Source of the DNA: Candidatus Altimarinota bacterium
GTDB taxonomy: Bacteria; Patescibacteriota; Gracilibacteria; UBA4473
DNA length: 64,000 nucleotides
Direction of reading: 5' to 3'
Assembly (NCBI GenBank): GCA_965231215.1
Contig: OZ246423.1
Location: forward strand, 192,001 to 256,000
The translations under genes were made by a program, and so were the position numbers. Shown in pieces: positions 1 through 64,000 of the stretch (position 1 is the stretch's first letter; each line of letters opens with the position of its first letter). The notes under the pieces are model-generated. The model saw only the letters and a list, made by a program, of their open reading frames with translations, searched no databases and had not been told where the DNA came from.

Positions 1-54
1 TTCCTTATCTACTTTTATGCCTTCATCAAAAAGCGTTTTCCAGGGATTTTTTGA
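1..54 (+). CDS. possible 3' end of a CDS entering the window (FLIYFYAFIKKRFPGIF*)
   Basis: Frame 1 is open from base 1 to TGA at 52-54 and is hydrophobic; too short to assign. Confidence 0.35.
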   Translation, partial: FLIYFYAFIKKRFPGIF

Positions 55-306
55 TTTAGTAAGCTCCTTCCGAAGTGACTTCCCGCTCCGCTGAGCAAAA
101 AGCATTCCATAAAGAGCTCCAATAGTAAGACCGAATAAAAGTTTAAATAAACCTCGCATATAAAAATTATTAAGTTCGATATTTTTTTAGCTACTTCCAG
201 GAGTTTTTGCAAACCTTTTCCTTGATTTTTTTGTAAAAAAAGCATAATTGATACACCTTATAAAAATTTTTGAAACTCAAACAATTACAAAGCCTTATTT
301 AATATT

Positions 307-1620
307 ATGCCAAAATTCTTCAAAGCTCCCGCTGGAACCGTAGATTTCTTACCTGACTATCACGACTATTTTACTTTTGTAAAAAAAGTGATTCGTCATC
401 GATTTAGGCAATCCGGTTTTCGTAGAATTTCGCCTCCCATGTTTGAAGAAACAGAAGCTTTTTTACGATCCCTTGGAGAAACCAACGAAATTACAGCTCG
501 AGAACTATACAGCTTTAAAGATCGACAAGATCGTGAATATACACTCCGACCAGAAATTACGACCGGTATTGTTCGATCTTTTATTGAACATGAGATGAAA
601 GAAGAAGCTCTACCAGTAGAGCTTTATTATATTGAACCGTGTTTTCGGTTCGAGCGTCCAAATTCTAGAACTCGCAGACAATTCTGGCAGTTTGGAGTAG
701 AAGTTTTGGGAGAAACCGATTCTTCCATTGATGCCCAAATTATGTACCTAGGGCATCGAATTCTTTCTGATTTGAAAATCAAAGACATCTGTGAATTACG
801 GATCAATACTATTGGAGGCCCAGAAGATAGAAAGAAGTTTTTTGAGGCCCTAGAAAACTTTTATAGCGGCAAGGAACGGAGTCTCAGTCCAGAATCAAAA
901 GAAAAACTCGCACAAAAAAAATATCTAGAGCTTCTAGACCCACGGACTGAAGATGAAGAAATATTAGTACAAATGGCTCCTAAAATTACGGACTTCCTTT
1001 CAGATGAATCCCGAATGTTTTTTCAACAAACTTTAGAATATCTAAACAGTTTTGGAATTGAATACCAAATTGACCATTCCCTCACTCGACCACTGGATTA
1101 CTACACTCAAACTGTATTTGAATTCCGTGAAAAAGATACGCGCAATAAAGTACTCGTTGGAGGACGATACGATGGACTCATTGAAAAAATGGGCGGCCCC
1201 AACCTTGGGGGGGCCGGATTTGCGGCTGGAGTAGACAGAGTCATTAAATTAATGAAACAGCAAGGGGTAGACGTCCCACGCAAAGATACACTGCAGATCT
1301 TTTTGGCCGCAACAGGGCCGGTAGCCAAAACTTATGCCCTACCTATTTTGGTAAAACTACGTGAACACGGATATCATGCTGTAGGGGTTTTGGGGAAAAC
1401 CTCTATGCAAGAACAACTCAAAAGGGCCCAGCATTTTGGAGTGCCTTATACCTTGCTTATGGGAGATTTAGAAATAAAGAAAAAACAAATCATCGTTCGA
1501 AATATGGAAACAGGGAAACAAGAATGGGTGGATCAAGATACAATTTTGCCACACATGGACAAACTTTTAGGCGCCCCCAAAAACCTAGACACGACAACCG
1601 ATTTCCTAGGGCATCAATAG
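307..1620 (+). CDS. hisS: histidyl-tRNA synthetase
   Basis: GTVDFLP, LRPEITT, FRFERP..RQFWQFGVE, LDYYT..VFE, GGRYDGL, GFAAGVDR; C-terminal anticodon-binding domain. Confidence 0.97.
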   Translation: MPKFFKAPAGTVDFLPDYHDYFTFVKKVIRHRFRQSGFRRISPPMFEETEAFLRSLGETNEITARELYSFKDRQDREYTLRPEITTGIVRSFIEHEMKEEALPVELYYIEPCFRFERPNSRTRRQFWQFGVEVLGETDSSIDAQIMYLGHRILSDLKIKDICELRINTIGGPEDRKKFFEALENFYSGKERSLSPESKEKLAQKKYLELLDPRTEDEEILVQMAPKITDFLSDESRMFFQQTLEYLNSFGIEYQIDHSLTRPLDYYTQTVFEFREKDTRNKVLVGGRYDGLIEKMGGPNLGGAGFAAGVDRVIKLMKQQGVDVPRKDTLQIFLAATGPVAKTYALPILVKLREHGYHAVGVLGKTSMQEQLKRAQHFGVPYTLLMGDLEIKKKQIIVRNMETGKQEWVDQDTILPHMDKLLGAPKNLDTTTDFLGHQ

Positions 1621-1786
1621 AGCACAGAGGGAAAGATTTTTCCTTACAAAACCTGCTTTTAAAATAAAATTTTTAAATTTAGGGAACCCACAAGACCCTA
1701 AAATAAAAAATGAAATCAAAATATTTATTTTGTTTTTTGTCTTGGCACTAACAAGTGAGCAAACTATCATACTAGCAGATTAAAAA

Positions 1787-2392
1787 ATGCAGACTCTACC
1801 TCAAAGTATACAAAGCGCTATTGATGCTCTTTCTGACCTTCCAGGGATTGGAAGTAGAAGTGCCGAAAGGCTCGTTTTTACCCTCCTCCAAAATGACTCT
1901 GCACTAGACCAAAAACTCGCTCGAGCCTTTGGGAATTTGAAATTAAACCTAAATGAATGCTCAATCTCTTACAATTACTGCGAAGGCAAAAACTGCCCTC
2001 TAGCCACACATCCCAATAGAGATGACAAAGTGATCTGCGTAGTTGAGACCCCTATGGATCTACTCGCTATTGAAAGAACCCAAGAGTTTAAAGGTCGTTA
2101 TCACGTCTTACACGGAGTTATTTCTCCTATGAACAAAGTAAGGCCAGAACAATTACGAATTAACCAACTCATCGAACGTGTAGAAACCTCAGACACCATT
2201 GAAGAAGTCGTTTTAGCCATGTCAGGAAACGTAGAAGGTGATGCAACCGCTTTTTATATCACCGAGAAACTTCAACATAATTTTAATGGCAAAGTTACTC
2301 GCCTAGCACGAGGCATTCCTACTGGTGGAGACTTAGACTACCTCGATGCTGGCACTCTCAGCAGAGCCTTGATCGATAGAAGAGAATTTTGA
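1787..2392 (+). CDS. recR: recombination mediator RecR
   Basis: LPGIGSRSAERL HhH motif, ICVVE, YHVLHGVISP, EGDATA, VTRLARGIPTGGDLDYLD. Confidence 0.96.
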   Translation: MQTLPQSIQSAIDALSDLPGIGSRSAERLVFTLLQNDSALDQKLARAFGNLKLNLNECSISYNYCEGKNCPLATHPNRDDKVICVVETPMDLLAIERTQEFKGRYHVLHGVISPMNKVRPEQLRINQLIERVETSDTIEEVVLAMSGNVEGDATAFYITEKLQHNFNGKVTRLARGIPTGGDLDYLDAGTLSRALIDRREF

Positions 2393-2400
2393 AAAAATAA

Positions 2401-3165
2401 ATGAGCTATACTGAGCGCCGAACTAAAGAAAAAGACCTAGGCCTCCATGGTATTATATTCGGGAAAAGAGCCTTAGAGTTTGACGGTATTTTGACGGAAA
2501 TCCCAACCGTCGCACAAATTCAAAAATTAGAAAAAATACTGAGTCAAATACGCGGAAGCTCAGTCACTATAAAAAATATAATGTACGACCAGGATGGCAC
2601 TCTTGGTGGAGCCAAAGAAGGCATATCTGAAGAAAGTAAAAAAAGAATTAATGAACAAAAAAAAGCGGGTCTCAATGTTGCCATCCTAACCAATGACCCA
2701 AGCGAAAGTAAAAAAGCACAATGCCAAAAACTTAATATCCCCCTCTGGGGAAATCCACAATTTCCCAAACCTCATCCAAAAGCTTTTTTAATACCTTTGG
2801 AAGAAATGAAATGGGAGCCTGCTCAAACACTGTTTATCGGGGATACTCCTGCTACAGATAAACCTCTAACCCAAAGCGCAAAAGAATTTAAAAAAATACT
2901 GATTCTAAAATCTATCCTCATTCACGGATGGACTACACCAAAAAAATCTAAACTTAATCTCATTTCCCTTCCTACAGAAGATCTTCACCCCAATAGGGAT
3001 AAAGAAATGATGGGCACTAACTTTTTGATCTACCCACAACCAACAACACTAAAGTTCTATCAAAAACCCAAAAGACATATTCACCGAAGATTTATAAATA
3101 CTGGATTGTATTATTTCTTAAAAAAACGATCTAAGTTTATTACAACCAAACACCTAATCCCTTAA
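2401..3165 (+). CDS. HAD-superfamily phosphatase (YqeG/IIIA-like)
   Basis: DQDGTL motif I, ILTN motif II, KPHP motif III, FIGD...D motif IV. Confidence 0.7.
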   Translation: MSYTERRTKEKDLGLHGIIFGKRALEFDGILTEIPTVAQIQKLEKILSQIRGSSVTIKNIMYDQDGTLGGAKEGISEESKKRINEQKKAGLNVAILTNDPSESKKAQCQKLNIPLWGNPQFPKPHPKAFLIPLEEMKWEPAQTLFIGDTPATDKPLTQSAKEFKKILILKSILIHGWTTPKKSKLNLISLPTEDLHPNRDKEMMGTNFLIYPQPTTLKFYQKPKRHIHRRFINTGLYYFLKKRSKFITTKHLIP

Positions 3166-3539
3166 CTCTTCATACAAAAAACACTAAGCTTATTACCATC
3201 TAAGTCACGAAAATAAGCTTCGTAAAACATTTCGCTTCTTGCCCCTGGTTCTCCTTCATCTAAAGCTCCAAGTTCAATCGCTTTGGCATAAACGGCTTTT
3301 ACCTGCTCTTCATCTTTACACTGCAATCCCATCATCGTTCCATTGCCTACTGTGGCAGGCTCCTCATTAAAAGGCGTCCCAATTGAAAAACCAACTTGAT
3401 CCCAATTGCCTCCTTTAGACCAAGCTATTCCCTGTGGATTTTCCATAAGCCTTTTCCCCTCCAACATTTCTAAAATTTCATCATAAAAAGACGCCGCTTT
3501 TTCCAAGTCATTAGTACCAAGCATAACATATCCAATCAT
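3162..3539 (-). CDS. VOC/glyoxalase family protein
   Basis: MIGYVMLGTNDLEKAASFYD...GNGTM...DEGEPG.R...YEAYFRDLDGNKL. Confidence 0.9.
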   Translation of the reverse strand: MIGYVMLGTNDLEKAASFYDEILEMLEGKRLMENPQGIAWSKGGNWDQVGFSIGTPFNEEPATVGNGTMMGLQCKDEEQVKAVYAKAIELGALDEGEPGARSEMFYEAYFRDLDGNKLSVFCMKS

Positions 3540-3609
3540 TATAAAAAGGGTTAAAAAATATATCTGAAACTACGCCCTTAAAGAAAGAAAATCAAAAAAA
3601 TTTATAAAT

Positions 3610-4443
3610 CTATATTTTCCCTAACCAGGCCTTTTTCCAACACCGCCACCAGTAGACTCTTTTAATAAAACTAAAGGGAGCCACAACAAAAATAAATATT
3701 TGGAGTTGCCATTTTTTTAATCCTTTTGGTAGGATTTCTATCTCTGGGTGAAGCCGTTCAAAAGTAAGCGCATTGCTGCGTGCTTGCCTGGTTTGAGCCA
3801 TCATTTTTTCCAGCGTTTGCCTGTGATCATGAAAAACTTCTACCAGTTTATCATAATGGATCTGCATACCCTTTTTTTCTAATCGATATCCCAATTCACT
3901 ATCCTCAAATCCCCATCCATAAAATTTTTCACTAAACCGTTGTTCTCCAATAAGTTCACGTTTAAGCGAAATATTTGAAGTATAAAAATGATGCCAGTCT
4001 GGTGTTTTTCCTTTATCTAAGTTTTTAAAATCAAACTGCGCGTGAGACTCAAGCCATACATGAAATGGGTCTTTAATTAAATCTTCTGTCCAATGAATTC
4101 GTCCAAGCAACGCTTGATTTTTATTACTATTTTCTGAATGAAAAATATGAATTTTCTGTAACCAGTTTTTATCCGGAAAGGTATCATCTCCTATAAAAAC
4201 AATCACATCCCCTATAGATTTTTCTATACCAAAATTACGCGTACCGCTAACTCCCACTTTTTCACCTGTTTCTAAAATTTTCACATTATCATGTTCAATT
4301 ACAAAGTTAGATGACTGCCTTCCGTCAAAAACAACTAAAATTTCTGGGTTAATTTGATCAAATTTTTTATTCAAAAAAAGAGCCTCCAATACGCCTCCCA
4401 AAGTGCGGCGTCCAACGGTAGGAATGATGATAGAAATTTTCAT
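3610..4443 (-). CDS. glycosyltransferase family 2
   Basis: ISIIIPT, RNFGI, FIGDD (DxD-like), FYGWGFEDSELGYRL. Confidence 0.9.
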   Translation of the reverse strand: MKISIIIPTVGRRTLGGVLEALFLNKKFDQINPEILVVFDGRQSSNFVIEHDNVKILETGEKVGVSGTRNFGIEKSIGDVIVFIGDDTFPDKNWLQKIHIFHSENSNKNQALLGRIHWTEDLIKDPFHVWLESHAQFDFKNLDKGKTPDWHHFYTSNISLKRELIGEQRFSEKFYGWGFEDSELGYRLEKKGMQIHYDKLVEVFHDHRQTLEKMMAQTRQARSNALTFERLHPEIEILPKGLKKWQLQIFIFVVAPFSFIKRVYWWRCWKKAWLGKI

Positions 4444-4475
4444 ATCTTTTTTTCTATTTAGTTTTTAAAAATGTT

Positions 4476-4578
4476 TTTAGCCCAGGAGATCAAAAAAATT
4501 TTAATGAAACGTAGTATTTTTTACGACAAATAAATTTTTTTGCAACTGACAAAACATAAGTCATTTTTGGAGCTAAAT
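4476..4578 (+). repeat. degenerate palindromic element (family B)
   Basis: Nested stems TTTAGC..GCTAAA, CAAAAAAATTT..AAATTTTTTTG, CGTA..TACG; TTTAATGA-hairpin-AAT(A/G)A layout shared with 62972-63091. Confidence 0.45.
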
Positions 4579-5586
4579 TATGTTTACTTCTCGCTCTAGG
4601 GTAATCCCAAACCGATCCTTCACCTCATTTATAATCAATTCTGAAATCTCATAAATTTCTTTTCCTGTAGCACCATTATGGTTTACCAATACCAAAGCTT
4701 GATCTTTATGCACTCCACAATTACCAAAAGTCTTTCCCTTAAAACCTGAAATTTCAATCAACCACCCAGCAGGAATTTTTACATCAAATGGACCCATTTT
4801 GTAAAACGGCATGTCTGGGTATTTTTTAGCTATGGCTTCTTGTATAGATTTTTTTACAATAGGGTTTTTAAAAAAACTTCCTGCATTACCTATTACTTTT
4901 GGATCTGGTAACTTTGATTGCCGAATATCAATAACGGCATTGCTTACATCTTGTATGGTAGGATGCTCAATATTTTTATCAGCTAAGACTTTTTTGATTA
5001 CTCCATATTCTAAGTTGAGTTTTGGGTTTTTAGACAGTTTATAAGTCACAGAAATAATAATCCATTTCCCTTTTTCTTTCCCTTTAAAAATAGAATCTCT
5101 GTAGCCAAATTGGCAGGCTTCTAAACTAAACTTTTTGATATTACCCGTAGCAATTTCTAGGGCTTCCAAAGACTCAAAACAGTGCACCTGCTCTACCCCA
5201 TAAGCGCCAATATTTTGCAGCGGGGCAGCCCCTACCGATCCGGGAATTAGTGAAAGGTTTTCTAATCCTCCCCAACCATTTTCAACCGTCCATAGAACTA
5301 ACTCATGCCATAATTCACCAGACATAGCTTTAATCAACACAAAGTTATCTGTTTGTTTTTCCCGAGTTATTCCCTCCATAGAATTTTTGATAACCAGACC
5401 TGGAAAATCCTTTGTAAAAAGCACATTACTCCCCCCCCCTAAAACCATAAGAGGCATCGTTTTATCTTGATACCAAAAAATAACTTCTTGAAGTGTCTTT
5501 AGATTTTTCACCTCAACAAAAAATTCTGCTTTAGCCTCAACCCCGAAGGTATTAAGTTTGTTTAACGAAACATTTTTCTGAATCAT
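4573..5586 (-). CDS. murB: UDP-N-acetylenolpyruvoylglucosamine reductase
   Basis: LGGGSNVLF, GLENLSLIPGSVGAAPLQNIGAYG, FGYRDSIFK, GNAGSFFKNP, QALVLVN, LEREV. Confidence 0.97.
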   Translation of the reverse strand: MIQKNVSLNKLNTFGVEAKAEFFVEVKNLKTLQEVIFWYQDKTMPLMVLGGGSNVLFTKDFPGLVIKNSMEGITREKQTDNFVLIKAMSGELWHELVLWTVENGWGGLENLSLIPGSVGAAPLQNIGAYGVEQVHCFESLEALEIATGNIKKFSLEACQFGYRDSIFKGKEKGKWIIISVTYKLSKNPKLNLEYGVIKKVLADKNIEHPTIQDVSNAVIDIRQSKLPDPKVIGNAGSFFKNPIVKKSIQEAIAKKYPDMPFYKMGPFDVKIPAGWLIEISGFKGKTFGNCGVHKDQALVLVNHNGATGKEIYEISELIINEVKDRFGITLEREVNII

Positions 5587-5622
5587 GGTAGGATTACTCT
5601 ATCACTCTTCGTACTTTTGTCA

Positions 5623-6567
5623 CTACATCAACTCCAAAAGCGCGACTCCTACAAACATAATTAAAATACCAATAAGTTTTTGGAATATAACTTCTTTGTG
5701 AACTGATTCCTTCACCATATGAGGAAAAAACCAGGTCATAAATAACCCGATCGAAAAAACAAAAAAGCCTTGAGATCCTCCAATGGCGCCTACCAAGGCG
5801 ACCGGTGCTAAAGCTAAAGCCCATAAATAAAAAGCAAAAGCTATGAAAGAAATAAAATCATTAAACATAAACAATGGAAAAACTGGGCGAAAAGTTTTTT
5901 TAAAACTTCCAAATAACCCTTTCTTCCACAAACATAAAACAAAAAGTAAACAAGAAGCTGTTTGTCCTAAAAGTTGCCAAGCATATAAAGTCCAAAAAGC
6001 ATTAGGAAAGATCTGATGCACATACTTGAAACTTACAAATACAATAGCTACAAAAAAAGTAGAAATCAGCATCATAAAAAATACAGGCCTCAATGCAAAA
6101 ATAGAAAGTGAAAGTTTTTCAGTAGAAAGTATCAACCCTCCAAAAAGAATAATAATAAAGGCCCAAAGGTCACTTCCTACCAAAATTTCTCCTAAAAAAA
6201 CATAAGCCAAAACCGCTCCCCAAACAGGGCTAAAGTTAAATAAAGGCACCACAAAAGAAGCTTCCTCAATCTTAAGAGATTTTAAATAAAACCACATCAT
6301 AAAGGAGAACGTCCCTCCACCTAAAAAGACAATACTTACATAAAACCAAGGCAAAGTATACAGCCCTCCTAAATAGATCCAAATCCCTATGGCAAAAATC
6401 AAGGAACCTAATCCACTAAAAATATAATACAGTCCCATTGAGGGAATTTTTTTTTCAGTGATCTCTTTATCAATAAAGTTAACAATGGCCCAAATAAACG
6501 AAGCCAATAATGTAAAAATAATCCACATCAGATTAAGTCTACCTAATTCTGGGAATAACAGAAGCAA
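5623..6567 (-). CDS. DMT/EamA-family membrane transporter (start possibly 6528, MWIIF)
   Basis: About 10 hydrophobic helices; EEASFVVPL, LAYVFLGE, KES...KLIGILIMFVGV. Confidence 0.8.
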   Translation of the reverse strand: MLLLFPELGRLNLMWIIFTLLASFIWAIVNFIDKEITEKKIPSMGLYYIFSGLGSLIFAIGIWIYLGGLYTLPWFYVSIVFLGGGTFSFMMWFYLKSLKIEEASFVVPLFNFSPVWGAVLAYVFLGEILVGSDLWAFIIILFGGLILSTEKLSLSIFALRPVFFMMLISTFFVAIVFVSFKYVHQIFPNAFWTLYAWQLLGQTASCLLFVLCLWKKGLFGSFKKTFRPVFPLFMFNDFISFIAFAFYLWALALAPVALVGAIGGSQGFFVFSIGLFMTWFFPHMVKESVHKEVIFQKLIGILIMFVGVALLELM

Positions 6568-7109
6568 TCAGTCGTATGATCATTCACCATTCCCACCGCC
6601 TGCATATAAGCATAAACAATAGTAGTGCCAACAAATTTTAGACCTCGTTTTTTGAAGTCCTTTGAAAGAGTATCAGAAAGGTCAGTAGAAGTCGGCACCT
6701 CTGATATTTTTTCCCATTTATTTTTGATAGGCTTGTGATCTACAAAACCCCAAAAGTAATTGGAAAAAGAACCAAACTCTTTTTGAATTTTAAGAAAAGC
6801 TTGAGCATTAGTCCGAACCGAAAATACTTTAAGGCGATTACGAATAATTCCAGGATTTTCTAAAATTTTTTCTAACTTTGTATCTGAATAAGTAGCTATT
6901 TTTTGGGGGTTAAAATTATCAAATAGCATTTTATACGCTGCCCGTTTTTGTAAAACAGTTATCCAACTAAGCCCTGCCTGAGCCCCTTCAAGGCATAGCA
7001 TTTCAAAAAGATACCGGTCATCATCAAAAACCGGTATCCCCCATTCATGATCGTGGTAATCTTGATAAATTTTTTTATCGCCCACCCAAGCACAACGAAC
7101 TTTAGTCAT
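6543..7109 (-). CDS. tag: DNA-3-methyladenine glycosylase I
   Basis: RCAW, YHDHEWG, LEGAQAGLSW, IIRNRLK, FVGTTIVYAYMQAVGMVNDH..C; start moved to MTKVRC. Confidence 0.95.
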   Translation of the reverse strand: MTKVRCAWVGDKKIYQDYHDHEWGIPVFDDDRYLFEMLCLEGAQAGLSWITVLQKRAAYKMLFDNFNPQKIATYSDTKLEKILENPGIIRNRLKVFSVRTNAQAFLKIQKEFGSFSNYFWGFVDHKPIKNKWEKISEVPTSTDLSDTLSKDFKKRGLKFVGTTIVYAYMQAVGMVNDHTTDCFCYSQN

Positions 7110-7180
7110 GTCTAAACTATAAGTTATAAAATCTGAAAGTGATAGAAAATTTGAAAGTTCGAGACAAAACATAAGTTCCT

Positions 7181-7213
7181 GCAAAAGCCGTACTTTTGTT
7201 TGTACGGCGTTGC
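7181..7213 (-). terminator. putative intrinsic terminator
   Basis: GCCGTAC/GTACGGC stem followed by TTTT on the minus strand, downstream of the 7265-8233 gene. Confidence 0.5.
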
Positions 7214-7264
7214 AAGGTTTCGTTCTTTAACAAGGAAATTTCAAATTTTAAATACTTTCCTCAA

Positions 7265-8233
7265 TTAGCTTTCAAGTAGGTCGTTTAGGAATCCATCAAT
7301 ATCTCCTAAATCTCCTGATCTGTATTCTTCCTTCCACATGTTTAGATGACGATCTAGATAATCCACAATAAAGGTTTTAAGTTCATTCCCTTGTTCCCAT
7401 CCATAAAGTCGTTCTTGGATTTTTTCAATAACTTTAATTTTTCCTTGAACCTCCATTTTAGCATTATCAAGCCGCCCTTTAAGTCTTTCTAGAAAAGCAT
7501 TTAATTTGGGTTCTACTTTCTCCATAACAGCGGCCATTCGATCATCTGATATATCGTGCTTATGAGACATCATTTTTTCATGTTTGTCTTCCATTCGTTC
7601 CTGCATCATTTTTTTCTTTTCTTCCATTTTTTTGTGCATCATTTCCTTTTCATGCATCATTTTTTCTTTCATCATTTGGTGATGTTTTTCATCTTCTTGG
7701 ATCATTTTATGTTTTTCTTCTTCAGACCAATCATCTTCACACTCACCACTAGCACTGTAGTTTTCACAGTAGGCTTCTCTGTCTTCTTTTTGATCCATAT
7801 ACCGTTCACGGTTATCAATGAATCCATTTGGCACTTCTACCCAAACAACATTACTACAGTAACGTCCTTTTTTATCAGTGATAGTACAAACCCGGTAGTA
7901 AGCGCTTTTGTCTGGCCATTCATCTACAAATCGTAGATCACTGACGCTATCCATAGCCACCATGGCTGGGTCTTCTGGATAAACTGGGTTAGGTTCGTGA
8001 TGAGATTTCATAACCTTGTAATACATAAACACTTCATCATTACGACCTTCAAAAGGGGTCCATTCCATAGCTACTACGCCTTCTTCTTCATCAAATTCGG
8101 CCATAAACTCAATACCTTCATACACTGGTACGCGATATTCAGATTCACTACCCGCAGAGTCATTAGACATTGCAAAAACCGCCGGTGCACACAGCATCGA
8201 CAGAACGAGAGCCGAAAGAAACTTTAGTTTCAT
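7265..8233 (-). CDS. secreted hypothetical protein with Met/His/Lys/Glu-rich segment
   Basis: Signal peptide MKLKFLSALVLSMLCAPAVFA; beta-rich domain ending YYRVC...CSNVV; low-complexity helical region. Confidence 0.75.
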   Translation of the reverse strand: MKLKFLSALVLSMLCAPAVFAMSNDSAGSESEYRVPVYEGIEFMAEFDEEEGVVAMEWTPFEGRNDEVFMYYKVMKSHHEPNPVYPEDPAMVAMDSVSDLRFVDEWPDKSAYYRVCTITDKKGRYCSNVVWVEVPNGFIDNRERYMDQKEDREAYCENYSASGECEDDWSEEEKHKMIQEDEKHHQMMKEKMMHEKEMMHKKMEEKKKMMQERMEDKHEKMMSHKHDISDDRMAAVMEKVEPKLNAFLERLKGRLDNAKMEVQGKIKVIEKIQERLYGWEQGNELKTFIVDYLDRHLNMWKEEYRSGDLGDIDGFLNDLLES

Positions 8234-8289
8234 TTTTTTATTTTTATATTCAATCACCTTTATAAACAAAAAAGTTGTTCAATGCAAAT

Positions 8290-9423
8290 TTATGCGGAAA
8301 ATCTTTTTATCACAACGCCAGCCCTATCTCCTTCTCCAACATCATCTTTGGCAAAAAGTAATGACTGACCAGAATTAATTTTGTAATATTCTCCATTTGA
8401 TTTCGGCACTAATAATTCATGTTCTAAAGGCACAAAATCCTGAGGAGGCGGGACCCTACCTGCTTCTAGCGTTTCATAAAAACCAAAATCTTGAACTCCT
8501 TCTTCGCGAAGTATTGTCTCAACCTGTTGCCAAACATCCATCGGAATATTAGCTACTTCTTTTTTACCTCCTTGAAGCTGAAACCGCAAAGATTCCAACA
8601 TCTTATCGGCAAAGGTGATATTATTAGGATTACCAATAGTCCCCAATTCCGCCGTTATAGATTCTGCCCCAAACTCTCGAGCTGTTATCCCCGCAAAAGT
8701 TTCGGCCTTTCCAGATTCAGAAATAACCGCTCCCGCAAACACATCACCATATTTTTGTCTAAACCTTTTCAGACTAGCGTAGACCATCGCATAAGTGTAT
8801 TCACTTTCATCTTGATATTCCCCTCGAACTTCGCTTACTTTGGGAACTTTAAAACTTTGATGAAGATCCAAATGTTCAGGAGCCCCCTGAATATCCTGAG
8901 TATCAGTCCCACCTTTCAGTATTTCATTCAATGCTTTCCAGATTTCCCACTGTCGGCGAGAAGCATAGCTACCATTGGTTGATAGCTTTTCCAATAATTC
9001 CACTACCCATTGTCTATTTGCATTCGCCACTAAACCACCATAAGACGCATCTCCATCAAAATAACGAGAATTCATTACCATCCCTTGCTGCTTCTTGGTG
9101 AGAGCCTGTTGCATAGCCTTTAAATTCCCATCAATAAATAAAACATGTTTTCTTAATTCTAATTTCCCCGAAAAAATTTCTGCCCTCAGGGCATCCATAA
9201 TCTCAATTCCTGCTAACTCATCACCGTGTAACCCACTACTAAGAATCATTACTTTCGCATCAACGGGAGCCTTGCTTTCAAAAAAATATATACCCTTTTC
9301 CGGATGCTCAAACCGAGACACGCAACTATTAGAACAAACTATCTCAGCCAGCTCGCCCTGCATCTCCTCAGCCATACTAAGCTGAGAAGCTCTGTCATAA
9401 AATTTATCTACATCCAAAGACAT
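8290..9423 (-). CDS. succinylglutamate desuccinylase/aspartoacylase (AstE/AspA, M14) family protein
   Basis: SSGLHGDE, GNLKA, NANR, HLDLHQS, ITAELG; ATG at 9423 lies 1 nt after the upstream stop. Confidence 0.8.
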   Translation of the reverse strand: MSLDVDKFYDRASQLSMAEEMQGELAEIVCSNSCVSRFEHPEKGIYFFESKAPVDAKVMILSSGLHGDELAGIEIMDALRAEIFSGKLELRKHVLFIDGNLKAMQQALTKKQQGMVMNSRYFDGDASYGGLVANANRQWVVELLEKLSTNGSYASRRQWEIWKALNEILKGGTDTQDIQGAPEHLDLHQSFKVPKVSEVRGEYQDESEYTYAMVYASLKRFRQKYGDVFAGAVISESGKAETFAGITAREFGAESITAELGTIGNPNNITFADKMLESLRFQLQGGKKEVANIPMDVWQQVETILREEGVQDFGFYETLEAGRVPPPQDFVPLEHELLVPKSNGEYYKINSGQSLLFAKDDVGEGDRAGVVIKRFSA

Positions 9424-9424
9424 C

Positions 9425-11143
9425 CTAACTAGATACTTCTCGTTCAGCTTCAGATTTTGCAGCAATAGTTTTAACTTTTGCGACTACATCTACCACCTGA
9501 GCCACCACATCTTCAGGATTATGAGGATTCTCTGTATCAAGGGCTTTAAGTCTATGGTGTGTTTTTTCTGGAACATCCATTCCAATTTTTCGGTAAGCAT
9601 CTGGGAACTTATCAGGATGAGCCGTTTCTAAAACAATCGCATAATCATCTGCCTCAATAGCGCCTCTCCCTCGCGCATTCTCCAACGCATCAAAGGCACA
9701 AACTCCATGAGGTTCCAGTAGTGTCGAGTTTTCAGAATGTCTCAATACAGCCTCAATACGATTAAGCGCTTCTTCATTAGAAGTATTATCCGCATAAAAT
9801 AATTCACCCATTCCTACTTTCATTTTTTCCGTCACTCCATACTTAGACAGTGGAATACCTTCTTGACCTGGAACAAAAGCTTTGGTGTCTTTTTTCAACT
9901 GCTCAAGATCAATTTTAGCTTCTGGATCATATAAATCCCGAACAATCGTAAGTAGTCGTTCAAGATTACTCGGATCGGCAATATCCATGGATGGAGAATC
10001 TGTCACCTGAGCTTCGTTTTCATCCTTAGCATTTCGGGTGAGATTATGATGATTTAGTTCAAAGTCACGAATCGCACACGCGACAATATCATTATCATTC
10101 GTTCCAACGACAAATTTTTTCACTGGAAGCCCTAACTGCTTCGCATAAAGCCCCGCCATTAAGTGCCCAACATTACCGGTTGGCACAGCAAATACTATGT
10201 CTTGATCAGCCTCAATTCTTCCCTCTTTAACCGCTTCAGCATAACTCACAAAATACTGTGTCATCTGAGGCAGTAATCTCCAAATATTAATGGAATTCGC
10301 ACTCGCCAGTTCTAGTTTTTTAAGTTCTTCTGCTAAATCGGTAATCGTTTCATCCGCTAAAGAAATATTTAGCTGTTCTTTCATCTTAGTTGATAAAGCT
10401 TCAACTCCACCTTCTTCTGCAGGATCTAAATCACGCATAAACTGCATAGATTTAGAAAATGCCTGAGCTTTATCAAAATCCCCATCAACGGGAATACACT
10501 GAACATTTGGATATTTTTCAGCCGCATCGATCATCTGAGCTTCTTGTACAGGGCTTACTTTACCTGCTGGATAAAGCACCGTAACCGTCACCCATTCAGA
10601 ACCACCAAAAGCATCAGCAATAGCCACTCCAGTATCCCCAGATGTTGCCACTACAATATTTTTCGGAGTCTGAGTTCTCTCACAATTTTTTTCTAAAAGT
10701 TGAGCAATGGCTCGAGCGGCAAAATCTTTAAAACTAGCTGTTTCTGATTCACTCAGCCACGCCACACTTGTCCGTTCATCCAAGAGCTCTAAAGGCAGTT
10801 CAAAATTATGAGCAATATCCATCATTTCTTGTAGCTCTTGATTTGAAAGGCCATTTTCTCCTTCAGAAGGAATAAACTGACGAAGCAATAAAGCCGACAT
10901 TTGAGACATAGAAAGATCATAAATCGAAGGTTTCTCACCTTCTCCTGATGGCTGGAAAAAAGAATCGTCAAAAGGCTTCATATCTTCCACATCTGGAACA
11001 TATAAACCTCCATCAGGAGCCTGTCCTGCGACTAGAGCTTCCCAAGCATCCGCGGTTTTTTCGGGATCACGAGTACTTCTAAATTCAAAACCTGGGATAG
11101 CCTTTCCAGCAGGAAAATGTGCGTCAAGAGTTGCCAAATCCAT
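9425..11143 (-). CDS. thrC: threonine synthase-like PLP enzyme
   Basis: GQAPDGGLYVP, SFKD (PLP lysine), VATSGDTG, LYPAGKVSPVQEAQM, SANSINIWRLLPQ, VPTGNVG, SPSMDI..PSNLERL, ETAHPDKF. Confidence 0.88.
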   Translation of the reverse strand: MDLATLDAHFPAGKAIPGFEFRSTRDPEKTADAWEALVAGQAPDGGLYVPDVEDMKPFDDSFFQPSGEGEKPSIYDLSMSQMSALLLRQFIPSEGENGLSNQELQEMMDIAHNFELPLELLDERTSVAWLSESETASFKDFAARAIAQLLEKNCERTQTPKNIVVATSGDTGVAIADAFGGSEWVTVTVLYPAGKVSPVQEAQMIDAAEKYPNVQCIPVDGDFDKAQAFSKSMQFMRDLDPAEEGGVEALSTKMKEQLNISLADETITDLAEELKKLELASANSINIWRLLPQMTQYFVSYAEAVKEGRIEADQDIVFAVPTGNVGHLMAGLYAKQLGLPVKKFVVGTNDNDIVACAIRDFELNHHNLTRNAKDENEAQVTDSPSMDIADPSNLERLLTIVRDLYDPEAKIDLEQLKKDTKAFVPGQEGIPLSKYGVTEKMKVGMGELFYADNTSNEEALNRIEAVLRHSENSTLLEPHGVCAFDALENARGRGAIEADDYAIVLETAHPDKFPDAYRKIGMDVPEKTHHRLKALDTENPHNPEDVVAQVVDVVAKVKTIAAKSEAEREVSS

Positions 11144-11240
11144 GGTAATTGTGGGTTAATTCAAGTTGTAAATTATTATATTTAAACTTTTTTGCAAATT
11201 TTAATTGAAATTTATAAAAATAAAACTAGAAATAATACAG

Positions 11241-12113
11241 ATGGAAAAAGGCTACCCAGAAGAAGTTTTAGAAAAAGAATTCACTAAACCGAACCCACTA
11301 AAAAATATTTTAAATACAGTTGGAAAAACTGTTGAATCCGTTCTAACTTTTGGAATTGAAAATATTTCTGGACAAAGATATGAGCCAGGCGATCTCGGGA
11401 GAATTTCTCAATTCACTTATTTACGTTCACTAGAAAAGCTAGATGAAAAAGGAATAAGTCCAAATAGATTAGTAACTATCAGAGTAGCTATCGTACTCGC
11501 GGGGGGAACTACTTTGTTTATAGATCCGAATCTTCCACAAGAAATTAAGTCCGCTTTAGAAATATTAGTCCTAGCGGGGCTTTTAGGTGATCGAGTAGAC
11601 GGTGATTTAGCAAGATATACCAATCAATGTACTCCTGAAGGCGCCACCTTAGATGCTGGAGCTGATAAAGTAATTACTATCCCAAGTCTGACTGCAATCA
11701 GCTTGTATCAAATAGTACAAAATTGTGGAGAAATGTTTCAGACCGACTTAAAAATGGGAAGCGCCGTAGTTATTTTAGCTGCAGGAACTCTCGCCCTGGC
11801 AAAAAATGATATAGATTCTCAAGCTAAACGAACTAATAATTGGGAAGCTGCAAAAGCTTTCTGGACTCCTCCCATACTCAAGTCTGAAAGAAAACCAGCT
11901 AAAAAAACCGAAAATGATGCCTCAATGATAAGTAAGATGAAAACAGTACTACAAATGCTCGTCATTGCTGGATATATAAAACAGGAATCTATTACAAACC
12001 TCACAGGAATGCCTGATGATATATTTAACCTGAGTGCAGCAACAATGTTAGGGGTGGCCTTTGTCTGCGGACAAAAAGGACAAAAACAAAGAACCACTCA
12101 AACCCTAGTCTAA
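11241..12113 (+). CDS. CDP-alcohol phosphatidyltransferase family protein
   Basis: SPNRLVTIR and the DxxDGxxAR..G...D...DK signature (DRVDGDLAR...EGATLDAGADK), KMKTVLQM. Confidence 0.8.
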   Translation: MEKGYPEEVLEKEFTKPNPLKNILNTVGKTVESVLTFGIENISGQRYEPGDLGRISQFTYLRSLEKLDEKGISPNRLVTIRVAIVLAGGTTLFIDPNLPQEIKSALEILVLAGLLGDRVDGDLARYTNQCTPEGATLDAGADKVITIPSLTAISLYQIVQNCGEMFQTDLKMGSAVVILAAGTLALAKNDIDSQAKRTNNWEAAKAFWTPPILKSERKPAKKTENDASMISKMKTVLQMLVIAGYIKQESITNLTGMPDDIFNLSAATMLGVAFVCGQKGQKQRTTQTLV

Positions 12114-14530
12114 TTCACCACAAACCCAACAATCTTGTTAGGGACAAATATCTCTTTCATAATTTCACCTTCATTGAGGTATTGAGACACTTTTTCAATG
12201 TCTTTCGCAGCAGCAATAACTTCATCTTTGTTTCCGTCCTTGGCAAATGAGAGTTCAGCTCGAACCTTCCCATTCACTTGAACCGCATACATAACCGTCT
12301 CTTCCACCAAATATTGTTCTTCAAATTGGGGCCAATCCACGTAAGCAATAGTTCCTACGTGACCTAAGTTTTCCCACAAGGCTTCGGCTAAATGTGGCGC
12401 GAATGGAGAAAGAATAATGGCAAATTTCTCTAAAATATCTTTTGGTACTTTATCGAGATTAGTCAGTTCATTAGTCAAAATCATCATCTGAGAAATCGCC
12501 GTATTGAACTTAAAGTTATCAATATCATCTCCAACTTGTTTAATGGTTTTATGCAGAGTGGAAAGTACTTTTTTATCCACTTCTACCTGGTTATCAACTT
12601 TTTCAAAAACTCGATTTACTCGTTCCAGCCATTTACGGATTCCAGCCACAGAATTCATGTTCCAAGATTTTCCTTGCTCGAATGGCCCCATAAACATTTC
12701 ATAACATCGTAGAGTATCAGCTCCGTATTCTTGAACCACATCATCTGGATTTACCACATTCCCTAAAGACTTAGACATTTTCCGCCCATCTTCAGCCGCA
12801 ATCATTCCCTGATTTACCAATTTAGTAAAAGGTTCTTTCGTAGACACGTATCCCAGATCATATAACACCTTGTGCCAGAACCGTCCATATAAAAGATGTA
12901 ATACCGCATGTTCAGCGCCTCCTACATACAAGTCTACCGGTCCCCAGTATTGCTCTCTTTCTTTTGAACAAAATTCTTGATCATTATCTGAATCCATAAA
13001 TCGAAGCCAGTACCAAGAAGACCCCGCCCAATTCGGCATGGTAGACGTTTCTCGGGTAAAATTGAGAGAACCGTTTTCTGAAATCTTTACCGTTCCTTCT
13101 GGCGTAATATCTCCCTTCACATTCACCCAATCCTCAACCTTAGCTAAGGGTGATTTACCATCATCTGACGGTTCATAATCTGGTGTTTCTGGAAGAAGCA
13201 CTGGCAACTCTGAATCATCCAAAGGATAAACCTTTCCATCTTCATCAAAAACCAAAGGGATAGGTTCTCCCCAGTATCTCTGACGAGTAAAAATCCAATC
13301 CCGAAGTTTGAAATTCACCTTTCGTTCCCCTTTCTTTTGTTCTTCAAGCCAATCAATAATTTTACTCATTCCTTCTTCGACCGTCAGTCCATCCAAGAAT
13401 TCTGAATTTTTTAGACTTCCACCTTCTTTCTGGAAAGGATTTTCTAGTCCATCAATGACCTCAATAATCTCTAAACCAAATTTTTCAGCAAATTCTAAAT
13501 CTCTCTCGTCATGGGCAGGAACAGCCATAATAGCTCCGGTTCCGTAACTCATAAGCACGTAATCGGCAATCCACACCGGGATTTCTTTTCCATTAACAGG
13601 GTTGATAGCGTAAGCGCCAGTAAAAACCCCCGTTTTATCTTTATTAAGCTCGGTTCGTTCTAGATCAGATTTAGCCGAAACTTCTTTTTGATACGCTTCT
13701 ACTTCGGCCTTTTGGTCATCAGTTACGATGTCAGCAATCATTGGATGTTCTGGAGACATGACAAAGTAAGTCGCCCCAAACAGCGTATCTGGACGGGTTG
13801 TATAAACTCGAACTTTTTCACCTTTGATTTCAAAATCAACCTCCGCTCCTTCACTTCTACCAATCCAATTAGATTGCATGGCTCTAATTTTTTCTGGCCA
13901 ATCCGGAAGATCATCCAGATCATCAAGAAGTCTTTGTGCATAATCGGTGATTCGAAACATCCACTGTTTCAGATTTCTTTTTTCAACCGGCGTCCCACAT
14001 CGTTCATGCAAGCCATTTTCAACTTCTTCATTCGCACAAACGACCTTACATTTTGGACACCAATTCATTCCCATAGCTTTTTCGTATGCCAATCCTTTCT
14101 TGTAAAGTTGAAGGAATATCCACTGTGACCATTTGAAATACTTTGGATCGGTCGTTGAAAAACATCGATCCCAATCATAACTAAACCCAAGTTCTTGAAT
14201 TTGTCTTTTAAAGTTGGCTTCATTTTCCGCCGTAGAAATACTCGGATGAACACCGGTTTTAATCGCATAGTTTTCAGCCGGAAGTCCAAAGGCATCCCAT
14301 CCCATTGGATGAAGCACATTTTTCCCTTCCATTCGTTTCTTACGACTAATGATATCAGTCGCAGTATATCCCAGAGGATGCCCTACATGCAGTCCTGCTC
14401 CTGACGGATAAGGAAACATATCCAGAGCATAGTATTTTTCTTTGCTTGGATCTTCTGTGGCTTTAAAGGTTTTGTTTTCAACCCAAAATTTTTGCCATTT
14501 TTGTTCGATCGCTAAATGGTCATATTTCAT
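12110..14530 (-). CDS. leuS: leucyl-tRNA synthetase
   Basis: MFPYPSGAGLHVGH (HIGH), KMSKS, editing domain YTTRPDT and GTGAIMAVPAHDERD. Confidence 0.98.
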   Translation of the reverse strand: MKYDHLAIEQKWQKFWVENKTFKATEDPSKEKYYALDMFPYPSGAGLHVGHPLGYTATDIISRKKRMEGKNVLHPMGWDAFGLPAENYAIKTGVHPSISTAENEANFKRQIQELGFSYDWDRCFSTTDPKYFKWSQWIFLQLYKKGLAYEKAMGMNWCPKCKVVCANEEVENGLHERCGTPVEKRNLKQWMFRITDYAQRLLDDLDDLPDWPEKIRAMQSNWIGRSEGAEVDFEIKGEKVRVYTTRPDTLFGATYFVMSPEHPMIADIVTDDQKAEVEAYQKEVSAKSDLERTELNKDKTGVFTGAYAINPVNGKEIPVWIADYVLMSYGTGAIMAVPAHDERDLEFAEKFGLEIIEVIDGLENPFQKEGGSLKNSEFLDGLTVEEGMSKIIDWLEEQKKGERKVNFKLRDWIFTRQRYWGEPIPLVFDEDGKVYPLDDSELPVLLPETPDYEPSDDGKSPLAKVEDWVNVKGDITPEGTVKISENGSLNFTRETSTMPNWAGSSWYWLRFMDSDNDQEFCSKEREQYWGPVDLYVGGAEHAVLHLLYGRFWHKVLYDLGYVSTKEPFTKLVNQGMIAAEDGRKMSKSLGNVVNPDDVVQEYGADTLRCYEMFMGPFEQGKSWNMNSVAGIRKWLERVNRVFEKVDNQVEVDKKVLSTLHKTIKQVGDDIDNFKFNTAISQMMILTNELTNLDKVPKDILEKFAIILSPFAPHLAEALWENLGHVGTIAYVDWPQFEEQYLVEETVMYAVQVNGKVRAELSFAKDGNKDEVIAAAKDIEKVSQYLNEGEIMKEIFVPNKIVGFVVN

Positions 14531-14657
14531 ACGAAGTTGATTCTAGTTTTGGACTTAAAAAAGGCAAATTACCATTCAGGATTCTAAGGCAAAATTCCTC
14601 CCCCGATGAAAAAACATTTTTCTAAAACTGGAAAAGCCAGAGTGTTTGAAATATCTA

Positions 14658-15995
14658 CTACTGAATTGATTCAAGCACCGACCACATAGCATCACGATAG
14701 CTAGCCGGCCCAGAAACTTCAAAGACAGAAGATTCATCCCTCTTTTTAATCAGCGTAATCTGCTGATCATTAATAATTTCTTGTGTTTCGGCTGACGGGC
14801 TATCTTTGGCTAACAACTTCAACCAAAATTTAACATCAGCTCTAGAATTTAATGCGTTATCGGCAAACCCAAGTTCGGTAATAACACCATAACTCGGTCC
14901 ATAGTTTTGATACCAATAACCAAAGGGCGCTTTAAGGTGTAACCCATAATAGTCGGAGTTATAACTATACGCTCTATTATCAATAAGGTTTTTAAAGTTT
15001 CCAGAAACAAAGTTACGGGTATCAACATTAGATACTGACGTTGGCATTGATACTTCTGATGGTTCCCTCTCTGGTTCTGGGGCCACTTCTACTTCAGGTT
15101 CTGGTTCTAGAAGTTTTTCAAAAAATGAAGGTTCATCCGCTTCCTCCTTAGATGTTTCATCCTCAGAATCATCTGGTTTGGCTTCCTCTTCTTGGACTAT
15201 TTTTTGAGCTTCTTTTTCAGCTTTCGCTTTCGCTTCCTCCTCTAAGATTTCTTGTACTTTTTCTTCCCCTTCGGCAAAGGAGTTTAATAAATCAAAGACG
15301 GCTTTTTTAGTATCAAAATCTTCAAATTCATAGGTGGCATTAAACACATATTTTTTATTTTCTAAGTTAGAAAACAAAGTAATGGTTTCTTTTTCTTTTT
15401 TGTTTTCGTCCGTTTTGAGATCTTTAATGCCTGAAAATCCATTGAGTAAAATATTGGTAGTTAACCGAGTTTCTTCAGGGGAATAATCTTCTACCGCAAA
15501 GGTCAAAAATACTTTCCGAGTTGGGTCTTCCTTATTTAAAAAGTAGGCAATCCCTGCTGGAGAAAGTGAGTACTCCCAAGCGTCTGGATAAAGAAAGGTG
15601 AATTTTTTGGTTGTAAATCTGAGGGGTTCATTGGCTTCTTCTAGATCCTCTTCAGTTTCTAAGTCTTCAATTCGGATAGCCTCTACCCAAAATATCTGAC
15701 GCATTTTTTCATTTCGCCACACTCCATCCAATGCGACCTCTCTTCCCTCAAAATCAGCTAACTGAACTAAATCTGAGGACAAATATCCCACTAATTTTCC
15801 CTCCAACTCTAAACGATGAGTAGCTCTCGTAGAAACTGAAACCGAAAACGGAAATAATTTTCCTGAAATAGTTTCAAGTTGTTCTTCGGGCAATCTTTCA
15901 AAGGGATCTTCCTTCTCTGGAACAATACAAGCGGTTAAAGTCAGGAATACCATTCCCACAATAATCCAAAAACGTCCTAAAAAATTTCGCATCAA
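14658..15995 (-). CDS. hypothetical lipoprotein
   Basis: Lipobox-like LTAC after a hydrophobic stretch; acidic Glu/Pro linker. Confidence 0.65.
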   Translation of the reverse strand: MMRNFLGRFWIIVGMVFLTLTACIVPEKEDPFERLPEEQLETISGKLFPFSVSVSTRATHRLELEGKLVGYLSSDLVQLADFEGREVALDGVWRNEKMRQIFWVEAIRIEDLETEEDLEEANEPLRFTTKKFTFLYPDAWEYSLSPAGIAYFLNKEDPTRKVFLTFAVEDYSPEETRLTTNILLNGFSGIKDLKTDENKKEKETITLFSNLENKKYVFNATYEFEDFDTKKAVFDLLNSFAEGEEKVQEILEEEAKAKAEKEAQKIVQEEEAKPDDSEDETSKEEADEPSFFEKLLEPEPEVEVAPEPEREPSEVSMPTSVSNVDTRNFVSGNFKNLIDNRAYSYNSDYYGLHLKAPFGYWYQNYGPSYGVITELGFADNALNSRADVKFWLKLLAKDSPSAETQEIINDQQITLIKKRDESSVFEVSGPASYRDAMWSVLESIQ

Positions 15996-16033
15996 CTGCG
16001 CCAGATTATGTGAAAATAAAACAAAAAATCAAA

Positions 16034-17302
16034 TTAATGACTCTTTCTTTTTAAACTTTTTTTATGCGGTTTTACAACACAAAGTTTTTCTAACCCGGTA
16101 ATACGTGAACTAAGCAAAAGCATCAAAGCCGCCGCTACAAATATAATAGTAAAGACAACCCTATCGGCTTGAGGGGCTAGGTAAAACACTACAAACAGTA
16201 AAAAAAACGCCAGCAAGTAAGCATGATGAAACACCACCTGTCTCATATGACTTCGCTCTACCTGGTTTTCATAATTAATCCATTTGTATAAAATCACAAA
16301 GTAAGGGACTTTAACGGTTTGATTATTTACCTTATTCAAAGAATCGATAATCGTAAGTGTAATGGGATCCATACTTACCCCTCTAACCAAATTAATCACC
16401 GTAGACCGCAAGGCTGCTGATTTAAGAATATGCCCTGGGGCTTTTTTGCCTGAATCAATTTTCTTCCCGATCCAGAAAGACAATATCATCGCCGCAAAAG
16501 AAGAAACCCCTACGACCATCCCCATAGAAGCGATATCTTTTAATACTAAGACCAAAAATAAAGGCCAAGCTAGAAAGATCACCGCATCAAAAAACACTCT
16601 TCCAGTCTCTCCTAAAACAAGATTTTGAGGGGTTTTTTTAAAGACATCTTTTATTAATTTTTTAGGCGTATAAGGCAGTTTAAACCTTTCATCAGGTGTT
16701 AACATAAGCACAATCCACCCTCCCATCATCGCCCCCAAACCAAACAAAGTCGTAAAATGAAACCCAAAATATTTAGTAATAAAGCCTCCTAAAATTGGCG
16801 CAATTAAGGCTCCCGCCATAATCACTATCTGAAAGAAAGCCATAGCGGTTCCTCTGTTTTTTTTGTTTATATGATGAGATAAAAATAAATCATACCCCAT
16901 CAAGGCCGTATTATTCCCAAAAGCATTCAGAAAAAAGAAGGGAATTAAAAACAGCAAACTACTATAAAAATCGGGAGTCAAAAAATACAAGATCGCGACA
17001 AAATAATAACTCGCACAAATACATCGAAGTCCCAAAGCATGCTTAATCCCCAAACGTTCAATTACAAACCCAATAAATGGAATCACTAAAACATGAGCCA
17101 TTTGCCAGACGAGAAAAAAGGCACAAATCTGCCACAATTGATATCCCAAATTGTTATACATATAGAATACCAATGAAAGGAGCATCAAATCCCGCCCCAA
17201 AAAGAAAAGCAATCTATAAACTCCTACCTCAAGCATCTCCCGATCCATATGAAAATGAAGCAGGTGATGAAATGGGGCGTTGGGCGCTCTATTATATGGC
17301 AT
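16034..17302 (-). CDS. MFS transporter
   Basis: About 12 TM segments; IERLGIK, NRGTAMA, APILGGFI, IGKKID motifs. Confidence 0.8.
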   Translation of the reverse strand: MPYNRAPNAPFHHLLHFHMDREMLEVGVYRLLFFLGRDLMLLSLVFYMYNNLGYQLWQICAFFLVWQMAHVLVIPFIGFVIERLGIKHALGLRCICASYYFVAILYFLTPDFYSSLLFLIPFFFLNAFGNNTALMGYDLFLSHHINKKNRGTAMAFFQIVIMAGALIAPILGGFITKYFGFHFTTLFGLGAMMGGWIVLMLTPDERFKLPYTPKKLIKDVFKKTPQNLVLGETGRVFFDAVIFLAWPLFLVLVLKDIASMGMVVGVSSFAAMILSFWIGKKIDSGKKAPGHILKSAALRSTVINLVRGVSMDPITLTIIDSLNKVNNQTVKVPYFVILYKWINYENQVERSHMRQVVFHHAYLLAFFLLFVVFYLAPQADRVVFTIIFVAAALMLLLSSRITGLEKLCVVKPHKKSLKRKSH

Positions 17303-17310
17303 AAAAAAAA

Positions 17311-17673
17311 CTAAATATTAAAACTAAAACAAACAAGGTATCCAACCATACTCAGCAGAACCAGAATTTTGAGCCCGTCTAAATGAAAGTAGTTTAAAAT
17401 TTGAACAATTTTTTTATTCAAAAATAAATGCAAAACTTTAAAAAATTTATATTGGCTGATTTTGATAAGGCTTTGCGCCAGAGTTGGTAAAAATTTACGC
17501 TTACACCAATTTTTGCAATCTTTTTTGCCCTCTATAATAGAAGCTATAAGAGTCTGCGCTACAAATTTTCGCATACCTTTTTTTAGCTTCCGTTCGTATT
17601 TCACCACGTTTTTACGAAATAATTTCCACAAATACAAGTCTCGAAACGACGGCCAATAAGTTTCTAAAATCAT
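17311..17673 (-). CDS. hypothetical protein
   Basis: 120-aa ORF packed between co-oriented genes with 2-nt and 8-nt gaps. Confidence 0.5.
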   Translation of the reverse strand: MILETYWPSFRDLYLWKLFRKNVVKYERKLKKGMRKFVAQTLIASIIEGKKDCKNWCKRKFLPTLAQSLIKISQYKFFKVLHLFLNKKIVQILNYFHLDGLKILVLLSMVGYLVCFSFNI

Positions 17674-17675
17674 GA

Positions 17676-18947
17676 TTAGTTTTTAACTATTAAACGATCT
17701 GATTTATCCAACATAAATCTCAATTTTTGACTTTGATTTACATACGCTTGCAACGCTCCTTCATCTAGGGCAAAAAAGTGTTCATCGACCTCTAAAACTT
17801 GGTTTAAATATTCACGAGTTTTTGGGCCTAGATTTCCCGCCCCATTAGCATGTGCCGATTGCACAATTCCATTAGCTATCTGAAATTCTGTTAAAGCCTT
17901 TTCAGTCAGCTTTCCAAAATACCCAGTAGGCGCATGATCTAAAAACTCTTGTTGTACTAGAATTTCCTGTAGTTTAATAACGGCAATGTCTCTTTTGCCT
18001 CGAGCCATATTTTTATCAAATTCGAACCCAACCCATTTTTCGGCCAGTCTTTGCTGCGTTTCAAAATCATGTAAAGTGCGAGAAAGTGATTCTCTTGTTT
18101 TTGGTCCAAATCCTCCAGCGCCTTGGCTTGAAGCAGATTCAACCACAAAGTTATCAAGCTGGAATTCCAAAACAGCGAGCCTAACCGCCTCACTATAAAC
18201 TCCATCAATTTCACCATCATAGTGGCTTAGGTCCTGAAGCGCTTGTTGAAGTTCTTTTACGGCTTCACCGTTATTCCCCGCATAAAGGTTTTCAGAAAAT
18301 TCACGGATGATCGGCAAATCTAAAATTTTTGAAATCGGCGTAGCCGCTTTAAAATTAACCGCTACTTCAACTGGCGCTCCTGCAGCATAGATAGTGCCTT
18401 CGGTATGCCACAGTCCAAGTTCAAGGGCTCGTGCGAGTCCTTCTTCCCCATAACCAAGCCACAGATCTAGACGATCATGTCGAGCAATATTTCGGCCTCC
18501 TTTTTCTACAATCGCGCCTCCCCTATCATGCACTTGCCCACACCCAAAATTTGGCAAACACACTTTGGTTCCAAACCTATAACTACTTGGGGCGGCAATC
18601 ATACCGGGAAAAACTGGCGTCCCATCAGCGCCTCTCACTCCATGCCCATTAAGGCGGATATCCCCTTCATAGCTCCCAGTAACATAAAAATTCTGGTTTG
18701 GTAGAGGTGAATAATACCCTGTAACGGTAAACATTCGCTTCTCTCCCTCGGTACTAAGGGCTTGTACGCTTATAGACGGTAAAACAAGAAATAAAAAAGC
18801 TAACTGGAAAGACTTAAAACAAAGAAAATTAAGACATCGGAAAAATACTGAAGATAAGCGTATTTTTATACGCGTTCGAGGCATTTTTTCAGGTAACGCC
18901 AAGTTTCGAAGTTTTTTAGTATTTGCAGTGGTTAATATTTTCTTCAT
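17676..18947 (-). CDS. 3D-domain protein with two peptidoglycan-binding domains
   Basis: VTGYYSP, IAAP..YRFGTKV, VHDRGGAI, RLDLWLG (3D domain); VKELQQAL..DGVY..AVLEFQ and LQEIL..TGYFGKLT..ALTEFQ (PG-binding). Confidence 0.85.
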   Translation of the reverse strand: MKKILTTANTKKLRNLALPEKMPRTRIKIRLSSVFFRCLNFLCFKSFQLAFLFLVLPSISVQALSTEGEKRMFTVTGYYSPLPNQNFYVTGSYEGDIRLNGHGVRGADGTPVFPGMIAAPSSYRFGTKVCLPNFGCGQVHDRGGAIVEKGGRNIARHDRLDLWLGYGEEGLARALELGLWHTEGTIYAAGAPVEVAVNFKAATPISKILDLPIIREFSENLYAGNNGEAVKELQQALQDLSHYDGEIDGVYSEAVRLAVLEFQLDNFVVESASSQGAGGFGPKTRESLSRTLHDFETQQRLAEKWVGFEFDKNMARGKRDIAVIKLQEILVQQEFLDHAPTGYFGKLTEKALTEFQIANGIVQSAHANGAGNLGPKTREYLNQVLEVDEHFFALDEGALQAYVNQSQKLRFMLDKSDRLIVKN

Positions 18948-19030
18948 AAAATGAATAAAAATCCCACCATTATAGGAAAAAATGGCTTTTTTAGCAATGC
19001 TTATGGGTTGGCAAAAAAAGAGATTATATT

Positions 19031-19711
19031 CTAATCACTCTTCTTTTCAGCTGCTTTTGCTGCTAGAAGAGCCTTCTTTCTTCTTCCTATCTCTTCATCG
19101 GTAAGCTTATTCTCTACTGAAGTATCAGCTGCGACTGGCTTTCCATGGTGAGTACGATGTTGCTGAGGTCCTTTTCCTTTAAGTATTTTCCCACCTCTTC
19201 TAGTTTCTACGACAACCTTTGGGGTTCCCCGATTAGAATGATGAACTCCGCCTCCTATAGGTTTTTGTCTGTCACGTACTACTTGACGTGCTGCAGCAGC
19301 GGCTTGCTCACGTGCTTCTTTAACTGCGTTAACTCCTTGTTTAATTATTTCTAAAGCTCTGCCCTGTATCTCACTAATAACAGCCCGTTCACCAACTACG
19401 TCCATTACAGATCTAGCGATTCTTCTTACTTCTCCCTTCGCTATTCCTAAGTTTTGTGATTTAGCCAATTCTCGGACTCGATCTCTTGCCCAAGTATCAA
19501 CAGACTCACCTCTAGGAGTATCGGCTACAGGTTGCGGTTGCGGCTTTGGTGTAGGAACACTAGGGACTGTTTGAGCAACCCTCCCCCTTGTTTCTGTAGA
19601 CCTATTGTTAACTCTGCTAGTCTTTTTTCTTTCTTTCCCAGCTTTTGGACGAGCGGGCAACTGAGTTCTTTCTGATGATCTGGGTGCTAAATTTCGCTGA
19701 GATCTACACAT
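19031..19711 (-). CDS. hypothetical basic, largely disordered protein
   Basis: 226-aa Arg/Lys-rich ORF 14 nt downstream of the 1426-aa gene. Confidence 0.6.
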   Translation of the reverse strand: MCRSQRNLAPRSSERTQLPARPKAGKERKKTSRVNNRSTETRGRVAQTVPSVPTPKPQPQPVADTPRGESVDTWARDRVRELAKSQNLGIAKGEVRRIARSVMDVVGERAVISEIQGRALEIIKQGVNAVKEAREQAAAAARQVVRDRQKPIGGGVHHSNRGTPKVVVETRRGGKILKGKGPQQHRTHHGKPVAADTSVENKLTDEEIGRRKKALLAAKAAEKKSD

Positions 19712-19725
19712 TTTTTAATAATAAT

Positions 19726-22700
19726 TTAGATTGTGGTGAGAGCGGCTCTTTCTTTGGCATAAGTTCCATCATTCCAGAGCCCTTGACTTAATTCTTGCAC
19801 TTTTTCATCATACTTGTCAACTACATCTCGAATATCGCTAATAATACAGCTCTTGCCATTCCCAAAAGCCTCAAAAGCAGCGTAGTAAGCGTCTTGGCAT
19901 GGTTTCACCGCTTCTTCAAAGTGACGAGGGTCATTTTCTCTAAACTTTTCTATTTCACTCAAAAACACCCAAGGCGCATCCAGGACGGCTCCCAAACTAT
20001 AATCTCTCAATAATCCTTCATATTCTGATCTCAAGGAAGACGCTAAAACACCCATTGGCTTACCCGTAATCTCTTGGGCTAAAATATTATGGAAAATCCA
20101 ATACCTATGAGCATCATCTATATGCATTCGCCCTAAAACATCCGTCCTCCCTTTACCACCTTCTGGCACAAAGGGCGCTTGGATTTCATTATAACCAGGA
20201 GCATCATAAGCCATCATTCGAGCACCTGTTAAATCATTGTGATCACTAGTGTCAAAAGATTTAGCGTTAAACCTAGCTGTAACATCAGTGGAAAGAAGCA
20301 TCATACTCCCTGTAATACCACAGTCTCGATTTGGGATTCTTACTGAACCACAAAGTTGAATTTCTGGCGAATCTGCAGAAATGAGTCCTTCTTCTTGAAG
20401 CAGTCGAGCAAACAAGGTTATTTCTGCAGAAGTTGGCATTGGAGGAAGGCATAAGGATTCACCAGCATGAATTAGCTTAAATGATGTTTGACTCAACCCA
20501 AGAAAACGTCTTAACCGTCTAAACAAATCTTCAGTAAAAGTTCCATGAAGATGGACCTTTCCAGCAAGAGGCATCATCCCAAAGTATTTTTTTCTTTGCA
20601 TCAGTATGTATTCACGAAATACTGGGAAAAAGTCTTCTAAAAGTTCTACATTTGTTAATGCTGTGCCAATTTCTCCTCTAGAATTTGGGGACATCAATAA
20701 AGGGAGATCACTGCTATTTGGGTGTCTAGCTGCCAGTAAAAATCCTGAAAGCAACGAGGCTCTTGTAGCCATCTCCGCATAACCACCTGGATTTTCTGTG
20801 TCTTTAGCTAATGGTATTTTCATGGCGGCTTGCCACACGTCTCCATACTCTAAAGGCCATCCAAAACTACGGAAAAAATCAGAAAAGCCTTCAACCTTTA
20901 GGTAACGACCCTCAGCCCAAATAGTTTTAAAGCTCATCAAATCAACATTAACATCAGGATCGTTATGTTTAGAGCCAGTATCTGAAAGCTCACGCATAGC
21001 CGTATGCAGTTTAATAATGTTGGTAAGATCTGTATGAAGTAGTTCTATAATCGAAGCTACCGTAAGTTCACTATTTTTATCTAAACTGGATAAGTCTTTT
21101 AAAAGCTTTTCTGTATCAAAAATATCAAGCCTAAAAGCCTTGTCTAAAGTAGAAACATTTAAATCCCCAGAACGGAAAATCTGAGAAAAATTTTTAGGAT
21201 CAAAATCAGTAATTTCCTTAACTTCACTTAAAACTCTAGCGATAATTAACCCTGATATGTTATCCGTAATAGCTCCTGATTTTAGCAAAATATCAACGAC
21301 CCGAATAAGCCCTATCGAAAACATTGTTTTAGCTAAATTTTGGTTTTGGCTTTGCTCTTGTAAATCAAAGAGTTGGGCATTAACCCTAGATACAATTTTT
21401 CTAATAGGGTGATCACTATACCCTTCATAGAAATAATGATCTTCTGAAGTCTTAGCAGTATCCAGATCAATCATCAATGGATCACCTTTTTGATTTCTAT
21501 CAGCAACATATCGCCCCCAAACCTCTGTCCAAAAACAAGCATGAGGTATCAAATCCAGGTCTATGGCTGATAGTTGCCATATATCTCTAAAGAATCTAGA
21601 AGCCTCTAAAACTATAGCTTCATCCGTTAATTTCTTCTTGGTCTTTTCATATTCTTCACCCGAAAATCCTTCTAACATCCAAGAAAGCCAATCTTCTACC
21701 TGTTCCCAAGTAAGCAGCCCATCAGCAAAAAAACCAAGTAAATTATGCATAACCATTGACCGATTAAGATAACTCTCTGTATTTTGACGATGTACATCTC
21801 TTCTTTCTTCACTGCCTGGGGTCTCAAATAGCCATTCATAGCTAATAGCCGGATTTTGAATATTCAGAAAAATATGAAGATATCGTATAAAACCATCAGG
21901 TGGGTTTAGCGGATCTTCAAAGAACCCAGCACAACAACTAAAATAAAAGCTCGCAACATTAGCATAACTAGAACGAAACCTCTGCATACTTTCACACTCT
22001 CGATAGAATTTCTCATAAAAATCAACAAAAGCCAAGCGTGGATTTTCAAGGCTTGCAGGAACAGATGAATCTAAAACCTCCTCTGGATCTGAAAGTCTTA
22101 AATGAGTTAGTGAAGGTAGTGCTAATCGATCAGAAATATCTTGAACTCTCCCATCTCTAGTTTGTATGCTAGCAGGCCTCCTTTCTTTACGGCTTTTAGC
22201 TAAATAATGAGGCACGTGTTCAGCGATCATTGCATCATCCACCGAACTAAACAAAATAGTGTCTGCATCAATTTTTCCAGACAAAGCTATGAGATTTTGC
22301 TGTCCTGGTAATTCGACTATAGTCTTTTTATCTTCAAGTAAACCTAACATTTCATTGTTTGGTTTATTCCTATCAATAAGCCCAAAAAACTTCTCTAAAT
22401 ATTCAACCTTTTCATCCTGAGTTTCTTTTACTATTTCAGTAGCTTGAACAATAAGCTTTTTAGCTCTGTCTGGATTCCCTACACCAAATTTAGCCACCAC
22501 TCGACTTACAAAATCAACAGCCAAGCTCTCATCCCCTCCTAGTGCTGTACATAGACCCATACCTACCTCAGCATAAACTTTAGCCGTATCCTCATAAGCA
22601 AAATGACTTTTCTCGGCAATAGATGTTAAAGTCTCAAGAGGAAGGCCTAAATCTGCCTGAACTAAATCACAACGATGTTTAAACCACCAAGGAGCCTCCC

Positions 22701-24006
22701 CCTCTGAATAAACGCGGCTCATTAACTTTATTGTAGTCCTAATGGCTTTCTCGATATTTCCTACTTCTTTTTTAACTAGAAATATCTGCTCTACAAAATC
22801 CAGAATATTCAGACCATTGCTCAAAGCTACGTTGAAGTCTTCAACAAAATTATAAAACCACAAAGCGTTATCTCTAAAAGCTTTTTGGAAAACAGGCCGC
22901 AATGAAGAACGAGTAAACAAATACAGCAACTCAGCAGTACACAAATCACCTAATTGAGACTGAACTTTCTCACACCAACTTTCGTTTCTAGTGTTTAAGT
23001 CAACCCTTACTGGTTGGGCTAATTGGGCTGGACTCAAATTTCCAACACGCTTTGCCATCTCCGTGTAGGCGTATTCCAATTGCCGAAAATCAAAATCATC
23101 TGCCCATAACTGCCAGCAAACACCTAGAGATGATTTAATTCTAGAGTTAGCCCATTCTAGGGGGCTATCAAATGCTTCATTCTGATCTAAAGCTTCTTCT
23201 ACCGCTTTAAAAAATTGAGGCAAGGCAAAACTGATTTGATGCTGGCCATCTTTACAACGCCCTTGTTCAAAATACAACCCCATACAAAGACGATCTTGTG
23301 GAATAAAAATTGGGTTTTTAAGAGAAAAATTAAGTACAAGATGATCCTTATTATTAGCAATAGATCCTTCCCTTGTCCCTATGACTGAACCAGGTTGATT
23401 TATATAGTCATCAAAATTTGTATCTAAGTCTGTTGGATGTAAAAACCCATTAGCCCGGACTCTATTTCTAGAGTCTAGCTTTGAAGCTCCAGGCTGCCTT
23501 CGAGCTACCCCCAGAATCATAAAAAGTGGAATATTATCCCCAAACCTACGAAGCATCCCCTCAATTTCGCTATTAACCCTTTGCCTTGCATGATCTCCAA
23601 CGAAAAAACGTTCTCTAAACATTCTCGCTTTAAGATGAGTACGCTCTGTCTCAAAATCAAATTGTTTACCGGTAGGTTCTCTTGTGAAACTTTCCTCCAA
23701 ACGCAGACTAAAAGAATCCGGTAACCCAGACCATGGAGCCTGAGTACTCATTAGAGAAGGGTCGGTTAAGTTCAACCTAAGACTTCTATATGTAGGAAAC
23801 TCTAAGTCATCTTTAAAAAAATCTAAAGATTCTGCAAAAACACGCTCACAGTCTTTTTCGAACTGGGCTTGCTGCGCATCTATTTTCTCTTCAAGTTCTT
23901 TCCATTTTATATCGTCCGAACAATCATACTCTTCTTCATCGGGATCAATAAATCCAACTAAATCCAAATCTTCAAATTCCGGAGAGATTCTATCCAACCT
24001 GCTCAT
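19726..24006 (-). CDS. large hypothetical protein (1426 aa)
   Basis: Long uninterrupted ORF; upstream TTGACT..TATATA promoter-like sequence; no family recognised. Confidence 0.85.
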   Translation of the reverse strand: MSRLDRISPEFEDLDLVGFIDPDEEEYDCSDDIKWKELEEKIDAQQAQFEKDCERVFAESLDFFKDDLEFPTYRSLRLNLTDPSLMSTQAPWSGLPDSFSLRLEESFTREPTGKQFDFETERTHLKARMFRERFFVGDHARQRVNSEIEGMLRRFGDNIPLFMILGVARRQPGASKLDSRNRVRANGFLHPTDLDTNFDDYINQPGSVIGTREGSIANNKDHLVLNFSLKNPIFIPQDRLCMGLYFEQGRCKDGQHQISFALPQFFKAVEEALDQNEAFDSPLEWANSRIKSSLGVCWQLWADDFDFRQLEYAYTEMAKRVGNLSPAQLAQPVRVDLNTRNESWCEKVQSQLGDLCTAELLYLFTRSSLRPVFQKAFRDNALWFYNFVEDFNVALSNGLNILDFVEQIFLVKKEVGNIEKAIRTTIKLMSRVYSEGEAPWWFKHRCDLVQADLGLPLETLTSIAEKSHFAYEDTAKVYAEVGMGLCTALGGDESLAVDFVSRVVAKFGVGNPDRAKKLIVQATEIVKETQDEKVEYLEKFFGLIDRNKPNNEMLGLLEDKKTIVELPGQQNLIALSGKIDADTILFSSVDDAMIAEHVPHYLAKSRKERRPASIQTRDGRVQDISDRLALPSLTHLRLSDPEEVLDSSVPASLENPRLAFVDFYEKFYRECESMQRFRSSYANVASFYFSCCAGFFEDPLNPPDGFIRYLHIFLNIQNPAISYEWLFETPGSEERRDVHRQNTESYLNRSMVMHNLLGFFADGLLTWEQVEDWLSWMLEGFSGEEYEKTKKKLTDEAIVLEASRFFRDIWQLSAIDLDLIPHACFWTEVWGRYVADRNQKGDPLMIDLDTAKTSEDHYFYEGYSDHPIRKIVSRVNAQLFDLQEQSQNQNLAKTMFSIGLIRVVDILLKSGAITDNISGLIIARVLSEVKEITDFDPKNFSQIFRSGDLNVSTLDKAFRLDIFDTEKLLKDLSSLDKNSELTVASIIELLHTDLTNIIKLHTAMRELSDTGSKHNDPDVNVDLMSFKTIWAEGRYLKVEGFSDFFRSFGWPLEYGDVWQAAMKIPLAKDTENPGGYAEMATRASLLSGFLLAARHPNSSDLPLLMSPNSRGEIGTALTNVELLEDFFPVFREYILMQRKKYFGMMPLAGKVHLHGTFTEDLFRRLRRFLGLSQTSFKLIHAGESLCLPPMPTSAEITLFARLLQEEGLISADSPEIQLCGSVRIPNRDCGITGSMMLLSTDVTARFNAKSFDTSDHNDLTGARMMAYDAPGYNEIQAPFVPEGGKGRTDVLGRMHIDDAHRYWIFHNILAQEITGKPMGVLASSLRSEYEGLLRDYSLGAVLDAPWVFLSEIEKFRENDPRHFEEAVKPCQDAYYAAFEAFGNGKSCIISDIRDVVDKYDEKVQELSQGLWNDGTYAKERAALTTI

Positions 24007-24109
24007 TGCTATTTATATAAACTTTTTTTAAAAAAAGTCAATATTGGATATCACAAATTTTCTGTACAAAAAATTTGACCAACTTCGAACAAAAATTATA
24101 TTCAAGGGT

Positions 24110-25238
24110 GATGTTAAAAAAATTTCCTCTCCTAGGAGCCAAAAAAAACAAAAAAAAAATGAGAGTCATCTTCTACAACGAGGTAAAAAAAACATCTTCC
24201 TACTCACTAAAACCCACTAATACCGTTAAAAATGCTTCACGCGTTTGGGGGCGTTTTTGCCTGCTTATTGGTATTTCTTCTATTGCTTTCTTCGTAAATA
24301 CTGAAGCATTTTATGACGTAGGTGAAACCGATCCACACCTTTCAACTTTCAATCATCTTCGAGATGTAGGCATTATGAAAGGTTCAGCTGATGGCAATTT
24401 CTACCCAGAAAAATTAATGACCCGAGCCGAAGCCCTCACCGTAGCGCTCAGATCAGGAGGGATTTCTATTCCCCAGTATTCAGGGGAAATACATTTTAAT
24501 GATGTAGATCCAAATGCCTGGTATGCGTCTACTGTAGCCAGAGCCGTAGAAACCAACGTTATCCGACCTGGATACACCAATTTTAGACCCGAGCAAGCGG
24601 TATCCAAAGCTGAGTTTTTAACTTTTCTTTTCCGGGCAACACTGACCGACCTCAAACCACATTACTCATCTCGGAATGTAGCCAGCGACATCCCAAATGA
24701 CAGTTGGATGGTTCCTTACTTTGATTATGCCAAAAGATATCAAATCGCTCATCTCCCAGCCGATGACCTTTATAGGCCTGCCAAAGCTCTCTCCAAAAGA
24801 GAAGTGGCACTCATGACTTACCGTCAACTCAAACTCTTCCACGGAAATGATGAAACAAAATTACTAGTAGAACTCAATGCCGCGATAAATCAGTTTCTGG
24901 AACTCATCCGAAATGGAAAAAACGAAGAAGCCGAATTCCAAGTACACCGACTCCTCCAACTCAATGAAAAAATTGCCCGAACCCGAAACAGTAGTGACGC
25001 CGTAGCGGCACTAGCGATCTCCAGGTCTATGGAACACCTCAGTGAAAGTTTTCGATATTTTCGATACGGCAACAACCTCCGAGGCATTGAGAACCTACAT
25101 CTAGCCCTCAAACAAGCCAGGCGAGCCCAAGAAAAATCTGTTGCCATGGAAGGTTTTGCCCAAGAACTTGCTAACATCATTAGTGAAAGTCTCATCACCT
25201 ACACTCAACCAAGTTTAGGCAGATACAGTCAGAATTAA
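24110..25238 (+). CDS. S-layer homology (SLH) domain protein (start uncertain)
   Basis: FYDV..GIMKG..DGNFYPEK.MTRAEA; FNDVDPNAWY..FRPEQAVSKAEF; SDIPNDSW..YRPAKALSKRE. Confidence 0.88.
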
Positions 25239-25260
25239 ATCTATAAAAAACTCCCCTTTC

Positions 25261-25428
25261 TCCCTTTTAAGAAATTTTTCTAAAAATATCAATGAACCAT
25301 TCGTTAAAAAAGCCATGCATTGTTGAGCGACAGCAAGTTTGGATTTTTTAGAATGTGAGTTATTTATTTTTTAAAATTTTTTCATGGGATGACCTTTTTG
25401 GTTCGTTTTTGGCCACGCAAAAATGAAC
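25261..25428 (+). repeat. dispersed ~170-bp structured repeat, family A copy 1
   Basis: Homologous to 50866-51035 and 55828-55996: long hairpin with TGCATTGTTGAGCGACAGC apex, then TTTTTGGTTCGTTTTTGGCCACGCAAAAATGAAC. Confidence 0.85.
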
Positions 25429-25437
25429 ATACAGAAT

Positions 25438-25465
25438 TTGACAAAACACAAATCCTAATTAAACT
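25438..25465 (+). promoter_or_regulatory. sigma70-type promoter of the leader-proB unit
   Basis: TTGACA (25438-43), 16-nt spacer, TAAACT (25460-65), 10 nt before the leader ATG. Confidence 0.6.
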
Positions 25466-25475
25466 GAAAATACAA

Positions 25476-25523
25476 ATGAAAAATTTGATTGTTGTTCCCG
25501 CTCCACGCCCTCCGCAAAACTAG
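25476..25523 (+). CDS. Pro-rich attenuator leader peptide MKNLIVVPAPRPPQN
   Basis: 15-codon ORF with 4 Pro in codons 8-13 (CCC, CCA, CCT, CCG), lying between the promoter and a terminator in front of glutamate 5-kinase. Confidence 0.8.
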   Translation: MKNLIVVPAPRPPQN

Positions 25524-25597
25524 CGAGTGGTATTTTGGTACAACAATAAAATTTTCAAAACCTTCACTCGCTCAAACCCGATAGCGAGTATTTTTTT
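25521..25597 (+). promoter_or_regulatory. attenuator: antiterminator/terminator switch
   Basis: AGCGAGTG (25522-29, overlapping the leader stop) can pair with CACTCGCT (25565-72); alternatively ACTCGCT pairs with AGCGAGT (25583-89), followed by ATTTTTTT. Confidence 0.8.
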
Positions 25598-25611
25598 ATG
25601 CAGGAAATTAA

Positions 25612-26415
25612 ATGCTAAACAAAATTATTATCCCAAAGTACGGAACTAACACCCTCACTACAGAAACTATAGATGGGGGAAAAGCTATTGATCATAATAA
25701 CATGGCAGAACATGGAAAACTCATTAATGCTCTTACTGATCCATCTTTAATTGTCAGTTCAGGAGCCGTTGGATACGGAAAAGCTCTAGCTGATTTTAGC
25801 TGGATTGAAGATCCTGTTCTTAGAAAAAGAATCCAAGCTATGAAAGGAAATCCTCATTTAGCTATCGCCTGGGATAAATTTATTAAAGATAAAGAAGTCT
25901 TACAAGGTCTCGCAACTCATAGAGCTTTTGCTAACGGAACTAAGCAGGAAGTAAGTAGAGTGCTTAAAGCTATTTACAGTGATCCTCTGAAATGTGTAGC
26001 GGTACTAAACGATAATGATTTCCTTTCTGATGAAGAATTGAAAAATTTAAGAGGCGGAGATTTTGGAGATAATGATAAAGAAGCCATACTCGCCGCAGAA
26101 GTATGTCTAGACTTTGCTGAAAGAGTAGAAGTCATCATTCAGACTTCAACCAACGGAGTACTAGATAGTACAGGGAGAACAATAGATCAACTTAAAGTGA
26201 GTGACCTTAGTGACGAAGTTATAAGAGAGCTCTGTGGAGAAACCACTAGCGAAGATGGAACTGGTGGAATGGCCGGAAAACTAACCCATGGAAGAGAACT
26301 CATGAAACAGTTTGGAGATCGTGTAAGTCTCGTAATTATTAATGGAAAAAACCCACAACAATTCAAAAACTTACTAGCCGGTAAATCTGTAGGAACTCAA
26401 CTTTTAGCCGCTTAA
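25612..26415 (+). CDS. proB: glutamate 5-kinase (PUA-less, divergent)
   Basis: KYGTNTLT, VSSGAVGYG, LNDND (NEND-like), FGDND, GTGGMAGKL, IINGKNP..VGT. Confidence 0.82.
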   Translation: MLNKIIIPKYGTNTLTTETIDGGKAIDHNNMAEHGKLINALTDPSLIVSSGAVGYGKALADFSWIEDPVLRKRIQAMKGNPHLAIAWDKFIKDKEVLQGLATHRAFANGTKQEVSRVLKAIYSDPLKCVAVLNDNDFLSDEELKNLRGGDFGDNDKEAILAAEVCLDFAERVEVIIQTSTNGVLDSTGRTIDQLKVSDLSDEVIRELCGETTSEDGTGGMAGKLTHGRELMKQFGDRVSLVIINGKNPQQFKNLLAGKSVGTQLLAA

Positions 26416-26452
26416 AAAATAAAAATTTTATAACCTTTAACCTAAACCTATC

Positions 26453-27148
26453 ATGGAAATTTTAGTTCTCATACTGACCATCGCGGCTATTGATTTTTTA
26501 TCCATTCTGACACCTGGACAAGACTTTGCGATAGTTACCCGCAACACCTTAAAATACTCCAAAACTATTGGTATTTATACCGTTTTTGGAATTGGGTTTA
26601 TTACGCTTTGCCACTGCTTACTCGCGATGACCGGACTCAGTATCATCATTACCAAAAATCCAAACCTCATGGCCGGGATCAAAACTATTGGAGCTCTCTA
26701 CCTTATCTATCTAGGCACTAATTTTTTCAAAAATGCAAAAAACTTAGATATAGGATCTGAGTCCGGACTTCTCATAAAAAATGATTCACCTGAAAACTCA
26801 AAAAAACAATCCCCGAACCCAAAAGTCCGGACTCAAGATTCTATATCCCCTAAAAAAGCATTCCAAACCGGCGCTATTGCTAACCTCTTTAACATAGAAC
26901 CTATAATGGCCTTTGTAAGTATTTTTGCCATCATACTACCACCAGAAACTCAGACTTCTACAAAGCTCATTATTTGTGTGCTCCTGCCGTTAAACACTAT
27001 CTTATGGTTGTGTTTTATAACCCATATTTTCAGTGTGAAAAAAGTGCAGTACTTCCTGGCTCATCGAATGAAGGAATGCGAGCAAATCATTGGGATTATT
27101 CTCATTTTTTTCGGTTCAAAAACTTTAATAGAGCACAAAAACAACTAA
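26453..27148 (+). CDS. LysE/RhtB family amino-acid exporter with in-frame palindromic insert
   Basis: LTPGQDFAIV, GALYLIYLG, AFQTGAIANLFN, IIGIILIFFG. Confidence 0.88.
   Translation: MEILVLILTIAAIDFLSILTPGQDFAIVTRNTLKYSKTIGIYTVFGIGFITLCHCLLAMTGLSIIITKNPNLMAGIKTIGALYLIYLGTNFFKNAKNLDIGSESGLLIKNDSPENSKKQSPNPKVRTQDSISPKKAFQTGAIANLFNIEPIMAFVSIFAIILPPETQTSTKLIICVLLPLNTILWLCFITHIFSVKKVQYFLAHRMKECEQIIGIILIFFGSKTLIEHKNN
26747..26847. repeat. inverted repeat in frame within the LysE-family gene
   Basis: GATATAGGATCTGAGTCCGGACTT ... AAGTCCGGACTCAAGATTCTATATC. Confidence 0.75.
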
Positions 27149-27158
27149 ACTTTCCTCG

Positions 27159-28832
27159 ATGCAAAAAATCGTTCAAGACTACTTAGCAAAAAACTGGAAT
27201 CCAGACTACGCTACAAAGCTCAACTTTGCTCCAGTACCCAAAGGACAGTCCGGGGATCTAGCGATGAACTTTTTTGCCCTTACCAAAGAACTCAGCAAAT
27301 CCCCTATTGAAATTGGAAATGAAGTATCTGAAGTTTTAAACGGATGTGACATTTTAGAAAAAACTGAAATGGCAGGGCCTTATTTAAATTTATACTTCAA
27401 ACCTGAAAAGTTCTTTGAAACCGCGCTCCAAACCCCACTCAAAACTGAGTTACTTAAAAACCAAACCGTTGTAGTTGAATACTCTTCCCCCAACACCAAC
27501 AAACCACTTCATCTGGGACACATGAGAAATCATGCCTTAGGGATTTCAGTTTCTAATCTACTTGAAGCTGTTGGAGCTAAGGTCGTTCGAGCCGCCATTA
27601 TTAATGATCGCGGAATTCACATTTGCAAATCTATGCTCGCCTACCAAAAGTTTGGTAACGATGAAACCCCAGAATCTACCGGCAAAAAACCAGATGAATT
27701 TGTAGGGCATTATTACGTAATGTTTGAAACCGAAAACAAAAAAGATGAATCACTCCTTAAAGAAGCTCAAGAAATGTTACGCGCCTGGGAAGATGGAGAC
27801 CCAGAAATTCGAAAGCTTTGGGAACAAATGAACGAGTGGACTTACCAAGGACATCAAAAAACCTATGACAGGCAGGGCGTTACTTTTGACAAAAAATACT
27901 ATGAATCTGACACCTACCAAATGGGAAGAGAATTTGCTCTCAAAGGGTTAGAAGAGGGAATCTTTTATAAAAAAGACGGAGCGGTCTGGATTGACCTATC
28001 AGATCAAGGGTTAGATGAGAAAATTATTATTCGTTCAGATGGAACCACCGTCTATGTAACCCAAGATCTCGCCACTACTTTTTTGAGAGCTAAAGATTTC
28101 AACTTCGATCAACATATCTGGGTAGTTGCCGATGAACAGAATTATCATTTTCAGGTACTTATTGCCTGTTTAGATAAACTTAAATTATGTGAGAAAGAAA
28201 AATTATTTCACCTGGGATATGGACTAGTACACCTGCCTGACGGACGAATGAAATCTCGAGAAGGAACCGTAGTCGATGCGGACAACCTCATGGATCAGCT
28301 GAAAGAAATGGCTACTACCAAGGTAGAAGAAAACAATAATGATTTCACAGCCGATGAAACTGAAGCTATTGCCGAAGCCGTACAAAACGCCGCTTGGAAA
28401 TTTTATTTACTGAAAACGTCTCCTAATAAAACCATTACTTTTGAAGCCGAAAAATCTATTGATTTTCAAGGCGCCACAGGGCCTTATCTTCAATATGCCG
28501 GAGTCAGAATAAAATCTATTTTACGTAAAGCCAGTAACTTCGATGTTAAAAATATCGCCGCCCTTGGCGAGGCAGAAAAACCATTAGGGGTAAAAATACT
28601 GGAATGGCCAGAGGTGCTAAACCGCGCCGCGGAAAACAAAAACCCAACCTATATGGTAACCTACTTACTAGAATTGGCACAGATCTGGTCTAGTTTTTAC
28701 GCCGAAAATTCAGTGCTGAATGCCGAAGCCCCTGATACAAAAAATGCCAGATTGGTACTGGCCCAAAAAGTGTTAGAAGTGCTCGAAACTGGGCTCAATA
28801 TCTTAGGCATTGAGGTGCCAGAAAAAATGTAA
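27159..28832 (+). CDS. argS: arginyl-tRNA synthetase
   Basis: VEYSSPNTNKPLHLGH, RSDGT..YVTQDL, MKSREGTVV, GATGPYLQYA, LGIEVPEKM. Confidence 0.97.
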   Translation: MQKIVQDYLAKNWNPDYATKLNFAPVPKGQSGDLAMNFFALTKELSKSPIEIGNEVSEVLNGCDILEKTEMAGPYLNLYFKPEKFFETALQTPLKTELLKNQTVVVEYSSPNTNKPLHLGHMRNHALGISVSNLLEAVGAKVVRAAIINDRGIHICKSMLAYQKFGNDETPESTGKKPDEFVGHYYVMFETENKKDESLLKEAQEMLRAWEDGDPEIRKLWEQMNEWTYQGHQKTYDRQGVTFDKKYYESDTYQMGREFALKGLEEGIFYKKDGAVWIDLSDQGLDEKIIIRSDGTTVYVTQDLATTFLRAKDFNFDQHIWVVADEQNYHFQVLIACLDKLKLCEKEKLFHLGYGLVHLPDGRMKSREGTVVDADNLMDQLKEMATTKVEENNNDFTADETEAIAEAVQNAAWKFYLLKTSPNKTITFEAEKSIDFQGATGPYLQYAGVRIKSILRKASNFDVKNIAALGEAEKPLGVKILEWPEVLNRAAENKNPTYMVTYLLELAQIWSSFYAENSVLNAEAPDTKNARLVLAQKVLEVLETGLNILGIEVPEKM

Positions 28833-28968
28833 GTCAGACGTCAGTGAAGTTAAACTAGTGGACTCATCAAAACCCCCTCCAATAAGCGCTCAAAACTTAG
28901 CCCAAAGATCGCATACTATAAGCCCTAATCTGAAACTCAAATAAGTTCAGAAGGATATTAAGAGTTTA

Positions 28969-31284
28969 TTATAACAAAAACTTCGCCTCCCTCAACCCAT
29001 CAATTTTTTGTACCACCTGTAGAGAATCAATATCGATTTTACCTACGTATAAATCAGCGATTTCTCCGCCCTTTTGAAGATATTTTTCAATATCACGATT
29101 CCCCATAAAGTAGATTGCATCTTTAGTAAAGGCGCCTTTTGATTCACTATCGGCATACCCTCTTTTGGCCTTGAGGCACAATTTCCAAGCCAGGTCATCA
29201 CTTACATTAAAGGTGCTTTTTAGATAGTGGAATAAGTCGTGAAACCCCATTCGATTAGCCAAATAAATTGTAATAATTTGATAGGCAGGGGTGAGGAATT
29301 TTTCTCCAAGGTCTAACCCTAATTGATTTTGATTCCAGACAGCTAATCCTTCTTCAGTTCGAAGATAGTTAGCGGTTCCTCGTTCTAAAATTCGAAAAGG
29401 CTGCAGCTTTCCATTTTCATATCGGAACACATGTGTCCCGATCTCATGCACCAACAACGCATGCAATCTATTTCTTCTAAACTTAGCTCCTTTTTTTAGG
29501 AGTATCGCATCTCTTTTGGTTACCTGAATATCAGCTACAGATTCATCCAAAATTTTGATCTGCCAATGCCCAAGCCCATACTCTTTCAAAAAGTTATTCA
29601 AGATTTCTAAAGATTTTTTAAAATCAAGTTCTTCACTTTCATCAGCCTTAATTTTGCGTTCATGGTCTCTAATAAATTTTTGAGCCTCTTGATAAATATG
29701 TCGTGTAACTTTACCGAAGACTCTTTCTGAAAACAGTGCATACTCTGAACTTCCACGCGCCTCTAGCATTGACAGCCTATCCTCTAATTCTTGAATTTTT
29801 TTCTGAAACAGGGGGAATAATTCATGATTTACCTCTGGTAGTTTTTTGAGATCATTCCGCATAGCCGGAATATCTAGATTAATATCTTTATAGGTAAACC
29901 GAGGTGAAAATTCTGGACTCGCCAAAAATATTTCTTTTTGTTCTCTCAGATTCCGTGGATTGATAAATGACAGTAACTTTATCTGTGTATCAATCTCGGC
30001 AATTTTTAAATCAATATTTTTGAGCATACGTTCATCTACAGAATGAGTAGAAATCTCGGCAAGATTTTCTTTTTCAAACTTTTTATTTGGGTCAATATAA
30101 AAATCACTCAAAAACTTACCAGCCAGGATGAGGTCAGCGTCTTTTAAATCCTTGTGACTTTTCTCTACTGGAAGTTTCAATCTTTTGCCGTGAAGTGTAA
30201 TATCTAAAACTTTATTTTTTTCATCATAATACTCCTTAGCAATAAAATTTTTTTCAGCATTAAGCGCTACACGAGCCACTAAACTTTGTGGTGGATCAGA
30301 ATTCAAAAGTACATTCTCATAGATACCCACAATAGGTTTTGGGATGAAGTGTTCTTCATACACAGATTTTTCAGCAAAAAGAGTTTTCGCTACATCCACC
30401 CCTTCTTCTGGGGTAAGGACTTTTAGATCTACTACTTTATCCAGCCTTTTTTTAAGCGGGACTCTATTGGCCACTTGAATTTTAAGTCCCGGACGAGCAT
30501 TAAGTTCCAATATCTTAACTCCGGTATTAGTAACCACTAAATCTACTCCCAAAAACCCAATTTTGGTAACTGACTGAGACTTAGCTACCGCATGCAAAAT
30601 CTCATCCCAATAAGGCACTTTAAATCCCGCAGCTTTTTCTCCGTTAGGAAGTCTGGTAATGAATTTAGATTTCTTAGCCGCCCCTGTAGTAATGCCCGAA
30701 CCAATATCTACTCCCATAGCAATTGCGCCAAGCTCCATATTGGCTTTGCCCTCAGATTCTACCGTTGGAACTCGTAGCATAGCCATCACTGGCACCATAT
30801 TAAATACGATTACCCGAACATCTGGAAGGCCTGTTTGAGTCAACAATCTGAAGTCAGGATGTGGATCTAATTTTTCCTCAAAAATGATATAATCATAAGT
30901 CCCTGAAATGGAATATTTCCCTTCTAAAATGTCAATGCAGTGCAGATATAAATGTTCTTGATCATATTTTTTACCAGAAACCGTCACCCAATTTTTCCCT
31001 TTACGCTTATCAATCACCAAAATCCCGCCTCCCGCAAAACCTCTGTTAGGTTTAATTACAAAAGATTCTGGTAACCCTTCAAAAAATTCATTCGTTAACT
31101 GACGTTGGTTTTTTACGGTATGAAAAAGTCTAGCCGCTCCAATCCCTCGGGATTCTAAAAACTGCTTGGTAAAAATTTTATCATCAGCAAATTTTTTATT
31201 ACTACTCGAGTTATACCGCGAAATATAGAGTAAATTTCGCGCATTCATTCCCAAAATGCCAGAGGTATCGTTAGTAAACAACAT
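28969..31284 (-). CDS. alpha-L-glutamate ligase-like ATP-grasp fused to an inactive retropepsin-like domain and a DUF1704/MATCAP-type metallocarboxypeptidase
   Basis: GMNARN, ADDK..TK, FVIKPNRG..GGGI, GLPDVRVIV, AMLRVPT..S.GKAN, LELNARPGL.IQ.AN; IVGIYE..ARVALNA..GKFLSDFYIDP; HEIGTH, TEEGLA, KRG, FTKDAIY, LYVGKI. Confidence 0.85.
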   Translation of the reverse strand: MLFTNDTSGILGMNARNLLYISRYNSSSNKKFADDKIFTKQFLESRGIGAARLFHTVKNQRQLTNEFFEGLPESFVIKPNRGFAGGGILVIDKRKGKNWVTVSGKKYDQEHLYLHCIDILEGKYSISGTYDYIIFEEKLDPHPDFRLLTQTGLPDVRVIVFNMVPVMAMLRVPTVESEGKANMELGAIAMGVDIGSGITTGAAKKSKFITRLPNGEKAAGFKVPYWDEILHAVAKSQSVTKIGFLGVDLVVTNTGVKILELNARPGLKIQVANRVPLKKRLDKVVDLKVLTPEEGVDVAKTLFAEKSVYEEHFIPKPIVGIYENVLLNSDPPQSLVARVALNAEKNFIAKEYYDEKNKVLDITLHGKRLKLPVEKSHKDLKDADLILAGKFLSDFYIDPNKKFEKENLAEISTHSVDERMLKNIDLKIAEIDTQIKLLSFINPRNLREQKEIFLASPEFSPRFTYKDINLDIPAMRNDLKKLPEVNHELFPLFQKKIQELEDRLSMLEARGSSEYALFSERVFGKVTRHIYQEAQKFIRDHERKIKADESEELDFKKSLEILNNFLKEYGLGHWQIKILDESVADIQVTKRDAILLKKGAKFRRNRLHALLVHEIGTHVFRYENGKLQPFRILERGTANYLRTEEGLAVWNQNQLGLDLGEKFLTPAYQIITIYLANRMGFHDLFHYLKSTFNVSDDLAWKLCLKAKRGYADSESKGAFTKDAIYFMGNRDIEKYLQKGGEIADLYVGKIDIDSLQVVQKIDGLREAKFLL

Positions 31285-31286
31285 AA

Positions 31287-32843
31287 TTATTCTTGGCTAT
31301 CTTCGTTAAGTAAGCTTCTAAATTTAATATATTCTGAGACCCGTAGCCCTGTAAATCTCCCCAGCCAAACAGTGCCTAAGATGGGAAGAAGAATTAGCTC
31401 AGGCGTCGCCAACACGTTATCTTTCACTACTTCCCACGTTACAAACATAAACGCTACAAACGCTACAAATACCGTTTCTACTGCAGAAACAATCGCGTTT
31501 CGCATCCCTTCACTTGATTGAGATGAAAGAAATTTTTCTGAAAAAGTCGACATCACCATCATCGGAAAAATTGTCAGTGAAAGATCCATCGAAGTTCCAA
31601 AATAAACCGCTAATCCCAACACTACAAAAAAGGAAAGGGCCAAACAGCTAAGCAACAAGGAAACCTTTGGAATGTAGAGAAGCTCTACCCTATCAAACAG
31701 CAATCTAATCGCATAGCTCACCAACATTACCACTCCAAACACCATCAACCCAAATTGAAGTCCCAGTACTAAAAACGCCAACGCCAACATTAAAGGCGCC
31801 AAAACTCCAAAAGTAGAAACCCCAATAAACTGACGGAAAAACGCAATAATGAAGGCCAAAAAAGGCACCGAAAGCAAGATATAAATCACCGTTTGTGATA
31901 ACCCATTAGAAGAGAAAAAATTCATTAATCGACTGAAGGGAAGCAACCAACTAATTCGACTTCTTGAATCTACTCTTTGATTTTCAATCCCTCGAAGGTT
32001 TAATTGATTCAGCATAATGCCAATATTTTCTTCTGAAAAGATAGGAATCATTGCCTCCGGACGAGTTAGCAGTATAAAATTTGGCTGCAAAATTCCAAAA
32101 GCTGGTTGGGTTAATTTATCAATTTTATCCAAGCTATCTTGCGTGATCTCTACAATCAATTTGTCTCTCAAATCAAACTTTATATCTGGTGAAAGCAGTT
32201 TCCAAAACTGACTAAATGACTGAATCCCTCGGGTTGAGTTTGTATAAAAAATAATGCTAGAAGCCTCTTGAAGCTGATCAAAATTTTCTTGGAATTTACG
32301 GATAAAATCATCCTCTACAGATAAATCACTCGACTCCCCAGACACCATAATTTTTTGAAGTAAAATCCCTTTTTCAGCCGCCTCTTTTTCAATCTCAGTA
32401 AGAGACTCCCCCAGACCATCTGTAATCAAAACTATCTTACGAGTATAAACCAAAATTCGCTTAGCAATAGTGGCTCGTTTTTTCCCCTGAGTCACGACCA
32501 ATTCCACCTTATAGGAACCTGGTTGGGCAAAGACATGCTTGACCTTTTCTCCACGAGCTTTTTCTAAATCTCCAAAGTCCCAGTAATAATTAGGTGTTCC
32601 AAAGTTAGAAAGTGAGACAATTTTAGAACTCGTCGCATCAAACAAAATTTCTTGCCCCAACTCAATACTGTCTGGAGTCGTAATTATGGGGTCTATATCC
32701 CCTTCATCCAAATTTTCCATATTGGCTTCTAACACACTTTCATCTACTACAAATTCAGCATCTGCAACTTCCGCTTCTTGAGCCAAAGCTAAGCCATATA
32801 ATTGCCATAACAAAACCGTTAAAATAAATAATCTCTGCATCAC
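31287..32843 (-). CDS. signal peptide + PKD domain + 7TM (7TM_transglut-like) membrane protein
   Basis: FDATSS..YYWDFGD..HVFAQPGSYKVELVV (PKD); FRQFIGVSTFGVLAP, LLYIPKV, IFPMMVMS.FSEK, LGRFTGLRVSEYIKF (7TM). Confidence 0.85.
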   Translation of the reverse strand: MMQRLFILTVLLWQLYGLALAQEAEVADAEFVVDESVLEANMENLDEGDIDPIITTPDSIELGQEILFDATSSKIVSLSNFGTPNYYWDFGDLEKARGEKVKHVFAQPGSYKVELVVTQGKKRATIAKRILVYTRKIVLITDGLGESLTEIEKEAAEKGILLQKIMVSGESSDLSVEDDFIRKFQENFDQLQEASSIIFYTNSTRGIQSFSQFWKLLSPDIKFDLRDKLIVEITQDSLDKIDKLTQPAFGILQPNFILLTRPEAMIPIFSEENIGIMLNQLNLRGIENQRVDSRSRISWLLPFSRLMNFFSSNGLSQTVIYILLSVPFLAFIIAFFRQFIGVSTFGVLAPLMLALAFLVLGLQFGLMVFGVVMLVSYAIRLLFDRVELLYIPKVSLLLSCLALSFFVVLGLAVYFGTSMDLSLTIFPMMVMSTFSEKFLSSQSSEGMRNAIVSAVETVFVAFVAFMFVTWEVVKDNVLATPELILLPILGTVWLGRFTGLRVSEYIKFRSLLNEDSQE

Positions 32844-32941
32844 GTTTATGGTATAAAAGTATTTATAATTTTCAATTGTGAATTTGCAATTTAAGTGGTC
32901 TCAATTAATACTTATATCTAGTTCTCCACACTTAAAAAAAT

Positions 32942-33379
32942 ATGCAGGTACAGATTTACAGAATTGATAAAGATCTTGAATGCCCAAAATATGAGACTGA
33001 TGGCAGCTTTGGATTTGATTTTACGGCAAGAGAAGAAACCACTATTCCACCACAAGAAGTAGGATTTATTCCCAGCAATACCATCATCAAATGCCCAAAA
33101 AATCTAGCGCTACTGATCCTCCCACGCAGCTCTACTTACAGAAAAAAGGGACTAATGTTTCCCCATTCTATTGGGCTTATTGATCAAGACTACTGTGGCC
33201 CAGAAGATGAAATTTTGATCCAGGTTATCAACTTTGGGAAAGCCCCCATCATCATCAAAAGAGGTGAGCGCATCGCCCAAGGGCTTTTTGTACAAACACA
33301 AAATGTCGAGTTTATTGAGGTAGAAAAAGAATTTCTAGGAAAAAACTCACGTGGAGGATTTGGATCTACAGGACATTAA
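32942..33379 (+). CDS. dut: dUTP diphosphatase
   Basis: GSFGFD, PRSS, GLIDQDYCG, GERIAQ, RGGFGSTG. Confidence 0.95.
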   Translation: MQVQIYRIDKDLECPKYETDGSFGFDFTAREETTIPPQEVGFIPSNTIIKCPKNLALLILPRSSTYRKKGLMFPHSIGLIDQDYCGPEDEILIQVINFGKAPIIIKRGERIAQGLFVQTQNVEFIEVEKEFLGKNSRGGFGSTGH

Positions 33380-33380
33380 T

Positions 33381-34298
33381 ATGACCTCAAAAAATAACCT
33401 TATCAGTGTTGCCCAAAAGTTCCTTGAAAAAGAAGACCTCAAGGATCAGAAAATTTTGTTAATGGTTTCGGGGGGGGTGGATTCAGTGGTTATGTTAGAA
33501 GTATTTTCACAGATTTTAGATCCAAAATTATTAGCGGTGTTTCACCTAAATCATAACCTCAGAGTCGAATCGGAAGAAGATTCAAAATTTGTACAAAAAA
33601 TTTGTTCAAAAAAGAAAATAAAATTCTATACTCAGACCCTTAAAAAAGAATCACACCTCCAAAATCAAGAAAATAATTGGCGGAAATTAAGACAAAAATT
33701 TTCATCCCAATTCGCTAAAGAGTTTGGGAGCCAGCGAATACTTACCTCGCACCATGCAACCGATTTAGTCGAGACTATGATTTTCCGTTTGACCAAAGGG
33801 AGTGGGCCTTCTGGACTTTCTCCTTTTGATATTTCAACCAAACCATTTTGGAAAATCCCAAAAACTGAAATCATTGATTTTGCTGAAAAAAACAAACTTG
33901 AATGGCGTGAAGATTACACAAATTTGAACACAAATTTTGAACGAAACTTAATACGGTTAAAAGTACTCCCACATCTTCAAAAAATCACTCCAAATCTAGA
34001 AAAAGTTTTTATCAGAGAAGCTCAAAATTTTGGAGAAATTGATAACTTTCTAGATGAAACAGTTGCCCCTTTGATCCATAAAAAAAGTATAGCTCTAAAA
34101 GATTTTTTATTACTCCATCCAGCCCTGCAAAAAGTATTACTCCATAAAATTGCGGATACTGCCGTGAGTAGCTCTGAAGTTGAAGACTGCCTAAAATGGC
34201 TTAAAAATCAACCACGTGGAAATTCTCAGAAACCACTGGGGCTGAAGCAACTCCATATACAAAACCATCAGCTCTTTTGGGAGAAGTCTCTGTCGTAA
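33381..34298 (+). CDS. tilS: tRNA(Ile)-lysidine synthetase (short form)
   Basis: SGGVDS PP-loop, HLNHNLR, HHATDLVET, WRED.TN....ERN.IRL.VLP. Confidence 0.92.
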   Translation: MTSKNNLISVAQKFLEKEDLKDQKILLMVSGGVDSVVMLEVFSQILDPKLLAVFHLNHNLRVESEEDSKFVQKICSKKKIKFYTQTLKKESHLQNQENNWRKLRQKFSSQFAKEFGSQRILTSHHATDLVETMIFRLTKGSGPSGLSPFDISTKPFWKIPKTEIIDFAEKNKLEWREDYTNLNTNFERNLIRLKVLPHLQKITPNLEKVFIREAQNFGEIDNFLDETVAPLIHKKSIALKDFLLLHPALQKVLLHKIADTAVSSSEVEDCLKWLKNQPRGNSQKPLGLKQLHIQNHQLFWEKSLS

Positions 34299-34325
34299 TT
34301 CTAGTTCGTCCTTTGCTCTTCCCAT

Positions 34326-36002
34326 TTACTTTAACCAATCACTGACTTTTTCAAAGTACGCTTCCTCAAAATAGTCTTTCATCCCCTGCTTAGTCACCCA
34401 TTTGTATTCAATGATTTCTTCATTATCTACTTCAACGTTGCCTTCAATATACTCGGCATAAAAGAAAGAAACTTTAGCCCCAACAATACCTTCATCATGT
34501 CTATCAAAATCAAACGGGAAGAAATATTTGTAGTCCCCTACAGGTTTCTCTCCTTTAAATTTTATAACCAAATCAGATCCACATTCTTCTCTTAGTTCTC
34601 TTTTAGCGGCTTGAAGCCAAGCTTCTTCCGCCTCTACTCCGCCTTGTGGAAATTGCCAGGCATGGGCTTTTCGAGGTTTTTTAACAATAAGATATTTGTC
34701 CCTACCACACTTGATCCCCACTCGATGTACAATCACTGAACTAACGGGCCTTAACTGGCCTTCCCAGTCAGCTAACTCCAACCAAAAATCAGGCCAAGTT
34801 TTGGCTACGCAGTGAGGGTCGGTTATCTGAAAATTTAACGGTTGAGTCGATCTTAAAATCCCAAAACACATTGCAATTCTATGATCATCAAAACTATCAA
34901 TAACCATCTCTGCTCCGCCCTTGATTTCATCACCTCCAACAATAGTTACCTCATCCCCAAACGTATTTAAATTGACACCAAACGCTCTGAGTTGTTCCAT
35001 CGCTACAATCCGGTCACACTCTTTTACTCGCAAACTTTCAAGGCCTGTAAACTTAGAGGTTCCCTTAGCTACACTCGCCAATACCATGCCCGTCATACTC
35101 ACATCTGGCATAGCCGACCAATCAAAATCCCCTATTGGGGCAATGATTTTAGGCGGTTTTAGGAGCACTTTTTCCCCTGAGCGTGTGATCTTAGCACCAC
35201 ATTTTTTAATAATTTCTAAAAATCCTTCATCTCCTTGAAAAGTGTGAGATCCAAAATTTTCAATACAAATAGATTCACCACTCAAAACCGACCAAGCTAA
35301 AGGATAAGAGGCTGAACTCATATCAGCTGGAACTTGAAATTCTGATGGCGCCTCAAATCCAGGGCTGATTTTATACTCTAGCCAATCATCACTCACTTGA
35401 ATATTCACCCCCCAAAGTCTAAGCAGATCAACCGTCATTTGCACATACGGCAGACTGGGGATACTATCGATAATAGTGATATTTAAACCATTTTTAAGTC
35501 TTGGAGCTACCAAAAGTAAGCCGCTTAAAAATTGGGAAGAAATTCTTCCAGAAATTTTAACCTCTGTCCCAATATTCCCAGAAGCCCTCAATTGAGCTGG
35601 CAAATATCCAGTATTTTTCTGATATTCAATGCTCACCCCTAAAGCCTCTAGAGCCTGCATAAGATCTTCTTGTGGACGTGCTTGCATTCGTTCAATTCCC
35701 GTCAACACATAAGCTCCTTCTATAACCAAAGACAACGCCGAAAGGAAACGCGCTGCTGTTCCCGCATTCCCAATAAAAATTTCTTGCCCATTGGCTTTTA
35801 GTACTGGAGGGGGCGTCACTTTTACGGCTGTTTGTGAAATTTCTTCAATCTTTACCCCAAAACTTCGGAGCGCTTCACGCATATACTGTGAATCATCTGA
35901 ATCCAAAATATTTTTAAGCACCACTGGCCTATCTGAAATGCCAGCTAAAACTAACATACGATTAGTAATAGACTTACTCCCTGGCACATAAACTTTTTTC
36001 AT
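34326..36002 (-). CDS. aroA: EPSP synthase fused to a C-terminal Nudix hydrolase
   Basis: PGSKSITNR, GNAGTAARF, SSQFLSGLL, RVKECDRI, DDHRIAM, VAKTWPDFW; then WQFPQGGVEAEEAWLQAAKRELREECG (Nudix box). Confidence 0.92.
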   Translation of the reverse strand: MKKVYVPGSKSITNRMLVLAGISDRPVVLKNILDSDDSQYMREALRSFGVKIEEISQTAVKVTPPPVLKANGQEIFIGNAGTAARFLSALSLVIEGAYVLTGIERMQARPQEDLMQALEALGVSIEYQKNTGYLPAQLRASGNIGTEVKISGRISSQFLSGLLLVAPRLKNGLNITIIDSIPSLPYVQMTVDLLRLWGVNIQVSDDWLEYKISPGFEAPSEFQVPADMSSASYPLAWSVLSGESICIENFGSHTFQGDEGFLEIIKKCGAKITRSGEKVLLKPPKIIAPIGDFDWSAMPDVSMTGMVLASVAKGTSKFTGLESLRVKECDRIVAMEQLRAFGVNLNTFGDEVTIVGGDEIKGGAEMVIDSFDDHRIAMCFGILRSTQPLNFQITDPHCVAKTWPDFWLELADWEGQLRPVSSVIVHRVGIKCGRDKYLIVKKPRKAHAWQFPQGGVEAEEAWLQAAKRELREECGSDLVIKFKGEKPVGDYKYFFPFDFDRHDEGIVGAKVSFFYAEYIEGNVEVDNEEIIEYKWVTKQGMKDYFEEAYFEKVSDWLK

Positions 36003-36187
36003 GTGTACCTAAAATACAAAGTCTAGGAGATTAATCAAAGGAAGCCCCTTATTAAAATCATCCTTTCTAGAATTTTCTTGGAGAAATAGAAGCAAACATT
36101 CAATAAAGTTTTTGCACTACCAGCCAAATTTTGACCAATTACATAAAGCCATTGATTCTTCCCTTCCGATATCCGATAATTACATCG

Positions 36188-36895
36188 ATGCGTTTTGATA
36201 TTCTCACCCTTTTTCCTGAAGCCTTTAAAAGTTTTACCTCTACCTCAATCATTGGTCGAGCCATTGAATCAGGCCTAATAGAAATAAATCTTTTTGATAT
36301 TAGAGATTTCACTGAAGATAAACATAAAAAAGTAGATGATATTCCTTATGGAGGCGGAGCGGGAATGGTCATGATGTGCCAACCACTTTTTGATAGCATA
36401 AATCATGTAAAAGAACTCCTAGATGATCAAGCTCCAGTGATTTTCTTTACGCCTAGTGAAACCGTGCTTAATCAAGCAATAGCTGAGTCATATGTTCAAA
36501 ACACAAACAAAGTTTCCCGGGTGATTCTGCTCTGTGGACACTATGAAGGAATTGACCAAAGAATAAGAGACCACCTAGTGGATCAAGAAATCTCAGTGGG
36601 CAATTTCGTCTTAACCGGTGGTGAACTTCCGGCTCAAGTATTTATCGATAGTATCGCTCGGCTCATCCCAGGAGTCATAGGCAAAGAAGAAAGTCATCAG
36701 GAAGAAAGTTTTTCTGATGTTTTAGGCAGAGATGTGATAGAATACCCCCACTTCACCAGACCAGAAACCTTTAATGGCTGGTCTGTCCCTGAAGTCTTAC
36801 TCTCTGGTCATCATGCGAATATAGAAAATTGGCGAAAAGAGCAATGTGACCAGATTGACCGAACAAAGGCGGAGAGCGACAGCGCGCCTGAGTGA
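36188..36895 (+). CDS. trmD: tRNA (guanine-37-N1) methyltransferase
   Basis: MRFDILTLFPE, VDDIPYGGGAGMVM, CGHYEGIDQR, SVGNFVLTGGE, EYPHFTRP, VPEVLLSGHH. Confidence 0.97.
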   Translation: MRFDILTLFPEAFKSFTSTSIIGRAIESGLIEINLFDIRDFTEDKHKKVDDIPYGGGAGMVMMCQPLFDSINHVKELLDDQAPVIFFTPSETVLNQAIAESYVQNTNKVSRVILLCGHYEGIDQRIRDHLVDQEISVGNFVLTGGELPAQVFIDSIARLIPGVIGKEESHQEESFSDVLGRDVIEYPHFTRPETFNGWSVPEVLLSGHHANIENWRKEQCDQIDRTKAESDSAPE

Positions 36896-37170
36896 GGAGA
36901 GGCGGAATTGACAAAGTAAGCGTAGTTTCTTGCCAAAGAAACAAAGCGCACGAAGTCAATGACAACGACGGTCATCATGCGAATATAGAAAACTGGCGAA
37001 AAGAGCAATGTGACCAGATTGACCGAACAAAGGCGGAGAGCGACAGCGCGCCTGAGTGAGGAGAGGCGGAATTGACAAAGTAAGCGTAGTTTCTTACCAA
37101 AGAAACAAAGCGCACGAAGTCAATGACAACGACGGTCATCATGCGAATATAGAAAACTGGCGAAAAGAGC
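36806..37170 (+). repeat. 164-bp tandem repeat (2.2 units): 37-bp trmD segment x3 separated by a 127-bp structured element x2 (family C)
   Basis: GGTCATCATGCGAATATAGAAAA(T/C)TGGCGAAAAGAGC at 36806, 36970 and 37134; the two intervening segments differ by one base. Confidence 0.95.
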
Positions 37171-37244
37171 CTCCAAACCTAGTAAAAAAAATTGAAAAAA
37201 AACTTAAAATAAGGTATAATTACTGGAAATAAACATAAAACTAT

Positions 37245-38048
37245 ATGGATACCCAAGAGGAAAAAAGATATCTAAACCAAACCACACTTTCACGAGTATT
37301 CTTACGGTTTGGACTAGGCTTCGGAGCTGGGGGGGTAGGCACCATTGTTTTAGGTATTGTGTTGCTGTTTACTTGGTCCATTGTTGGAGATGTACTGATG
37401 CCAACTTCGTACCAAATACAAAATGAATTTGGAGAAACCCTCTCACACAAAGAGCAAACTCATCCATTGTTCTTGAGTATCGTTGTCTTAGCCGTATTTC
37501 TAGCGACCTTAGTCTCAAACCTCTTTTACTGTACTATAAGCTCTACCGTAGAGGAAAAATATAAATCTACCACAACAAATCTAACCCAGGTATTTCTTGG
37601 GAATGTCGTTATATTAGTACTTTTTATTGTTGTATACCTTATTGCCAGCAGCAAATACGGAGCTCTAGGCGTTGCCTTAACCGCCCTTGCTCACGCTGTA
37701 ATGACTACTATATTTACTTTTATGTCGCTCGAAATTCTAAGTACCCGAGCCTATTTGCTGGTGAGTCTTTATGGCTCTATGCTCGGGATAGCTTTGTTTT
37801 TGATGTGTCTTAATTTCATAGGAGGCGGCAATCCAACGATCCTTACTTTCCTCACCCTCCCGATACTCATGAGTATGGTTGCTGGTGGAAGCGGGATTGT
37901 ACAAATGTTCTACAGCTGGCTACAAGAAAATTATAACAATGATTTTCTCCATACCGACAAACGATTTGGAACTGATTACGGAAGAGAAGAAAACATTGAT
38001 GAAATTGACATCTTAGACTTTGATGAAGACGGCGCCTTAGAAGATTAA
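37245..38048 (+). CDS. hypothetical integral membrane protein
   Basis: About 6 TM helices and an acidic C-terminal tail; TTGAAA..TATAAT promoter upstream. Confidence 0.8.
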   Translation: MDTQEEKRYLNQTTLSRVFLRFGLGFGAGGVGTIVLGIVLLFTWSIVGDVLMPTSYQIQNEFGETLSHKEQTHPLFLSIVVLAVFLATLVSNLFYCTISSTVEEKYKSTTTNLTQVFLGNVVILVLFIVVYLIASSKYGALGVALTALAHAVMTTIFTFMSLEILSTRAYLLVSLYGSMLGIALFLMCLNFIGGGNPTILTFLTLPILMSMVAGGSGIVQMFYSWLQENYNNDFLHTDKRFGTDYGREENIDEIDILDFDEDGALED

Positions 38049-38362
38049 TTTGCTTCTAGCACTTCTTCTCCTTCACTTTCTATAACCTCTTCCTCGGGTT
38101 TTTGAAGACATTCTACATTTATGAGGGTGACTCTTTTTTGATCAATAAAAGCATCAAAGGCTTCACAAATTTGAGCTCTATCAATAATACTATTAATGGT
38201 ATCAAACTGAGCTTTTTCATATCCAGTTTTAAAACTAAACTTTAGGCCCTCGTTCCATAAATCATGCACAATATAAACACTCGAAAGCACTACCCAAACA
38301 AAAATGAGGATCGTTCCGATACTTTTAACTTTAGAATTTTCACTTTTTTTGGCCTTTTTCAT
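38045..38362 (-). CDS. hypothetical single-TM protein
   Basis: N-terminal basic stretch plus TM helix; Cys pair. Confidence 0.7.
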   Translation of the reverse strand: MKKAKKSENSKVKSIGTILIFVWVVLSSVYIVHDLWNEGLKFSFKTGYEKAQFDTINSIIDRAQICEAFDAFIDQKRVTLINVECLQKPEEEVIESEGEEVLEAN

Positions 38363-38549
38363 CAGTAAAGAGCGGTTAATTTTCTATATTATTAACCGCT
38401 CAAAAAAAATCGACAATCAAAAATTTAAAAAACAATGTCACAGATTTAGCATTTAGGTCGTCACATTTTTTGTAAAAAAAACTTTGCACCTAAACTTTAA
38501 GTCCAATAGACTTTAGGCTGAATCAATTTATTACTTATTTTGTTTACCC

Positions 38550-39209
38550 ATGAAAACCGCTAGAAACCTATTTTTGTTTACCCTAGGAGTCCTTACAGCC
38601 TCTGCCAGTTTTGCTTATACAGAACAATTTGACGATGGCTTTGATAATCCGCTTCAACCCAACGGACAAAAGTACGCCGCTGAAAGACTTGATGAAGCTG
38701 TAAAACAACGACACTACTACTATTTAAAAAACAAAATTAGAAATGGTCAGTACAAAAATCGAAAACAACAACTCTACCGACATCTAATTAGTCGAGCTAA
38801 AAAGAACGCCCCTCAAAGATCGACACAAGCCAAACGAACTGGAGCACTTCAAGATGTTCCTGATTATGCTCACAGAAGACACAGCAGTAGTTTGGTCACT
38901 GATGTACCAAATAACCCAAAAAGAAATTTTAGAGTTCGAGCCTACGATTACTACGTAGAAGGAGGGGAAGCTGGAGAAGAAGCCCTTACTGAAGATGTGA
39001 TTAACATGGCTACTCATCGAGTGCCTCGGATTGGACATAACAAAGCAAGCAGTCTTTCTTCTGTGGCTGACGTATTAGCCGCTATCCGAAACCAACAAAG
39101 AAAAATTGGAACTTCTGGCCGTGTTCCTGCAGGCCACCAAGCCACTACTTTTAGAAGAGGTGATTCTAGCCGAAATTTTCTGCACCCTTACATGAATTTT
39201 GATCAGTAA
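38550..39209 (+). CDS. secreted hypothetical protein
   Basis: Signal peptide ending ASASFA; followed by a terminator. Confidence 0.75.
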   Translation: MKTARNLFLFTLGVLTASASFAYTEQFDDGFDNPLQPNGQKYAAERLDEAVKQRHYYYLKNKIRNGQYKNRKQQLYRHLISRAKKNAPQRSTQAKRTGALQDVPDYAHRRHSSSLVTDVPNNPKRNFRVRAYDYYVEGGEAGEEALTEDVINMATHRVPRIGHNKASSLSSVADVLAAIRNQQRKIGTSGRVPAGHQATTFRRGDSSRNFLHPYMNFDQ

Positions 39210-39231
39210 GGCTTAACCTTTAAAATATTTC

Positions 39232-39265
39232 AAAAAATGGTTCGAATACTCGAGCCATTTTTTTT
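39232..39265 (+). terminator. intrinsic terminator
   Basis: AAAAAATGGTTCGA-ATAC-TCGAGCCATTTTTTTT. Confidence 0.75.
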
Positions 39266-39315
39266 ATCTTGAAAAAATTTTTGAATTTGTATAAATAAGA
39301 TAATCCACAAACAAT

Positions 39316-40683
39316 ATGGAAGGAAATTCATTTGATAGCCAGTCTGGGCCACCTCAAGCTTTAGAAGCCGAAAAATCATTACTCGGGTGCTTGCTTTTGG
39401 ATAAAGATGCAACACTAAAGATCGCTGATTTTCTACTCCCTGATGATTTTTATCATGACCATCACAAAGCTATATATGAATGTTGTTTAGAACTGTTCCA
39501 AAGAGCCGAACCTGTAGATGTCGTAACCGTCGCCACAAAGTTAGAAGGCAAACAAAAACTGGAGCTTATTGGAGGTCCTGAATATTTAGCCGAACTTCAA
39601 AATACTGTCCCGGTAACAACCCACATCTTTCAATACGCACAACTTATTAAACACAGAGCGACCCTCCGAAAACTGATCGTAGCTGGAAATGAAATTAAGG
39701 CCTTAGGGTTTAGCGCTGATGATTCAATTGATACGCTCTTAGAACGAGCCGAAAAACAAGTTTTCTCTATTTCTCAAACCTTTTTAAGAAATCGATTCAT
39801 CTCCATCAAAGAGGTACTAAGCGATAGCTATGAGCGTATTTCTGAAATTCATGAAAACCCAGAGCTCGCTCAACAAAATCGAATCCCAACACATTTTCGA
39901 GAATTAGACAGCAAACTGAACGGTGGATTTAATAGATCCGACTTGATAATACTAGCCGCTCGACCTTCTATGGGAAAAAGTGCGTTAGCCCTAGCCATCA
40001 CCCAAAACGCAGCCATTAACCATGGCAAAAAAGTGGGAGTCATTGCGCTAGAGATGTCCAAAGAACAAATTGTAGAAAGAATGTTCTGTGGTTTATTAGG
40101 CGTAGACTCTTGGAAATTACATAAAGGAAAATTAGACGATAGCGATTTTGAAAGAATGGGGCCCGTCATGGATAAGCTCGGGAATGCCCCAATCTTTATA
40201 GACGACTCTATGGGAGCCTCTATCGCAGAACTTCGAGCTAAAGTTCGAAGACTACAGATGGAACACGGACTTGATATGCTGGTTATTGATTACCTCCAAC
40301 TCATGAGTGGAGAAAACCCCCTAAATCGAGTACAAGAAATATCAGAAATTTCACGAAGCCTTAAAGAATTAGCGCGAGAACTGAACATCCCCGTAATCGC
40401 CCTTTCCCAGTTATCTCGTTCTGTTGAGTCTCGACCAGACAAAAGACCTATTCTTTCAGATTTAAGAGACTCTGGTTCTATTGAACAAGATGCCGATGTA
40501 GTGATGATGCTGTACCGAGAAGATTACTACAATGAAGACTGTGCAGAAGATGAAAAAAACACCTTAGAAGTAAACGTGATTAAACACCGTAACGGAGCAA
40601 TCGGAAGAATGAGCCTGTTTTTTGATAAAAGCCGAATGAAATTTGCAGACCTCGATAATACGCATAGGCAAGCAGGGTTTTAA
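39316..40683 (+). CDS. dnaB: replicative DNA helicase
   Basis: PPQALEAE, ILAARPSMGKS, VIDYLQL, SQLSR, DLRDSGSIEQDAD, KHRNG; no intein. Confidence 0.98.
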   Translation: MEGNSFDSQSGPPQALEAEKSLLGCLLLDKDATLKIADFLLPDDFYHDHHKAIYECCLELFQRAEPVDVVTVATKLEGKQKLELIGGPEYLAELQNTVPVTTHIFQYAQLIKHRATLRKLIVAGNEIKALGFSADDSIDTLLERAEKQVFSISQTFLRNRFISIKEVLSDSYERISEIHENPELAQQNRIPTHFRELDSKLNGGFNRSDLIILAARPSMGKSALALAITQNAAINHGKKVGVIALEMSKEQIVERMFCGLLGVDSWKLHKGKLDDSDFERMGPVMDKLGNAPIFIDDSMGASIAELRAKVRRLQMEHGLDMLVIDYLQLMSGENPLNRVQEISEISRSLKELARELNIPVIALSQLSRSVESRPDKRPILSDLRDSGSIEQDADVVMMLYREDYYNEDCAEDEKNTLEVNVIKHRNGAIGRMSLFFDKSRMKFADLDNTHRQAGF

Positions 40684-40748
40684 GGCACAGTGTGAAACCT
40701 GCTTCCGGCTCTTTTACCCGAAGAAAACACAGGCCTCACCATTTTGGT

Positions 40749-41540
40749 TTATGCTAAATTAATCCATTCAATGTCAGCTCTTCCACGCCACCAAGTGAGC
40801 TGCCTTTTGGCGTAGTTTCTATTTCGCTGTTGATTTAGTTTTAACGCTTCTTCGTATGTAGACGTACCTTCAAGGTAAGCTTGGATTTCCTTGTATCCAA
40901 AACTCGTAAAAGCACTTTTTGTAATACCCGGATATTTTTCTAAAACCATCTTTGTTTCTTCAATCAGTCCATTTTCAAATTGATATTCAGCTCGCCGATT
41001 TATACGATCATATAATACTTCTCTATCCCACTGCAGCCCCAACTTTAAAAAAGGCCATAGAGGCGCAGATTTCTGTGTTGATTTTTCAAATATTGAGTCT
41101 CCATCGTTGCTAGGATTTTCACTAAATACGTAGTTTTCAGAAATAGCATCAAGCCATAGCATCGTCCCTCCACATAAAACCGGAATATTCCCACGATCAA
41201 GAATTGCTTTAATCGTTTTAAACCCATAAGCCTTAAATTTCACCACATCGTAGGATTCATCCAAGTTCACTAAATTAATACCATGATGAACCACGCCTTG
41301 ACTTTCTTCTTTGGTGATTTTAGCTGAGCTAATATCACAATCTTTGTAAACCTGCCTAGAATCTACTGAAATTATTTCAACTTCACGATTCAATTTTGAG
41401 GCGATAAATTGAGCCACTTCTATAGAAAACCCTGTTTTCCCACTAGCGGTTGGGCCAATTATTTCCAAGACCCCTTGAGGGTTTTCTTCAAGAAATTCTG
41501 CAACTTTAAGGCTTAATGAAGAATCTAAAATTTTAGGCAT
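40749..41540 (-). CDS. miaA: tRNA dimethylallyltransferase (internally shortened)
   Basis: GPTASGKT, IISVDSRQVYK, GGTMLW, LYDRINRR, GYKE, RNYAKRQLTWW. Confidence 0.93.
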   Translation of the reverse strand: MPKILDSSLSLKVAEFLEENPQGVLEIIGPTASGKTGFSIEVAQFIASKLNREVEIISVDSRQVYKDCDISSAKITKEESQGVVHHGINLVNLDESYDVVKFKAYGFKTIKAILDRGNIPVLCGGTMLWLDAISENYVFSENPSNDGDSIFEKSTQKSAPLWPFLKLGLQWDREVLYDRINRRAEYQFENGLIEETKMVLEKYPGITKSAFTSFGYKEIQAYLEGTSTYEEALKLNQQRNRNYAKRQLTWWRGRADIEWINLA

Positions 41541-41573
41541 ACTTTTAAACAACCTAAACATTACACAAAAAAA

Positions 41574-41650
41574 TGGTGAGCGATAGAGGATTTGAACCTC
41601 TGACCTCCTGCGAGTCAAGCAGGCGCTCTAGCCAGCTGAGCTAATCGCTC
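41574..41650 (-). tRNA. tRNA-Val(GAC)
   Basis: GAGCGAT/ATCGCTC acceptor stem, AGCTCAGCTGG D-arm, CCTGC-TTGACTC-GCAGG anticodon arm, GGTTCAAATCC, encoded CCA. Confidence 0.9.
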
Positions 41651-41653
41651 TTA

Positions 41654-41767
41654 ACCGAGCAAAAGCGGAGAGCCGTAGGCGCGCTTTTGCGAGGAAGACG
41701 AGTTTCAAACGGAGCAGAGCGAATAAATTACAAGGTAATTTTGAGCTAGCGTAGTTTAAAACGAAGT
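41654..41767 (+). repeat. structured two-arm element in the tRNA spacer (family C)
   Basis: ACCGAGCAAAAGCGGAGAGCCGTAGGCGCGCTTTTGCGAGGA matches trmD-element ACCGAACAAAGGCGGAGAGCGACAGCGCGCCTGAGTGAGGA; both contain GCGTAGTTT and ACGAAGT. Confidence 0.75.
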
Positions 41768-41841
41768 GGTGGCGCGAGGTAGAATTGAACTACCGACACA
41801 AGGATTTTCAATCCTTTGCTCTACCACTGAGCTACCGCGCC
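41767..41841 (-). tRNA. tRNA-Phe(GAA)
   Basis: GGCGCGG acceptor 5' strand, AAGGA-TTGAAAA-TCCTT anticodon arm, GTTCAATTC T-loop, encoded CCA. Confidence 0.95.
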
Positions 41842-41898
41842 AAATAATCAAAACAGCCAGCCGATTGTACGGAAAAAGCCATACAGGTCAAAAACAAT

Positions 41899-42447
41899 TT
41901 ACACATTCAAAATAACTACATCAGTCTTATCATCAGACAAACTTGATTTAGTAATGTTAATGGGATTTTCTTCTATATTTTTAGCGCCTGCATTTTCTAC
42001 CATTTTAGGGAAAAATCCAGCGTCTCCGCTCAAAATCACCATTCGTGGATCTACCTTATCAATAAGTTCTTTAGCCATTTTATCGTTAAAATTTTCACTC
42101 AAAGTCACCAGTCCAATATCTACACTTTCCCCTAAAGATTCAAAAAAGTCAGTTCCAGGCACCTCTTTCAGGTTCCCAAAATGCACAATGGCTATATCTT
42201 CAGCTACAACTTTATAGACAACGTTCTCACGATTATTGGTAAAAAATCCTTCCACTAAAATACCGGATATTTCAAATTCTCCCGGCAGATTCAGCACCTT
42301 CACATCCGTTGAGTCAGCCTCTTTTCTGGCCTTACTAAAGGCTATAAAATCTATTGAGCTATCTACCGCCCCTTGAGGATTTAAAATACACTCCCCTTCT
42401 TTGGCCTTAACCGCAAAGCTATCGCCGCCCATAAATTGAATTTTCAT
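41899..42447 (-). CDS. degenerate MBL-fold (lactamase_B_3-like) protein
   Basis: LPGEFEISG, IVHFGNL, IDKVDPRMVI; the HxHxDH metal motif is absent. Confidence 0.7.
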   Translation of the reverse strand: MKIQFMGGDSFAVKAKEGECILNPQGAVDSSIDFIAFSKARKEADSTDVKVLNLPGEFEISGILVEGFFTNNRENVVYKVVAEDIAIVHFGNLKEVPGTDFFESLGESVDIGLVTLSENFNDKMAKELIDKVDPRMVILSGDAGFFPKMVENAGAKNIEENPINITKSSLSDDKTDVVILNV

Positions 42448-42618
42448 ACTTTGTGAGTAAGTTCCGATAGATTCTAAAGATATAACATCAAATCTCAACC
42501 AAAAAAATATGGAAGTTCGAACCACCAGCAAGGTTCTTGCAAAAGGCACATTGATTAATACGATGTTGCTAGACACTTGTTTGTGACCCAAAAATTCGCA
42601 TTTTTTGAACTTTTCGAA

Positions 42619-43074
42619 ATGAAGAAAATTCTAGTAAAATCAATCCCAAACCATGAAGCTATGAAATCCGCAGCCAAAGACATTTGGGAAAATCATCTAC
42701 AACCAGAAGCTAAGTTTAGTTGTTTTTTAGAGGGCAGTCTTGGCGCTGGGAAAACTTATTTTATACGCGAAGTGCTCCACTTAGCCGGCATAACGCAGGA
42801 AATTCCCTCACCTACTTACACCCTAGTAAATGAGTATAACACAGATACAAAAAACTTTGCTCATTTTGACTTTTATAGACTGGAAGCCCCTCAGGACTTT
42901 TTTGCTCGAGGGTTTACCGATATAACCGATACCCCAAATACATGTTGTTTTGCTGAATGGACTGAAAAAATTTCTCCCGACGCAAAAGCCGCCTTCACCG
43001 GCAAAAAGTACGTAATCAAAATTGATTTTGGCATTGGCGTTGGAATGCGTAAATTAACGCTGCTCGAAGCATGA
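42619..43074 (+). CDS. tsaE: tRNA t6A biosynthesis ATPase
   Basis: LEGSLGAGKT, SPTYTLVNEY, HFDFYRL, EW. Confidence 0.93.
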   Translation: MKKILVKSIPNHEAMKSAAKDIWENHLQPEAKFSCFLEGSLGAGKTYFIREVLHLAGITQEIPSPTYTLVNEYNTDTKNFAHFDFYRLEAPQDFFARGFTDITDTPNTCCFAEWTEKISPDAKAAFTGKKYVIKIDFGIGVGMRKLTLLEA

Positions 43075-43129
43075 AAAAATTTAGATACATAGCTGGAGTT
43101 ATCCACTGGATTAAAAAACGAAAAAAATA

Positions 43130-44110
43130 ATGATTAAAAACTTCATCCTGCTTCACGGACCAGATGATTTTCGGATTCATGACCGAAAGCAGTTTTATCT
43201 AAAAGCCTTTACTGAAAAATATCCAGACGGAGAAGTCGAGTATTTTGAAGTTAAAAGGGAATTTTCTGAACTTGAAAATGCCGTTCTAACCCCAAACCTC
43301 TTTGCCTCTAAAAGGCTTATTATTACTGAAAATTTTTGGACACCAGATAATTTTGAAACGGCTTTAGAATATGAATTTTTTACGAAAGTTTCGGAGGTTG
43401 CAGACAGCTGCAGCATTATTGCCATTGAAGGCGAATTGGACAAACGTACCAAGGTGACTAAACACCTTACACAAAACGTTTCAACTGAACATTTTGGCCT
43501 TCTAGATGAAACTCAAATCTGTGATTGGATCATTAGATTCACCGAATCAAAAGGAGGGAAAATCAGTCAAAACGAAGCTCGAATACTCTTAAACCGATGT
43601 GGTGAAAACGGCTGGAACCTTAGTCAAGAAATACAAAAATGCATCATGACCCATGAAGAAAAAATCATCACAAAAGAAAATATTGAAGCCCTAACCATTC
43701 CGCATCCAAAAGTCATTGTATGGGATTTTTTAGCCAATCTAAGCCAAAGAAAACACACTCAAGCCATAGAAAAATTTAGAACCCTCATCCATACTGGAGA
43801 ATCAGCCCATATGCTGTTTTCTATGATCGTAAGAGAAATCAGAATTCATGCACAAATCAGAGCAGGCCTAGACCAAAACCTGTCCCCAAAATCTATAGCC
43901 TCACAAACCAAACTCCACCCATTTGTCGTACAAAAAACCTGTCCCTACACCAAAAACTTTAGCCAACCTCAAATTGCCAAAATGTATGACACCCTCCTTC
44001 AAATAGACCGCAAACTAAAATCTGGAGGAATCACCGTTACCACTGATGATCAAAGCGAATTTGAACTCGCTATTGAAAAGTTCATTGTAGAAGCCTGCCA
44101 AAAAAACTAA
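43130..44110 (+). CDS. holA: DNA polymerase III delta subunit
   Basis: LLHGPD, LFASKRLII, LDKRTK, LSQEIQK, LHPFVVQK, IDRKLKSG. Confidence 0.9.
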   Translation: MIKNFILLHGPDDFRIHDRKQFYLKAFTEKYPDGEVEYFEVKREFSELENAVLTPNLFASKRLIITENFWTPDNFETALEYEFFTKVSEVADSCSIIAIEGELDKRTKVTKHLTQNVSTEHFGLLDETQICDWIIRFTESKGGKISQNEARILLNRCGENGWNLSQEIQKCIMTHEEKIITKENIEALTIPHPKVIVWDFLANLSQRKHTQAIEKFRTLIHTGESAHMLFSMIVREIRIHAQIRAGLDQNLSPKSIASQTKLHPFVVQKTCPYTKNFSQPQIAKMYDTLLQIDRKLKSGGITVTTDDQSEFELAIEKFIVEACQKN

Positions 44111-44120
44111 GATACTCACA

Positions 44121-44891
44121 ATGGAAATTCAATTGGCTGCGATTATTGCGGCGGTTTACGGAATGATTTTAGGGAGTTTTTCTAGTGCGCTCATTCACAG
44201 ACTCCACTTTGATGAACCCGGCATTATTAATGGCCGGTCTAAGTGTCCAAAATGTAAAAAAACACTCACCTGGAAAAATTTAATTCCCGTCCTTTCTTGG
44301 ATTACACAAGGCGGGAAATGTCATAATTGCCAAAAACCCATCTCTGCCTTTTACCCTTTTATAGAGCTCAGCTTTGGATTTGTGTTTTACCTGTTTACCT
44401 ACAAATTTTACGGAACCGCAGACTTCATCCCAATGCTGATAGCCAGCTTCTTTTTGTTAGTGCTTTTTTACTATGACCTACTGTATATGGAGGTAGACCA
44501 GCGAATTGCTTTTCCCGCTATTGGGTTGGCTGCAATTTGGACTCTTTTCCGCGAAAGCCCAGACCTACAAACCCTCTGGATTGGAGGTTTGCTAGGGCTT
44601 TTATTTTATGCGGTTCAACACTACGGCTCTAAAGGCCGATGGGTTGGTATGGGAGATTTATACTTTGGATTGCTGCTTGGACTTTTGCTCGGTTGGAAGT
44701 GGCTACTGCTCTGCCTATTTCTGGCCTATATTATTGGAAGCCTCGTTGCCATTTACCTCATTACAGCCAAAAACTATAAAGGGAAATCTGAAGTTCCAAT
44801 GGGCGCTTTTTTAATGCCCTCAGGAATAATATTCTTGTATATGGGAGATGCCCTTTGGGCTTGGTACTGGAATAATCTTATTGTGATCTAG
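44121..44891 (+). CDS. pilD: type IV prepilin peptidase (A24)
   Basis: GSF, RSKCPKC, LIPVLSW..QGGKCHNC..PIS..YP..E, GMGD, VPMGAFL. Confidence 0.9.
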   Translation: MEIQLAAIIAAVYGMILGSFSSALIHRLHFDEPGIINGRSKCPKCKKTLTWKNLIPVLSWITQGGKCHNCQKPISAFYPFIELSFGFVFYLFTYKFYGTADFIPMLIASFFLLVLFYYDLLYMEVDQRIAFPAIGLAAIWTLFRESPDLQTLWIGGLLGLLFYAVQHYGSKGRWVGMGDLYFGLLLGLLLGWKWLLLCLFLAYIIGSLVAIYLITAKNYKGKSEVPMGAFLMPSGIIFLYMGDALWAWYWNNLIVI

Positions 44892-44893
44892 CT

Positions 44894-45268
44894 ATGTGGA
44901 GAAATTTTAGCCTAACGGTAATCATCTTGTGCCTCAGTGGAGGGATTATCTATACGGCTATATTTAATTTGGATCCATTAGGAGAACAGGCTTTGGCTGC
45001 CTATTTAGCATTATTTTGTGGGTTATTTTTTATGAGTCTTTCTTTTTTCACGTTGTTCTTTTTCTTTGCGGCAGAGCTTTTTAGTGGGTATAAACTTGGC
45101 AATCGAAGTTTTCTTATTGCCACAAGAAGAGCGTTACTTTTGACCCTCTTTTTCTTAGCGCTTTTAGGCCTTCAGTTTTTACGGTTATTGGGCATTGAAG
45201 AAGCTATTCTTTTGGCTGTCTTTTTTGGACTTACTGAATGGATCTTTTTGACCGGGAAATATTATTAA
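44894..45268 (+). CDS. hypothetical 4-TM membrane protein
   Basis: Hydrophobic ORF 2 nt after pilD; LDP and RRA motifs. Confidence 0.75.
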   Translation: MWRNFSLTVIILCLSGGIIYTAIFNLDPLGEQALAAYLALFCGLFFMSLSFFTLFFFFAAELFSGYKLGNRSFLIATRRALLLTLFFLALLGLQFLRLLGIEEAILLAVFFGLTEWIFLTGKYY

Positions 45269-45328
45269 AAAATTGACAATATGAAAATTTGATTTATTCT
45301 GTATTTTTTGTATATCTTTAATTAGAAA

Positions 45329-46051
45329 ATGCAAACACTAACTACTGGCGAAAAAAACTTAGACAAACTACTTGAGGTAAGCAGCTTAGAATCTTCTGAA
45401 GGTGAAAAACGTATCCAAGCTTACAAAAATTTTTGCAAGCTAGCTTGTACCAACTTTATAGGTAATCAGCCCTCAGTATATGGAAATATTGAATATTTAA
45501 TCGAGGTAGCCTTGCAGAAATTAAACCTCGATGGCATTGAAAATAAAGACTATGAGTCTTGCCTTCAAGCAAGAAAGGTAATCGAAAGCCTCTATAGCTC
45601 TTTGTCAAAGTTTATTGATAGTAGAAATGATGCCAGTGTATTAGAGGATGTCGAAAAAAAGTACGTGGATCAAGAAGTCAGAAACGTTAGCCAACATCAG
45701 CAAAGATGTGATGGATACACCTCTATTGTCCCCGAAAGTATACAACCCACAAATATAGAGTGGGTGATTTTAAACCAAAAACACATTTTTAGGGGGAAAG
45801 ATTGCCCTAGGACTCTAACTCCAAGAGTAAGAGATGAAATGTATAAAGATAGTCGGGTATTAGAATACGAAGAAAAGCAAGCCATTATTGAAGCGGTAAG
45901 AGTGTTTATAAAAAATCTAAATCATATTAGAAATTTAGTGTTGGCCACCCTTTCTGATAAAGTTTATGAAGCAACTCGCGAAGATCGAATTGAAAGTAAT
46001 GACGATTCACTCAGAGAACAAATTCGACTTATAAACTTAGATCAAAGTTAA
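45329..46051 (+). CDS. hypothetical protein
   Basis: 240-aa ORF; TTGACA..TATTCT upstream. Confidence 0.7.
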   Translation: MQTLTTGEKNLDKLLEVSSLESSEGEKRIQAYKNFCKLACTNFIGNQPSVYGNIEYLIEVALQKLNLDGIENKDYESCLQARKVIESLYSSLSKFIDSRNDASVLEDVEKKYVDQEVRNVSQHQQRCDGYTSIVPESIQPTNIEWVILNQKHIFRGKDCPRTLTPRVRDEMYKDSRVLEYEEKQAIIEAVRVFIKNLNHIRNLVLATLSDKVYEATREDRIESNDDSLREQIRLINLDQS

Positions 46052-46056
46052 AAAAC

Positions 46057-46911
46057 CTAATCAAGATTCACAGTGATCCCAATCGTCTCCAAGCACTCTA
46101 GAATTTGATCTGAATCTTCGGCTTCTGATAGATCAATTAAGTCACCTACTGACAGCCTCTGCCCAATAAATGAAATAAGCTCTTTAACTTGTGCTTGATG
46201 AACTTTGTAATGATCATCAAATTCTAAGACATCACCAAACGAATGTGAGTTTTCTAAAAATGATTCTAAATCTTCTCCTAAATCAAACTCAACTCTTTTC
46301 TGTGAAATCAAATCATCGACCCAAGATAGAAAATCATATTCTTTCTCTAAATCTAATTTATCTAAAGCTAACCCAAAAGCTTCTATAACAATTTCTCTCA
46401 CTACCGAATTACAAACACTAATAGTAAGTTTAGTTCGTTCAGATACATCATCCTTAAGGCGATGGGCAAATCTAAGTCCTTCTAGAGTTACGGCTTCAAC
46501 AGGAACACTTTCATTATCTGGGTGAGAATCTTCAATAGAATCCAATTGATAATCAGCTAACACTTTTGCTAAGCCTTTCCGTCGATAATCTGGATGAACT
46601 ATGAATAAGCCCAGTTCTCCATTTTCATTTTCTTGCGGCAATTGACCACCGAGTGCGACTATTCGATTTTCAGAATTTCGAATACACGTTAAATTTGTTA
46701 AAGAATTAAGCCTGTCTCCAGCATTGCCTCCAGCAAAACGTCCAGCAGGATTGTAGGGAATATGGGTACCCCAATAATCATGATAAAAGTCTCCAACCTC
46801 AGTATAATATTCATCAAAATCCGTAAAACCAAGATAAGAATCAGCGTGCTCCACCCAAAAGGTTTCACCACCAATTTCTATAGATTTTAGCCCGTTATCA
46901 ACCTCTACCAT
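46057..46911 (-). CDS. GNAT-family acetyltransferase domain protein
   Basis: ELGLFIVHPDYRRKGLAK acetyl-CoA binding motif A. Confidence 0.75.
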   Translation of the reverse strand: MVEVDNGLKSIEIGGETFWVEHADSYLGFTDFDEYYTEVGDFYHDYWGTHIPYNPAGRFAGGNAGDRLNSLTNLTCIRNSENRIVALGGQLPQENENGELGLFIVHPDYRRKGLAKVLADYQLDSIEDSHPDNESVPVEAVTLEGLRFAHRLKDDVSERTKLTISVCNSVVREIVIEAFGLALDKLDLEKEYDFLSWVDDLISQKRVEFDLGEDLESFLENSHSFGDVLEFDDHYKVHQAQVKELISFIGQRLSVGDLIDLSEAEDSDQILECLETIGITVNLD

Positions 46912-47005
46912 CTGAGTATTATACAGTAAAAATCAAACTTAAGGAAACGAAAGTAGACAAAACAAGGAAATGTTGATATAGATAAATAAATCCACAATTA
47001 ATTCT

Positions 47006-48823
47006 ATGACAGAGCTACAAGAAGAGACATTATTTCTACAATCACTTGCTGATGATAACTTGCAGTTTATGCAAACTCCATTTGATGGAGCAGACACCTT
47101 AGCTTTTCACAGAGCTGGCCAAGATTTCCCTGTTGATAAGGCTCCAACAGAAGACATTGTCTTCAATACTCATGAGGCTATCAAAAAAGATCAGGTACTA
47201 GGACAATACTTCGTAAATCCAAAAGATGGTGACATAACCTCTGATCCTAACATATTAGTTGTTGATTCTTTTGAAGAAGTACAACGTCGAATCAACCAGG
47301 TAATTACTCCAACCATTGCCAAAAAATTAGGCCTGCATGATCCAAAACACTGGGAAATGCTTTCTAGATATGGATATGCTGAAGATGGTTTTATTGGTAT
47401 TGAATGCTATTGGAGACTTAATGAACAATTTGGAAGAGCTCATTTATGGAAAAAGAAAGGCATATTATTTAATGAAGTAAATTTAGACAGATCTGCCTAT
47501 GACAGAGAAACTATTGGATACCTATATAGAGTTTTTTGTGATTCTATAGCTTTTGAAGTTCAGGTAGTTTTAGCCCAAAATGAATCTAATATTGAAGAAA
47601 TAGAAGCCGCAGAAAGCGAAGAAAGAGAAAGAGCTCAGCAAATATTAACTCAAAGTCAGCTCGCTGCAGCAAGAAATAAAGCCGCCGCAGATAGCAGAAG
47701 ACAACACAGGGAAAGCAAACTAGAAAAAAACCTTTCCGTAGCTAGGAAGGGAAGCAAAGACATTCAAAGAGCTCAACAAAGAGGTCAAAAGGATGCGAAA
47801 CGAAGAAAAGAAAACCGAAAAACTAAACATGCAGCTGGGCAAGAAGAGAATAAATTTAATAGAGTCGCAAATGTAAATGCTGTAGAGAGTTCGAATATAG
47901 AACTACCTGAACCCGAAGTCATTAAATCTAATTATGCCGGAACAGAGTTTTACGAAAGCATAAAAGAAAAACTAAGCAGCCTTATAACTCCAGAAATAAG
48001 TGAATTAATACTCAGAGTATCAACCTGGGATAGCACCTCAATTTATAAGGCCAAAGTACTTACCCAAGAAGAAAGAGATAAACTTATGACCTGTCTAGAT
48101 GGTTATTTAGAAATCATGTCACTCATAAGCGCCAGTGAAGAAGATCTATTCCCAAGGGAAGTACTCTTTAATGAGCTAGAAAGTCATGAAGAGATTCTCG
48201 CTCTTGAATCTGTATTTGCATTTGAGCTAGCCCGAGAAAGCAAATGGCCTGAATTAATAGCTTTCAAAAGACAGCTACAGCAAGCCTCTGGATTAATAGA
48301 TACAGAATCAGAAAAAGAAGTTAACCCAGACTCAGCTATAAGCTTAAGTGAACTAGAGTTAGATATAGGGATTTTTTCCATGCAACAAGGATTAGATAGA
48401 AAAACCGAAGATGGTGAAATATTTTACCAATCAAGTTTGAGTTTAGGTTTGGCCTTTAAGAGGGTCATAGATCAGACATTCCAAAGAGATGAAATATCAC
48501 CAAAACGAAGAACTACTGTAGCTCTTAATCTACTAACTCCCTCTACCAAAGACAATTTTGAAGTAACCGAAAAGTGGCAAGAAGCTATACAAATGCATTT
48601 AGCTCATATTTTAAATGTGATCCAATACTTCGGAACCTCTTCAAGTGAAAAAGATTCCACTTTTCTCATAAAACGCCTTTGTGCGAGTAAAGGAAGGCCA
48701 AATCAAAAAGAAAGAAAACTTACCGCAATCATGGCAGGAAGAGCTAGAAACGAAGCTTCAATACAGAGTCTAAAAGACGGTTATTTAAAAGACTGTTCTG
48801 GAATAACCGATGAAGGCGTATAG
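47006..48823 (+). CDS. hypothetical protein with central basic coiled-coil region
   Basis: 605-aa ORF; no family recognised. Confidence 0.8.
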   Translation: MTELQEETLFLQSLADDNLQFMQTPFDGADTLAFHRAGQDFPVDKAPTEDIVFNTHEAIKKDQVLGQYFVNPKDGDITSDPNILVVDSFEEVQRRINQVITPTIAKKLGLHDPKHWEMLSRYGYAEDGFIGIECYWRLNEQFGRAHLWKKKGILFNEVNLDRSAYDRETIGYLYRVFCDSIAFEVQVVLAQNESNIEEIEAAESEERERAQQILTQSQLAAARNKAAADSRRQHRESKLEKNLSVARKGSKDIQRAQQRGQKDAKRRKENRKTKHAAGQEENKFNRVANVNAVESSNIELPEPEVIKSNYAGTEFYESIKEKLSSLITPEISELILRVSTWDSTSIYKAKVLTQEERDKLMTCLDGYLEIMSLISASEEDLFPREVLFNELESHEEILALESVFAFELARESKWPELIAFKRQLQQASGLIDTESEKEVNPDSAISLSELELDIGIFSMQQGLDRKTEDGEIFYQSSLSLGLAFKRVIDQTFQRDEISPKRRTTVALNLLTPSTKDNFEVTEKWQEAIQMHLAHILNVIQYFGTSSSEKDSTFLIKRLCASKGRPNQKERKLTAIMAGRARNEASIQSLKDGYLKDCSGITDEGV

Positions 48824-48900
48824 AAAATTCATTTGCATAAAAAATTTGAACAACTCATTTAAAAGTTATAAGCTAAGAGCCGTACATTTTTTAGAACTTT

Positions 48901-50307
48901 ATGAGACATACAAAAATCGTTGCGACCCTCGGCCCAGCCTCCTCTAGTTATGAACAAATTGAAGCTCTCGCTAATGCTGGAGTCGATGTATTTAGACTCA
49001 ATTTTTCTCATGGGAGTCACGAGAGCCAAGGAGCACTCATAAAAAAAATAAAAAGGCTCAATCAAAAAAACGCCAAGAACTGTGCCATTATGCTTGATAC
49101 TAAAGGGCCAGAAATACGAACCGAAGACATGAAATCTCCTATCACTGTCAAAAAAGGAGAACGCATCACGCTCACCGTAGACGGAAAACCTTTTGAAGAA
49201 ACTGGGAAAATTGGAATAAATTACGATGAATTTATTGATGATGTCGAAGTAGGAGAAAAAATTTTAGTGGATAGTGGAGTCCTTAACCTCAAAGCCTTAG
49301 AAAAAACAGAGACGGACGTAATCTGTGAGGTTTTAGATGGAGGGGAAATTTCTTCACGTCGACACGTAAATCTTCCAGGAAGAGATGTATCACTTGAATC
49401 AATTACCAAAAAAGATTGGCACGATATAGATTTTGGGATTGAAATGGGAATCGATATGATTGCACTTTCCTTTGTACGAAAATCAGACGAAGTTTATGAA
49501 CTCAAAGAATATTTAAAATCAAAAAACGCCAGCAATATTGAAGTCATGTCCAAAATTGAGAGCTTCGAAGCCACTAAACATCTTGGAACCATTTGTGAAG
49601 CCTCAGACGGTATTATGGTTGCTCGTGGGGATCTTGGAGCCGAAGTTCCTTTTGAAGAAGTCCCAAAATTGCAAAGAGAAATTATTGATACAGCGGCCCA
49701 GTATGGAAGACCGGTGGTTGTAGCTACACACATGCTAGAATCTATGATTGAAAACCCCGTTCCAACCAGAGCCGAGGTAAGTGATGTAGGGACAGCTGTA
49801 TGGCAAAGAGCTGACGGCATTATGCTTTCTGGAGAAAGCGCCAATGGAGCCTACCCAGTAAAATCAGTAGAGACCATGGTAAAAATTGCTAATACCACAG
49901 AAGAACAATACTTGAATGTTCGCCCTATGAAAGACCTTCCCGCTATTAGCCCTCGAGGAGTCTTTGGCAAAACCGCCTGTCAAATGGCCGCAACGATGCC
50001 TGAGATTAAGGCTATTGTAGTCATTACCCGTAGTGGAACTACTGCCAAACTCGTCGCGAAATTTAGACCGAAAGTTCCTATTTTTGCCTTTACTAATGAG
50101 CCCCCTACAAGAAGAAAATTACAACTCGTATGGGGATGTGAAGGCTTTAGAATTGAATTTTCTTCAACTCCGCAAACCACTATTATGCGCGCCCGGGAGG
50201 CTTTCCTAAAACGATACCCAGAGTGGAAAGGCAAAAAATATGTACTCGTTTCTGACTTCCTTGTAGATAAAGAATTTGTACCAACCCTCCAAATCCGAGA
50301 GTTCTAG
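48901..50307 (+). CDS. pyk: pyruvate kinase
   Basis: TKIVATLGPAS, FRLNFSHG, LDTKGPEIR, SKIE, GIMVARGDLG, PTRAEVSD, MLSGESA. Confidence 0.98.
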   Translation: MRHTKIVATLGPASSSYEQIEALANAGVDVFRLNFSHGSHESQGALIKKIKRLNQKNAKNCAIMLDTKGPEIRTEDMKSPITVKKGERITLTVDGKPFEETGKIGINYDEFIDDVEVGEKILVDSGVLNLKALEKTETDVICEVLDGGEISSRRHVNLPGRDVSLESITKKDWHDIDFGIEMGIDMIALSFVRKSDEVYELKEYLKSKNASNIEVMSKIESFEATKHLGTICEASDGIMVARGDLGAEVPFEEVPKLQREIIDTAAQYGRPVVVATHMLESMIENPVPTRAEVSDVGTAVWQRADGIMLSGESANGAYPVKSVETMVKIANTTEEQYLNVRPMKDLPAISPRGVFGKTACQMAATMPEIKAIVVITRSGTTAKLVAKFRPKVPIFAFTNEPPTRRKLQLVWGCEGFRIEFSSTPQTTIMRAREAFLKRYPEWKGKKYVLVSDFLVDKEFVPTLQIREF

Positions 50308-50474
50308 TTTTTTGACTTCAAGTCTAAATATTCTATACAAGATTAGTCTAAAGTAACTAGAGCATAATTATTTAGGGAAATTTGAATTCCACCTTTATTC
50401 AAGCCTTTGATCGATGCCCTACTACATTTGCTAAAATCTTGATTTTACAGTCAAATAAGTCTAATATCCAATCA

Positions 50475-50849
50475 ATGAAAAACATTGTTATCCTGATCGT
50501 TTTCTTACTCGGGGTTGCCGCTCTGATTTACTGGCTCTGGTCCGATAATCAAGAAGAACAAACCTTTCAACAAGTGATTGAAGAATACAAAGACGATCCA
50601 GCCAAAGTCCCTGTTCGCCCTGTCCCAAGTGTAGATGAAGTAGAAATCGCTATTGATGAAAACGGACTCCTGCTCAAAAAACTCTACAATGAAGAACTCA
50701 ATATTCGAGTGACTGATAAGGAAGTAAAAGACGTAGAAGTCTTTGATGGCATCCTCACCTACTCTGAATACAGCGACCAAACCTGGAGCTTTAAGGCCGT
50801 AAACCTACTAGAATACATTGATCAATACCTTAAACCTTTAGAAGGGTAA
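50475..50849 (+). CDS. hypothetical membrane-anchored protein
   Basis: N-terminal TM segment MKNIVILIVFLLGVAALIYW. Confidence 0.7.
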   Translation: MKNIVILIVFLLGVAALIYWLWSDNQEEQTFQQVIEEYKDDPAKVPVRPVPSVDEVEIAIDENGLLLKKLYNEELNIRVTDKEVKDVEVFDGILTYSEYSDQTWSFKAVNLLEYIDQYLKPLEG

Positions 50850-50865
50850 GAACGTTCGAATCAAG

Positions 50866-51035
50866 CCCCGTCTATAAAAATTTAATAGAAAAAACGACGA
50901 GCGATTTGTAAAAAAATCCATGCATTGTGGAGCGAAGCGACTTTGGAATTTTTAGAATCCGAATCGCTATTTTTCTTCAATTTTTATAGAGGGTGGTCTT
51001 TTTTGGTTCGTTTTTTGACCAATCAAAAAATGAAC
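50866..51035 (+). repeat. dispersed ~170-bp structured repeat, family A copy 2
   Basis: TCTATAAAAATT/AATTTTTATAGA outer stem, GAGCGAAGCGA apex, GGGTGGTCTTTTTTGGTTCGTTTTTTGACCAATCAAAAAATGAAC. Confidence 0.9.
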
Positions 51036-51050
51036 TGTAAACTTTTTTCA

Positions 51051-52382
51051 ATGCGTAAGACCGCTTACAATATCGTCGTTAAATTACAGAGTACAGGCTT
51101 TAAAGCTTACTTTGTAGGGGGCTGCGTAAGAGATTTGTTATTGGGTATAGAGCCCAAAGATTTTGATATAGCCACCGAGGCTTTACCTGAGCAAATAGAA
51201 GCCCTCTTTGAAAAAACCTACGACGTTGGAAAAAAATTTGGAATTATCCTCATAAATGAGGGTGATTTTAACTTTGAAATTGCCACTTTCAGAGACGACG
51301 GAGACTATCACGATGGCCGTAGACCTACTCAAATTCACTTTAGTACTCCAGAAAAAGACGCCCTACGCAGAGACTTTACCATCAATGGAATTTTTTACGA
51401 TCCCTGCAACGATGAATACTTAGATTTTGTAGGTGGAAAAAAAGATCTCAAAAATAAAATTCTTAGATTTATTGGAGATCCTGAAAGTCGAATACGCGAA
51501 GATTTTTTAAGAATTATGCGAGCCATAAGATTTAAAAATAGATTTAATTTGAAGTATGAGAATCAAACTGGAAAAGCCTTAAAAAACCATGCTGCATTAG
51601 TGACCAATATTGCAGCCGAAAGACTGTTCGATGAATTGAACAAAATAATTATTCACAAATCAAGAGCCAATGCCCTAGAAGAGTGCTATGAGTTCGGTAT
51701 TTTAGCTAAACTTTTCCCTGAAGTAGACGATATGGAGTGGACCCATCAGCCAAAAGATCATCACATGGAAGGCGATGTCCTCTCTCATACCTTCTTAGTA
51801 CTCCAAAATATGGAGGAAGGTCTAGATCCCGCTGTATATTGGGCAGCATTCTTTCATGATTACGCCAAACCTAGCACCAAAAAGTTTAGTGATGGTCAAT
51901 GGCGTTTCCCAGACCATGATGATAAAGTTTTAGACCTGGTTAAGCCTCTTCTTAAAAACCTCAAATTCCCGAAAAAACTGGCTGATAAAATTTTATGGTT
52001 ACTGAGATATAAACAAATCTTTGAAACTTTTTGGAACATGAAACTTTCTCGGAGGCTCCACTATTATGACCATCCATACTTTTTAGACCTGTGGAGATTA
52101 GAAATGGCAGACCTAAATGGTTCAATTCCAGAAGACCAAAAAACCAAAGAAGAAGCTATAAGAGTTATGAACCTCATTAAAGACAACTACCAATACGCTC
52201 ATAAAAAAGGCATTCTTCCCTCCTCCCAACCAGAACTTCTCACCGGTGAAGAAATTATGAAAATTACTGGGCTCCCTGCTGGCAAACGTATTGGCGAACT
52301 CAAAACCGGACTAAAAGACCTGCAAATTGAAGGCCAAATTACGACTCGGAAACAGGCTGAGAAATGGCTGCAAGATCAATAA
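51051..52382 (+). CDS. cca: CCA tRNA nucleotidyltransferase with HD domain
   Basis: VGGCVRDLLLG..PKDFDIAT, EIATFR, RRDFTING, EDFLRIMRAIRF, HHMEGDV..HT, HDYAK. Confidence 0.9.
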   Translation: MRKTAYNIVVKLQSTGFKAYFVGGCVRDLLLGIEPKDFDIATEALPEQIEALFEKTYDVGKKFGIILINEGDFNFEIATFRDDGDYHDGRRPTQIHFSTPEKDALRRDFTINGIFYDPCNDEYLDFVGGKKDLKNKILRFIGDPESRIREDFLRIMRAIRFKNRFNLKYENQTGKALKNHAALVTNIAAERLFDELNKIIIHKSRANALEECYEFGILAKLFPEVDDMEWTHQPKDHHMEGDVLSHTFLVLQNMEEGLDPAVYWAAFFHDYAKPSTKKFSDGQWRFPDHDDKVLDLVKPLLKNLKFPKKLADKILWLLRYKQIFETFWNMKLSRRLHYYDHPYFLDLWRLEMADLNGSIPEDQKTKEEAIRVMNLIKDNYQYAHKKGILPSSQPELLTGEEIMKITGLPAGKRIGELKTGLKDLQIEGQITTRKQAEKWLQDQ

Positions 52383-52383
52383 C

Positions 52384-52417
52384 AAAAAAGGGAGTGCAAA
52401 CAGCCCCCCCTTTTTTT
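52384..52417. terminator. bidirectional terminator between convergent genes
   Basis: AAAAAAGGGAG...CCCCCTTTTTTT. Confidence 0.7.
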
Positions 52418-52430
52418 AATAGCTTTTAAA

Positions 52431-52868
52431 CTACTTCACAATTTTCTTTCCCTCTCCACCAAAGTACGTACAGGCCCAATCAATAATCATACCAAAGATC
52501 ATCGCATCAAGCACAACCCAAAATGGGTTATTAAGTTGGTTTAGCCATTGAAAGTCAGTTTCTACCGCAAATATCGCAGCCAATTGATCATACATAGCCA
52601 GGGTAAGTATAAACCCCATCCAGGCCCCAAGAAAAGCCCCTCTAAACCACCAAGGCATATCAAAACCAAACACGGGATTTTTATCCATTACTCCAAAAAG
52701 AGCAATCATAGCCCCAGTAGTTACATACCAAGCTACAATAGTTGCTTCAAACCACAGGGTCGTATCAGGAATAATATAGCACAATAAATATACTCCGATA
52801 AGAGCTAAGAGTAGGCTAAGGGTTTTCCCTACCACCAAACGTGTAAACAATGAATTTTTCTTAAGCAT
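52431..52868 (-). CDS. hypothetical 4-TM membrane protein
   Basis: RLVVGK, WYVTTGAMIALFG, WWFRGAFLGAWM, TYFGGEG. Confidence 0.8.
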   Translation of the reverse strand: MLKKNSLFTRLVVGKTLSLLLALIGVYLLCYIIPDTTLWFEATIVAWYVTTGAMIALFGVMDKNPVFGFDMPWWFRGAFLGAWMGFILTLAMYDQLAAIFAVETDFQWLNQLNNPFWVVLDAMIFGMIIDWACTYFGGEGKKIVK

Positions 52869-52928
52869 GTGTTTTGTGTGTTAAAAAACACACTTATTCT
52901 AAGACAAACCTAGACTCAAAGCCAACCC

Positions 52929-54191
52929 TTATTTTTTCTCAATCTTTTTGAAACCCGTATACGGCCACAATACTTCTGGAATATCCACAGATCCATCCAC
53001 ATTTTGGAAGTTCTCTAAGATCGCAATCAACGGCCGCGAAGAAACAGCCGTTCCATTAAGCGCATGAGCATATTGGAGTTTGCCATCAGCATTCTTATAA
53101 CGCGTATTAAGACGACGAGTCTGAAAATCATCACAGATAGAGGTAGAGGTCATTTCTCTGTATTTACCCTGACCAGGCAGCCAGGCCTCTAGATCGTATT
53201 TTTTAGAAGCTGAAACCCCTAGATCACCACAACAGATATTTACTACTTGATAGTGAATCCCTAATTTTTGCAGGATTTCTTCTTCAATGGTTCGAAGTTC
53301 CTCATGCATGTTGGCCGAATCTTCAGCTTTACAAAAAATCACCATCTCAATTTTTTCAAACTGATGTACTCGTAAAATTCCTTTCATATCTTTTCCATAA
53401 CTTCCAGCCTCTCTTCGAAAACACGGGCTATAAGCTGCATAACGCAAAGGCCCTTTAGATAAATCTATCGTTTGTTCTGCATGAATACTTACCATTGGCA
53501 CTTCACTGGTACCAATAAGATACAAATCATCTTCCCCAGGATTTACACAATAATTTTCATCTCGATCAAAAAATCCAGTTCCCACAATGGCCTCTTTACG
53601 AGTCATAAACGGAGGAATTGTAGGGCTAAATCCTTTATTCCAGATTTCATGAAAGGCCCATAACATGAGCGCTTGCTGGAGGATAGCCAACTCATTTTTA
53701 AGGTAATAAAACCGAGCTCCAGACACTTTCGCCGCTTGCTCCATGTCCAAAAGATCAAGGTCTTCTGCCAACTCCCAGTGTTCTTTTGGTTCAAAATCAA
53801 ATGCAGGTTTTTCTCCTTCAAATCGAGCCACCTGGTTTTCTTCGTCACTTTTTCCATCTGGAACTTCTTCTCTCGGAGGGTTTGGGAGCTTGTATAAAAT
53901 TTCTTCAAAAACGCTCTCTACTTTTTCTAGATCCACCTCTAAAGCCTTTCTTTTATCTGAAATAACCTTCATATCAGAGAGAACTTTTTCTTTTTCTTCA
54001 CCACTAAGGCTTGGAATGCGTTTAGAAACCCCATTTTGCTCGGCCTTTAAAGCCTCTGTCTGCGCAAGCAGGCCTCGCCTCTTTTCATCGGCTTCAAGTA
54101 ACTCATCTACCATTGACGACGACACCCCTTTTCGTCCAAGACGAAGTTTAAAATCTTCGGGGTTTTCGCGAATGGCTTTGAGATCAAGCAT
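52929..54191 (-). CDS. serS: seryl-tRNA synthetase
   Basis: MLDLKAIR, YLIGTSEVP, CFRREAGSYGKD..GILRVHQFEKIE, KKYDLEAW, HALNGT. Confidence 0.98.
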   Translation of the reverse strand: MLDLKAIRENPEDFKLRLGRKGVSSSMVDELLEADEKRRGLLAQTEALKAEQNGVSKRIPSLSGEEKEKVLSDMKVISDKRKALEVDLEKVESVFEEILYKLPNPPREEVPDGKSDEENQVARFEGEKPAFDFEPKEHWELAEDLDLLDMEQAAKVSGARFYYLKNELAILQQALMLWAFHEIWNKGFSPTIPPFMTRKEAIVGTGFFDRDENYCVNPGEDDLYLIGTSEVPMVSIHAEQTIDLSKGPLRYAAYSPCFRREAGSYGKDMKGILRVHQFEKIEMVIFCKAEDSANMHEELRTIEEEILQKLGIHYQVVNICCGDLGVSASKKYDLEAWLPGQGKYREMTSTSICDDFQTRRLNTRYKNADGKLQYAHALNGTAVSSRPLIAILENFQNVDGSVDIPEVLWPYTGFKKIEKK

Positions 54192-54361
54192 GGCTAAAAA
54201 ATTATAAAAAATACAACAATCATTTTTTACTAAAAAAACCACACAAATCAACTGTTCCCAATTAAGTTTTAATGGTATAGTTTTTTCTTATAAAATATTT
54301 GACGTTTTTATATAAATATTATAAAATAAATCTTAATCTAAATGAGAAACCACATCTAATA

Positions 54362-55813
54362 ATGAGTATAAGCCAGAAAGACAAAGCCATAGCCCTTATC
54401 CGTCGTGCAGAACGCATTCTCTGTGTTACTAAAAGTGACCCACGAGAAGATGGTATGGTGTGCGTAGTAGCCGCTGAACAATTGGGCCAAAGACTACAAA
54501 AAGAAACCGTTGCTATCTTGCCTGAAGGCATCAGTACACAATTAGAATTCCTCACTAATGGAAGTGAAATTCATAAAGAACTCGGAGAAAAAGGCGATTT
54601 TGTGATTTCTTTATCAACAGAAAATGCCAATGTAGAACGCGTTAAATACACTATTGAAGAAGAATCTGTAGATATTCTTATTACTCCAAAATCAGGAAAC
54701 TTTAGTGACAAAGATGTATATTTCAAACACAACACGGCCAAATTTGACCTAATTTTAGTCTTTGATGCTCCTAACCTAGAAAGTTTAGGCTCTATCTTTA
54801 GTGATAACACAGAGCTTTTTGCTCAATGCCCAACCGTAAATATTTCAGCCGAATCTACCACAGAAGATTTTGCCAAAATCAATTTAATTGATCCAACTAA
54901 GTCTTCCAGCACCGAAATCTTTTATGACCTTATTGAGAGCGACCATAATTTCAAAGAAGCTTTGGATGAAGACCTCGCCACAACCCTCCTGACAGGGATC
55001 ATTGCCAGTACTGGCAGTTTTTTAGAAACCAACACCACTACTTCTAGCTTTGAAGCCGCTAGCCATCTGCAAGAAATAGGAGCCCGGCAATCAGACATCA
55101 TTGAATACCTCTTTAAAAGAAAATCTTTTGCTACTCTCAAACTTTGGGGAAGAATCTTCAGCCAGCTCCAGCTAGATCCAGTACATCGTATCACTTGGTC
55201 AAAACTATCTCAAAGTGACCTTAATGAAGCCGACGCGAATGACAAAGACGTCGATCGTATTAGTGATGAAATCCTCAGATTCACAGAACATGCAGAAATT
55301 TCAGTTCTCTTCGTAGAGCAGAAAAATCAAATTTTGGCACAACTCAGAACCCAAAACCAAAACATAGACTGGTCTGAAATTACTGAAAACAAAGACTACA
55401 AAATAGCAGAAAAAGGAATTGACCTGATATTTACCAATGAAAGTCTGGCCGAAGTTGAAGTAGATCTAATGCACGAAATCCTCGATTTTCAACAGCAGAG
55501 ACACCATCTTGAAACAGACCAACCACTTCAAACTTTAGCCCCAAAGTCAAAAAAAGAAACCGATACGCTTCATACAGCATTCCCTATGAAACTAAAGACT
55601 AAAAAAGAAGCAAAAAAAGTGAAACCTACCCCCCCCGCAGAAATTCCTTTTGTGGCTCCCAATCAACCACACGAAGTAACCGGTAAAGTAGAAACTCACA
55701 AAACTCCAGATCAAGACACTCCACCAGGCACTCAAGCGGCAGAGGTAATCATTGATACCCAGAAAAAAGGGATTCCTGATTGGTTGAAAAAGTCTTTCCC
55801 AGACAATCAATAA
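54362..55813 (+). CDS. degenerate DHH/NrnA-like phosphoesterase with a disordered C-terminal tail
   Basis: FDLILVFD, SSSTEI, ATTLLTGIIASTGSF, LKLWGR; the DHH triad is absent. Confidence 0.75.
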   Translation: MSISQKDKAIALIRRAERILCVTKSDPREDGMVCVVAAEQLGQRLQKETVAILPEGISTQLEFLTNGSEIHKELGEKGDFVISLSTENANVERVKYTIEEESVDILITPKSGNFSDKDVYFKHNTAKFDLILVFDAPNLESLGSIFSDNTELFAQCPTVNISAESTTEDFAKINLIDPTKSSSTEIFYDLIESDHNFKEALDEDLATTLLTGIIASTGSFLETNTTTSSFEAASHLQEIGARQSDIIEYLFKRKSFATLKLWGRIFSQLQLDPVHRITWSKLSQSDLNEADANDKDVDRISDEILRFTEHAEISVLFVEQKNQILAQLRTQNQNIDWSEITENKDYKIAEKGIDLIFTNESLAEVEVDLMHEILDFQQQRHHLETDQPLQTLAPKSKKETDTLHTAFPMKLKTKKEAKKVKPTPPAEIPFVAPNQPHEVTGKVETHKTPDQDTPPGTQAAEVIIDTQKKGIPDWLKKSFPDNQ

Positions 55814-55827
55814 TATTCCGAATATTT

Positions 55828-55996
55828 CCCGTTTGGAAATTTTTATAAGAAAAATTCACGAATAGTTCGTCAAAAAGTCTTTGCATCGTGGAGCGAAGCG
55901 ACTTTAGACTTTTTAGAACTTGAGTGATTATTTTTCTAAAAAATTTCCACAGGGTGGCCTTTTTTGGTTTGTTTTTTGGCCATGTAAAAAATGAAC
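55828..55996 (+). repeat. dispersed ~170-bp structured repeat, family A copy 3
   Basis: TGGAAATTTTT/AAAAATTTCCA outer stem, GAGCGAAGCGA apex, GGGTGGCCTTTTTTGGTTTGTTTTTTGGCCATGTAAAAAATGAAC. Confidence 0.9.
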
Positions 55997-56055
55997 AGAA
56001 AGACTTCCTAAAAACGCAATTTTGTGATATAATATTCCATTAAACAAATAAAAAC

Positions 56056-56358
56056 ATGTACGACTTTAACCTCCTACCTCGACTTATCAAAGAATCTGAA
56101 GCCCTTTCAGACGAAGAAAAGCGAAAACTTACTCTCGCACTTCCCCAAATGCCAGATTCTCAAAAAGCAGAACTCTACGACATTCTAAAAAATGAACAGG
56201 AACAACGATACGCTATAAATCAAAACCTAAATGCTCAAAGAAAAGAATACGAAACCAAACGAGCTAAAGTAATTTACAGCTATATCGAAAGAAAAGTAGG
56301 TGAGGAAGAAGAATCTACCCTTGAGGATATCGACAATGAGTTAGCCCTCATTGATTAA
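56056..56358 (+). CDS. hypothetical helical protein
   Basis: 100-aa ORF; extended -10 TGATATAAT upstream. Confidence 0.75.
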   Translation: MYDFNLLPRLIKESEALSDEEKRKLTLALPQMPDSQKAELYDILKNEQEQRYAINQNLNAQRKEYETKRAKVIYSYIERKVGEEEESTLEDIDNELALID

Positions 56359-56381
56359 TATTAATTTTTAAAAACCAAAAA

Positions 56382-56933
56382 ATGGTACAACATAGAGGAC
56401 CCGAATACCAAAACAATGCACCACAGAGTGATGCTGAACATCTAGGAAAAATCATAGATCTAAACGTTGCTGCAAAAAACGTTCAAGGCCAAAGGCCTAA
56501 ACCAGGTAAAACCGAACTAGAAGGTCAATACCCTGGGCTATTTGGAAATAAAGATGGAAGAAAAATTAATGGGGCAATTGTAAAACGAGGTGAATCTCTC
56601 ACTGGAGGACACGGAAACACTTTCCAATACGAAGAAGGGATTAGCGCCAAAAATGCAGCTGAAGACAGACAAGAAGCTGCAAGGCTCAATGTAAAACGAA
56701 TGGAAGAAGCTCAACAGATTGAAAAAGAAACAGATGAGCTTGAAGCCCGAGCCCTAGAAGCTGAAAAAGAAGTAACTAACTCTGCAGCAATTCCCACAGG
56801 GGCGCCTGAGGCTGATGAAGTAGCTTCTCTAGATAAAGAATTCCAAAACCATCAAGCTGAAGCTGCAAAAGGTCATTCTGACGTTACTGCTGGTACTAGA
56901 GGTGCCTTAGAAGACTCAAGCGTAGGTGTTTAA
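56382..56933 (+). CDS. hypothetical hydrophilic protein
   Basis: 183-aa Ala/Glu-rich ORF followed by a terminator. Confidence 0.75.
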   Translation: MVQHRGPEYQNNAPQSDAEHLGKIIDLNVAAKNVQGQRPKPGKTELEGQYPGLFGNKDGRKINGAIVKRGESLTGGHGNTFQYEEGISAKNAAEDRQEAARLNVKRMEEAQQIEKETDELEARALEAEKEVTNSAAIPTGAPEADEVASLDKEFQNHQAEAAKGHSDVTAGTRGALEDSSVGV

Positions 56934-56953
56934 AAACTTAAAAAAATAAAAAC

Positions 56954-56979
56954 AAAAACCGGCCAAAGCCGGTTTTTTT
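56954..56979. terminator. bidirectional intrinsic terminator
   Basis: AAAAACCGGC-CAAA-GCCGGTTTTTTT. Confidence 0.85.
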
Positions 56980-57033
56980 ATATTTTTGATACGAAGTCAT
57001 ACAAAGCGTAAATAAGCGTATGGTGCTTATCCA

Positions 57034-57116
57034 TGAATCCGGAAACTCGGGAAAAGCCCTTTTTAAGTCCGGACTTTGAGGGCTTTGGTCCACTTTGGAT
57101 TTAGTTTTCGGATTCA
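57034..57116. repeat. intergenic nested palindrome
   Basis: TGAATCCGGAAACT/AGTTTTCGGATTCA enclosing AAAGCCCT/AGGGCTTT and the perfect palindrome AAGTCCGGACTT. Confidence 0.7.
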
Positions 57117-57181
57117 CGAAGTTATACGTGTTTGAAAAAAATTTTATCACGGACAAAGAAGTTCGCCGTTTTTCAGTTCTT

Positions 57182-57526
57182 TTATAACTGACACTCAAAG
57201 TCTGGACTCAGCATATGCAGATGCACCCTAGGAACAATCTGGCCTCCAGCTTCTCCTACATTCATATACAATTTATAGCCTTCTAAATCCTCTAAATCCA
57301 TAATGTATTTGGCCACTAGAAAAAGTTTTCCAAAGGTTTCTAGGTTTCCTTCATGCACATCCATAGCCGTTACAAATCCCTCTTCTTTTGGCACAATAAG
57401 CAGGTGCTTTTCGGCCTTCGGATTTATATCTCTAAAAGCAATTATATCGGGGTCTTCATAGACAATGTCGGCAGGAATTTCACGACGAATAATTTGAGCG
57501 AAAACGTCTTCAGGAAGAAAGGCCAT
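57182..57526 (-). CDS. HIT (histidine triad) family protein
   Basis: VFAQIIRREIPADIVYED, AFRDINP.A..HLLIVPK, NVGEAGGQIVPRVHLH. Confidence 0.92.
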   Translation of the reverse strand: MAFLPEDVFAQIIRREIPADIVYEDPDIIAFRDINPKAEKHLLIVPKEEGFVTAMDVHEGNLETFGKLFLVAKYIMDLEDLEGYKLYMNVGEAGGQIVPRVHLHMLSPDFECQL

Positions 57527-57735
57527 CTTTAGAAAGATTATATTAGCTTGTTTTGATAATTTCTATAGAAATTATTAAGAAAAAATAAAATTTTTTCTGG
57601 CTAAGCCAACAAGCGACATCATACTATGTTCGATAAAACATGGTTTTAATAAGCGAACTAGTATAATACAAACCTCATTGTACGCTATTTCTGATTTACA
57701 AAAAATTTTTTTGGTTTAAGATTTTCCCAGAACAA

Positions 57736-57768
57736 ATGAAGAAACTCCTTGTGGTACTCGTAAAATAG
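57736..57768 (+). CDS. ilv attenuator leader peptide MKKLLVVLVK
   Basis: 10-codon ORF with six consecutive Leu/Val codons upstream of acetolactate synthase. Confidence 0.85.
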   Translation: MKKLLVVLVK

Positions 57769-57828
57769 TTCGCTTGACCCCTTTAGTAAGGATTCAGGCG
57801 GAGCTCTAAAAATGAGAACCGCTTTTTT
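57769..57828 (+). promoter_or_regulatory. ilv attenuator antiterminator/terminator
   Basis: TTCGCTTGA (57769-77) pairs with TCAGGCGGA; alternatively GGCGG..CTC-TAAAAAT-GAG..CCGC is followed by TTTTTT. Confidence 0.78.
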
Positions 57829-57850
57829 AACACAGTATAAACCTCATATC

Positions 57851-59701
57851 ATGATTGGTTCCAATGCTCTCCTAGCCTCCCTTGAAAACCACGGTGTACG
57901 TGAGGTATTCGCTTACCCTGGAGGAGCCGTGCTGCCAATCTATGATGAAATGCCCAAACACAACATCCGTCGAATCTTGGTTCGGCACGAACAGGCCGCC
58001 GCTTTTGCAGCTCAAGGATACAGCCGGTCTACCCAAAATGTAGGCGTCTGTTTAGCCACTTCTGGCCCAGGAGCGACTAACCTTGTCACCGGGATTGCCG
58101 ACGCCATGATGGATTCTATTCCGATGGTAGCCATTACGGGGAATGTATTTAAACACCTTATCGGATCCGATGCTTTTCAAGAGACCGATATTGTGGGGAT
58201 CTGCCAGCCCATTGTAAAACATGCTTACTTTGTAGAAAAAGCCGACGACATCCCTCGCATTATGAAAGAAGCTTTCCACCTAGCGGCCTCTGGACGACCA
58301 GGCCCTGTGCTGGTAGATATTCCAAAATGCATACAGATTGAAGCTGTTTCCGAAGATATACAGCAAAAGATTAAACAAAATTTTGACTTCCCTATGCACC
58401 TTCCAGGATACGCTTATGAGTATGAAGATTGCCCAGAAGAAGTTGCTAAGGCCGCTGAACTTATTGAAGCGGCCGAAAGACCGGTGATTATCTATGGCCA
58501 CGGAGTTATCCTTTCTAATGCCGAAAAAGCTCTAGCTGACTTTATTGAAAAATCTGGCATCCCCAATGTGTGGACCTTACACGGGATTGGTGGATTTGAT
58601 GGAACCCATCCATTGAGTCTGGGAATGCTGGGAATGCACGGAACAGGCGCTGCTAATTTTGCCGTCCATAATGCTGATCTCATTCTTGGAATTGGTATTC
58701 GATTTGATGACCGAATCACCGGGAAACTCGATGCCTTTAAAAATAATAAAAAAATCATTCATTTTGATATTGATCCCTCTGAATTTAATAAAAACGTACC
58801 GGTCGAAGCCCAGCTCTGTGGGCAAATCCATGATACCCTGCCAAAGCTGACTCAAGCACTCATAAACTCAAGCAAACAAGATTCAAAAACTTCAAAAACA
58901 AGAAGTTCAAGGAAACCAGAAAATTCCGCAGATAAGCTTACCGAAAAAGTAAGAGTTCGAGGAAATTTTGTGGATGACGAAGAAATTCAAAGTTTTTCAG
59001 GCTTTTGCAAAAGCAGATTTGAACCTTGGACTACATTACTTCAAGCAAAACATCAGAAATGGCCACTTGATACATCTTGTGATGAAAAATTTACTGAAAT
59101 CTGCGTCATCAACAAACTCTACGAAAGACTTGAAGAAGATGACGTGGTAGTGGTAGACGTAGGCCAACACGAAATGTGGTCAGCTCAAAGATTTTTCCCA
59201 AAAAAGTCTAGAAAGTTTCTGGCTTCCGGAGGCCTTGGGTCTATGGGGTTTTCTTTTCCTGCAGCCATTGGCGCTACCTTTTCAGGCCATAATGTTTGGT
59301 CTATTTCTGGAGATGGAGGATTCCAGATGAATCTCCAAGAACTCGCGACCGTGGTACAAGACAAAATCCCTGTAAAGATCATCATCTTAAATAACGCTTT
59401 CTTAGGAATGGTAAGGCAATGGCAGGAACTTTTTTATGATAAAAATTATGTAGATACGCCTCTGTTTAATCCAGACTATGTAAAACTAGGGGAAGCCTAT
59501 GGCATCCCAAGTTTCAGAGCTGAAAACCATGAAGAAGCAGAGCGTTGTTTACAAAAAATGAAAACCTATAATGACGGTCCCATCCTTGTAGAATTTAAAG
59601 TTAAAAAAGAAGAAAACGTCTTCCCAATGGTACCACAAGGCAAAGCCTTAGGGGAAACCATGCTCAATATTAAAGATCAAATTGACCACTACAAAAAATA
59701 A
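57851..59701 (+). CDS. ilvB: acetolactate synthase large subunit with a ~45-50 aa insert
   Basis: FAYPGGAVLPIYD, RHEQAA, TSGPGATN, GRPGPVLVDIP, LGMLGMHG, RFDDRITG, DVGQHEMW, SGGLGSMG, GDGGFQMN..NN.FLGMVRQWQ; the ORF-track start at 57812 lies inside the attenuator. Confidence 0.95.
   Translation: MIGSNALLASLENHGVREVFAYPGGAVLPIYDEMPKHNIRRILVRHEQAAAFAAQGYSRSTQNVGVCLATSGPGATNLVTGIADAMMDSIPMVAITGNVFKHLIGSDAFQETDIVGICQPIVKHAYFVEKADDIPRIMKEAFHLAASGRPGPVLVDIPKCIQIEAVSEDIQQKIKQNFDFPMHLPGYAYEYEDCPEEVAKAAELIEAAERPVIIYGHGVILSNAEKALADFIEKSGIPNVWTLHGIGGFDGTHPLSLGMLGMHGTGAANFAVHNADLILGIGIRFDDRITGKLDAFKNNKKIIHFDIDPSEFNKNVPVEAQLCGQIHDTLPKLTQALINSSKQDSKTSKTRSSRKPENSADKLTEKVRVRGNFVDDEEIQSFSGFCKSRFEPWTTLLQAKHQKWPLDTSCDEKFTEICVINKLYERLEEDDVVVVDVGQHEMWSAQRFFPKKSRKFLASGGLGSMGFSFPAAIGATFSGHNVWSISGDGGFQMNLQELATVVQDKIPVKIIILNNAFLGMVRQWQELFYDKNYVDTPLFNPDYVKLGEAYGIPSFRAENHEEAERCLQKMKTYNDGPILVEFKVKKEENVFPMVPQGKALGETMLNIKDQIDHYKK
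58885..58999 (+). repeat. palindromic element in frame within ilvB (family B)
   Basis: AAAAACTT..AAGTTTTT outer stem; CCA..AAAATTCC..CTTAC/GTAAG..GGAAATTTT..TGG inner arm; CAAGGAAA and TGACGAAG flanks. Confidence 0.7.
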
Positions 59702-59702
59702 C

Positions 59703-60188
59703 ATGGAGAAGCATATTTTGATTGTTACCTCACAAAACGTTCCAGGCGTACTAGCTAAAATGTCTGGTATACTCAGAAGAAAACTTTTTAATGTAGAATC
59801 TCTTACCGTAGGGCAAACCTCAAATCCTGAAAAAGCTCGTTTTACAGTTATTATTGCTGGAGATTTCGAGGAGGCTCAGAAAGCCGCACAATCGATTCAA
59901 AAAATGGTAGAAATTCTAAGTATCCGTATTGCAGAACCCAAAGATACAATTAGACGCGAAATCGTACTAGCTAAACTAAGTTTAATTGATTTTCAAGATT
60001 CTCAACTACTTGAAGAAATTGAAGGTGATGTCCTAGTCAAAGAAATTTATAGAGAAGGTCACACCGTTTGTTTTGAGTTTATAGATACGGCCTCTAATCT
60101 TGAAAAACTGCTGGGAAAAATTACCCAAAATAATATTGAGGTGCTTGAATGGGTGCGTAGTGGCGTTATCGCCATTGAGAAGAGTTAA
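59703..60188 (+). CDS. ilvN: acetolactate synthase small (ACT) subunit
   Basis: QNVPGVLAKMSGILRRKLFNVESLTVG..RFTV; REIVLAKL; EWVRSGVIAI. Confidence 0.9.
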   Translation: MEKHILIVTSQNVPGVLAKMSGILRRKLFNVESLTVGQTSNPEKARFTVIIAGDFEEAQKAAQSIQKMVEILSIRIAEPKDTIRREIVLAKLSLIDFQDSQLLEEIEGDVLVKEIYREGHTVCFEFIDTASNLEKLLGKITQNNIEVLEWVRSGVIAIEKS

Positions 60189-60287
60189 TAAAATATTCGA
60201 TTTTCTCCATTTGAGAATTTTTAGGATTTGAGCCATCATTTTTTACCCACGCAAAAAATAAAATTAACCTATAATCAAAAAAGATAA

Positions 60288-60361
60288 GCTTTCGTAGTTA
60301 AATGGAATAACAATTCCCTCCTAAGGAATAGTTGTAGGTTCGATTCCTGCCGAAGGCACCA
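60288..60361 (+). tRNA. tRNA-Arg(CCT)
   Basis: GCTTTCG/CGAAGGC acceptor stem, ATTCC-CTCCTAA-GGAAT anticodon arm, GGTTCGATTCC, encoded CCA. Confidence 0.93.
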
Positions 60362-60428
60362 GAAAAAACAAAAAGTGTTGTTAACCGTCGATTTATGGTA
60401 TAATGAAAGAAGATTTGAAACACCATCC

Positions 60429-60773
60429 ATGAAAAAAATTTCATTACTACTAACACTTTCACTTTTTTATATTAATCAAGCGGCCGCCCAAATTATCCCC
60501 GCTGGAGGTTTAGGAAGTAAAATTCAAGAAGGAAGAGCCGGACTCTCTGATTTTCCTAAACTAGTTGTACATTGGGTTGAATGGATACTTAGTATGGCTG
60601 GAGGATTTGCCGTAGTGATGGTCATGTGGGGCGGTATCAGGTACATGACAGGATCTGCTATGGGAGAAAAAGAAGAGGGTAAAAAAGTTATAATTTATGC
60701 ACTTTCTGGGCTCTTTGTTTGTTTCTTCGCTTGGTGGTTTGTAGAGTTGATCCAGGTATGGATGACAACATAG
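60429..60773 (+). CDS. small pilin-like membrane protein (TrbC/VirB2-like, common in CPR)
   Basis: Signal peptide, then AVVMVMWGGIRYMTG....EEGKKVIIYALSGL. Confidence 0.75.
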   Translation: MKKISLLLTLSLFYINQAAAQIIPAGGLGSKIQEGRAGLSDFPKLVVHWVEWILSMAGGFAVVMVMWGGIRYMTGSAMGEKEEGKKVIIYALSGLFVCFFAWWFVELIQVWMTT

Positions 60774-60895
60774 TTTATGGGCTGTTTTCCTCCTATTCCC
60801 CCTTCCTTGAATTCGTATTCATTTGTTTCGGGACTCCATAAGCTCCTAAACCAAATTCATAATTGAAACCCCGTTTAAGAATCTTTGATAGAAAA

Positions 60896-61354
60896 CTATT
60901 GATTGAAGATTTTTTCAATCTGCGCTTCAGCCGCCATCTCTAACTGTTGATACATAATTTCAAATCCATCCAAATGTGAATAATACGGATCATTTACTTC
61001 TTTATCATCAAACAAACTTAGTTTTGAATGATACGCTTCTGGAATAATCATTTTCATATTATCCAAATTGGAGTAATCCATCCCAAAGAGGTAATCAAAT
61101 TCTTTACCATCCTCTGCCGTAAGTTTACGAGCCTTTTGAGTAGAAATATCTATTCCATAAACCTCACATACTTGTTGTGATCTTGCATCAGGAGGTTGGC
61201 CAATATGCCAAGCACCAGTACCAGCTGAATCTATTTCAAAATCTATTGCTTCTTGATATCCAGCTGCTTCAAGCTTGGATTTCATGATTCCCTGAGCCGC
61301 AGGACTTCGACAAATATTCCCAAGACAGACAAACAAAATTTTTTTCATACACAC
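60896..61354 (-). CDS. low-molecular-weight protein tyrosine phosphatase
   Basis: FVCLGNICRSP, IDSAGT..WHIG..PD, MD..N, DPYY. Confidence 0.95.
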   Translation of the reverse strand: MCMKKILFVCLGNICRSPAAQGIMKSKLEAAGYQEAIDFEIDSAGTGAWHIGQPPDARSQQVCEVYGIDISTQKARKLTAEDGKEFDYLFGMDYSNLDNMKMIIPEAYHSKLSLFDDKEVNDPYYSHLDGFEIMYQQLEMAAEAQIEKIFNQ

Positions 61355-61581
61355 ATTATAGAAATTTAACCTTCTAAAAAAAACTAGATACCGTCAAATA
61401 TATGGACTCAACCGCTAGCTATTGAAGGGGGGTTCTATAGGCCTGTTTAAAAATCATCCACCAGGTTTGGACTTAGCTATAAAAACGCTCAAACTTATAG
61501 AAGCTTCTGTCGGGTCTTGTCCCTCAAACACTGAAGCTTTAACTACACTGCAAGCTCTAAAAAAACAGAGAGCAGCAAAAA

Positions 61582-62271
61582 TTAAGACAACGGCTGATTC
61601 CGAGGAATCCCGTTAGCTCGAGGGAACTGCTTATGAGTTGTCGCAATTTTTTTAATGATTACAAAAACTCTTTCAGAGTCACCCAAAGCTGTTTCGTATA
61701 TAGCTTCAATTTTACCTCCCAATTTTTTTTCTAATCCCTCAAAAATCTTTAAATCTTCATGAATTTGAGGGCCTTGATAAGCCGCAAACAGACCCCCAAC
61801 TTTTACAAACGGTAAAGCATATTCAAGTAAAACGGGCCAAGGGGCTAAAGCTCTGGCCGTTACTAGATCAAATCTTTCACGGAAAACCTTATCCTGTCCA
61901 AAGTCTTCAATACGCCCATGAAAGGTTTTTAAATTCTTTAACCCCAATTCATCACCCATAGCCTGAACGGCTTTCATTTTTTTGCCTACGCTATCCAACG
62001 CTGAGATTTGTGCCGTAGGTGAAAATACCGCTAACGGTAAACATGGGAAACCTCCACCAGCTCCAAGGTCTAAAGTTTTTTTACGGCTAAACTCTACATA
62101 TTTGGTAGGCAACAATGAATCTAAAAAGTGCTTTTCATAAATACCAGCTTTATCCCTAATAGCCGATAAATTTATTTTTGAATTCCACTCAATAAAGCTT
62201 TCACAGAGTTTCTCAAACTGCACTTTTTGCTCGGATGAAAGATCAATACCGTTTTCAGAAAACAAAGACAT
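61582..62271 (-). CDS. rsmG: 16S rRNA m7G527 methyltransferase
   Basis: WNSKINLSAI, HFLDSL, DLGAGGGFP, DSVGKK, FDLVTARA, FPRANG.P...PL. Confidence 0.95.
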   Translation of the reverse strand: MSLFSENGIDLSSEQKVQFEKLCESFIEWNSKINLSAIRDKAGIYEKHFLDSLLPTKYVEFSRKKTLDLGAGGGFPCLPLAVFSPTAQISALDSVGKKMKAVQAMGDELGLKNLKTFHGRIEDFGQDKVFRERFDLVTARALAPWPVLLEYALPFVKVGGLFAAYQGPQIHEDLKIFEGLEKKLGGKIEAIYETALGDSERVFVIIKKIATTHKQFPRANGIPRNQPLS

Positions 62272-62274
62272 GGA

Positions 62275-62964
62275 TTACAAAATAGCTCTATTTATCTCCA
62301 AAACAAAATCTTTAAGCAGACTTAGTTTTTTGACCGTGTATTTTAGTAGAAATTCTTCATCAATTTTTTTATCCCTTATCAAAGGATATCGATGCATAGC
62401 CCAATAAGCTTGAAGTTTAAGTATATTGGCCAATGGCGAGTTTTTGTCATATCTTCGAGGTACGGTTTTAAGCACTCCAAACCCAAGATCAGAAAGCTCA
62501 AAGGTTTGAGTAAAGGTCTTAGCGTTTATAGAGGCCGCTAATTTAGAATTTTTTGTCACTAAAGCGTCTCGAATTAAATTCAGTTCTGATGGAGGCAATT
62601 TATTAATCCCTCCCATGATGTAGAGGTACCCATCAGCACTAATCCCAAAACCATACCCCGCAATCCCCTTTTTTTTACCAGTAGCCGAAAACTTGGCTCC
62701 CATATGAGTTTTATACGGCGTTTTATCAGCACTAAATCTAATATCCCGATTAATCCGGAAAAGGGATTTTCGAGGATCGGTGTGTACCAACACTGAATCC
62801 ACCCCCAACATCTGGGCATGAACACTTTCTACAAAGTCCAAAAACTGAACCCGAATAACCTGGTATTCTTCACGGTGTTTATCCATCCACTGCTTTGAAT
62901 TATTGGCTTTTAGGCCAACAAGAAAGTCATGCATTCGGTACGGTTCAAATATATTTTTTTTCAT
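62275..62964 (-). CDS. DUF2461 family protein
   Basis: FL..LKANNSKQW...HR..Y, FRINRDIRFSADKTPYK. Confidence 0.88.
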   Translation of the reverse strand: MKKNIFEPYRMHDFLVGLKANNSKQWMDKHREEYQVIRVQFLDFVESVHAQMLGVDSVLVHTDPRKSLFRINRDIRFSADKTPYKTHMGAKFSATGKKKGIAGYGFGISADGYLYIMGGINKLPPSELNLIRDALVTKNSKLAASINAKTFTQTFELSDLGFGVLKTVPRRYDKNSPLANILKLQAYWAMHRYPLIRDKKIDEEFLLKYTVKKLSLLKDFVLEINRAIL

Positions 62965-62971
62965 CCTATTT

Positions 62972-63091
62972 GAGCTACTTAATTTTAATAAAATACAAGA
63001 AAAAATCGAAGAGCTTTAATGAGCTGTATAAAAAATACAGTGAATGAGTACCACCAGTTTTGACGCAGGAATTTATAAAATTTGGAAGCTC
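62972..63091 (+). repeat. intergenic palindromic element (family B)
   Basis: GAGCT..AATTTT / AAAATT..AGCTC outer stem; CAAGAAAA, CTGTAT-AAAA-ATACAG hairpin, TTGACGCAG. Confidence 0.6.
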
Positions 63092-63783
63092 TATTTTATA
63101 CCCTTTTTAGAAAGATAGAGAGACCCCGAAATATAAAGCCCCAACATTATAACTATTAAGATTTTCACCGAGAGTGGCAGCCCCCATGCCAGAACACCCG
63201 CATTCCATATCTGCTCATTAAAGTAGTGCGCCACATCCGCCATAAATTCAAAAAAGAAATTATCTAAAACTCCAATAATTCGATCTCGAAAAAACATCCA
63301 TAAAAAGAGCAAAAATAGCACCATTACCGACACACTAAAAAGGAATATTTTATTAGCCAACGTGACTACCTCTTCTTCAAATTCCCCATACATGGATTCT
63401 ACAATAGTAATGATGAGAAAGAAGAAGAAACTCCACGTAAAAACAAGCGCTGTAAGTAAGGGTTCTTGAGTGACATAGGTAACCGTTAATTCCGCTATAG
63501 TAGCCACCACAAATTTGGGGAAAAAGTGAAAGTATGGGACCTGGCTACAAAACCGGGTAAACTTCAAAAAATACTGAAAGTACAGCGGCAACTGACGTTC
63601 TTTTCTCCGCTGTAAAAATACCGCTGAAAAATAAAAAGGCACGGCCACTACCTCAAAAACTAGGCGTAAAAAAGTATGCGATTTTTTCTTCTCACGAATA
63701 AACCAAATAAGCCGGAAAAGAGCCCAAAAAAAGAGCCCCAAAAACGGAAAAGCAAAAGAAAGTATGATAAGCCATTGTTCCAT
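63091..63783 (-). CDS. hypothetical membrane protein
   Basis: 230-aa ORF with several TM helices. Confidence 0.75.
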   Translation of the reverse strand: MEQWLIILSFAFPFLGLFFWALFRLIWFIREKKKSHTFLRLVFEVVAVPFYFSAVFLQRRKERQLPLYFQYFLKFTRFCSQVPYFHFFPKFVVATIAELTVTYVTQEPLLTALVFTWSFFFFLIITIVESMYGEFEEEVVTLANKIFLFSVSVMVLFLLFLWMFFRDRIIGVLDNFFFEFMADVAHYFNEQIWNAGVLAWGLPLSVKILIVIMLGLYISGSLYLSKKGIK

Positions 63784-63916
63784 AGCGAAAGCATTAAACT
63801 TTTTTAAAAGATAAGTTCAAAACTTTATAGCAGGAAAGAGTCTCCTTTTTAGCAACCGGCCACAACTTTTGATTTGTTTTTGACGGAATTTAGGCAAAAC
63901 AGCAAAATATCTAGGC

Positions 63917-64000
63917 ATGGGATCACAAAAAACACTCACACACACAGCTACTAAATATTTACAAGCTATTGATACACTTCAGACAACAGGGAAAGTACAT
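63917..64000 (+). CDS. possible 5' start of a CDS running off the window (MGSQKTLTH...)
   Basis: ATG at 63917 with the frame open to the window end; TTGACG..AAAAT upstream. Confidence 0.45.
   Translation, partial: MGSQKTLTHTATKYLQAIDTLQTTGKVH

What the first reader, a model, noticed from the sequence alone, without database searches (positions are those of the whole stretch)
25438..26415. Apparent proline-sensing, ribosome-mediated attenuator in front of glutamate 5-kinase
Seen: promoter TTGACA-16-TAAACT, then a 15-codon ORF MKNLIVVPAPRPPQN missing from the ORF track, whose codons 8-13 use all four Pro codons once each. AGCGAGTG overlaps the leader stop and is complementary to CACTCGCT, the 5' arm of a terminator (ACTCGCT-loop-AGCGAGT-ATTTTTTT) ending 14 nt before proB. 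Established: this is the geometry of trp/his/leu/ilv/thr/phe attenuators, where a ribosome at the stop masks the antiterminator and a stalled one frees it. ProB catalyses the first step of Pro synthesis. Known Pro-responsive controls are T-boxes (Firmicutes proBA) and Pro-rich leaders of Mg2+-related genes (mgtL, mgtP). I do not know of a classical leader-peptide attenuator for a proline biosynthesis gene. Inference: a Pro-tRNA (or EF-P/RPP stalling) sensor controlling proB, and possibly the downstream LysE-family gene and argS.
Basis: partly seen in the sequence, partly recalled or inferred. Interest (0 to 1): 0.9.

Follow-up and report, generated by a model that had tools for sequence, protein, structure and literature searches.

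The report
Proline leader-peptide attenuator before proB
A tiny proline-rich reading frame and a pair of competing RNA hairpins in front of a glutamate 5-kinase gene look like a genuine ribosome-operated switch that reads the cell's proline supply, a kind of switch long known for other amino acids but seemingly not described for proline synthesis.

Summary
A conserved promoter, a 15-codon ORF (MKNLIVVPAPRPPQN, window 25476-25523), an antiterminator arm on the stop codon and a terminator with a U-tract 14 nt before proB are all present.

The design recurs in relatives:
- It precedes all 4 orthologues in related Gracilibacteria-type genomes and 1 metagenome contig.
- It precedes more distant proB genes of the class: 13 of 111 loci pass an automatic screen for Pro, against 0-2 for each other residue.
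- Arm sequences differ between lineages but stay complementary.
- In two relatives the operon is leader-proB-proC-proA.

A blind screen of this genome returns this site as the only Pro hit. It also finds the same design with Thr before thrS, Phe/Tyr/Trp before DAHP synthase, Leu before leuA and Leu/Val before ilvBN.

Caveats:
- This genome has no proA or proC, so proB is an orphan followed by a LysE-type exporter and argS.
- One tRNA-Pro(UGG) reads all four Pro codons.
- There is no expression evidence.

Verdict: a real classical attenuator with a proline specificity that my searches did not find in print.

The parts
25438..25465 (+). Sigma-70-type promoter: -35 TTGACA (25438-43), 16-nt spacer, -10 TAAACT (25460-65). 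Only 10 nt separate it from the leader ATG, and there is no Shine-Dalgarno sequence.
   Evidence: The -35 box is conserved in 6 of 6 aligned orthologous leaders. Five leaders of this genome share the same layout, with 10-13 nt between the -10 box and the ATG.
25476..25523 (+). Leader ORF MKNLIVVPAPRPPQN plus TAG. Pro codons at 25497-99, 25503-05, 25509-11 and 25512-14; Arg codon at 25506-08.
   Evidence: Pro-rich ORFs sit in the same place in G001, G003, G011, G015 and L107. It is the only Pro hit in the genome-wide screen.
25507..25531 (+). Helix '1:2' (anti-antiterminator, possible pause hairpin). The Pro/Arg codon stretch 25507-25515 pairs with 25523-25531.
   Evidence: It is part of the minimum-free-energy fold. 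Equivalent hairpins appear in L107, G003, G001 and G015.
25477..25557 (+). Long outer helix enclosing helix 1:2. Leader codons 1-7 (25477-25495) pair with 25540-25557.
   Evidence: Minimum-free-energy fold. Similar outer helices appear in L107, G003, G001 and G015.
25522..25572 (+). Antiterminator '2:3'. AGCGAGUGG 25522-25530 pairs with UCACUCGCU 25564-25572, with an inner helix 25533-38 : 25555-60.
   Evidence: -14.8 kcal/mol, z -4.04. RNAalifold picks this helix as the consensus of 6 orthologues. The arm lies on or next to the stop codon in 14 of 14 leaders.
25566..25597 (+). Intrinsic terminator '3:4'. ACUCGCU 25566-72, 10-nt loop, AGCGAGU 25583-89, A, U7 25591-97.
   Evidence: -8.4 kcal/mol, z -4.05. 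Terminators with a T-run lie 12-15 nt before proB in the six close orthologous loci.
25612..26415 (+). Glutamate 5-kinase-like gene (proB orthologue, 267 aa, no PUA domain). It is an orphan in this genome.
   Evidence: the only solved relatives are G5K or P5C synthase. Orthologues head proB-proC-proA in G001 and G015. There is no proA or proC here.
26453..27148 (+). LysE/RhtB-family amino-acid exporter gene, 37 nt after proB. No terminator was found between them.
27159..28832 (+). argS (arginine--tRNA ligase), 10 nt after the exporter gene. It is probably in the same transcript.
   Evidence: (TIGR00456 454 bits, cut-off 261.65).

Best explanation
This is a classical ribosome-mediated (leader-peptide) transcription attenuator that reads the supply of charged tRNA-Pro.

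Proposed mechanism:
1. Transcription starts a few bases before the leader ATG (near-leaderless).
2. RNA polymerase transcribes a 15-codon ORF with four Pro codons.
3. If Pro-tRNA(UGG) is plentiful, the ribosome runs to the TAG stop and covers AGCGAGUGG (25522-30). If no ribosome is present, that arm is held by the Pro-codon stretch in helix 1:2. In both cases UCACUCGCU is free to pair with AGCGAGU, the hairpin plus U7 forms, and transcription ends 14 nt before proB.
4. If Pro-tRNA is scarce, the ribosome stalls at the early Pro codons (8, 10, perhaps 12). This disrupts helix 1:2 but leaves AGCGAGUGG exposed.
5. The exposed arm pairs with UCACUCGCU (antiterminator, -14.8 against -8.4 kcal/mol), and polymerase reads on into proB, the LysE-type gene and argS.

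Shown here: the sequence elements, the alternative folds, their conservation with changed arm sequences, the specificity for Pro, and the use of the same design at other amino-acid operons of this genome.

Inferred, not shown: translation of the ORF, the transcription start, termination at 25597, and the response to proline.

The element evolved in front of proB-proC-proA. This genome kept the switch and proB but lost proC and proA.
For: Anatomy and energies are.

Orthologous leaders:
- G001: MQTTVLVSTPQPPLS
- G003: MRNISLVPTPRRPLN
- G015: MNLQQTVILPQPPLHQE
- G011: MFLTNTLPVPTPPALTLRREE
- L107: MQNTVLVPAPRRPLN

Two Pro columns are invariant in 6 of 6, with third-base variation (CCA/CCC/CCT). 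Each leader has a terminator, an antiterminator and a 1:2-type fold.

More distant families of the class show the same logic with unrelated arm sequences. Examples are G221, where CUUCUGGGG at the stop pairs with CCCCAGAAG, and G257, G024, G343, G347, G298 and G377.

Automatic screen of 111 proB upstream regions:
- 27 have a Pro-enriched short ORF, and 13 of these also pass the terminator and antiterminator tests.
- The other 19 residues give 0-2 passes each, 8 passes among 469 flagged.
- 6 of those 8 are Pro-leader ORFs already in the Pro list, flagged for a second residue.

Further support:
- The antiterminator arm starts at -12 to +1 and ends at -5 to +12 relative to the stop codon in 14 of 14 leaders.
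- Each leader's stop region pairs better with its own terminator arm than with those of other loci. The mean is -14.1 against -9.1 kcal/mol, and the own arm ranks 1-5 of 14.
- The genome-wide screen of G000 gives Pro = 1 hit, this site.
- The same screen finds a Thr leader before thrS, a Phe/Tyr/Trp leader before DAHP synthase, a Leu leader before leuA and a Leu/Val leader before ilvBN.
- All five leaders have -35, -10 and then 10-13 nt to the ATG.
- G001 and G015 have leader-proB-proC-proA.
- The genome has one tRNA-Pro(UGG).
Against: - There are no expression or 3'-end data.
- The terminator is modest: 7 bp, a 10-nt loop, -8.4 kcal/mol. The consensus scan does not list it.
- There is no Shine-Dalgarno sequence. 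Translation rests on an inferred near-leaderless start.
- The last two Pro codons lie only 9-12 nt before the antiterminator arm. A ribosome stalled there would mask part of the arm, so only the earlier Pro codons fit the model cleanly.
- proA and proC are absent from this 99.3%-complete single-contig genome. They were also not found in G003 and G011. Inducing proB on proline hunger therefore has no evident pay-off here.
- Only 13 of 111 proB loci of the class pass the screen.
- Column-wise covariation is weak among the six close sequences. 2 of 8 consensus pairs show two-sided changes, and the covariation term is +0.42.
- The screen thresholds were my own. Loci entering the cross-pair control had already passed a pairing threshold.
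Confidence: 0.75

Rival explanations
1. The switch is a sensor of EF-P-dependent polyproline stalling, that is of translation capacity, and not of proline supply. Ribosomes would pause at RPPQ because peptide-bond formation between prolines is slow, and read-through would report EF-P activity.
For: The window leader has consecutive Pro codons, PP at codons 12-13. efp is present in the genome at 220.6 bits. 11 of 14 leaders contain PP or PPP.
Against: - 3 of 14 leaders have no consecutive Pro: G003 PTPRRP, L107 PAPRRP and G347 PVPLP.
- In the window the PP pair is the part of the leader closest to the antiterminator arm, 9-12 nt away. A stall there would mask the arm instead of freeing it.
- The sister leaders of the same genome use Thr, Leu, Val and Phe runs before cognate genes. 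That is the logic of tRNA charging.
Confidence: 0.1
2. The switch is multivalent and reads both Pro and Arg codons. It has been re-tuned to serve arginine-related genes, here argS and a LysE/ArgO-type exporter, after proC and proA were lost.
For: - All 4 leaders whose operon lacks proC-proA carry Arg codons among or after the Pro codons: G000 PAPRPP, G003 PTPRRP, L107 PAPRRP, G011 ..LRREE. The 2 leaders with proC-proA carry none: G001 TPQPP, G015 LPQPP.
- In G000, argS follows in the same gene string with gaps of 37 and 10 nt.
- Relatives have separate Arg-rich leader attenuators before argS or argG-argH.
- The Pro and Arg leader regions are weakly similar, z 1.5-8.4 against shuffles.
Against: - The sample is six loci that are not independent.
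- G000 has only one Arg codon.
- In G011 the Arg codons lie inside the antiterminator arm itself (GGCGAG) and may be structural.
- G003 and L107 already have their own Arg leader for the arginine genes, so the RR in their Pro leader is not needed for that.
- The similarity is inflated by the shared promoter and T-run.
Confidence: 0.1
3. The element is a relic in this genome. The attenuator and proB are leftovers of a lost proBCA operon, and neither is under selection any more.
For: - There is no proA or proC in G000.
- G000 ProB scores lowest of the five orthologues against the proB model: 65 bits against 84-111.
Against: - The promoter, ATG, four Pro codons, stop and all three helices are intact.
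- The ProB frame is open, and all motifs invariant in the family are kept. They align with solved glutamate 5-kinases.
- The same orphan state with an intact leader is seen in G003, G011 and L107/L108. This argues for retention.
Confidence: 0.04
4. The element is an untranslated RNA switch, either a riboswitch or a protein-binding site. On this view the short ORF is coincidental, and the CCN-rich stretch is kept only for base pairing.
For: - The Pro-codon stretch does pair with the antiterminator arm, so part of its conservation could be structural.
- There is no Shine-Dalgarno sequence.
Against: - An ATG-started frame that keeps the Pro codons in frame and ends on the antiterminator arm is present in 14 of 14 loci, despite unrelated sequences.
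- Invariant Pro columns vary at the third base.
- Four other leaders of the genome carry runs of the residue that matches the downstream gene.
- No Rfam family reaches its gathering score, and no T-box match appears up to E = 10.
Confidence: 0.03

Closest known systems
Classical leader-peptide attenuators of amino-acid operons (trpL, hisL, leuL, thrL, pheL, ilvL of Enterobacteria; predicted ones in Actinobacteria, PMC1262725)
   Same: - A short ORF enriched in codons of the end-product amino acid.
- Helices 1:2, 2:3 and 3:4, with the terminator's U-tract just before the first gene.
- A stop codon placed so that a terminating ribosome masks the antiterminator.
   Different: - The specificity is proline. 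The passages I read in the Actinobacteria survey mention proline 0 times.
[quoted passage not shown]
- No Rfam leader family matches: Phe_leader scores 16.8 bits against a gathering score of 55.
- The host is a Gracilibacteria-type candidate-phylum bacterium.
- The leader ORF has no Shine-Dalgarno sequence and starts about 10 nt after the -10 box.
mgtL and mgtP, the Pro-codon leader ORFs of Salmonella mgtA and mgtCBR (PMC3641672, abstract and passages read)
   Same: A short ORF with several Pro codons couples the level of charged tRNA-Pro to the choice between alternative leader RNA structures, and so to transcription of the downstream genes.
   Different: - Those leaders control Mg2+ transport and virulence genes, are long, and integrate other signals such as Mg2+ and ATP.
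- This one is a compact single-signal attenuator in front of the proline pathway's first enzyme.
- There is no detectable sequence relationship.
Pro-specific T-box leaders of proBA in Firmicutes (recalled, no paper read here)
   Same: Both use transcription attenuation before proB, driven by the charging state of tRNA-Pro.
   Different: T-boxes bind the uncharged tRNA directly and have no leader ORF. No T-box match appears in the Rfam scan up to E = 10.
Leaderless or RBS-less leader ORFs of Actinobacteria: C. glutamicum ilvBNC (Morbach 2000, seen only as a reference title) and mycobacterial Cys leaders (PMC1262725)
   Same: The leader peptide is translated without a ribosome-binding site, close to the 5' end of the transcript.
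   Different: The phylum and the amino acid differ. The mycobacterial Cys leaders lack obvious terminators, whereas this one has one.
Attenuators before aminoacyl-tRNA synthetase genes: pheM-pheST of E. coli (recalled); predicted trpS and leuS attenuators in Streptomyces (PMC1262725)
   Same: A synthetase gene lies downstream of a leader-peptide attenuator. In this genome that holds for thrS with a Thr leader, and for argS downstream of this element.
   Different: Here argS sits behind a Pro leader carrying a single Arg codon, so leader and synthetase are not matched.

Membership tests
Classical ribosome-mediated transcription attenuator | A short leader ORF enriched in codons of one amino acid | tested here: met
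   4 Pro in 15 codons. At least 3 Pro in 7 codons in 14 of 14 related leaders. Pro is specific: 13 loci pass, against 0-2 for each other residue.
Classical ribosome-mediated transcription attenuator | An intrinsic terminator (hairpin plus U-tract) between the leader ORF and the first structural gene | tested here: met
   7-bp stem plus U7, -8.4 kcal/mol, z -4.05, 14 nt before proB. It is a prediction only, and the consensus scan misses it.
Classical ribosome-mediated transcription attenuator | A mutually exclusive antiterminator that shares a strand with the terminator | tested here: met
   25522-30 pairs with 25564-72, -14.8 kcal/mol. It is the consensus helix of 6 orthologues. Pairing of own against foreign arms is -14.1 against -9.1 kcal/mol.
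Classical ribosome-mediated transcription attenuator | A stop codon placed so that a terminating ribosome masks the antiterminator, with regulatory codons upstream of it | tested here: met
   The arm overlaps or abuts the stop codon in 14 of 14 leaders. The first Pro codon lies 9-33 nt before the arm.
Classical ribosome-mediated transcription attenuator | The leader is translated, and read-through rises when the cognate amino acid is limiting | not testable with these tools
A wet-lab reporter or Term-seq is needed.
Classical ribosome-mediated transcription attenuator | The downstream genes make or charge the sensed amino acid | tested here: inconclusive
   The operon is proB-proC-proA in G001 and G015. 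In the window's genome only proB remains, with no proA or proC.
Rfam leader families (Thr, Trp, His, Leu, Phe leaders) and T-box | A match to the covariance model at the gathering score | tested here: not met
   The best leader match is Phe_leader at 16.8 bits against 55. There is no T-box match up to E = 10.
Glutamate 5-kinase (ProB) | A score above the curated cut-off of the equivalog model TIGR01027 | tested here: not met
   65.1 bits against a cut-off of 186. The orthologues score 84-111 bits.
Glutamate 5-kinase (ProB) | An amino-acid-kinase fold whose nearest characterised relatives are G5K, with the family motifs kept | tested here: met
   Pfam AA_kinase 28.4 bits, gathering score 24.9. 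All 4 PDB hits with the single protein and all 8 with the profile are G5K or P5C synthase. The motifs KxGT, SSGA, NxND, GDND and GTGGM align.
Glutamate 5-kinase (ProB) | Genomic association with proA and proC | tested here: inconclusive
   The association is present in 2 of 5 genomes with the orthologue, G001 and G015. It was not found in G000, G003 or G011.

The most novel reading that the evidence does not exclude
These candidate-phylum bacteria run much of their small amino-acid metabolism on one modular, near-leaderless attenuator design. Its specificity would be re-programmed simply by swapping the codons in the leader.
- Pro controls proB(CA).
- Arg controls argS and argG-argH.
- Thr controls thrS.
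- Phe/Tyr/Trp control DAHP synthase.
- Leu controls leuA.
- Leu/Val control ilvBN.

The Pro and Arg versions would be specificities not described before, related to each other by duplication. The mixed Pro/Arg leaders (PAPRPP, PxPRRP) would be intermediates caught in a switch of specificity. That switch would accompany loss of proC-proA and recruitment of the orphan ProB-like kinase, an exporter and argS to a new, arginine-linked role.
Probability: 0.25. Interest if true: 0.8.

Novelty: new variant of a known kind. Interest (0 to 1): 0.66.

Why it matters
**A new specificity.** Leader-peptide attenuation is a textbook mechanism, but its known biosynthetic targets are trp, his, leu, thr, phe and ilv. 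Proline synthesis is described as lacking enzyme-level control in E. coli (PMC6345581). It is controlled by T-boxes in Firmicutes (recalled). A conserved Pro-codon attenuator in front of proB(CA) would add an amino acid to the classical set.

**Regulation in unculturable bacteria.** It also shows that bacteria of the candidate phyla radiation use this ribosome-coupled logic widely. Their gene regulation is almost unstudied because they are hard to culture. At least five operons in this 1.3-Mb genome use it, and relatives have Arg-codon versions.

**Easy to test.** The element is about 160 nt and self-contained. It should be directly testable in an E. coli proline auxotroph.

**A metabolic question.** The orphan proB is kept with its switch in three genomes that lack proA and proC. 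This asks what a lone glutamate 5-kinase is for.

Tried and rejected
**1. A Flavobacterial 'MPPPxLxMxxNLV' ORF upstream of proB.** It was flagged and rejected. It is the out-of-frame reading of the conserved C-terminus of the upstream proA gene.

**2. Other ORFs flagged by composition alone.** In some searches most flagged ORFs had GTG or TTG starts, lay far upstream or came from GC-rich genomes. 14 of the 27 loci flagged for Pro failed the terminator and antiterminator tests. L280 (G115) passes, but its T-run is 108 nt from the gene and the ORF starts with TTG, so I treat it as doubtful.

**3. Alternative genetic code.** Relatives in this class read TGA as a sense codon. This was rejected for this genome. 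Table-11 ORFs of 600 nt or more cover 82% of it, and 92 of 795 end in TGA.

**4. First genome-wide screen.** It was flawed. It kept only ORFs counted from the first in-frame start, which gave 41 codons here, so it missed the real leader. I found the cause and re-ran the screen with an intergenic mask. One search also corrected my ATG coordinate from 25477 to 25476.

**5. Column-wise covariation counts (count of structure pairs).** They were not run. The MAFFT alignments A2 and A3 are out of structural register for G000 against the others in the 3' arm, and for G011 throughout. I used per-sequence folds, RNAalifold on A3 and an alignment-free cross-pair control instead. No covariance model was built.

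**6. Public sequencing runs.** No RNA holder is listed.

**8. The protein-atlas search** on the 141-aa protein could not be served. Pfam gives no match for that protein even at E up to 10. My impression of an acetyltransferase-like GxGIG motif is recalled and untested.

**9. A substitute for ProA in G000.**
- The single aldehyde dehydrogenase is a generic one. Its best match is lactaldehyde dehydrogenase at 450 bits, below that model's cut-off.
- No Semialdhyde_dh match exceeds its cut-off.

**10. Paralogy of the Pro and Arg leaders.** It is only suggestive: z 1.5-8.4 against mononucleotide shuffles, with shared promoter and T-run.

**11. Literature.**
- I ran 10 full-text searches. None found a leader-peptide attenuator for proB or proBA.
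- The library lacks most subscription journals. I could not read Lopatovskaya et al. 2010 (Mol Biol 44:128, seen only as a reference) or Vitreschak et al. 2004. I recall, without being able to verify it, that the Lyubetsky/Seliverstov group may have published on the regulation of proline biosynthesis.
- The novelty claim is therefore limited to what was searched.
- No supplementary files were consulted.

**12. Tools not used.** Structure prediction, complex prediction and the search of protein representatives were not used, because the questions did not need them.
Full report
**1. What is in the sequence**

- Promoter: TTGACA (25438-43), 16 nt, TAAACT (25460-65).
- Leader: ATG at 25476, giving MKNLIVVPAPRPPQN, with TAG at 25521-23.
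- Pro codons: CCC, CCA, CCT and CCG at codons 8, 10, 12 and 13.
- Antiterminator 5' arm: AGCGAGUGG (25522-30), overlapping the stop codon.
- Shared strand: UCACUCGCU (25564-72).
- Terminator 3' arm: AGCGAGU (25583-89), followed by A and U7 (25591-97).
- proB ATG at 25612, 14 nt after the U-tract.

Folding results:
- Terminator: -8.4 kcal/mol, z -4.05.
- Antiterminator: -14.8 kcal/mol, z -4.04.
- Whole leader: -29.5 kcal/mol, z -3.62, 0 of 200 shuffles as good.

The Pro/Arg codon stretch 25507-15 pairs with 25523-31, the antiterminator arm, inside a long outer helix (25477-95 with 25540-57). This is the counterpart of helix 1:2 of the trp attenuator. The element therefore has the full four-segment layout.

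The promoter scan lists the site at 10 of 12 matches. However, promoter-like sites in the region are no more frequent than in shuffles. The terminator scan omits the hairpin because its loop is 10 nt. No Rfam family comes near its gathering score. Phe_leader scores 16.8 bits against 55, and there is no T-box match.

**2. The genes**
- 25612-26415 encodes an amino-acid kinase. Pfam AA_kinase scores 28.4 bits. The best curated match is proB, but far below its cut-off: TIGR01027 65.1 bits against 186.
- Its only solved relatives are glutamate 5-kinases and P5C synthases. That is 4 of 4 hits with the protein and 8 of 8 with a profile of the orthologues. The family motifs align.
- Downstream, with gaps of 37 and 10 nt, lie a LysE/RhtB-type exporter gene and argS.
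- Upstream is an S-layer-homology protein gene.

**3. The organism**
- The window lies in a 1,326,059-bp single-contig genome, 99.3% complete, with 39.9% G+C.
- The closest public contigs carrying the orthologue are titled Candidatus Gracilibacteria.
- Some members of that class read TGA as a sense codon, so I checked the code. Table-11 ORFs of 600 nt or more cover 82% of the genome, and TGA ends 92 of 795 of them. The standard bacterial code therefore applies.

**4. Conservation in orthologous loci**

Among 61 related genomes, close orthologues (38-41% identity) occur in four: G001, G003, G011 and G015. A metagenome scan adds L107, and L108 whose upstream region is cut off.

Every one with upstream sequence has a Pro-rich leader ORF in the same place:
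- G001: MQTTVLVSTPQPPLS
- G003: MRNISLVPTPRRPLN
- G015: MNLQQTVILPQPPLHQE
- G011: MFLTNTLPVPTPPALTLRREE
- L107: MQNTVLVPAPRRPLN

Two Pro positions are invariant in 6 of 6 and vary at the third base (CCA, CCC, CCT). The -35 box is conserved. Each sequence folds on its own into a terminator, an antiterminator whose 5' arm sits on the stop codon, and a 1:2-type hairpin.

The arms differ but stay complementary:
- G000: ACUCGCU / AGCGAGU
- G001, G003 and L107: ACUCG-C-UCUA / UAGA-A-CGAGU
- G015: UCGCUCUGA / UCAGAGUGA
- G011: ACUCGCC / GGUGAGU

The upstream arm follows these changes: AGCGAGUGG, AGCUGGGUGA, GAGUGAGUGG, GGCGAG.

RNAalifold on the six picks the antiterminator helix as the consensus. 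Only 2 of its 8 pairs show two-sided changes, and the covariation term is +0.42. Formal covariation among these close sequences is therefore weak.

**5. Wider spread and specificity**

A profile search of 401 genomes of the class found proB-like genes in 108. I examined 111 upstream regions. These were all 109 places plus two weaker ones.

The automatic screen required three things:
- a short ORF of 8-40 codons with at least 3 of one residue in 7 codons;
- a hairpin of -6 kcal/mol or better abutting a T-run 25-115 nt after the stop;
- a duplex of -8 kcal/mol or better between the stop region and the terminator's 5' arm.

Results:
- For Pro, 27 loci have an enriched ORF and 13 pass everything.
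- For the other 19 residues, 0-2 loci pass each, 8 passes among 469 flagged.
- 6 of those 8 passes are Pro-leader ORFs already in the Pro list, flagged for a second residue.

The passing loci include other families of the class with unrelated sequences:
- G221, where CUUCUGGGG at the stop pairs with CCCCAGAAG of the terminator
- G257
- G024
- G343, G347 and G298, which are TGA-recoding lineages
- G377

One further passing locus, L280, is doubtful.

In 14 of 14 leaders the antiterminator arm starts between -12 and +1 and ends between -5 and +12 relative to the stop codon. Each stop region pairs better with its own terminator arm than with those of other loci: mean -14.1 against -9.1 kcal/mol, own rank 1-5 of 14. 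These loci had already passed a pairing threshold, so this control is only moderately informative.

**6. The genome's regulatory style**

A blind screen of all intergenic DNA of this genome gives one Pro hit, the finding itself (one search was a flawed first version). It also returns four leaders whose enriched residue matches the next gene:

| Leader | Next gene(s) |
|---|---|
| MQNTTNTTTAKAG | thrS |
| MQKFFYGFFYFWFNRGLA | DAHP synthase |
| MKNFSLLLLLTLEIRAV | leuA...leuC |
| MKKLLVVLVK (window 57736-68) | ilvB-ilvN |

All five leaders share a layout: -35 TTGAC(A/T) or TTTACA, a 16-17 nt spacer, a TAnnnT -10 box, then 10-13 nt to the ATG, with no Shine-Dalgarno sequence. I infer that the leader ORFs are translated from near-leaderless transcripts. 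A reference title seen reports such a case for C. glutamicum ilvBNC.

This is independent support for the Pro element. The same machine, with the residue changed, sits in front of cognate genes.

**7. What the switch controls**
- In G001 and G015 the leader heads proB-proC-proA. This ties the kinase to proline synthesis and makes the proline logic coherent for the family.
- In the window's genome, proA and proC are not found with the curated models or by tblastn with the relatives' proteins.
- The only aldehyde dehydrogenase is a generic one.
- G003 and G011 also lack them. Synteny (SLH gene, leader, proB ... argS) shows that proC-proA were lost.
- The orphan proB keeps an open frame and all family motifs.

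What a lone glutamate 5-kinase does there is unexplained.

**8. The signal**
- The genome has one tRNA-Pro (UGG) among 35 tRNAs. The four different Pro codons are therefore read by one tRNA and carry no isoacceptor information.
- efp is present.
- Three of 14 leaders have no consecutive Pro codons. In the window the PP pair is the part closest to the antiterminator arm, so a stall there would mask the arm.
- These points, together with the Thr, Leu, Val and Phe sister leaders, favour sensing of charged tRNA-Pro over EF-P-type stalling.

With the usual ribosome footprint of about 12 nt 3' of the A-site codon's first base (established knowledge), the geometry works out as follows:
- Stalls at codons 8, 10 and 12 leave 25522-30 free.
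- A stall at codon 13 covers its first bases.
- A ribosome at the stop codon covers all of it.

**9. Arginine codons**
- The four leaders whose operon lacks proC-proA carry Arg codons: PAPRPP, PTPRRP, PAPRRP and ..LRREE. The two with proC-proA have none.
- Relatives also have separate Arg-rich leaders with the same terminator and antiterminator logic.
  - G001 has two, MLTQTVVSNRRRRPS and ..HNRRRRYRRR, between proA and argS.
  - G003 has one after proB, before a 141-aa gene and argS.
  - L107 has one before a 143-aa gene and argG. In L108 the string continues to argH.
- The window's genome has none of these genes or leaders. Its argS sits directly behind proB and the exporter gene.

A dual Pro/Arg reading is therefore possible. 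It rests on six related loci, and in G011 the Arg codons are part of the arm itself.

**10. Comparison with what is known**

The element works like the classical attenuators and meets every defining feature that can be tested in silico. It belongs to no Rfam family.
- The closest functional relatives for the signal are mgtL and mgtP of Salmonella. These are Pro-codon ORFs that respond to charged tRNA-Pro but control Mg2+ and virulence genes (PMC3641672, passages read).
- For the target, the closest relatives are the Pro T-boxes of Firmicutes (recalled).
- E. coli proline synthesis is stated to lack enzyme-level regulation (PMC6345581).
- A survey of Actinobacteria does not mention proline (PMC1262725).
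- Ten full-text searches found no proline attenuator for proB.
- Key comparative papers from the Lyubetsky group could not be read, so priority is not settled.

**11. Verdict**

This is a real, conserved, classical leader-peptide attenuator with a proline specificity in front of proB, in a candidate-phylum bacterium that uses the design widely. I rate it a new variant of a known kind. Confidence in the mechanism is about 0.75. It is unproven experimentally, and in this particular genome the pathway it once served has been lost.

Noticed in passing
window 57736-57768 (+), with ilvB 57812-59701 and ilvN 59682-60188: A Leu/Val leader ORF, MKKLLVVLVK, with promoter, hairpin and T-run lies before the acetolactate synthase genes. 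The T-run falls inside the listed ilvB ORF, so the true ilvB start is probably the ATG near 57851.
   Followed up: partly
L286:227-268 (+), thrS at L286:341-2128 (genome 655326-655367): A Thr-rich leader, MQNTTNTTTAKAG, with terminator and antiterminator lies directly before threonine--tRNA ligase. This is a leader-peptide attenuator on a synthetase gene.
   Followed up: partly
L287:233-289 (+), gene at L287:363-1412 (genome 464182-464238): A leader rich in aromatic residues, MQKFFYGFFYFWFNRGLA, lies before a DAHP synthase (aroFGH type).
   Followed up: partly
L288:3972-3919 (-), leuA L288:2323-3846 (-), leuC L288:374-1771 (-): A Leu-run leader, MKNFSLLLLLTLEIRAV, lies before leuA...leuC. This is a classic leu-type attenuator in a 1.3-Mb candidate-phylum genome.
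   Followed up: partly
L216:3552-3599 and 3710-3766; L217:4705-4761; L107:3791-3847: Arg-codon leaders (MLTQTVVSNRRRRPS, ..HNRRRRYRRR, ..HAHRRRYRRR, ..HARRRRYRWK) have terminator and antiterminator folds. They lie before argS or before a 141-143-aa gene plus argG-argH. I did not search the literature for an arginine leader-peptide attenuator.
   Followed up: partly
L004:2438-2863, L107:3922-4353; a longer relative lies before argS in G011 (L292): A conserved 141-143-aa protein (72% identical between G003 and L107) is always next to arginine genes. It has no Pfam match even at E up to 10, and its function is unknown.
   Followed up: partly
window 25612-26415; whole genome G000: proB is an orphan. 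No proA, proC, argG or argH is found in this closed genome, yet the kinase and its switch are intact. The same holds in G003 and G011.
   Followed up: yes
window 28969-31284 (-): A 771-aa fusion of a RimK-like ATP-grasp glutamate ligase domain with a MATCAP/QEGLA carboxypeptidase-like domain converges on argS.
   Followed up: no
window 19726-24006 (-): A 1426-aa ORF has no Pfam family at E up to 0.001. It lies next to an SLH-domain protein gene (24075-25238), so it is possibly a cell-surface protein.
   Followed up: no
L036, L048, L093, L095, L098, L103, L126 and L143, upstream of proB: In Flavobacteriia proA lies directly upstream of proB. An apparent conserved Pro-rich small ORF there is only the out-of-frame reading of the end of proA. 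Leader-ORF screens can be caught by this.
   Followed up: yes
genome G000, tRNA set: aragorn finds only 35 tRNA genes, with a single tRNA-Pro (UGG) and four tRNA-Arg (UCG, CCU, GCG, UCU).
   Followed up: no

What the first reader, a model, noticed from the sequence alone, without database searches (positions are those of the whole stretch)
28969..32843. Writer-eraser fusion: ATP-grasp peptide ligase + dead retropepsin + MATCAP/DUF1704-type carboxypeptidase, paired with a PKD-7TM protein
Seen: a 771-aa protein with three parts. Residues ~8-305 are an alpha-L-glutamate-ligase-like ATP-grasp. Residues ~315-400 are retropepsin-like, with the catalytic DTG replaced by ARVALNA. The C-terminal domain has HEIGTH (HExxxH), TEEGLA and FTKDAIY. 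The gene starts 2 nt after a gene for a signal peptide + PKD + 7TM_transglut-like protein. Established: ATP-grasp + 7TM + aspartyl-protease operons have been proposed as peptide-tagging systems, and HExxxH...EEGLA defines DUF1704, the family of the eukaryotic tubulin C-terminal carboxypeptidase MATCAP/TMCP. Eukaryotic tubulin tyrosine and glutamate ligases (TTL/TTLL) are ATP-grasp enzymes. Inference: one polypeptide that both adds and removes C-terminal residues (probably Glu), analogous to the tubulin code cycle. The ancestral protease appears inactivated and replaced, and an extracellular-sensing 7TM partner may control the cycle.
Basis: partly seen in the sequence, partly recalled or inferred. 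Interest (0 to 1): 0.85.

Follow-up and report, generated by a model that had tools for sequence, protein, structure and literature searches.

The report
Ligase-peptidase fusion with Glu-tailed membrane partner
A tiny-genome bacterium carries a two-gene unit in which one protein joins an amino-acid-adding enzyme to a relative of the human tubulin-trimming enzyme MATCAP, and its membrane partner ends in a conserved glutamate tail that may be what the pair writes on and erases.

Summary
Window 28969-31284(-) encodes a 771-aa protein. It has an RloC/RimK-like ATP-grasp (7-304), a retropepsin-fold domain that lacks the catalytic Asp (about 315-400), and a MATCAP/DUF1704 metallopeptidase (425-760) with HExxxH and EEG intact. 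Two nt upstream ends a signal-peptide + PKD + 7TM_transglut (RloB-like) gene.

The fusion is a conserved, uncharacterised family in Patescibacteria. Most relatives are shorter: ATP-grasp plus a retropepsin with DTGA intact.

New here: where the retropepsin is dead, the 7TM partner ends in Glu in 34 of 36 loci (30 -EE). Where DTG is intact, 6 of 80 do. Of 102 database homologues of the partner, 99 end in Glu. This rests on about 4 evolutionary events, and the phylogenetic test is underpowered.

Best reading: a cytoplasmic write/erase pair for C-terminal residues, related to the Pseudomonas RloABC and RimK/RimB systems. The partner's cytoplasmic tail is the likely substrate. No activity has been shown. 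Verdict: new variant of a known kind, interest 0.72.

The parts
31287..32843 (-). Partner gene, 518 aa: signal peptide, PKD domain, unassigned ~180-aa extracytoplasmic region, RloB-like 7TM domain, short cytoplasmic tail ending ...NEDSQE
   Evidence: ORF. (PKD 54-130; PF14402 316-511, 1.9e-29). (NF052267 RloB, 7TM part only, 1.6e-19, below cut-off). (no lead for residues 125-312).
32454..32684 (-). PKD domain of the partner (residues 54-130)
   Evidence: PF18911 3.8e-13, PF00801 6.6e-08.
31311..31898 (-). 7TM_transglut-type membrane domain of the partner (residues 316-511)
   Evidence: hydropathy peaks, with K/R-bearing loops after TM1, TM3, TM5 and TM7, consistent with N-out/C-in. This is a rough window scan, not a topology predictor.
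31290..31358 (-). Cytoplasmic C-terminal tail of the partner (residues 496-518, RFTGLRVSEYIKFRSLLNEDSQE). It has a conserved GLRxxEYxxFR motif, a variable linker and a terminal Glu. It is the candidate substrate.
   Evidence: terminal Glu in 34 of 36 DTG-lost loci and in 99 of 102 database homologues; positions -3 to -6 are variable.
28969..31284 (-). Fusion gene, 771 aa: ATP-grasp + dead retropepsin + MATCAP-type metallopeptidase
   Evidence: AF2 pLDDT 88.4, pTM 0.71.
30373..31266 (-). RloC/RimK-like ATP-grasp ligase domain (residues 7-304). K78, E136, D155, R157, R171, N182, D248, E260 and N262 are invariant in 114 homologues.
   Evidence: RimK 5zct/5zk6/4iwx at E 6e-9 to 1.4e-8.
30085..30342 (-). 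Degenerate retropepsin-fold domain (residues ~315-400)
   Evidence: hhalign 97.2%, E 4.2e-11. (pLDDT 90.5). (RloA2/RloA top hits, TMq 0.64-0.69).
30256..30276 (-). ARVALNA (residues 337-343), in the place of the retropepsin K-I-D-T-G-A catalytic motif; the Asp is Ala here
   Evidence: position 340 is D in 85, S in 11, N in 7, E in 5 and A in 3 of 114. Position 341 is T/S in 7 and position 342 is G in 10 of 114.
29005..30012 (-). MATCAP/DUF1704 (TIGR02421-like) metallocarboxypeptidase domain (residues 425-760)
   Evidence: (7z5g E 1.3e-22, motifs aligned). (Foldseek E 3.2e-13, TM target 0.60-0.62).
29431..29448 (-). HEIGTH (residues 613-618): HExxxH metal and catalytic motif
   Evidence: H613 and E614 in 114 of 114, H618 in 113 of 114; aligned to HEIGTH of human MATCAP.
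29341..29358 (-). TEEGLA (residues 643-648): EEG motif, the proposed third metal ligand
   Evidence: E644 in 114/114, E645 in 113/114, G646 in 114/114; the TMCP paper describes HExxxH plus EEG.

Best explanation
This is a two-gene, membrane-associated module that modifies protein C-termini. It is a Patescibacteria variant of the Rlo/Rim family of glutamylation systems.

The cytoplasmic 771-aa protein carries a RimK/RloC-like ATP-grasp ligase, which adds amino acids (most likely Glu) to an acidic C-terminus. On the same chain sits a MATCAP-type metallocarboxypeptidase, which takes C-terminal residues off one at a time. Between them is a retropepsin domain that has lost its catalytic Asp. It is the relic of the poly-Glu endopeptidase that does the erasing in related systems (RimB, RloA, and the ATP-grasp-retropepsin fusions of other Patescibacteria).

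The partner is an N-out/C-in 7TM protein with an extracytoplasmic PKD module. Its short cytoplasmic tail ends in an encoded, conserved Glu (-QE here, -EE in most relatives). I propose that this tail is the primer and substrate. The ligase extends it and the peptidase trims it back, so tail length sets or reports the state of the 7TM protein.

Shown: the domain identities, intact catalytic motifs, the dead retropepsin, strict gene coupling, and the covariation of the tail. Inferred: both activities, the residue added, that the tail is the substrate, and any signalling role.
For: Domains and motifs
- Domain calls.
- MATCAP homology by sequence (7z5g, 1.3e-22, with HEIGTH/TEEGLA/KRG/F[ST]KD..Y aligned) and by fold.
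- The best ATP-grasp folds are RimK, including the RimK-RpsF complex 5zk6, and LysX/ArgX. All of these act on C-terminal Glu tails.
- Ligase and peptidase catalytic residues are invariant or nearly so in 114 full-length homologues.
- The middle domain has the RloA fold and aligns to DTGA-bearing tails.

Published biochemistry
- RimB and RloA cleave poly-Glu. rloB or rloC deletion suppresses the rloA1-3 defects (PMC12239564; abstract, passages and section 8 read).
- TMCP/MATCAP enzymes remove C-terminal Glu and shorten poly-Glu chains (PMC10499314, passages).

Gene context
- A same-strand 7TM gene lies within 400 nt in 76 of 80 related loci.
- MATCAP is fused in two separate places of the ATP-grasp tree and is a separate neighbouring gene in others.
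- The window genome (99.3% complete) has no PF05618 retropepsin elsewhere, and single copies of PF08014 and PF14402.

The tail
- Among 116 non-redundant loci, DTG-lost partners end in Glu in 34 of 36 (30 -EE). DTG-intact partners do so in 6 of 80.
- Position -1 is E in 34/36 and position -2 is E in 30/36, while positions -3 to -6 vary.
- 99 of 102 database homologues of the partner end in E.
- The genome baseline is 69 of 1050 ORFs ending in E and 7 in EE.

Complex prediction (weak)
- For fusion plus 7TM domain, ipSAE was 0.42 (runs 0.43, 0.36, 0.42) against a best of 3 controls of 0.00.
- That mark was reached by 58 of 80 solved complexes and 2 of 110 mismatched pairs. At 0.60 or under it was reached by only 7 of those 80 solved complexes and by both of the mismatches that passed.
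- The runs agree in at least 78% of contacts, and partner pLDDT is at least 73. My own alignments were used, so the calibration counts hold only roughly. No contacts were given.
Against: - No activity, substrate or product has been measured for any member.
- The tail association is not independent across loci. On the tree the DTG state changes only 4 times. In 4 independent pairs the tail goes the same way in 2.2 on average and the other way in 0. The sign test has median p 0.5.
- Exceptions among DTG-lost loci: L088 (-NLD) and L101 (-KSH).
- Exceptions among DTG-intact loci with E tails: L032, L084, L137 (-EE), and L028, L030, L136 (-xE).
- MATCAP presence alone does not predict the tail. Only 2 of 13 DTG-intact loci with MATCAP fused or adjacent end in E.
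- Seven of 37 tails are followed by TGA, which some Gracilibacteria read as Gly.
- Eight other ORFs of this genome also end in [QE]E.
- In Pseudomonas the Rlo eraser is periplasmic, which argues there for an exported product rather than a cytoplasmic tail.
- Topology rests on a crude hydropathy scan.
- Both NCBIfam hits are below the equivalog cut-offs.
Confidence: 0.5

Rival explanations
1. Polymer or peptide export. The ATP-grasp makes free poly-alpha-glutamate, or glutamylates a small peptide or surface polymer. The 7TM protein exports or anchors the product. The MATCAP domain only limits chain length in the cytoplasm. The terminal Glu of the 7TM protein is incidental or a docking signal.
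For: - In P. aeruginosa the RloA erasers are secreted. The authors conclude that they cleave poly-Glu peptides or post-translationally polyglutamylated proteins, and that RloB/RloC act in the same process.
- The same paper's introduction states that RimK also makes free poly-alpha-L-glutamate.
- Most relatives with an active retropepsin have basic, non-Glu 7TM tails (74 of 80), so the 7TM-ligase partnership does not need a Glu tail.
Against: - It does not explain the position-specific conservation of the terminal E/EE on a variable linker.
- It does not explain why that tail appears with loss of the endopeptidase.
- Here the eraser is cytoplasmic and fused to the ligase, which would make a futile cycle for an export product.
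Confidence: 0.25
2. Reader or docking model. The dead retropepsin domain has become a binding module for the partner's acidic tail, acting as a pseudo-substrate. It tethers the enzyme to the membrane protein. The real substrate of the ligase and peptidase is another protein or peptide.
For: - The trait that tracks the Glu tail is loss of the DTG motif, not presence of MATCAP (2 of 13 against 34 of 36).
- The domain stays well folded (pLDDT 90.5) and conserved.
- K338 (K or R in 97 of 114) corresponds to the Lys of the K-I-D-T-G motif, and K390 (109 of 114) aligns with the Arg of the G-R motif.
- RloA binds poly-Glu through basic residues, including K46 two residues before D48.
Against: - There is no direct evidence of binding. 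The complex prediction gave no contacts.
- A tethered tail ending in Glu beside a RimK-like ligase and a Glu-removing carboxypeptidase would itself be a likely substrate, so this model overlaps the best explanation.
Confidence: 0.15
3. Sequential maturation rather than opposition. The MATCAP domain removes one or more residues to expose an acceptor, and the ligase then adds a different residue or builds a peptide. This would be one pathway, not a cycle.
For: - Fusions often join consecutive steps.
- MATCAP-type enzymes generate defined truncated tails such as delta-1, delta-2 and delta-3 tubulin.
Against: - The encoded tail already ends in the acceptor-like Glu.
- In the related, characterised Rim system the protease reverses the ligase.
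Confidence: 0.07

Closest known systems
RloABC operon of Pseudomonas aeruginosa (Lormand et al. 2025, mBio; PMC12239564)
   Same: - It pairs a TIGR02291-type cytoplasmic ATP-grasp (RloC) with a PF14402 7TM membrane protein (RloB) and a retropepsin-fold component.
- The middle domain's best structural matches are RloA2 and RloA.
   Different: - The window's retropepsin is fused, cytoplasmic and lacks the catalytic Asp.
- No secreted RloA exists in the genome.
- The partner carries a PKD plus an unassigned domain where RloB has an inactive transglutaminase.
- A MATCAP peptidase is added.
- The partner ends in a conserved Glu.
RimK/RimB with ribosomal protein S6 (RpsF)
   Same: - A RimK-like ATP-grasp fold (5zct, 5zk6, 4iwx, 7qys).
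- A writer that extends a C-terminal Glu tail and a retropepsin-like eraser.
   Different: - The RimK Pfam model hits only weakly (PF08443, 7.9e-4, below cut-off).
- This genome's RpsF ends ...DESTENL, with no EE acceptor.
- The system is coupled to a membrane protein and uses an exopeptidase.
MATCAP1/TMCP1 and TMCP2 (KIAA0895L, KIAA0895), eukaryotic tubulin carboxypeptidases and deglutamylases, acting opposite TTL/TTLL ligases
   Same: - The same family (PF08014) and fold, with the HExxxH and EEG motifs.
- The enzymes act on -EE(Y) tails and shorten poly-Glu chains.
- The logic of an ATP-grasp writer opposed by this eraser.
   Different: - About 23% identity.
- No tubulin substrate.
- Writer and eraser are on one chain.
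- The writer is RimK/RloC-like, not a TTL-family member. PF03133 does not hit the window protein.
ATP-grasp + active retropepsin fusions of other Patescibacteria (about 430-510 aa)
   Same: - The same ATP-grasp clade, the same upstream 7TM gene, and a homologous second domain.
   Different: - They keep K-[IVL]-D-T-G-A (55 of 57 tails).
- They usually lack MATCAP.
- Their 7TM partners end in basic or neutral residues (74 of 80).

Membership tests
MATCAP / DUF1704 (PF08014; TIGR02421 QEGLA) | Profile match over the family's cut-off | tested here: met
   PF08014 at 157.5 bits against a cut-off of 27. TIGR02421 at 168 bits is below its 338.65 equivalog cut-off, so this is a family member but not that equivalog.
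MATCAP / DUF1704 (PF08014; TIGR02421 QEGLA) | HExxxH motif plus EEG third-ligand motif | tested here: met
   HEIGTH at 613-618 and TEEGLA at 643-648, invariant or nearly so in 114 homologues and aligned to human MATCAP. The motif definition comes from PMC10499314.
MATCAP / DUF1704 (PF08014; TIGR02421 QEGLA) | MATCAP fold | tested here: met
   Foldseek top hits are 7z5g and 7z6s, at E 3.2e-13 to 2.4e-12 and TM (target) 0.60-0.62.
MATCAP / DUF1704 (PF08014; TIGR02421 QEGLA) | Metal-dependent carboxypeptidase activity on acidic tails | not testable with these tools
   Needs an enzyme assay.
RloABC system | RloC-type ATP-grasp (TIGR02291) | tested here: inconclusive
   E 3.5e-69 over 298 residues, but 233 bits is under the 314.2 cut-off. 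It is a relative, not an equivalog.
RloABC system | RloB: inactive transglutaminase domain fused to 7TM | tested here: not met
   Only the 7TM part matches (NF052267 positions 310-507, 70 bits against a cut-off of 900). The N-terminal part is PKD plus an unassigned region.
RloABC system | Secreted, catalytically active retropepsin RloA (signal peptide, D-T-G) | tested here: not met
   The genome has no PF05618 match at E<=1. The fused domain has Ala at the Asp position.
RimK family alpha-L-glutamate ligase | Match to the RimK models over cut-off | tested here: not met
   PF08443 at 19.5 bits (cut-off 21) and TIGR00768 at 41 bits (cut-off 143). The fold is nevertheless closest to RimK.
RimK family alpha-L-glutamate ligase | RpsF with a C-terminal Glu-Glu acceptor | tested here: not met
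   RpsF of this genome ends ...VDESTENL.
Retropepsin-like aspartic peptidases (clan AA; PF05618/PF13650) | Retropepsin fold | tested here: met
   RloA2, RloA, DUF785, Ddi1, retroviral proteases; hhalign 97.2%.
Retropepsin-like aspartic peptidases (clan AA; PF05618/PF13650) | Catalytic D-T/S-G motif | tested here: not met
   The window has A-L-N. In the family, D is present in 85/114 but T/S follows in only 7/114 and G in 10/114. No Pfam hit.
TTL/TTLL tubulin ligases (PF03133) | Profile match | tested here: not met
   No PF03133 hit at E<=0.1 for the window protein. Two shorter relatives give sub-threshold hits only. The resemblance is at ATP-grasp superfamily level.

The most novel reading that the evidence does not exclude
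A prokaryotic 'tail code'. A 7TM surface receptor carries an encoded -EE/-QE C-terminal tail. A dedicated bifunctional enzyme reversibly extends and trims this tail: a RimK-like ligase plus a MATCAP carboxypeptidase, with the dead retropepsin as the tail-holding reader. This would be a bacterial counterpart, and possibly the evolutionary source, of the eraser used in the eukaryotic tubulin tyrosination/glutamylation cycle. It would also name the long-sought kind of substrate for the RloB/RloC systems of Pseudomonas and Vibrio.
Probability: 0.3. Interest if true: 0.9.

Novelty: new variant of a known kind. Interest (0 to 1): 0.72.

Why it matters
- MATCAP/TMCP enzymes are known only as eukaryotic tubulin-tail erasers. 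Here the same catalytic domain is fused to a RimK-like writer across a bacterial phylum, beside a membrane protein whose end looks like a tubulin or S6 tail. That makes the ancestral job of this peptidase family directly testable.
- The Rlo system affects osmotic tolerance, antibiotic sensitivity and biofilm in Pseudomonas (PMC12239564), but its substrate is unknown. The Patescibacteria variant has everything on two proteins and an encoded acceptor-like tail, so it offers a simple in vitro system for finding what these ligases modify.
- It is also a clean example of non-orthologous replacement: an endopeptidase eraser decays into a probable binding domain after an exopeptidase joins.

Tried and rejected
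- Pfam on the middle domain gave no retropepsin hit at E<=0.1. A PDB sequence-profile search with the middle-domain alignment A2 gave only chance hits (SNF7 0.089, Pcc1, cytochrome). The link needed intermediate sequences and folds.
- The protein atlas on partner residues 125-312 gave no usable hit. That region stays unassigned.
- RpsF as substrate is rejected as the obvious target, because it has no Glu-Glu end.
- A non-standard genetic code in the window genome is rejected. Stops are TAA 670, TAG 270 and TGA 110, and ORFs are long under table 11.
- A formal phylogenetic test of 'dead retropepsin goes with Glu tail' is underpowered: 4 independent pairs, median p 0.5. The uncorrected Fisher p of 8.6e-21 overstates the case and should not be quoted alone.
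- Searches of the held library for the fusion found nothing relevant. These were 'DUF1704'+'ATP-grasp' (0 papers), 'MATCAP'+'bacterial'+'ATP-grasp' (0), 'DUF1704' (1, unrelated), 'QEGLA' (1, a transcriptome listing), 'inactive transglutaminase'+'ATP-grasp' (6, none on this fusion), and family accession numbers (32, the 15 listed all malaria gene names).
- The MATCAP1 paper PMC13269789 holds no mention of bacteria or homologues.
- Iyer et al. 2009 (PMC3268129) is not held. It may already describe ATP-grasp/7TM/protease contexts; what I say of it is recalled.
- Supplementary files (for example Fig. S2 and S5 of PMC12239564) were not seen and may bear on the taxonomic spread of Rlo systems.

Full report
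**What is there.**
Two ORFs lie on the minus strand: 31287-32843 (518 aa) and 28969-31284 (771 aa). They are separated by 2 nt; the junction reads ...CAA GAA TAA TT ATG. They form an isolated pair. A dUTPase gene diverges upstream and an arginyl-tRNA synthetase gene converges downstream. The wider neighbourhood is housekeeping. The window lies in a single 1,326,059-bp contig, 99.3% complete by marker genes. The genome uses the standard code (stops TAA 670, TAG 270, TGA 110). The closest named relative of the fusion (77% identity) is from a 'Candidatus Altimarinota' genome in the Patescibacteria group.

**The 771-aa protein.**
- *Domain calls.* Pfam gives ATPgrasp_ST at 16-284 (6.8e-54) and MATCAP at 458-760 (6e-46). 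NCBIfam gives TIGR02291 'alpha-L-glutamate ligase-like' at 7-304 (3.5e-69) and TIGR02421 'QEGLA' at 425-760 (3.3e-49). Both are below their equivalog cut-offs.
- *MATCAP homology.* A profile of 62 homologues hits human MATCAP (KIAA0895L; 7z5g, 7z5h, 7z6s) at 1.3e-22. HEIGTH, TEEGLA, KRG and F(T/S)KD..Y are all aligned.
- *Whole-protein fold.* The AF2 model has mean pLDDT 88.4 and pTM 0.71. It finds MATCAP first (E 3.2e-13, TM target 0.60-0.62). Next come RimK (5zct, the RimK-RpsF complex 5zk6, 4iwx), cyanophycin synthetase and ArgX/LysX.
- *Catalytic residues.* In 114 full-length homologues the ATP-grasp residues K78, E136, D155, R157, R171, N182, D248, E260 and N262 are invariant. So are the peptidase residues H613, E614, E644, G646, K707, R708, D722 and Y725; H618 and E645 are present in 113 of 114. 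Both enzymes therefore look active.

**The middle domain.**
Pfam does not see it. A sequence-profile search of the PDB does not see it either. Three lines nonetheless place it in the retropepsin fold.
- *Profile alignment.* Most relatives in Patescibacteria are 430-510-aa proteins made of the same ATP-grasp plus a C-terminal tail of about 130 aa. 55 of 57 such tails carry D[TS]GA. The profile of the middle region aligns to these tails with hhalign probability 97.2 and E 4.2e-11. The window's ARVALNA falls on AKIDTGA, and LILAGKFLSDFYIDP falls on IIGRxDLxxFLIDP.
- *Family hits of the tails.* Of six such proteins scanned, five hit PF05618 (the RimB/RloA family) with PF13650 and/or PF13975. The exception is L079, whose motif is degenerate.
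- *Fold of the domain alone.* An AF2 model of the domain (pLDDT 90.5) finds RloA2 (9g59, E 5e-5, TMq 0.66) and RloA (9g58). It also finds DUF785 (2pma), Ddi1 and retroviral proteases.

The catalytic Asp position (340) is Ala in the window. In the family it is D in 85, S in 11, N in 7, E in 5 and A in 3 of 114. The following T/S is kept in only 7 and the G in 10 of 114.

**The partner.**
It has PKD at 54-130 and PF14402 7TM_transglut at 316-511. The NCBIfam RloB model matches the 7TM part only. Residues of about 130-310 match nothing. A hydrophobic N-terminus ending ...ALA-QE looks like a signal peptide, judged by eye. K/R-bearing loops follow the first, third, fifth and seventh hydrophobic segments, which fits N-out/C-in (a crude scan). 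The cytoplasmic tail is RFTGLRVSEYIKFRSLLNEDSQE.

**How common it is, and how it evolved.**
- *Spread of the fusion.* The large protein collection holds 635 relatives (E<=0.001, among 8000 scored candidates). Of the best 120, 119 carry both PF14397 and PF08014, and 114 are 740-800 aa. Their source names include 'DUF1704 domain-containing protein' from Gracilibacteria and Buchananbacteria.
- *Genome scan.* A scan of species-representative genomes found 590 relatives, of which the best 80 were kept. 21 of the 80 are the three-part fusion. Nearly all the rest are ATP-grasp + retropepsin; two, L074 and L077, have no second domain.
- *The 7TM neighbour.* A same-strand 7TM gene lies within 400 nt in 76 of 80 loci. 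Two of the other four have no upstream DNA.
- *MATCAP as a separate gene.* It stands next to or near the ATP-grasp gene in L022, L040, L042, L045, L046, L062, L076 and L079.
- *Phylum sample.* In an even sample of the phylum, PF08014 is present in 74 of 401 genomes.
- *Tree of ATP-grasp domains* (80 rows). One starred clade of 20 holds fusions with the DTG motif lost. L019 and L021 are fusions that keep RIDTGEG and sit elsewhere on the tree. L076 and L079 have MATCAP as the next gene and a degenerate motif (NTGR, NTSR), and are nested among unfused forms.
- *Merged set.* In 125 non-redundant loci, all 36 DTG-lost loci that could be scored have MATCAP fused or adjacent. Part of this set was chosen by MATCAP presence. 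In the first, ATP-grasp-chosen set, 21 of 21 DTG-lost loci have MATCAP, against 8 of 57 DTG-intact loci.
- *Reading.* The retropepsin decays only where MATCAP has arrived. This supports 'inactivated and replaced'.

**The new observation: the partner's last residues.**
- *The counts.* 116 loci have both a second domain and an adjacent 7TM gene. Where DTG is lost, the 7TM protein ends in Glu in 34 of 36 (30 -EE, 4 -QE; exceptions L088 -NLD and L101 -KSH). Where DTG is intact, it does so in 6 of 80 (-EE in L032, L084 and L137; -xE in L028, L030 and L136). The other 74 end mostly in K, Q, A or S.
- *Position specificity.* Position -1 is E in 34/36 and position -2 is E in 30/36. At positions -3 to -6 the commonest residue reaches only 6-7 of 36.
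- *Database homologues.* Among 102 homologues of the partner, 99 end in E (48 -EE, 51 -xE, mostly -QE). Of the three exceptions, two stop inside or just after the conserved motif and look truncated; the third is a distant 30%-identical protein.
- *Baseline.* In this genome 69 of 1050 ORFs end in E and 7 in EE.
- *MATCAP alone is not the predictor.* Of 13 DTG-intact loci with MATCAP fused or adjacent, only 2 have a partner ending in E.
- *Caveats.* Kin are not independent. On a 124-row FastTree the DTG state changes 4 times and the tail state 9 times. Four independent pairs give 2.2 concordant, 0 discordant and 1.8 uninformative, with sign-test median p 0.5. Seven of 37 tails are followed by TGA, though their ends align with those followed by TAA or TAG.

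**Mechanism.**
- *What the literature says.* RimK adds Glu to the C-terminus of RpsF and RimB removes it. RloA and RimB cleave runs of at least 8 Glu. Loss of rloB or rloC suppresses the defects of rloA1-3 mutants, so RloB and RloC make or do something that the protease must undo. These points come from PMC12239564, of which I read the abstract, passages and section 8. TMCP1/2 (MATCAP) use HExxxH plus an EEG motif, remove C-terminal Tyr and Glu from -EEY/-EE tails, and shorten poly-Glu chains (PMC10499314, passages).
- *What I conclude.* The window's protein most likely writes and erases C-terminal residues on an acidic tail. The exopeptidase has taken over from the endopeptidase.
- *Why the partner's tail is the best substrate candidate.* A position-specific -E/-EE end, on the cytoplasmic tail of the protein encoded 2 nt upstream, appears in step with that takeover.
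- *A possible logic (inference only).* An endopeptidase that needs at least 8 Glu always leaves a Glu stub to re-prime the ligase. A carboxypeptidase can trim to the encoded end, so the acceptor must be encoded.
- *Complex prediction.* For fusion plus 7TM domain it gave weak support: ipSAE 0.42 (runs 0.43, 0.36, 0.42) against a best control of 0.00. That mark was reached by 58 of 80 solved complexes and 2 of 110 mismatched pairs. At 0.60 or under it was reached by only 7 of those 80 solved complexes and by both mismatches that passed. The runs agree in at least 78% of contacts and partner pLDDT is at least 73. My own alignments were used and no contacts were reported.
- *What is unknown.* The residue added (Glu by analogy with RimK; an aromatic residue cannot be excluded, given MATCAP's detyrosinase activity). 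Whether the extracytoplasmic PKD module senses anything is also unknown.

**Rivals.**
- *Free or exported poly-Glu product, with the 7TM protein as exporter.* The periplasmic location of RloA in Pseudomonas favours this. It does not explain the tail.
- *The dead retropepsin as a reader that docks the Glu tail.* This fits the fact that DTG loss, not MATCAP, tracks the tail. It also fits retention of K338 and K390. It overlaps with the main model.
- *Sequential maturation rather than a cycle.*
- *Other substrates.* Eight further ORFs of the genome end in [QE]E: a UvrD-like helicase, two Wzy_C proteins, a DUF389 protein, a sortase and three unknowns. They cannot be excluded.

**Comparison and novelty.**
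- The unit is related to RloABC but fails two of its three defining features. It has no inactive transglutaminase on the 7TM protein and no secreted active RloA.
- It is RimK-like in fold but is not a RimK family member, and RpsF lacks the acceptor.
- The C-terminal domain is a true PF08014 member.
- TTL/TTLL is an analogy at superfamily level only.
- The proteins are in public databases with automatic names. In the held literature I found no description of the fusion, of the retropepsin decay, or of the Glu tail. Iyer et al. 2009 could not be read and supplements were closed.
- I rate it a new variant of a known kind.

Noticed in passing
window 19726-24006 (-): A 1426-aa ORF with no Pfam family at E<=1e-5. 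It is the largest gene near the finding and is entirely unassigned.
   Followed up: no
window 34326-36002 (-): An EPSP synthase (residues 3-408) is fused to a C-terminal NUDIX domain (435-541) in one 558-aa ORF.
   Followed up: no
window 24075-25238 (+): A 387-aa protein with two S-layer-homology (SLH) stretches, in a small Patescibacteria-type genome.
   Followed up: no
window 33351-33379: The dUTPase ORF (32942-33379) and the PP-loop/TilS-like ORF overlap by 29 nt if the listed GTG start at 33351 is used. The true start may lie further downstream.
   Followed up: no
L114, L117-L120, L122, L123, L126-L130, L132, L133 (genome family f25): In one family of the phylum, 18 of 19 sampled genomes have MATCAP. 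In the loci scored, a stand-alone MATCAP gene of about 390 aa lies a constant 3.7-5.2 kb from an ATP-grasp + retropepsin operon. The retropepsin motif there is [FYT][MILV]DTG[VITNY][LM] and the 7TM partner is short. I did not examine whether this spacing means a functional link or only conserved synteny.
   Followed up: partly
L032, L137: Two loci keep an intact DTG retropepsin, yet their 7TM partners end in long acidic runs (...EEDEEE...EEEEREEE). L137 has a MATCAP gene 1.9 kb away on the other strand. L032 has none within 5 kb. They may be intermediates or counter-examples to the tail rule.
   Followed up: partly
L084 versus L085 (same genus code g11): Two fused proteins from one genus differ at the motif: KVDTGKK against KVDTSRK. 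Both partners end in -IEE. This suggests the motif is decaying within this lineage after the Glu tail was already in place.
   Followed up: no
G000:C1:720540-721457 (-) = L149: A 305-aa ORF of the window's genome ends ...KELSEEEDEE and has no Pfam family. It has the most acidic C-terminus in the genome and is another conceivable ligase target.
   Followed up: partly
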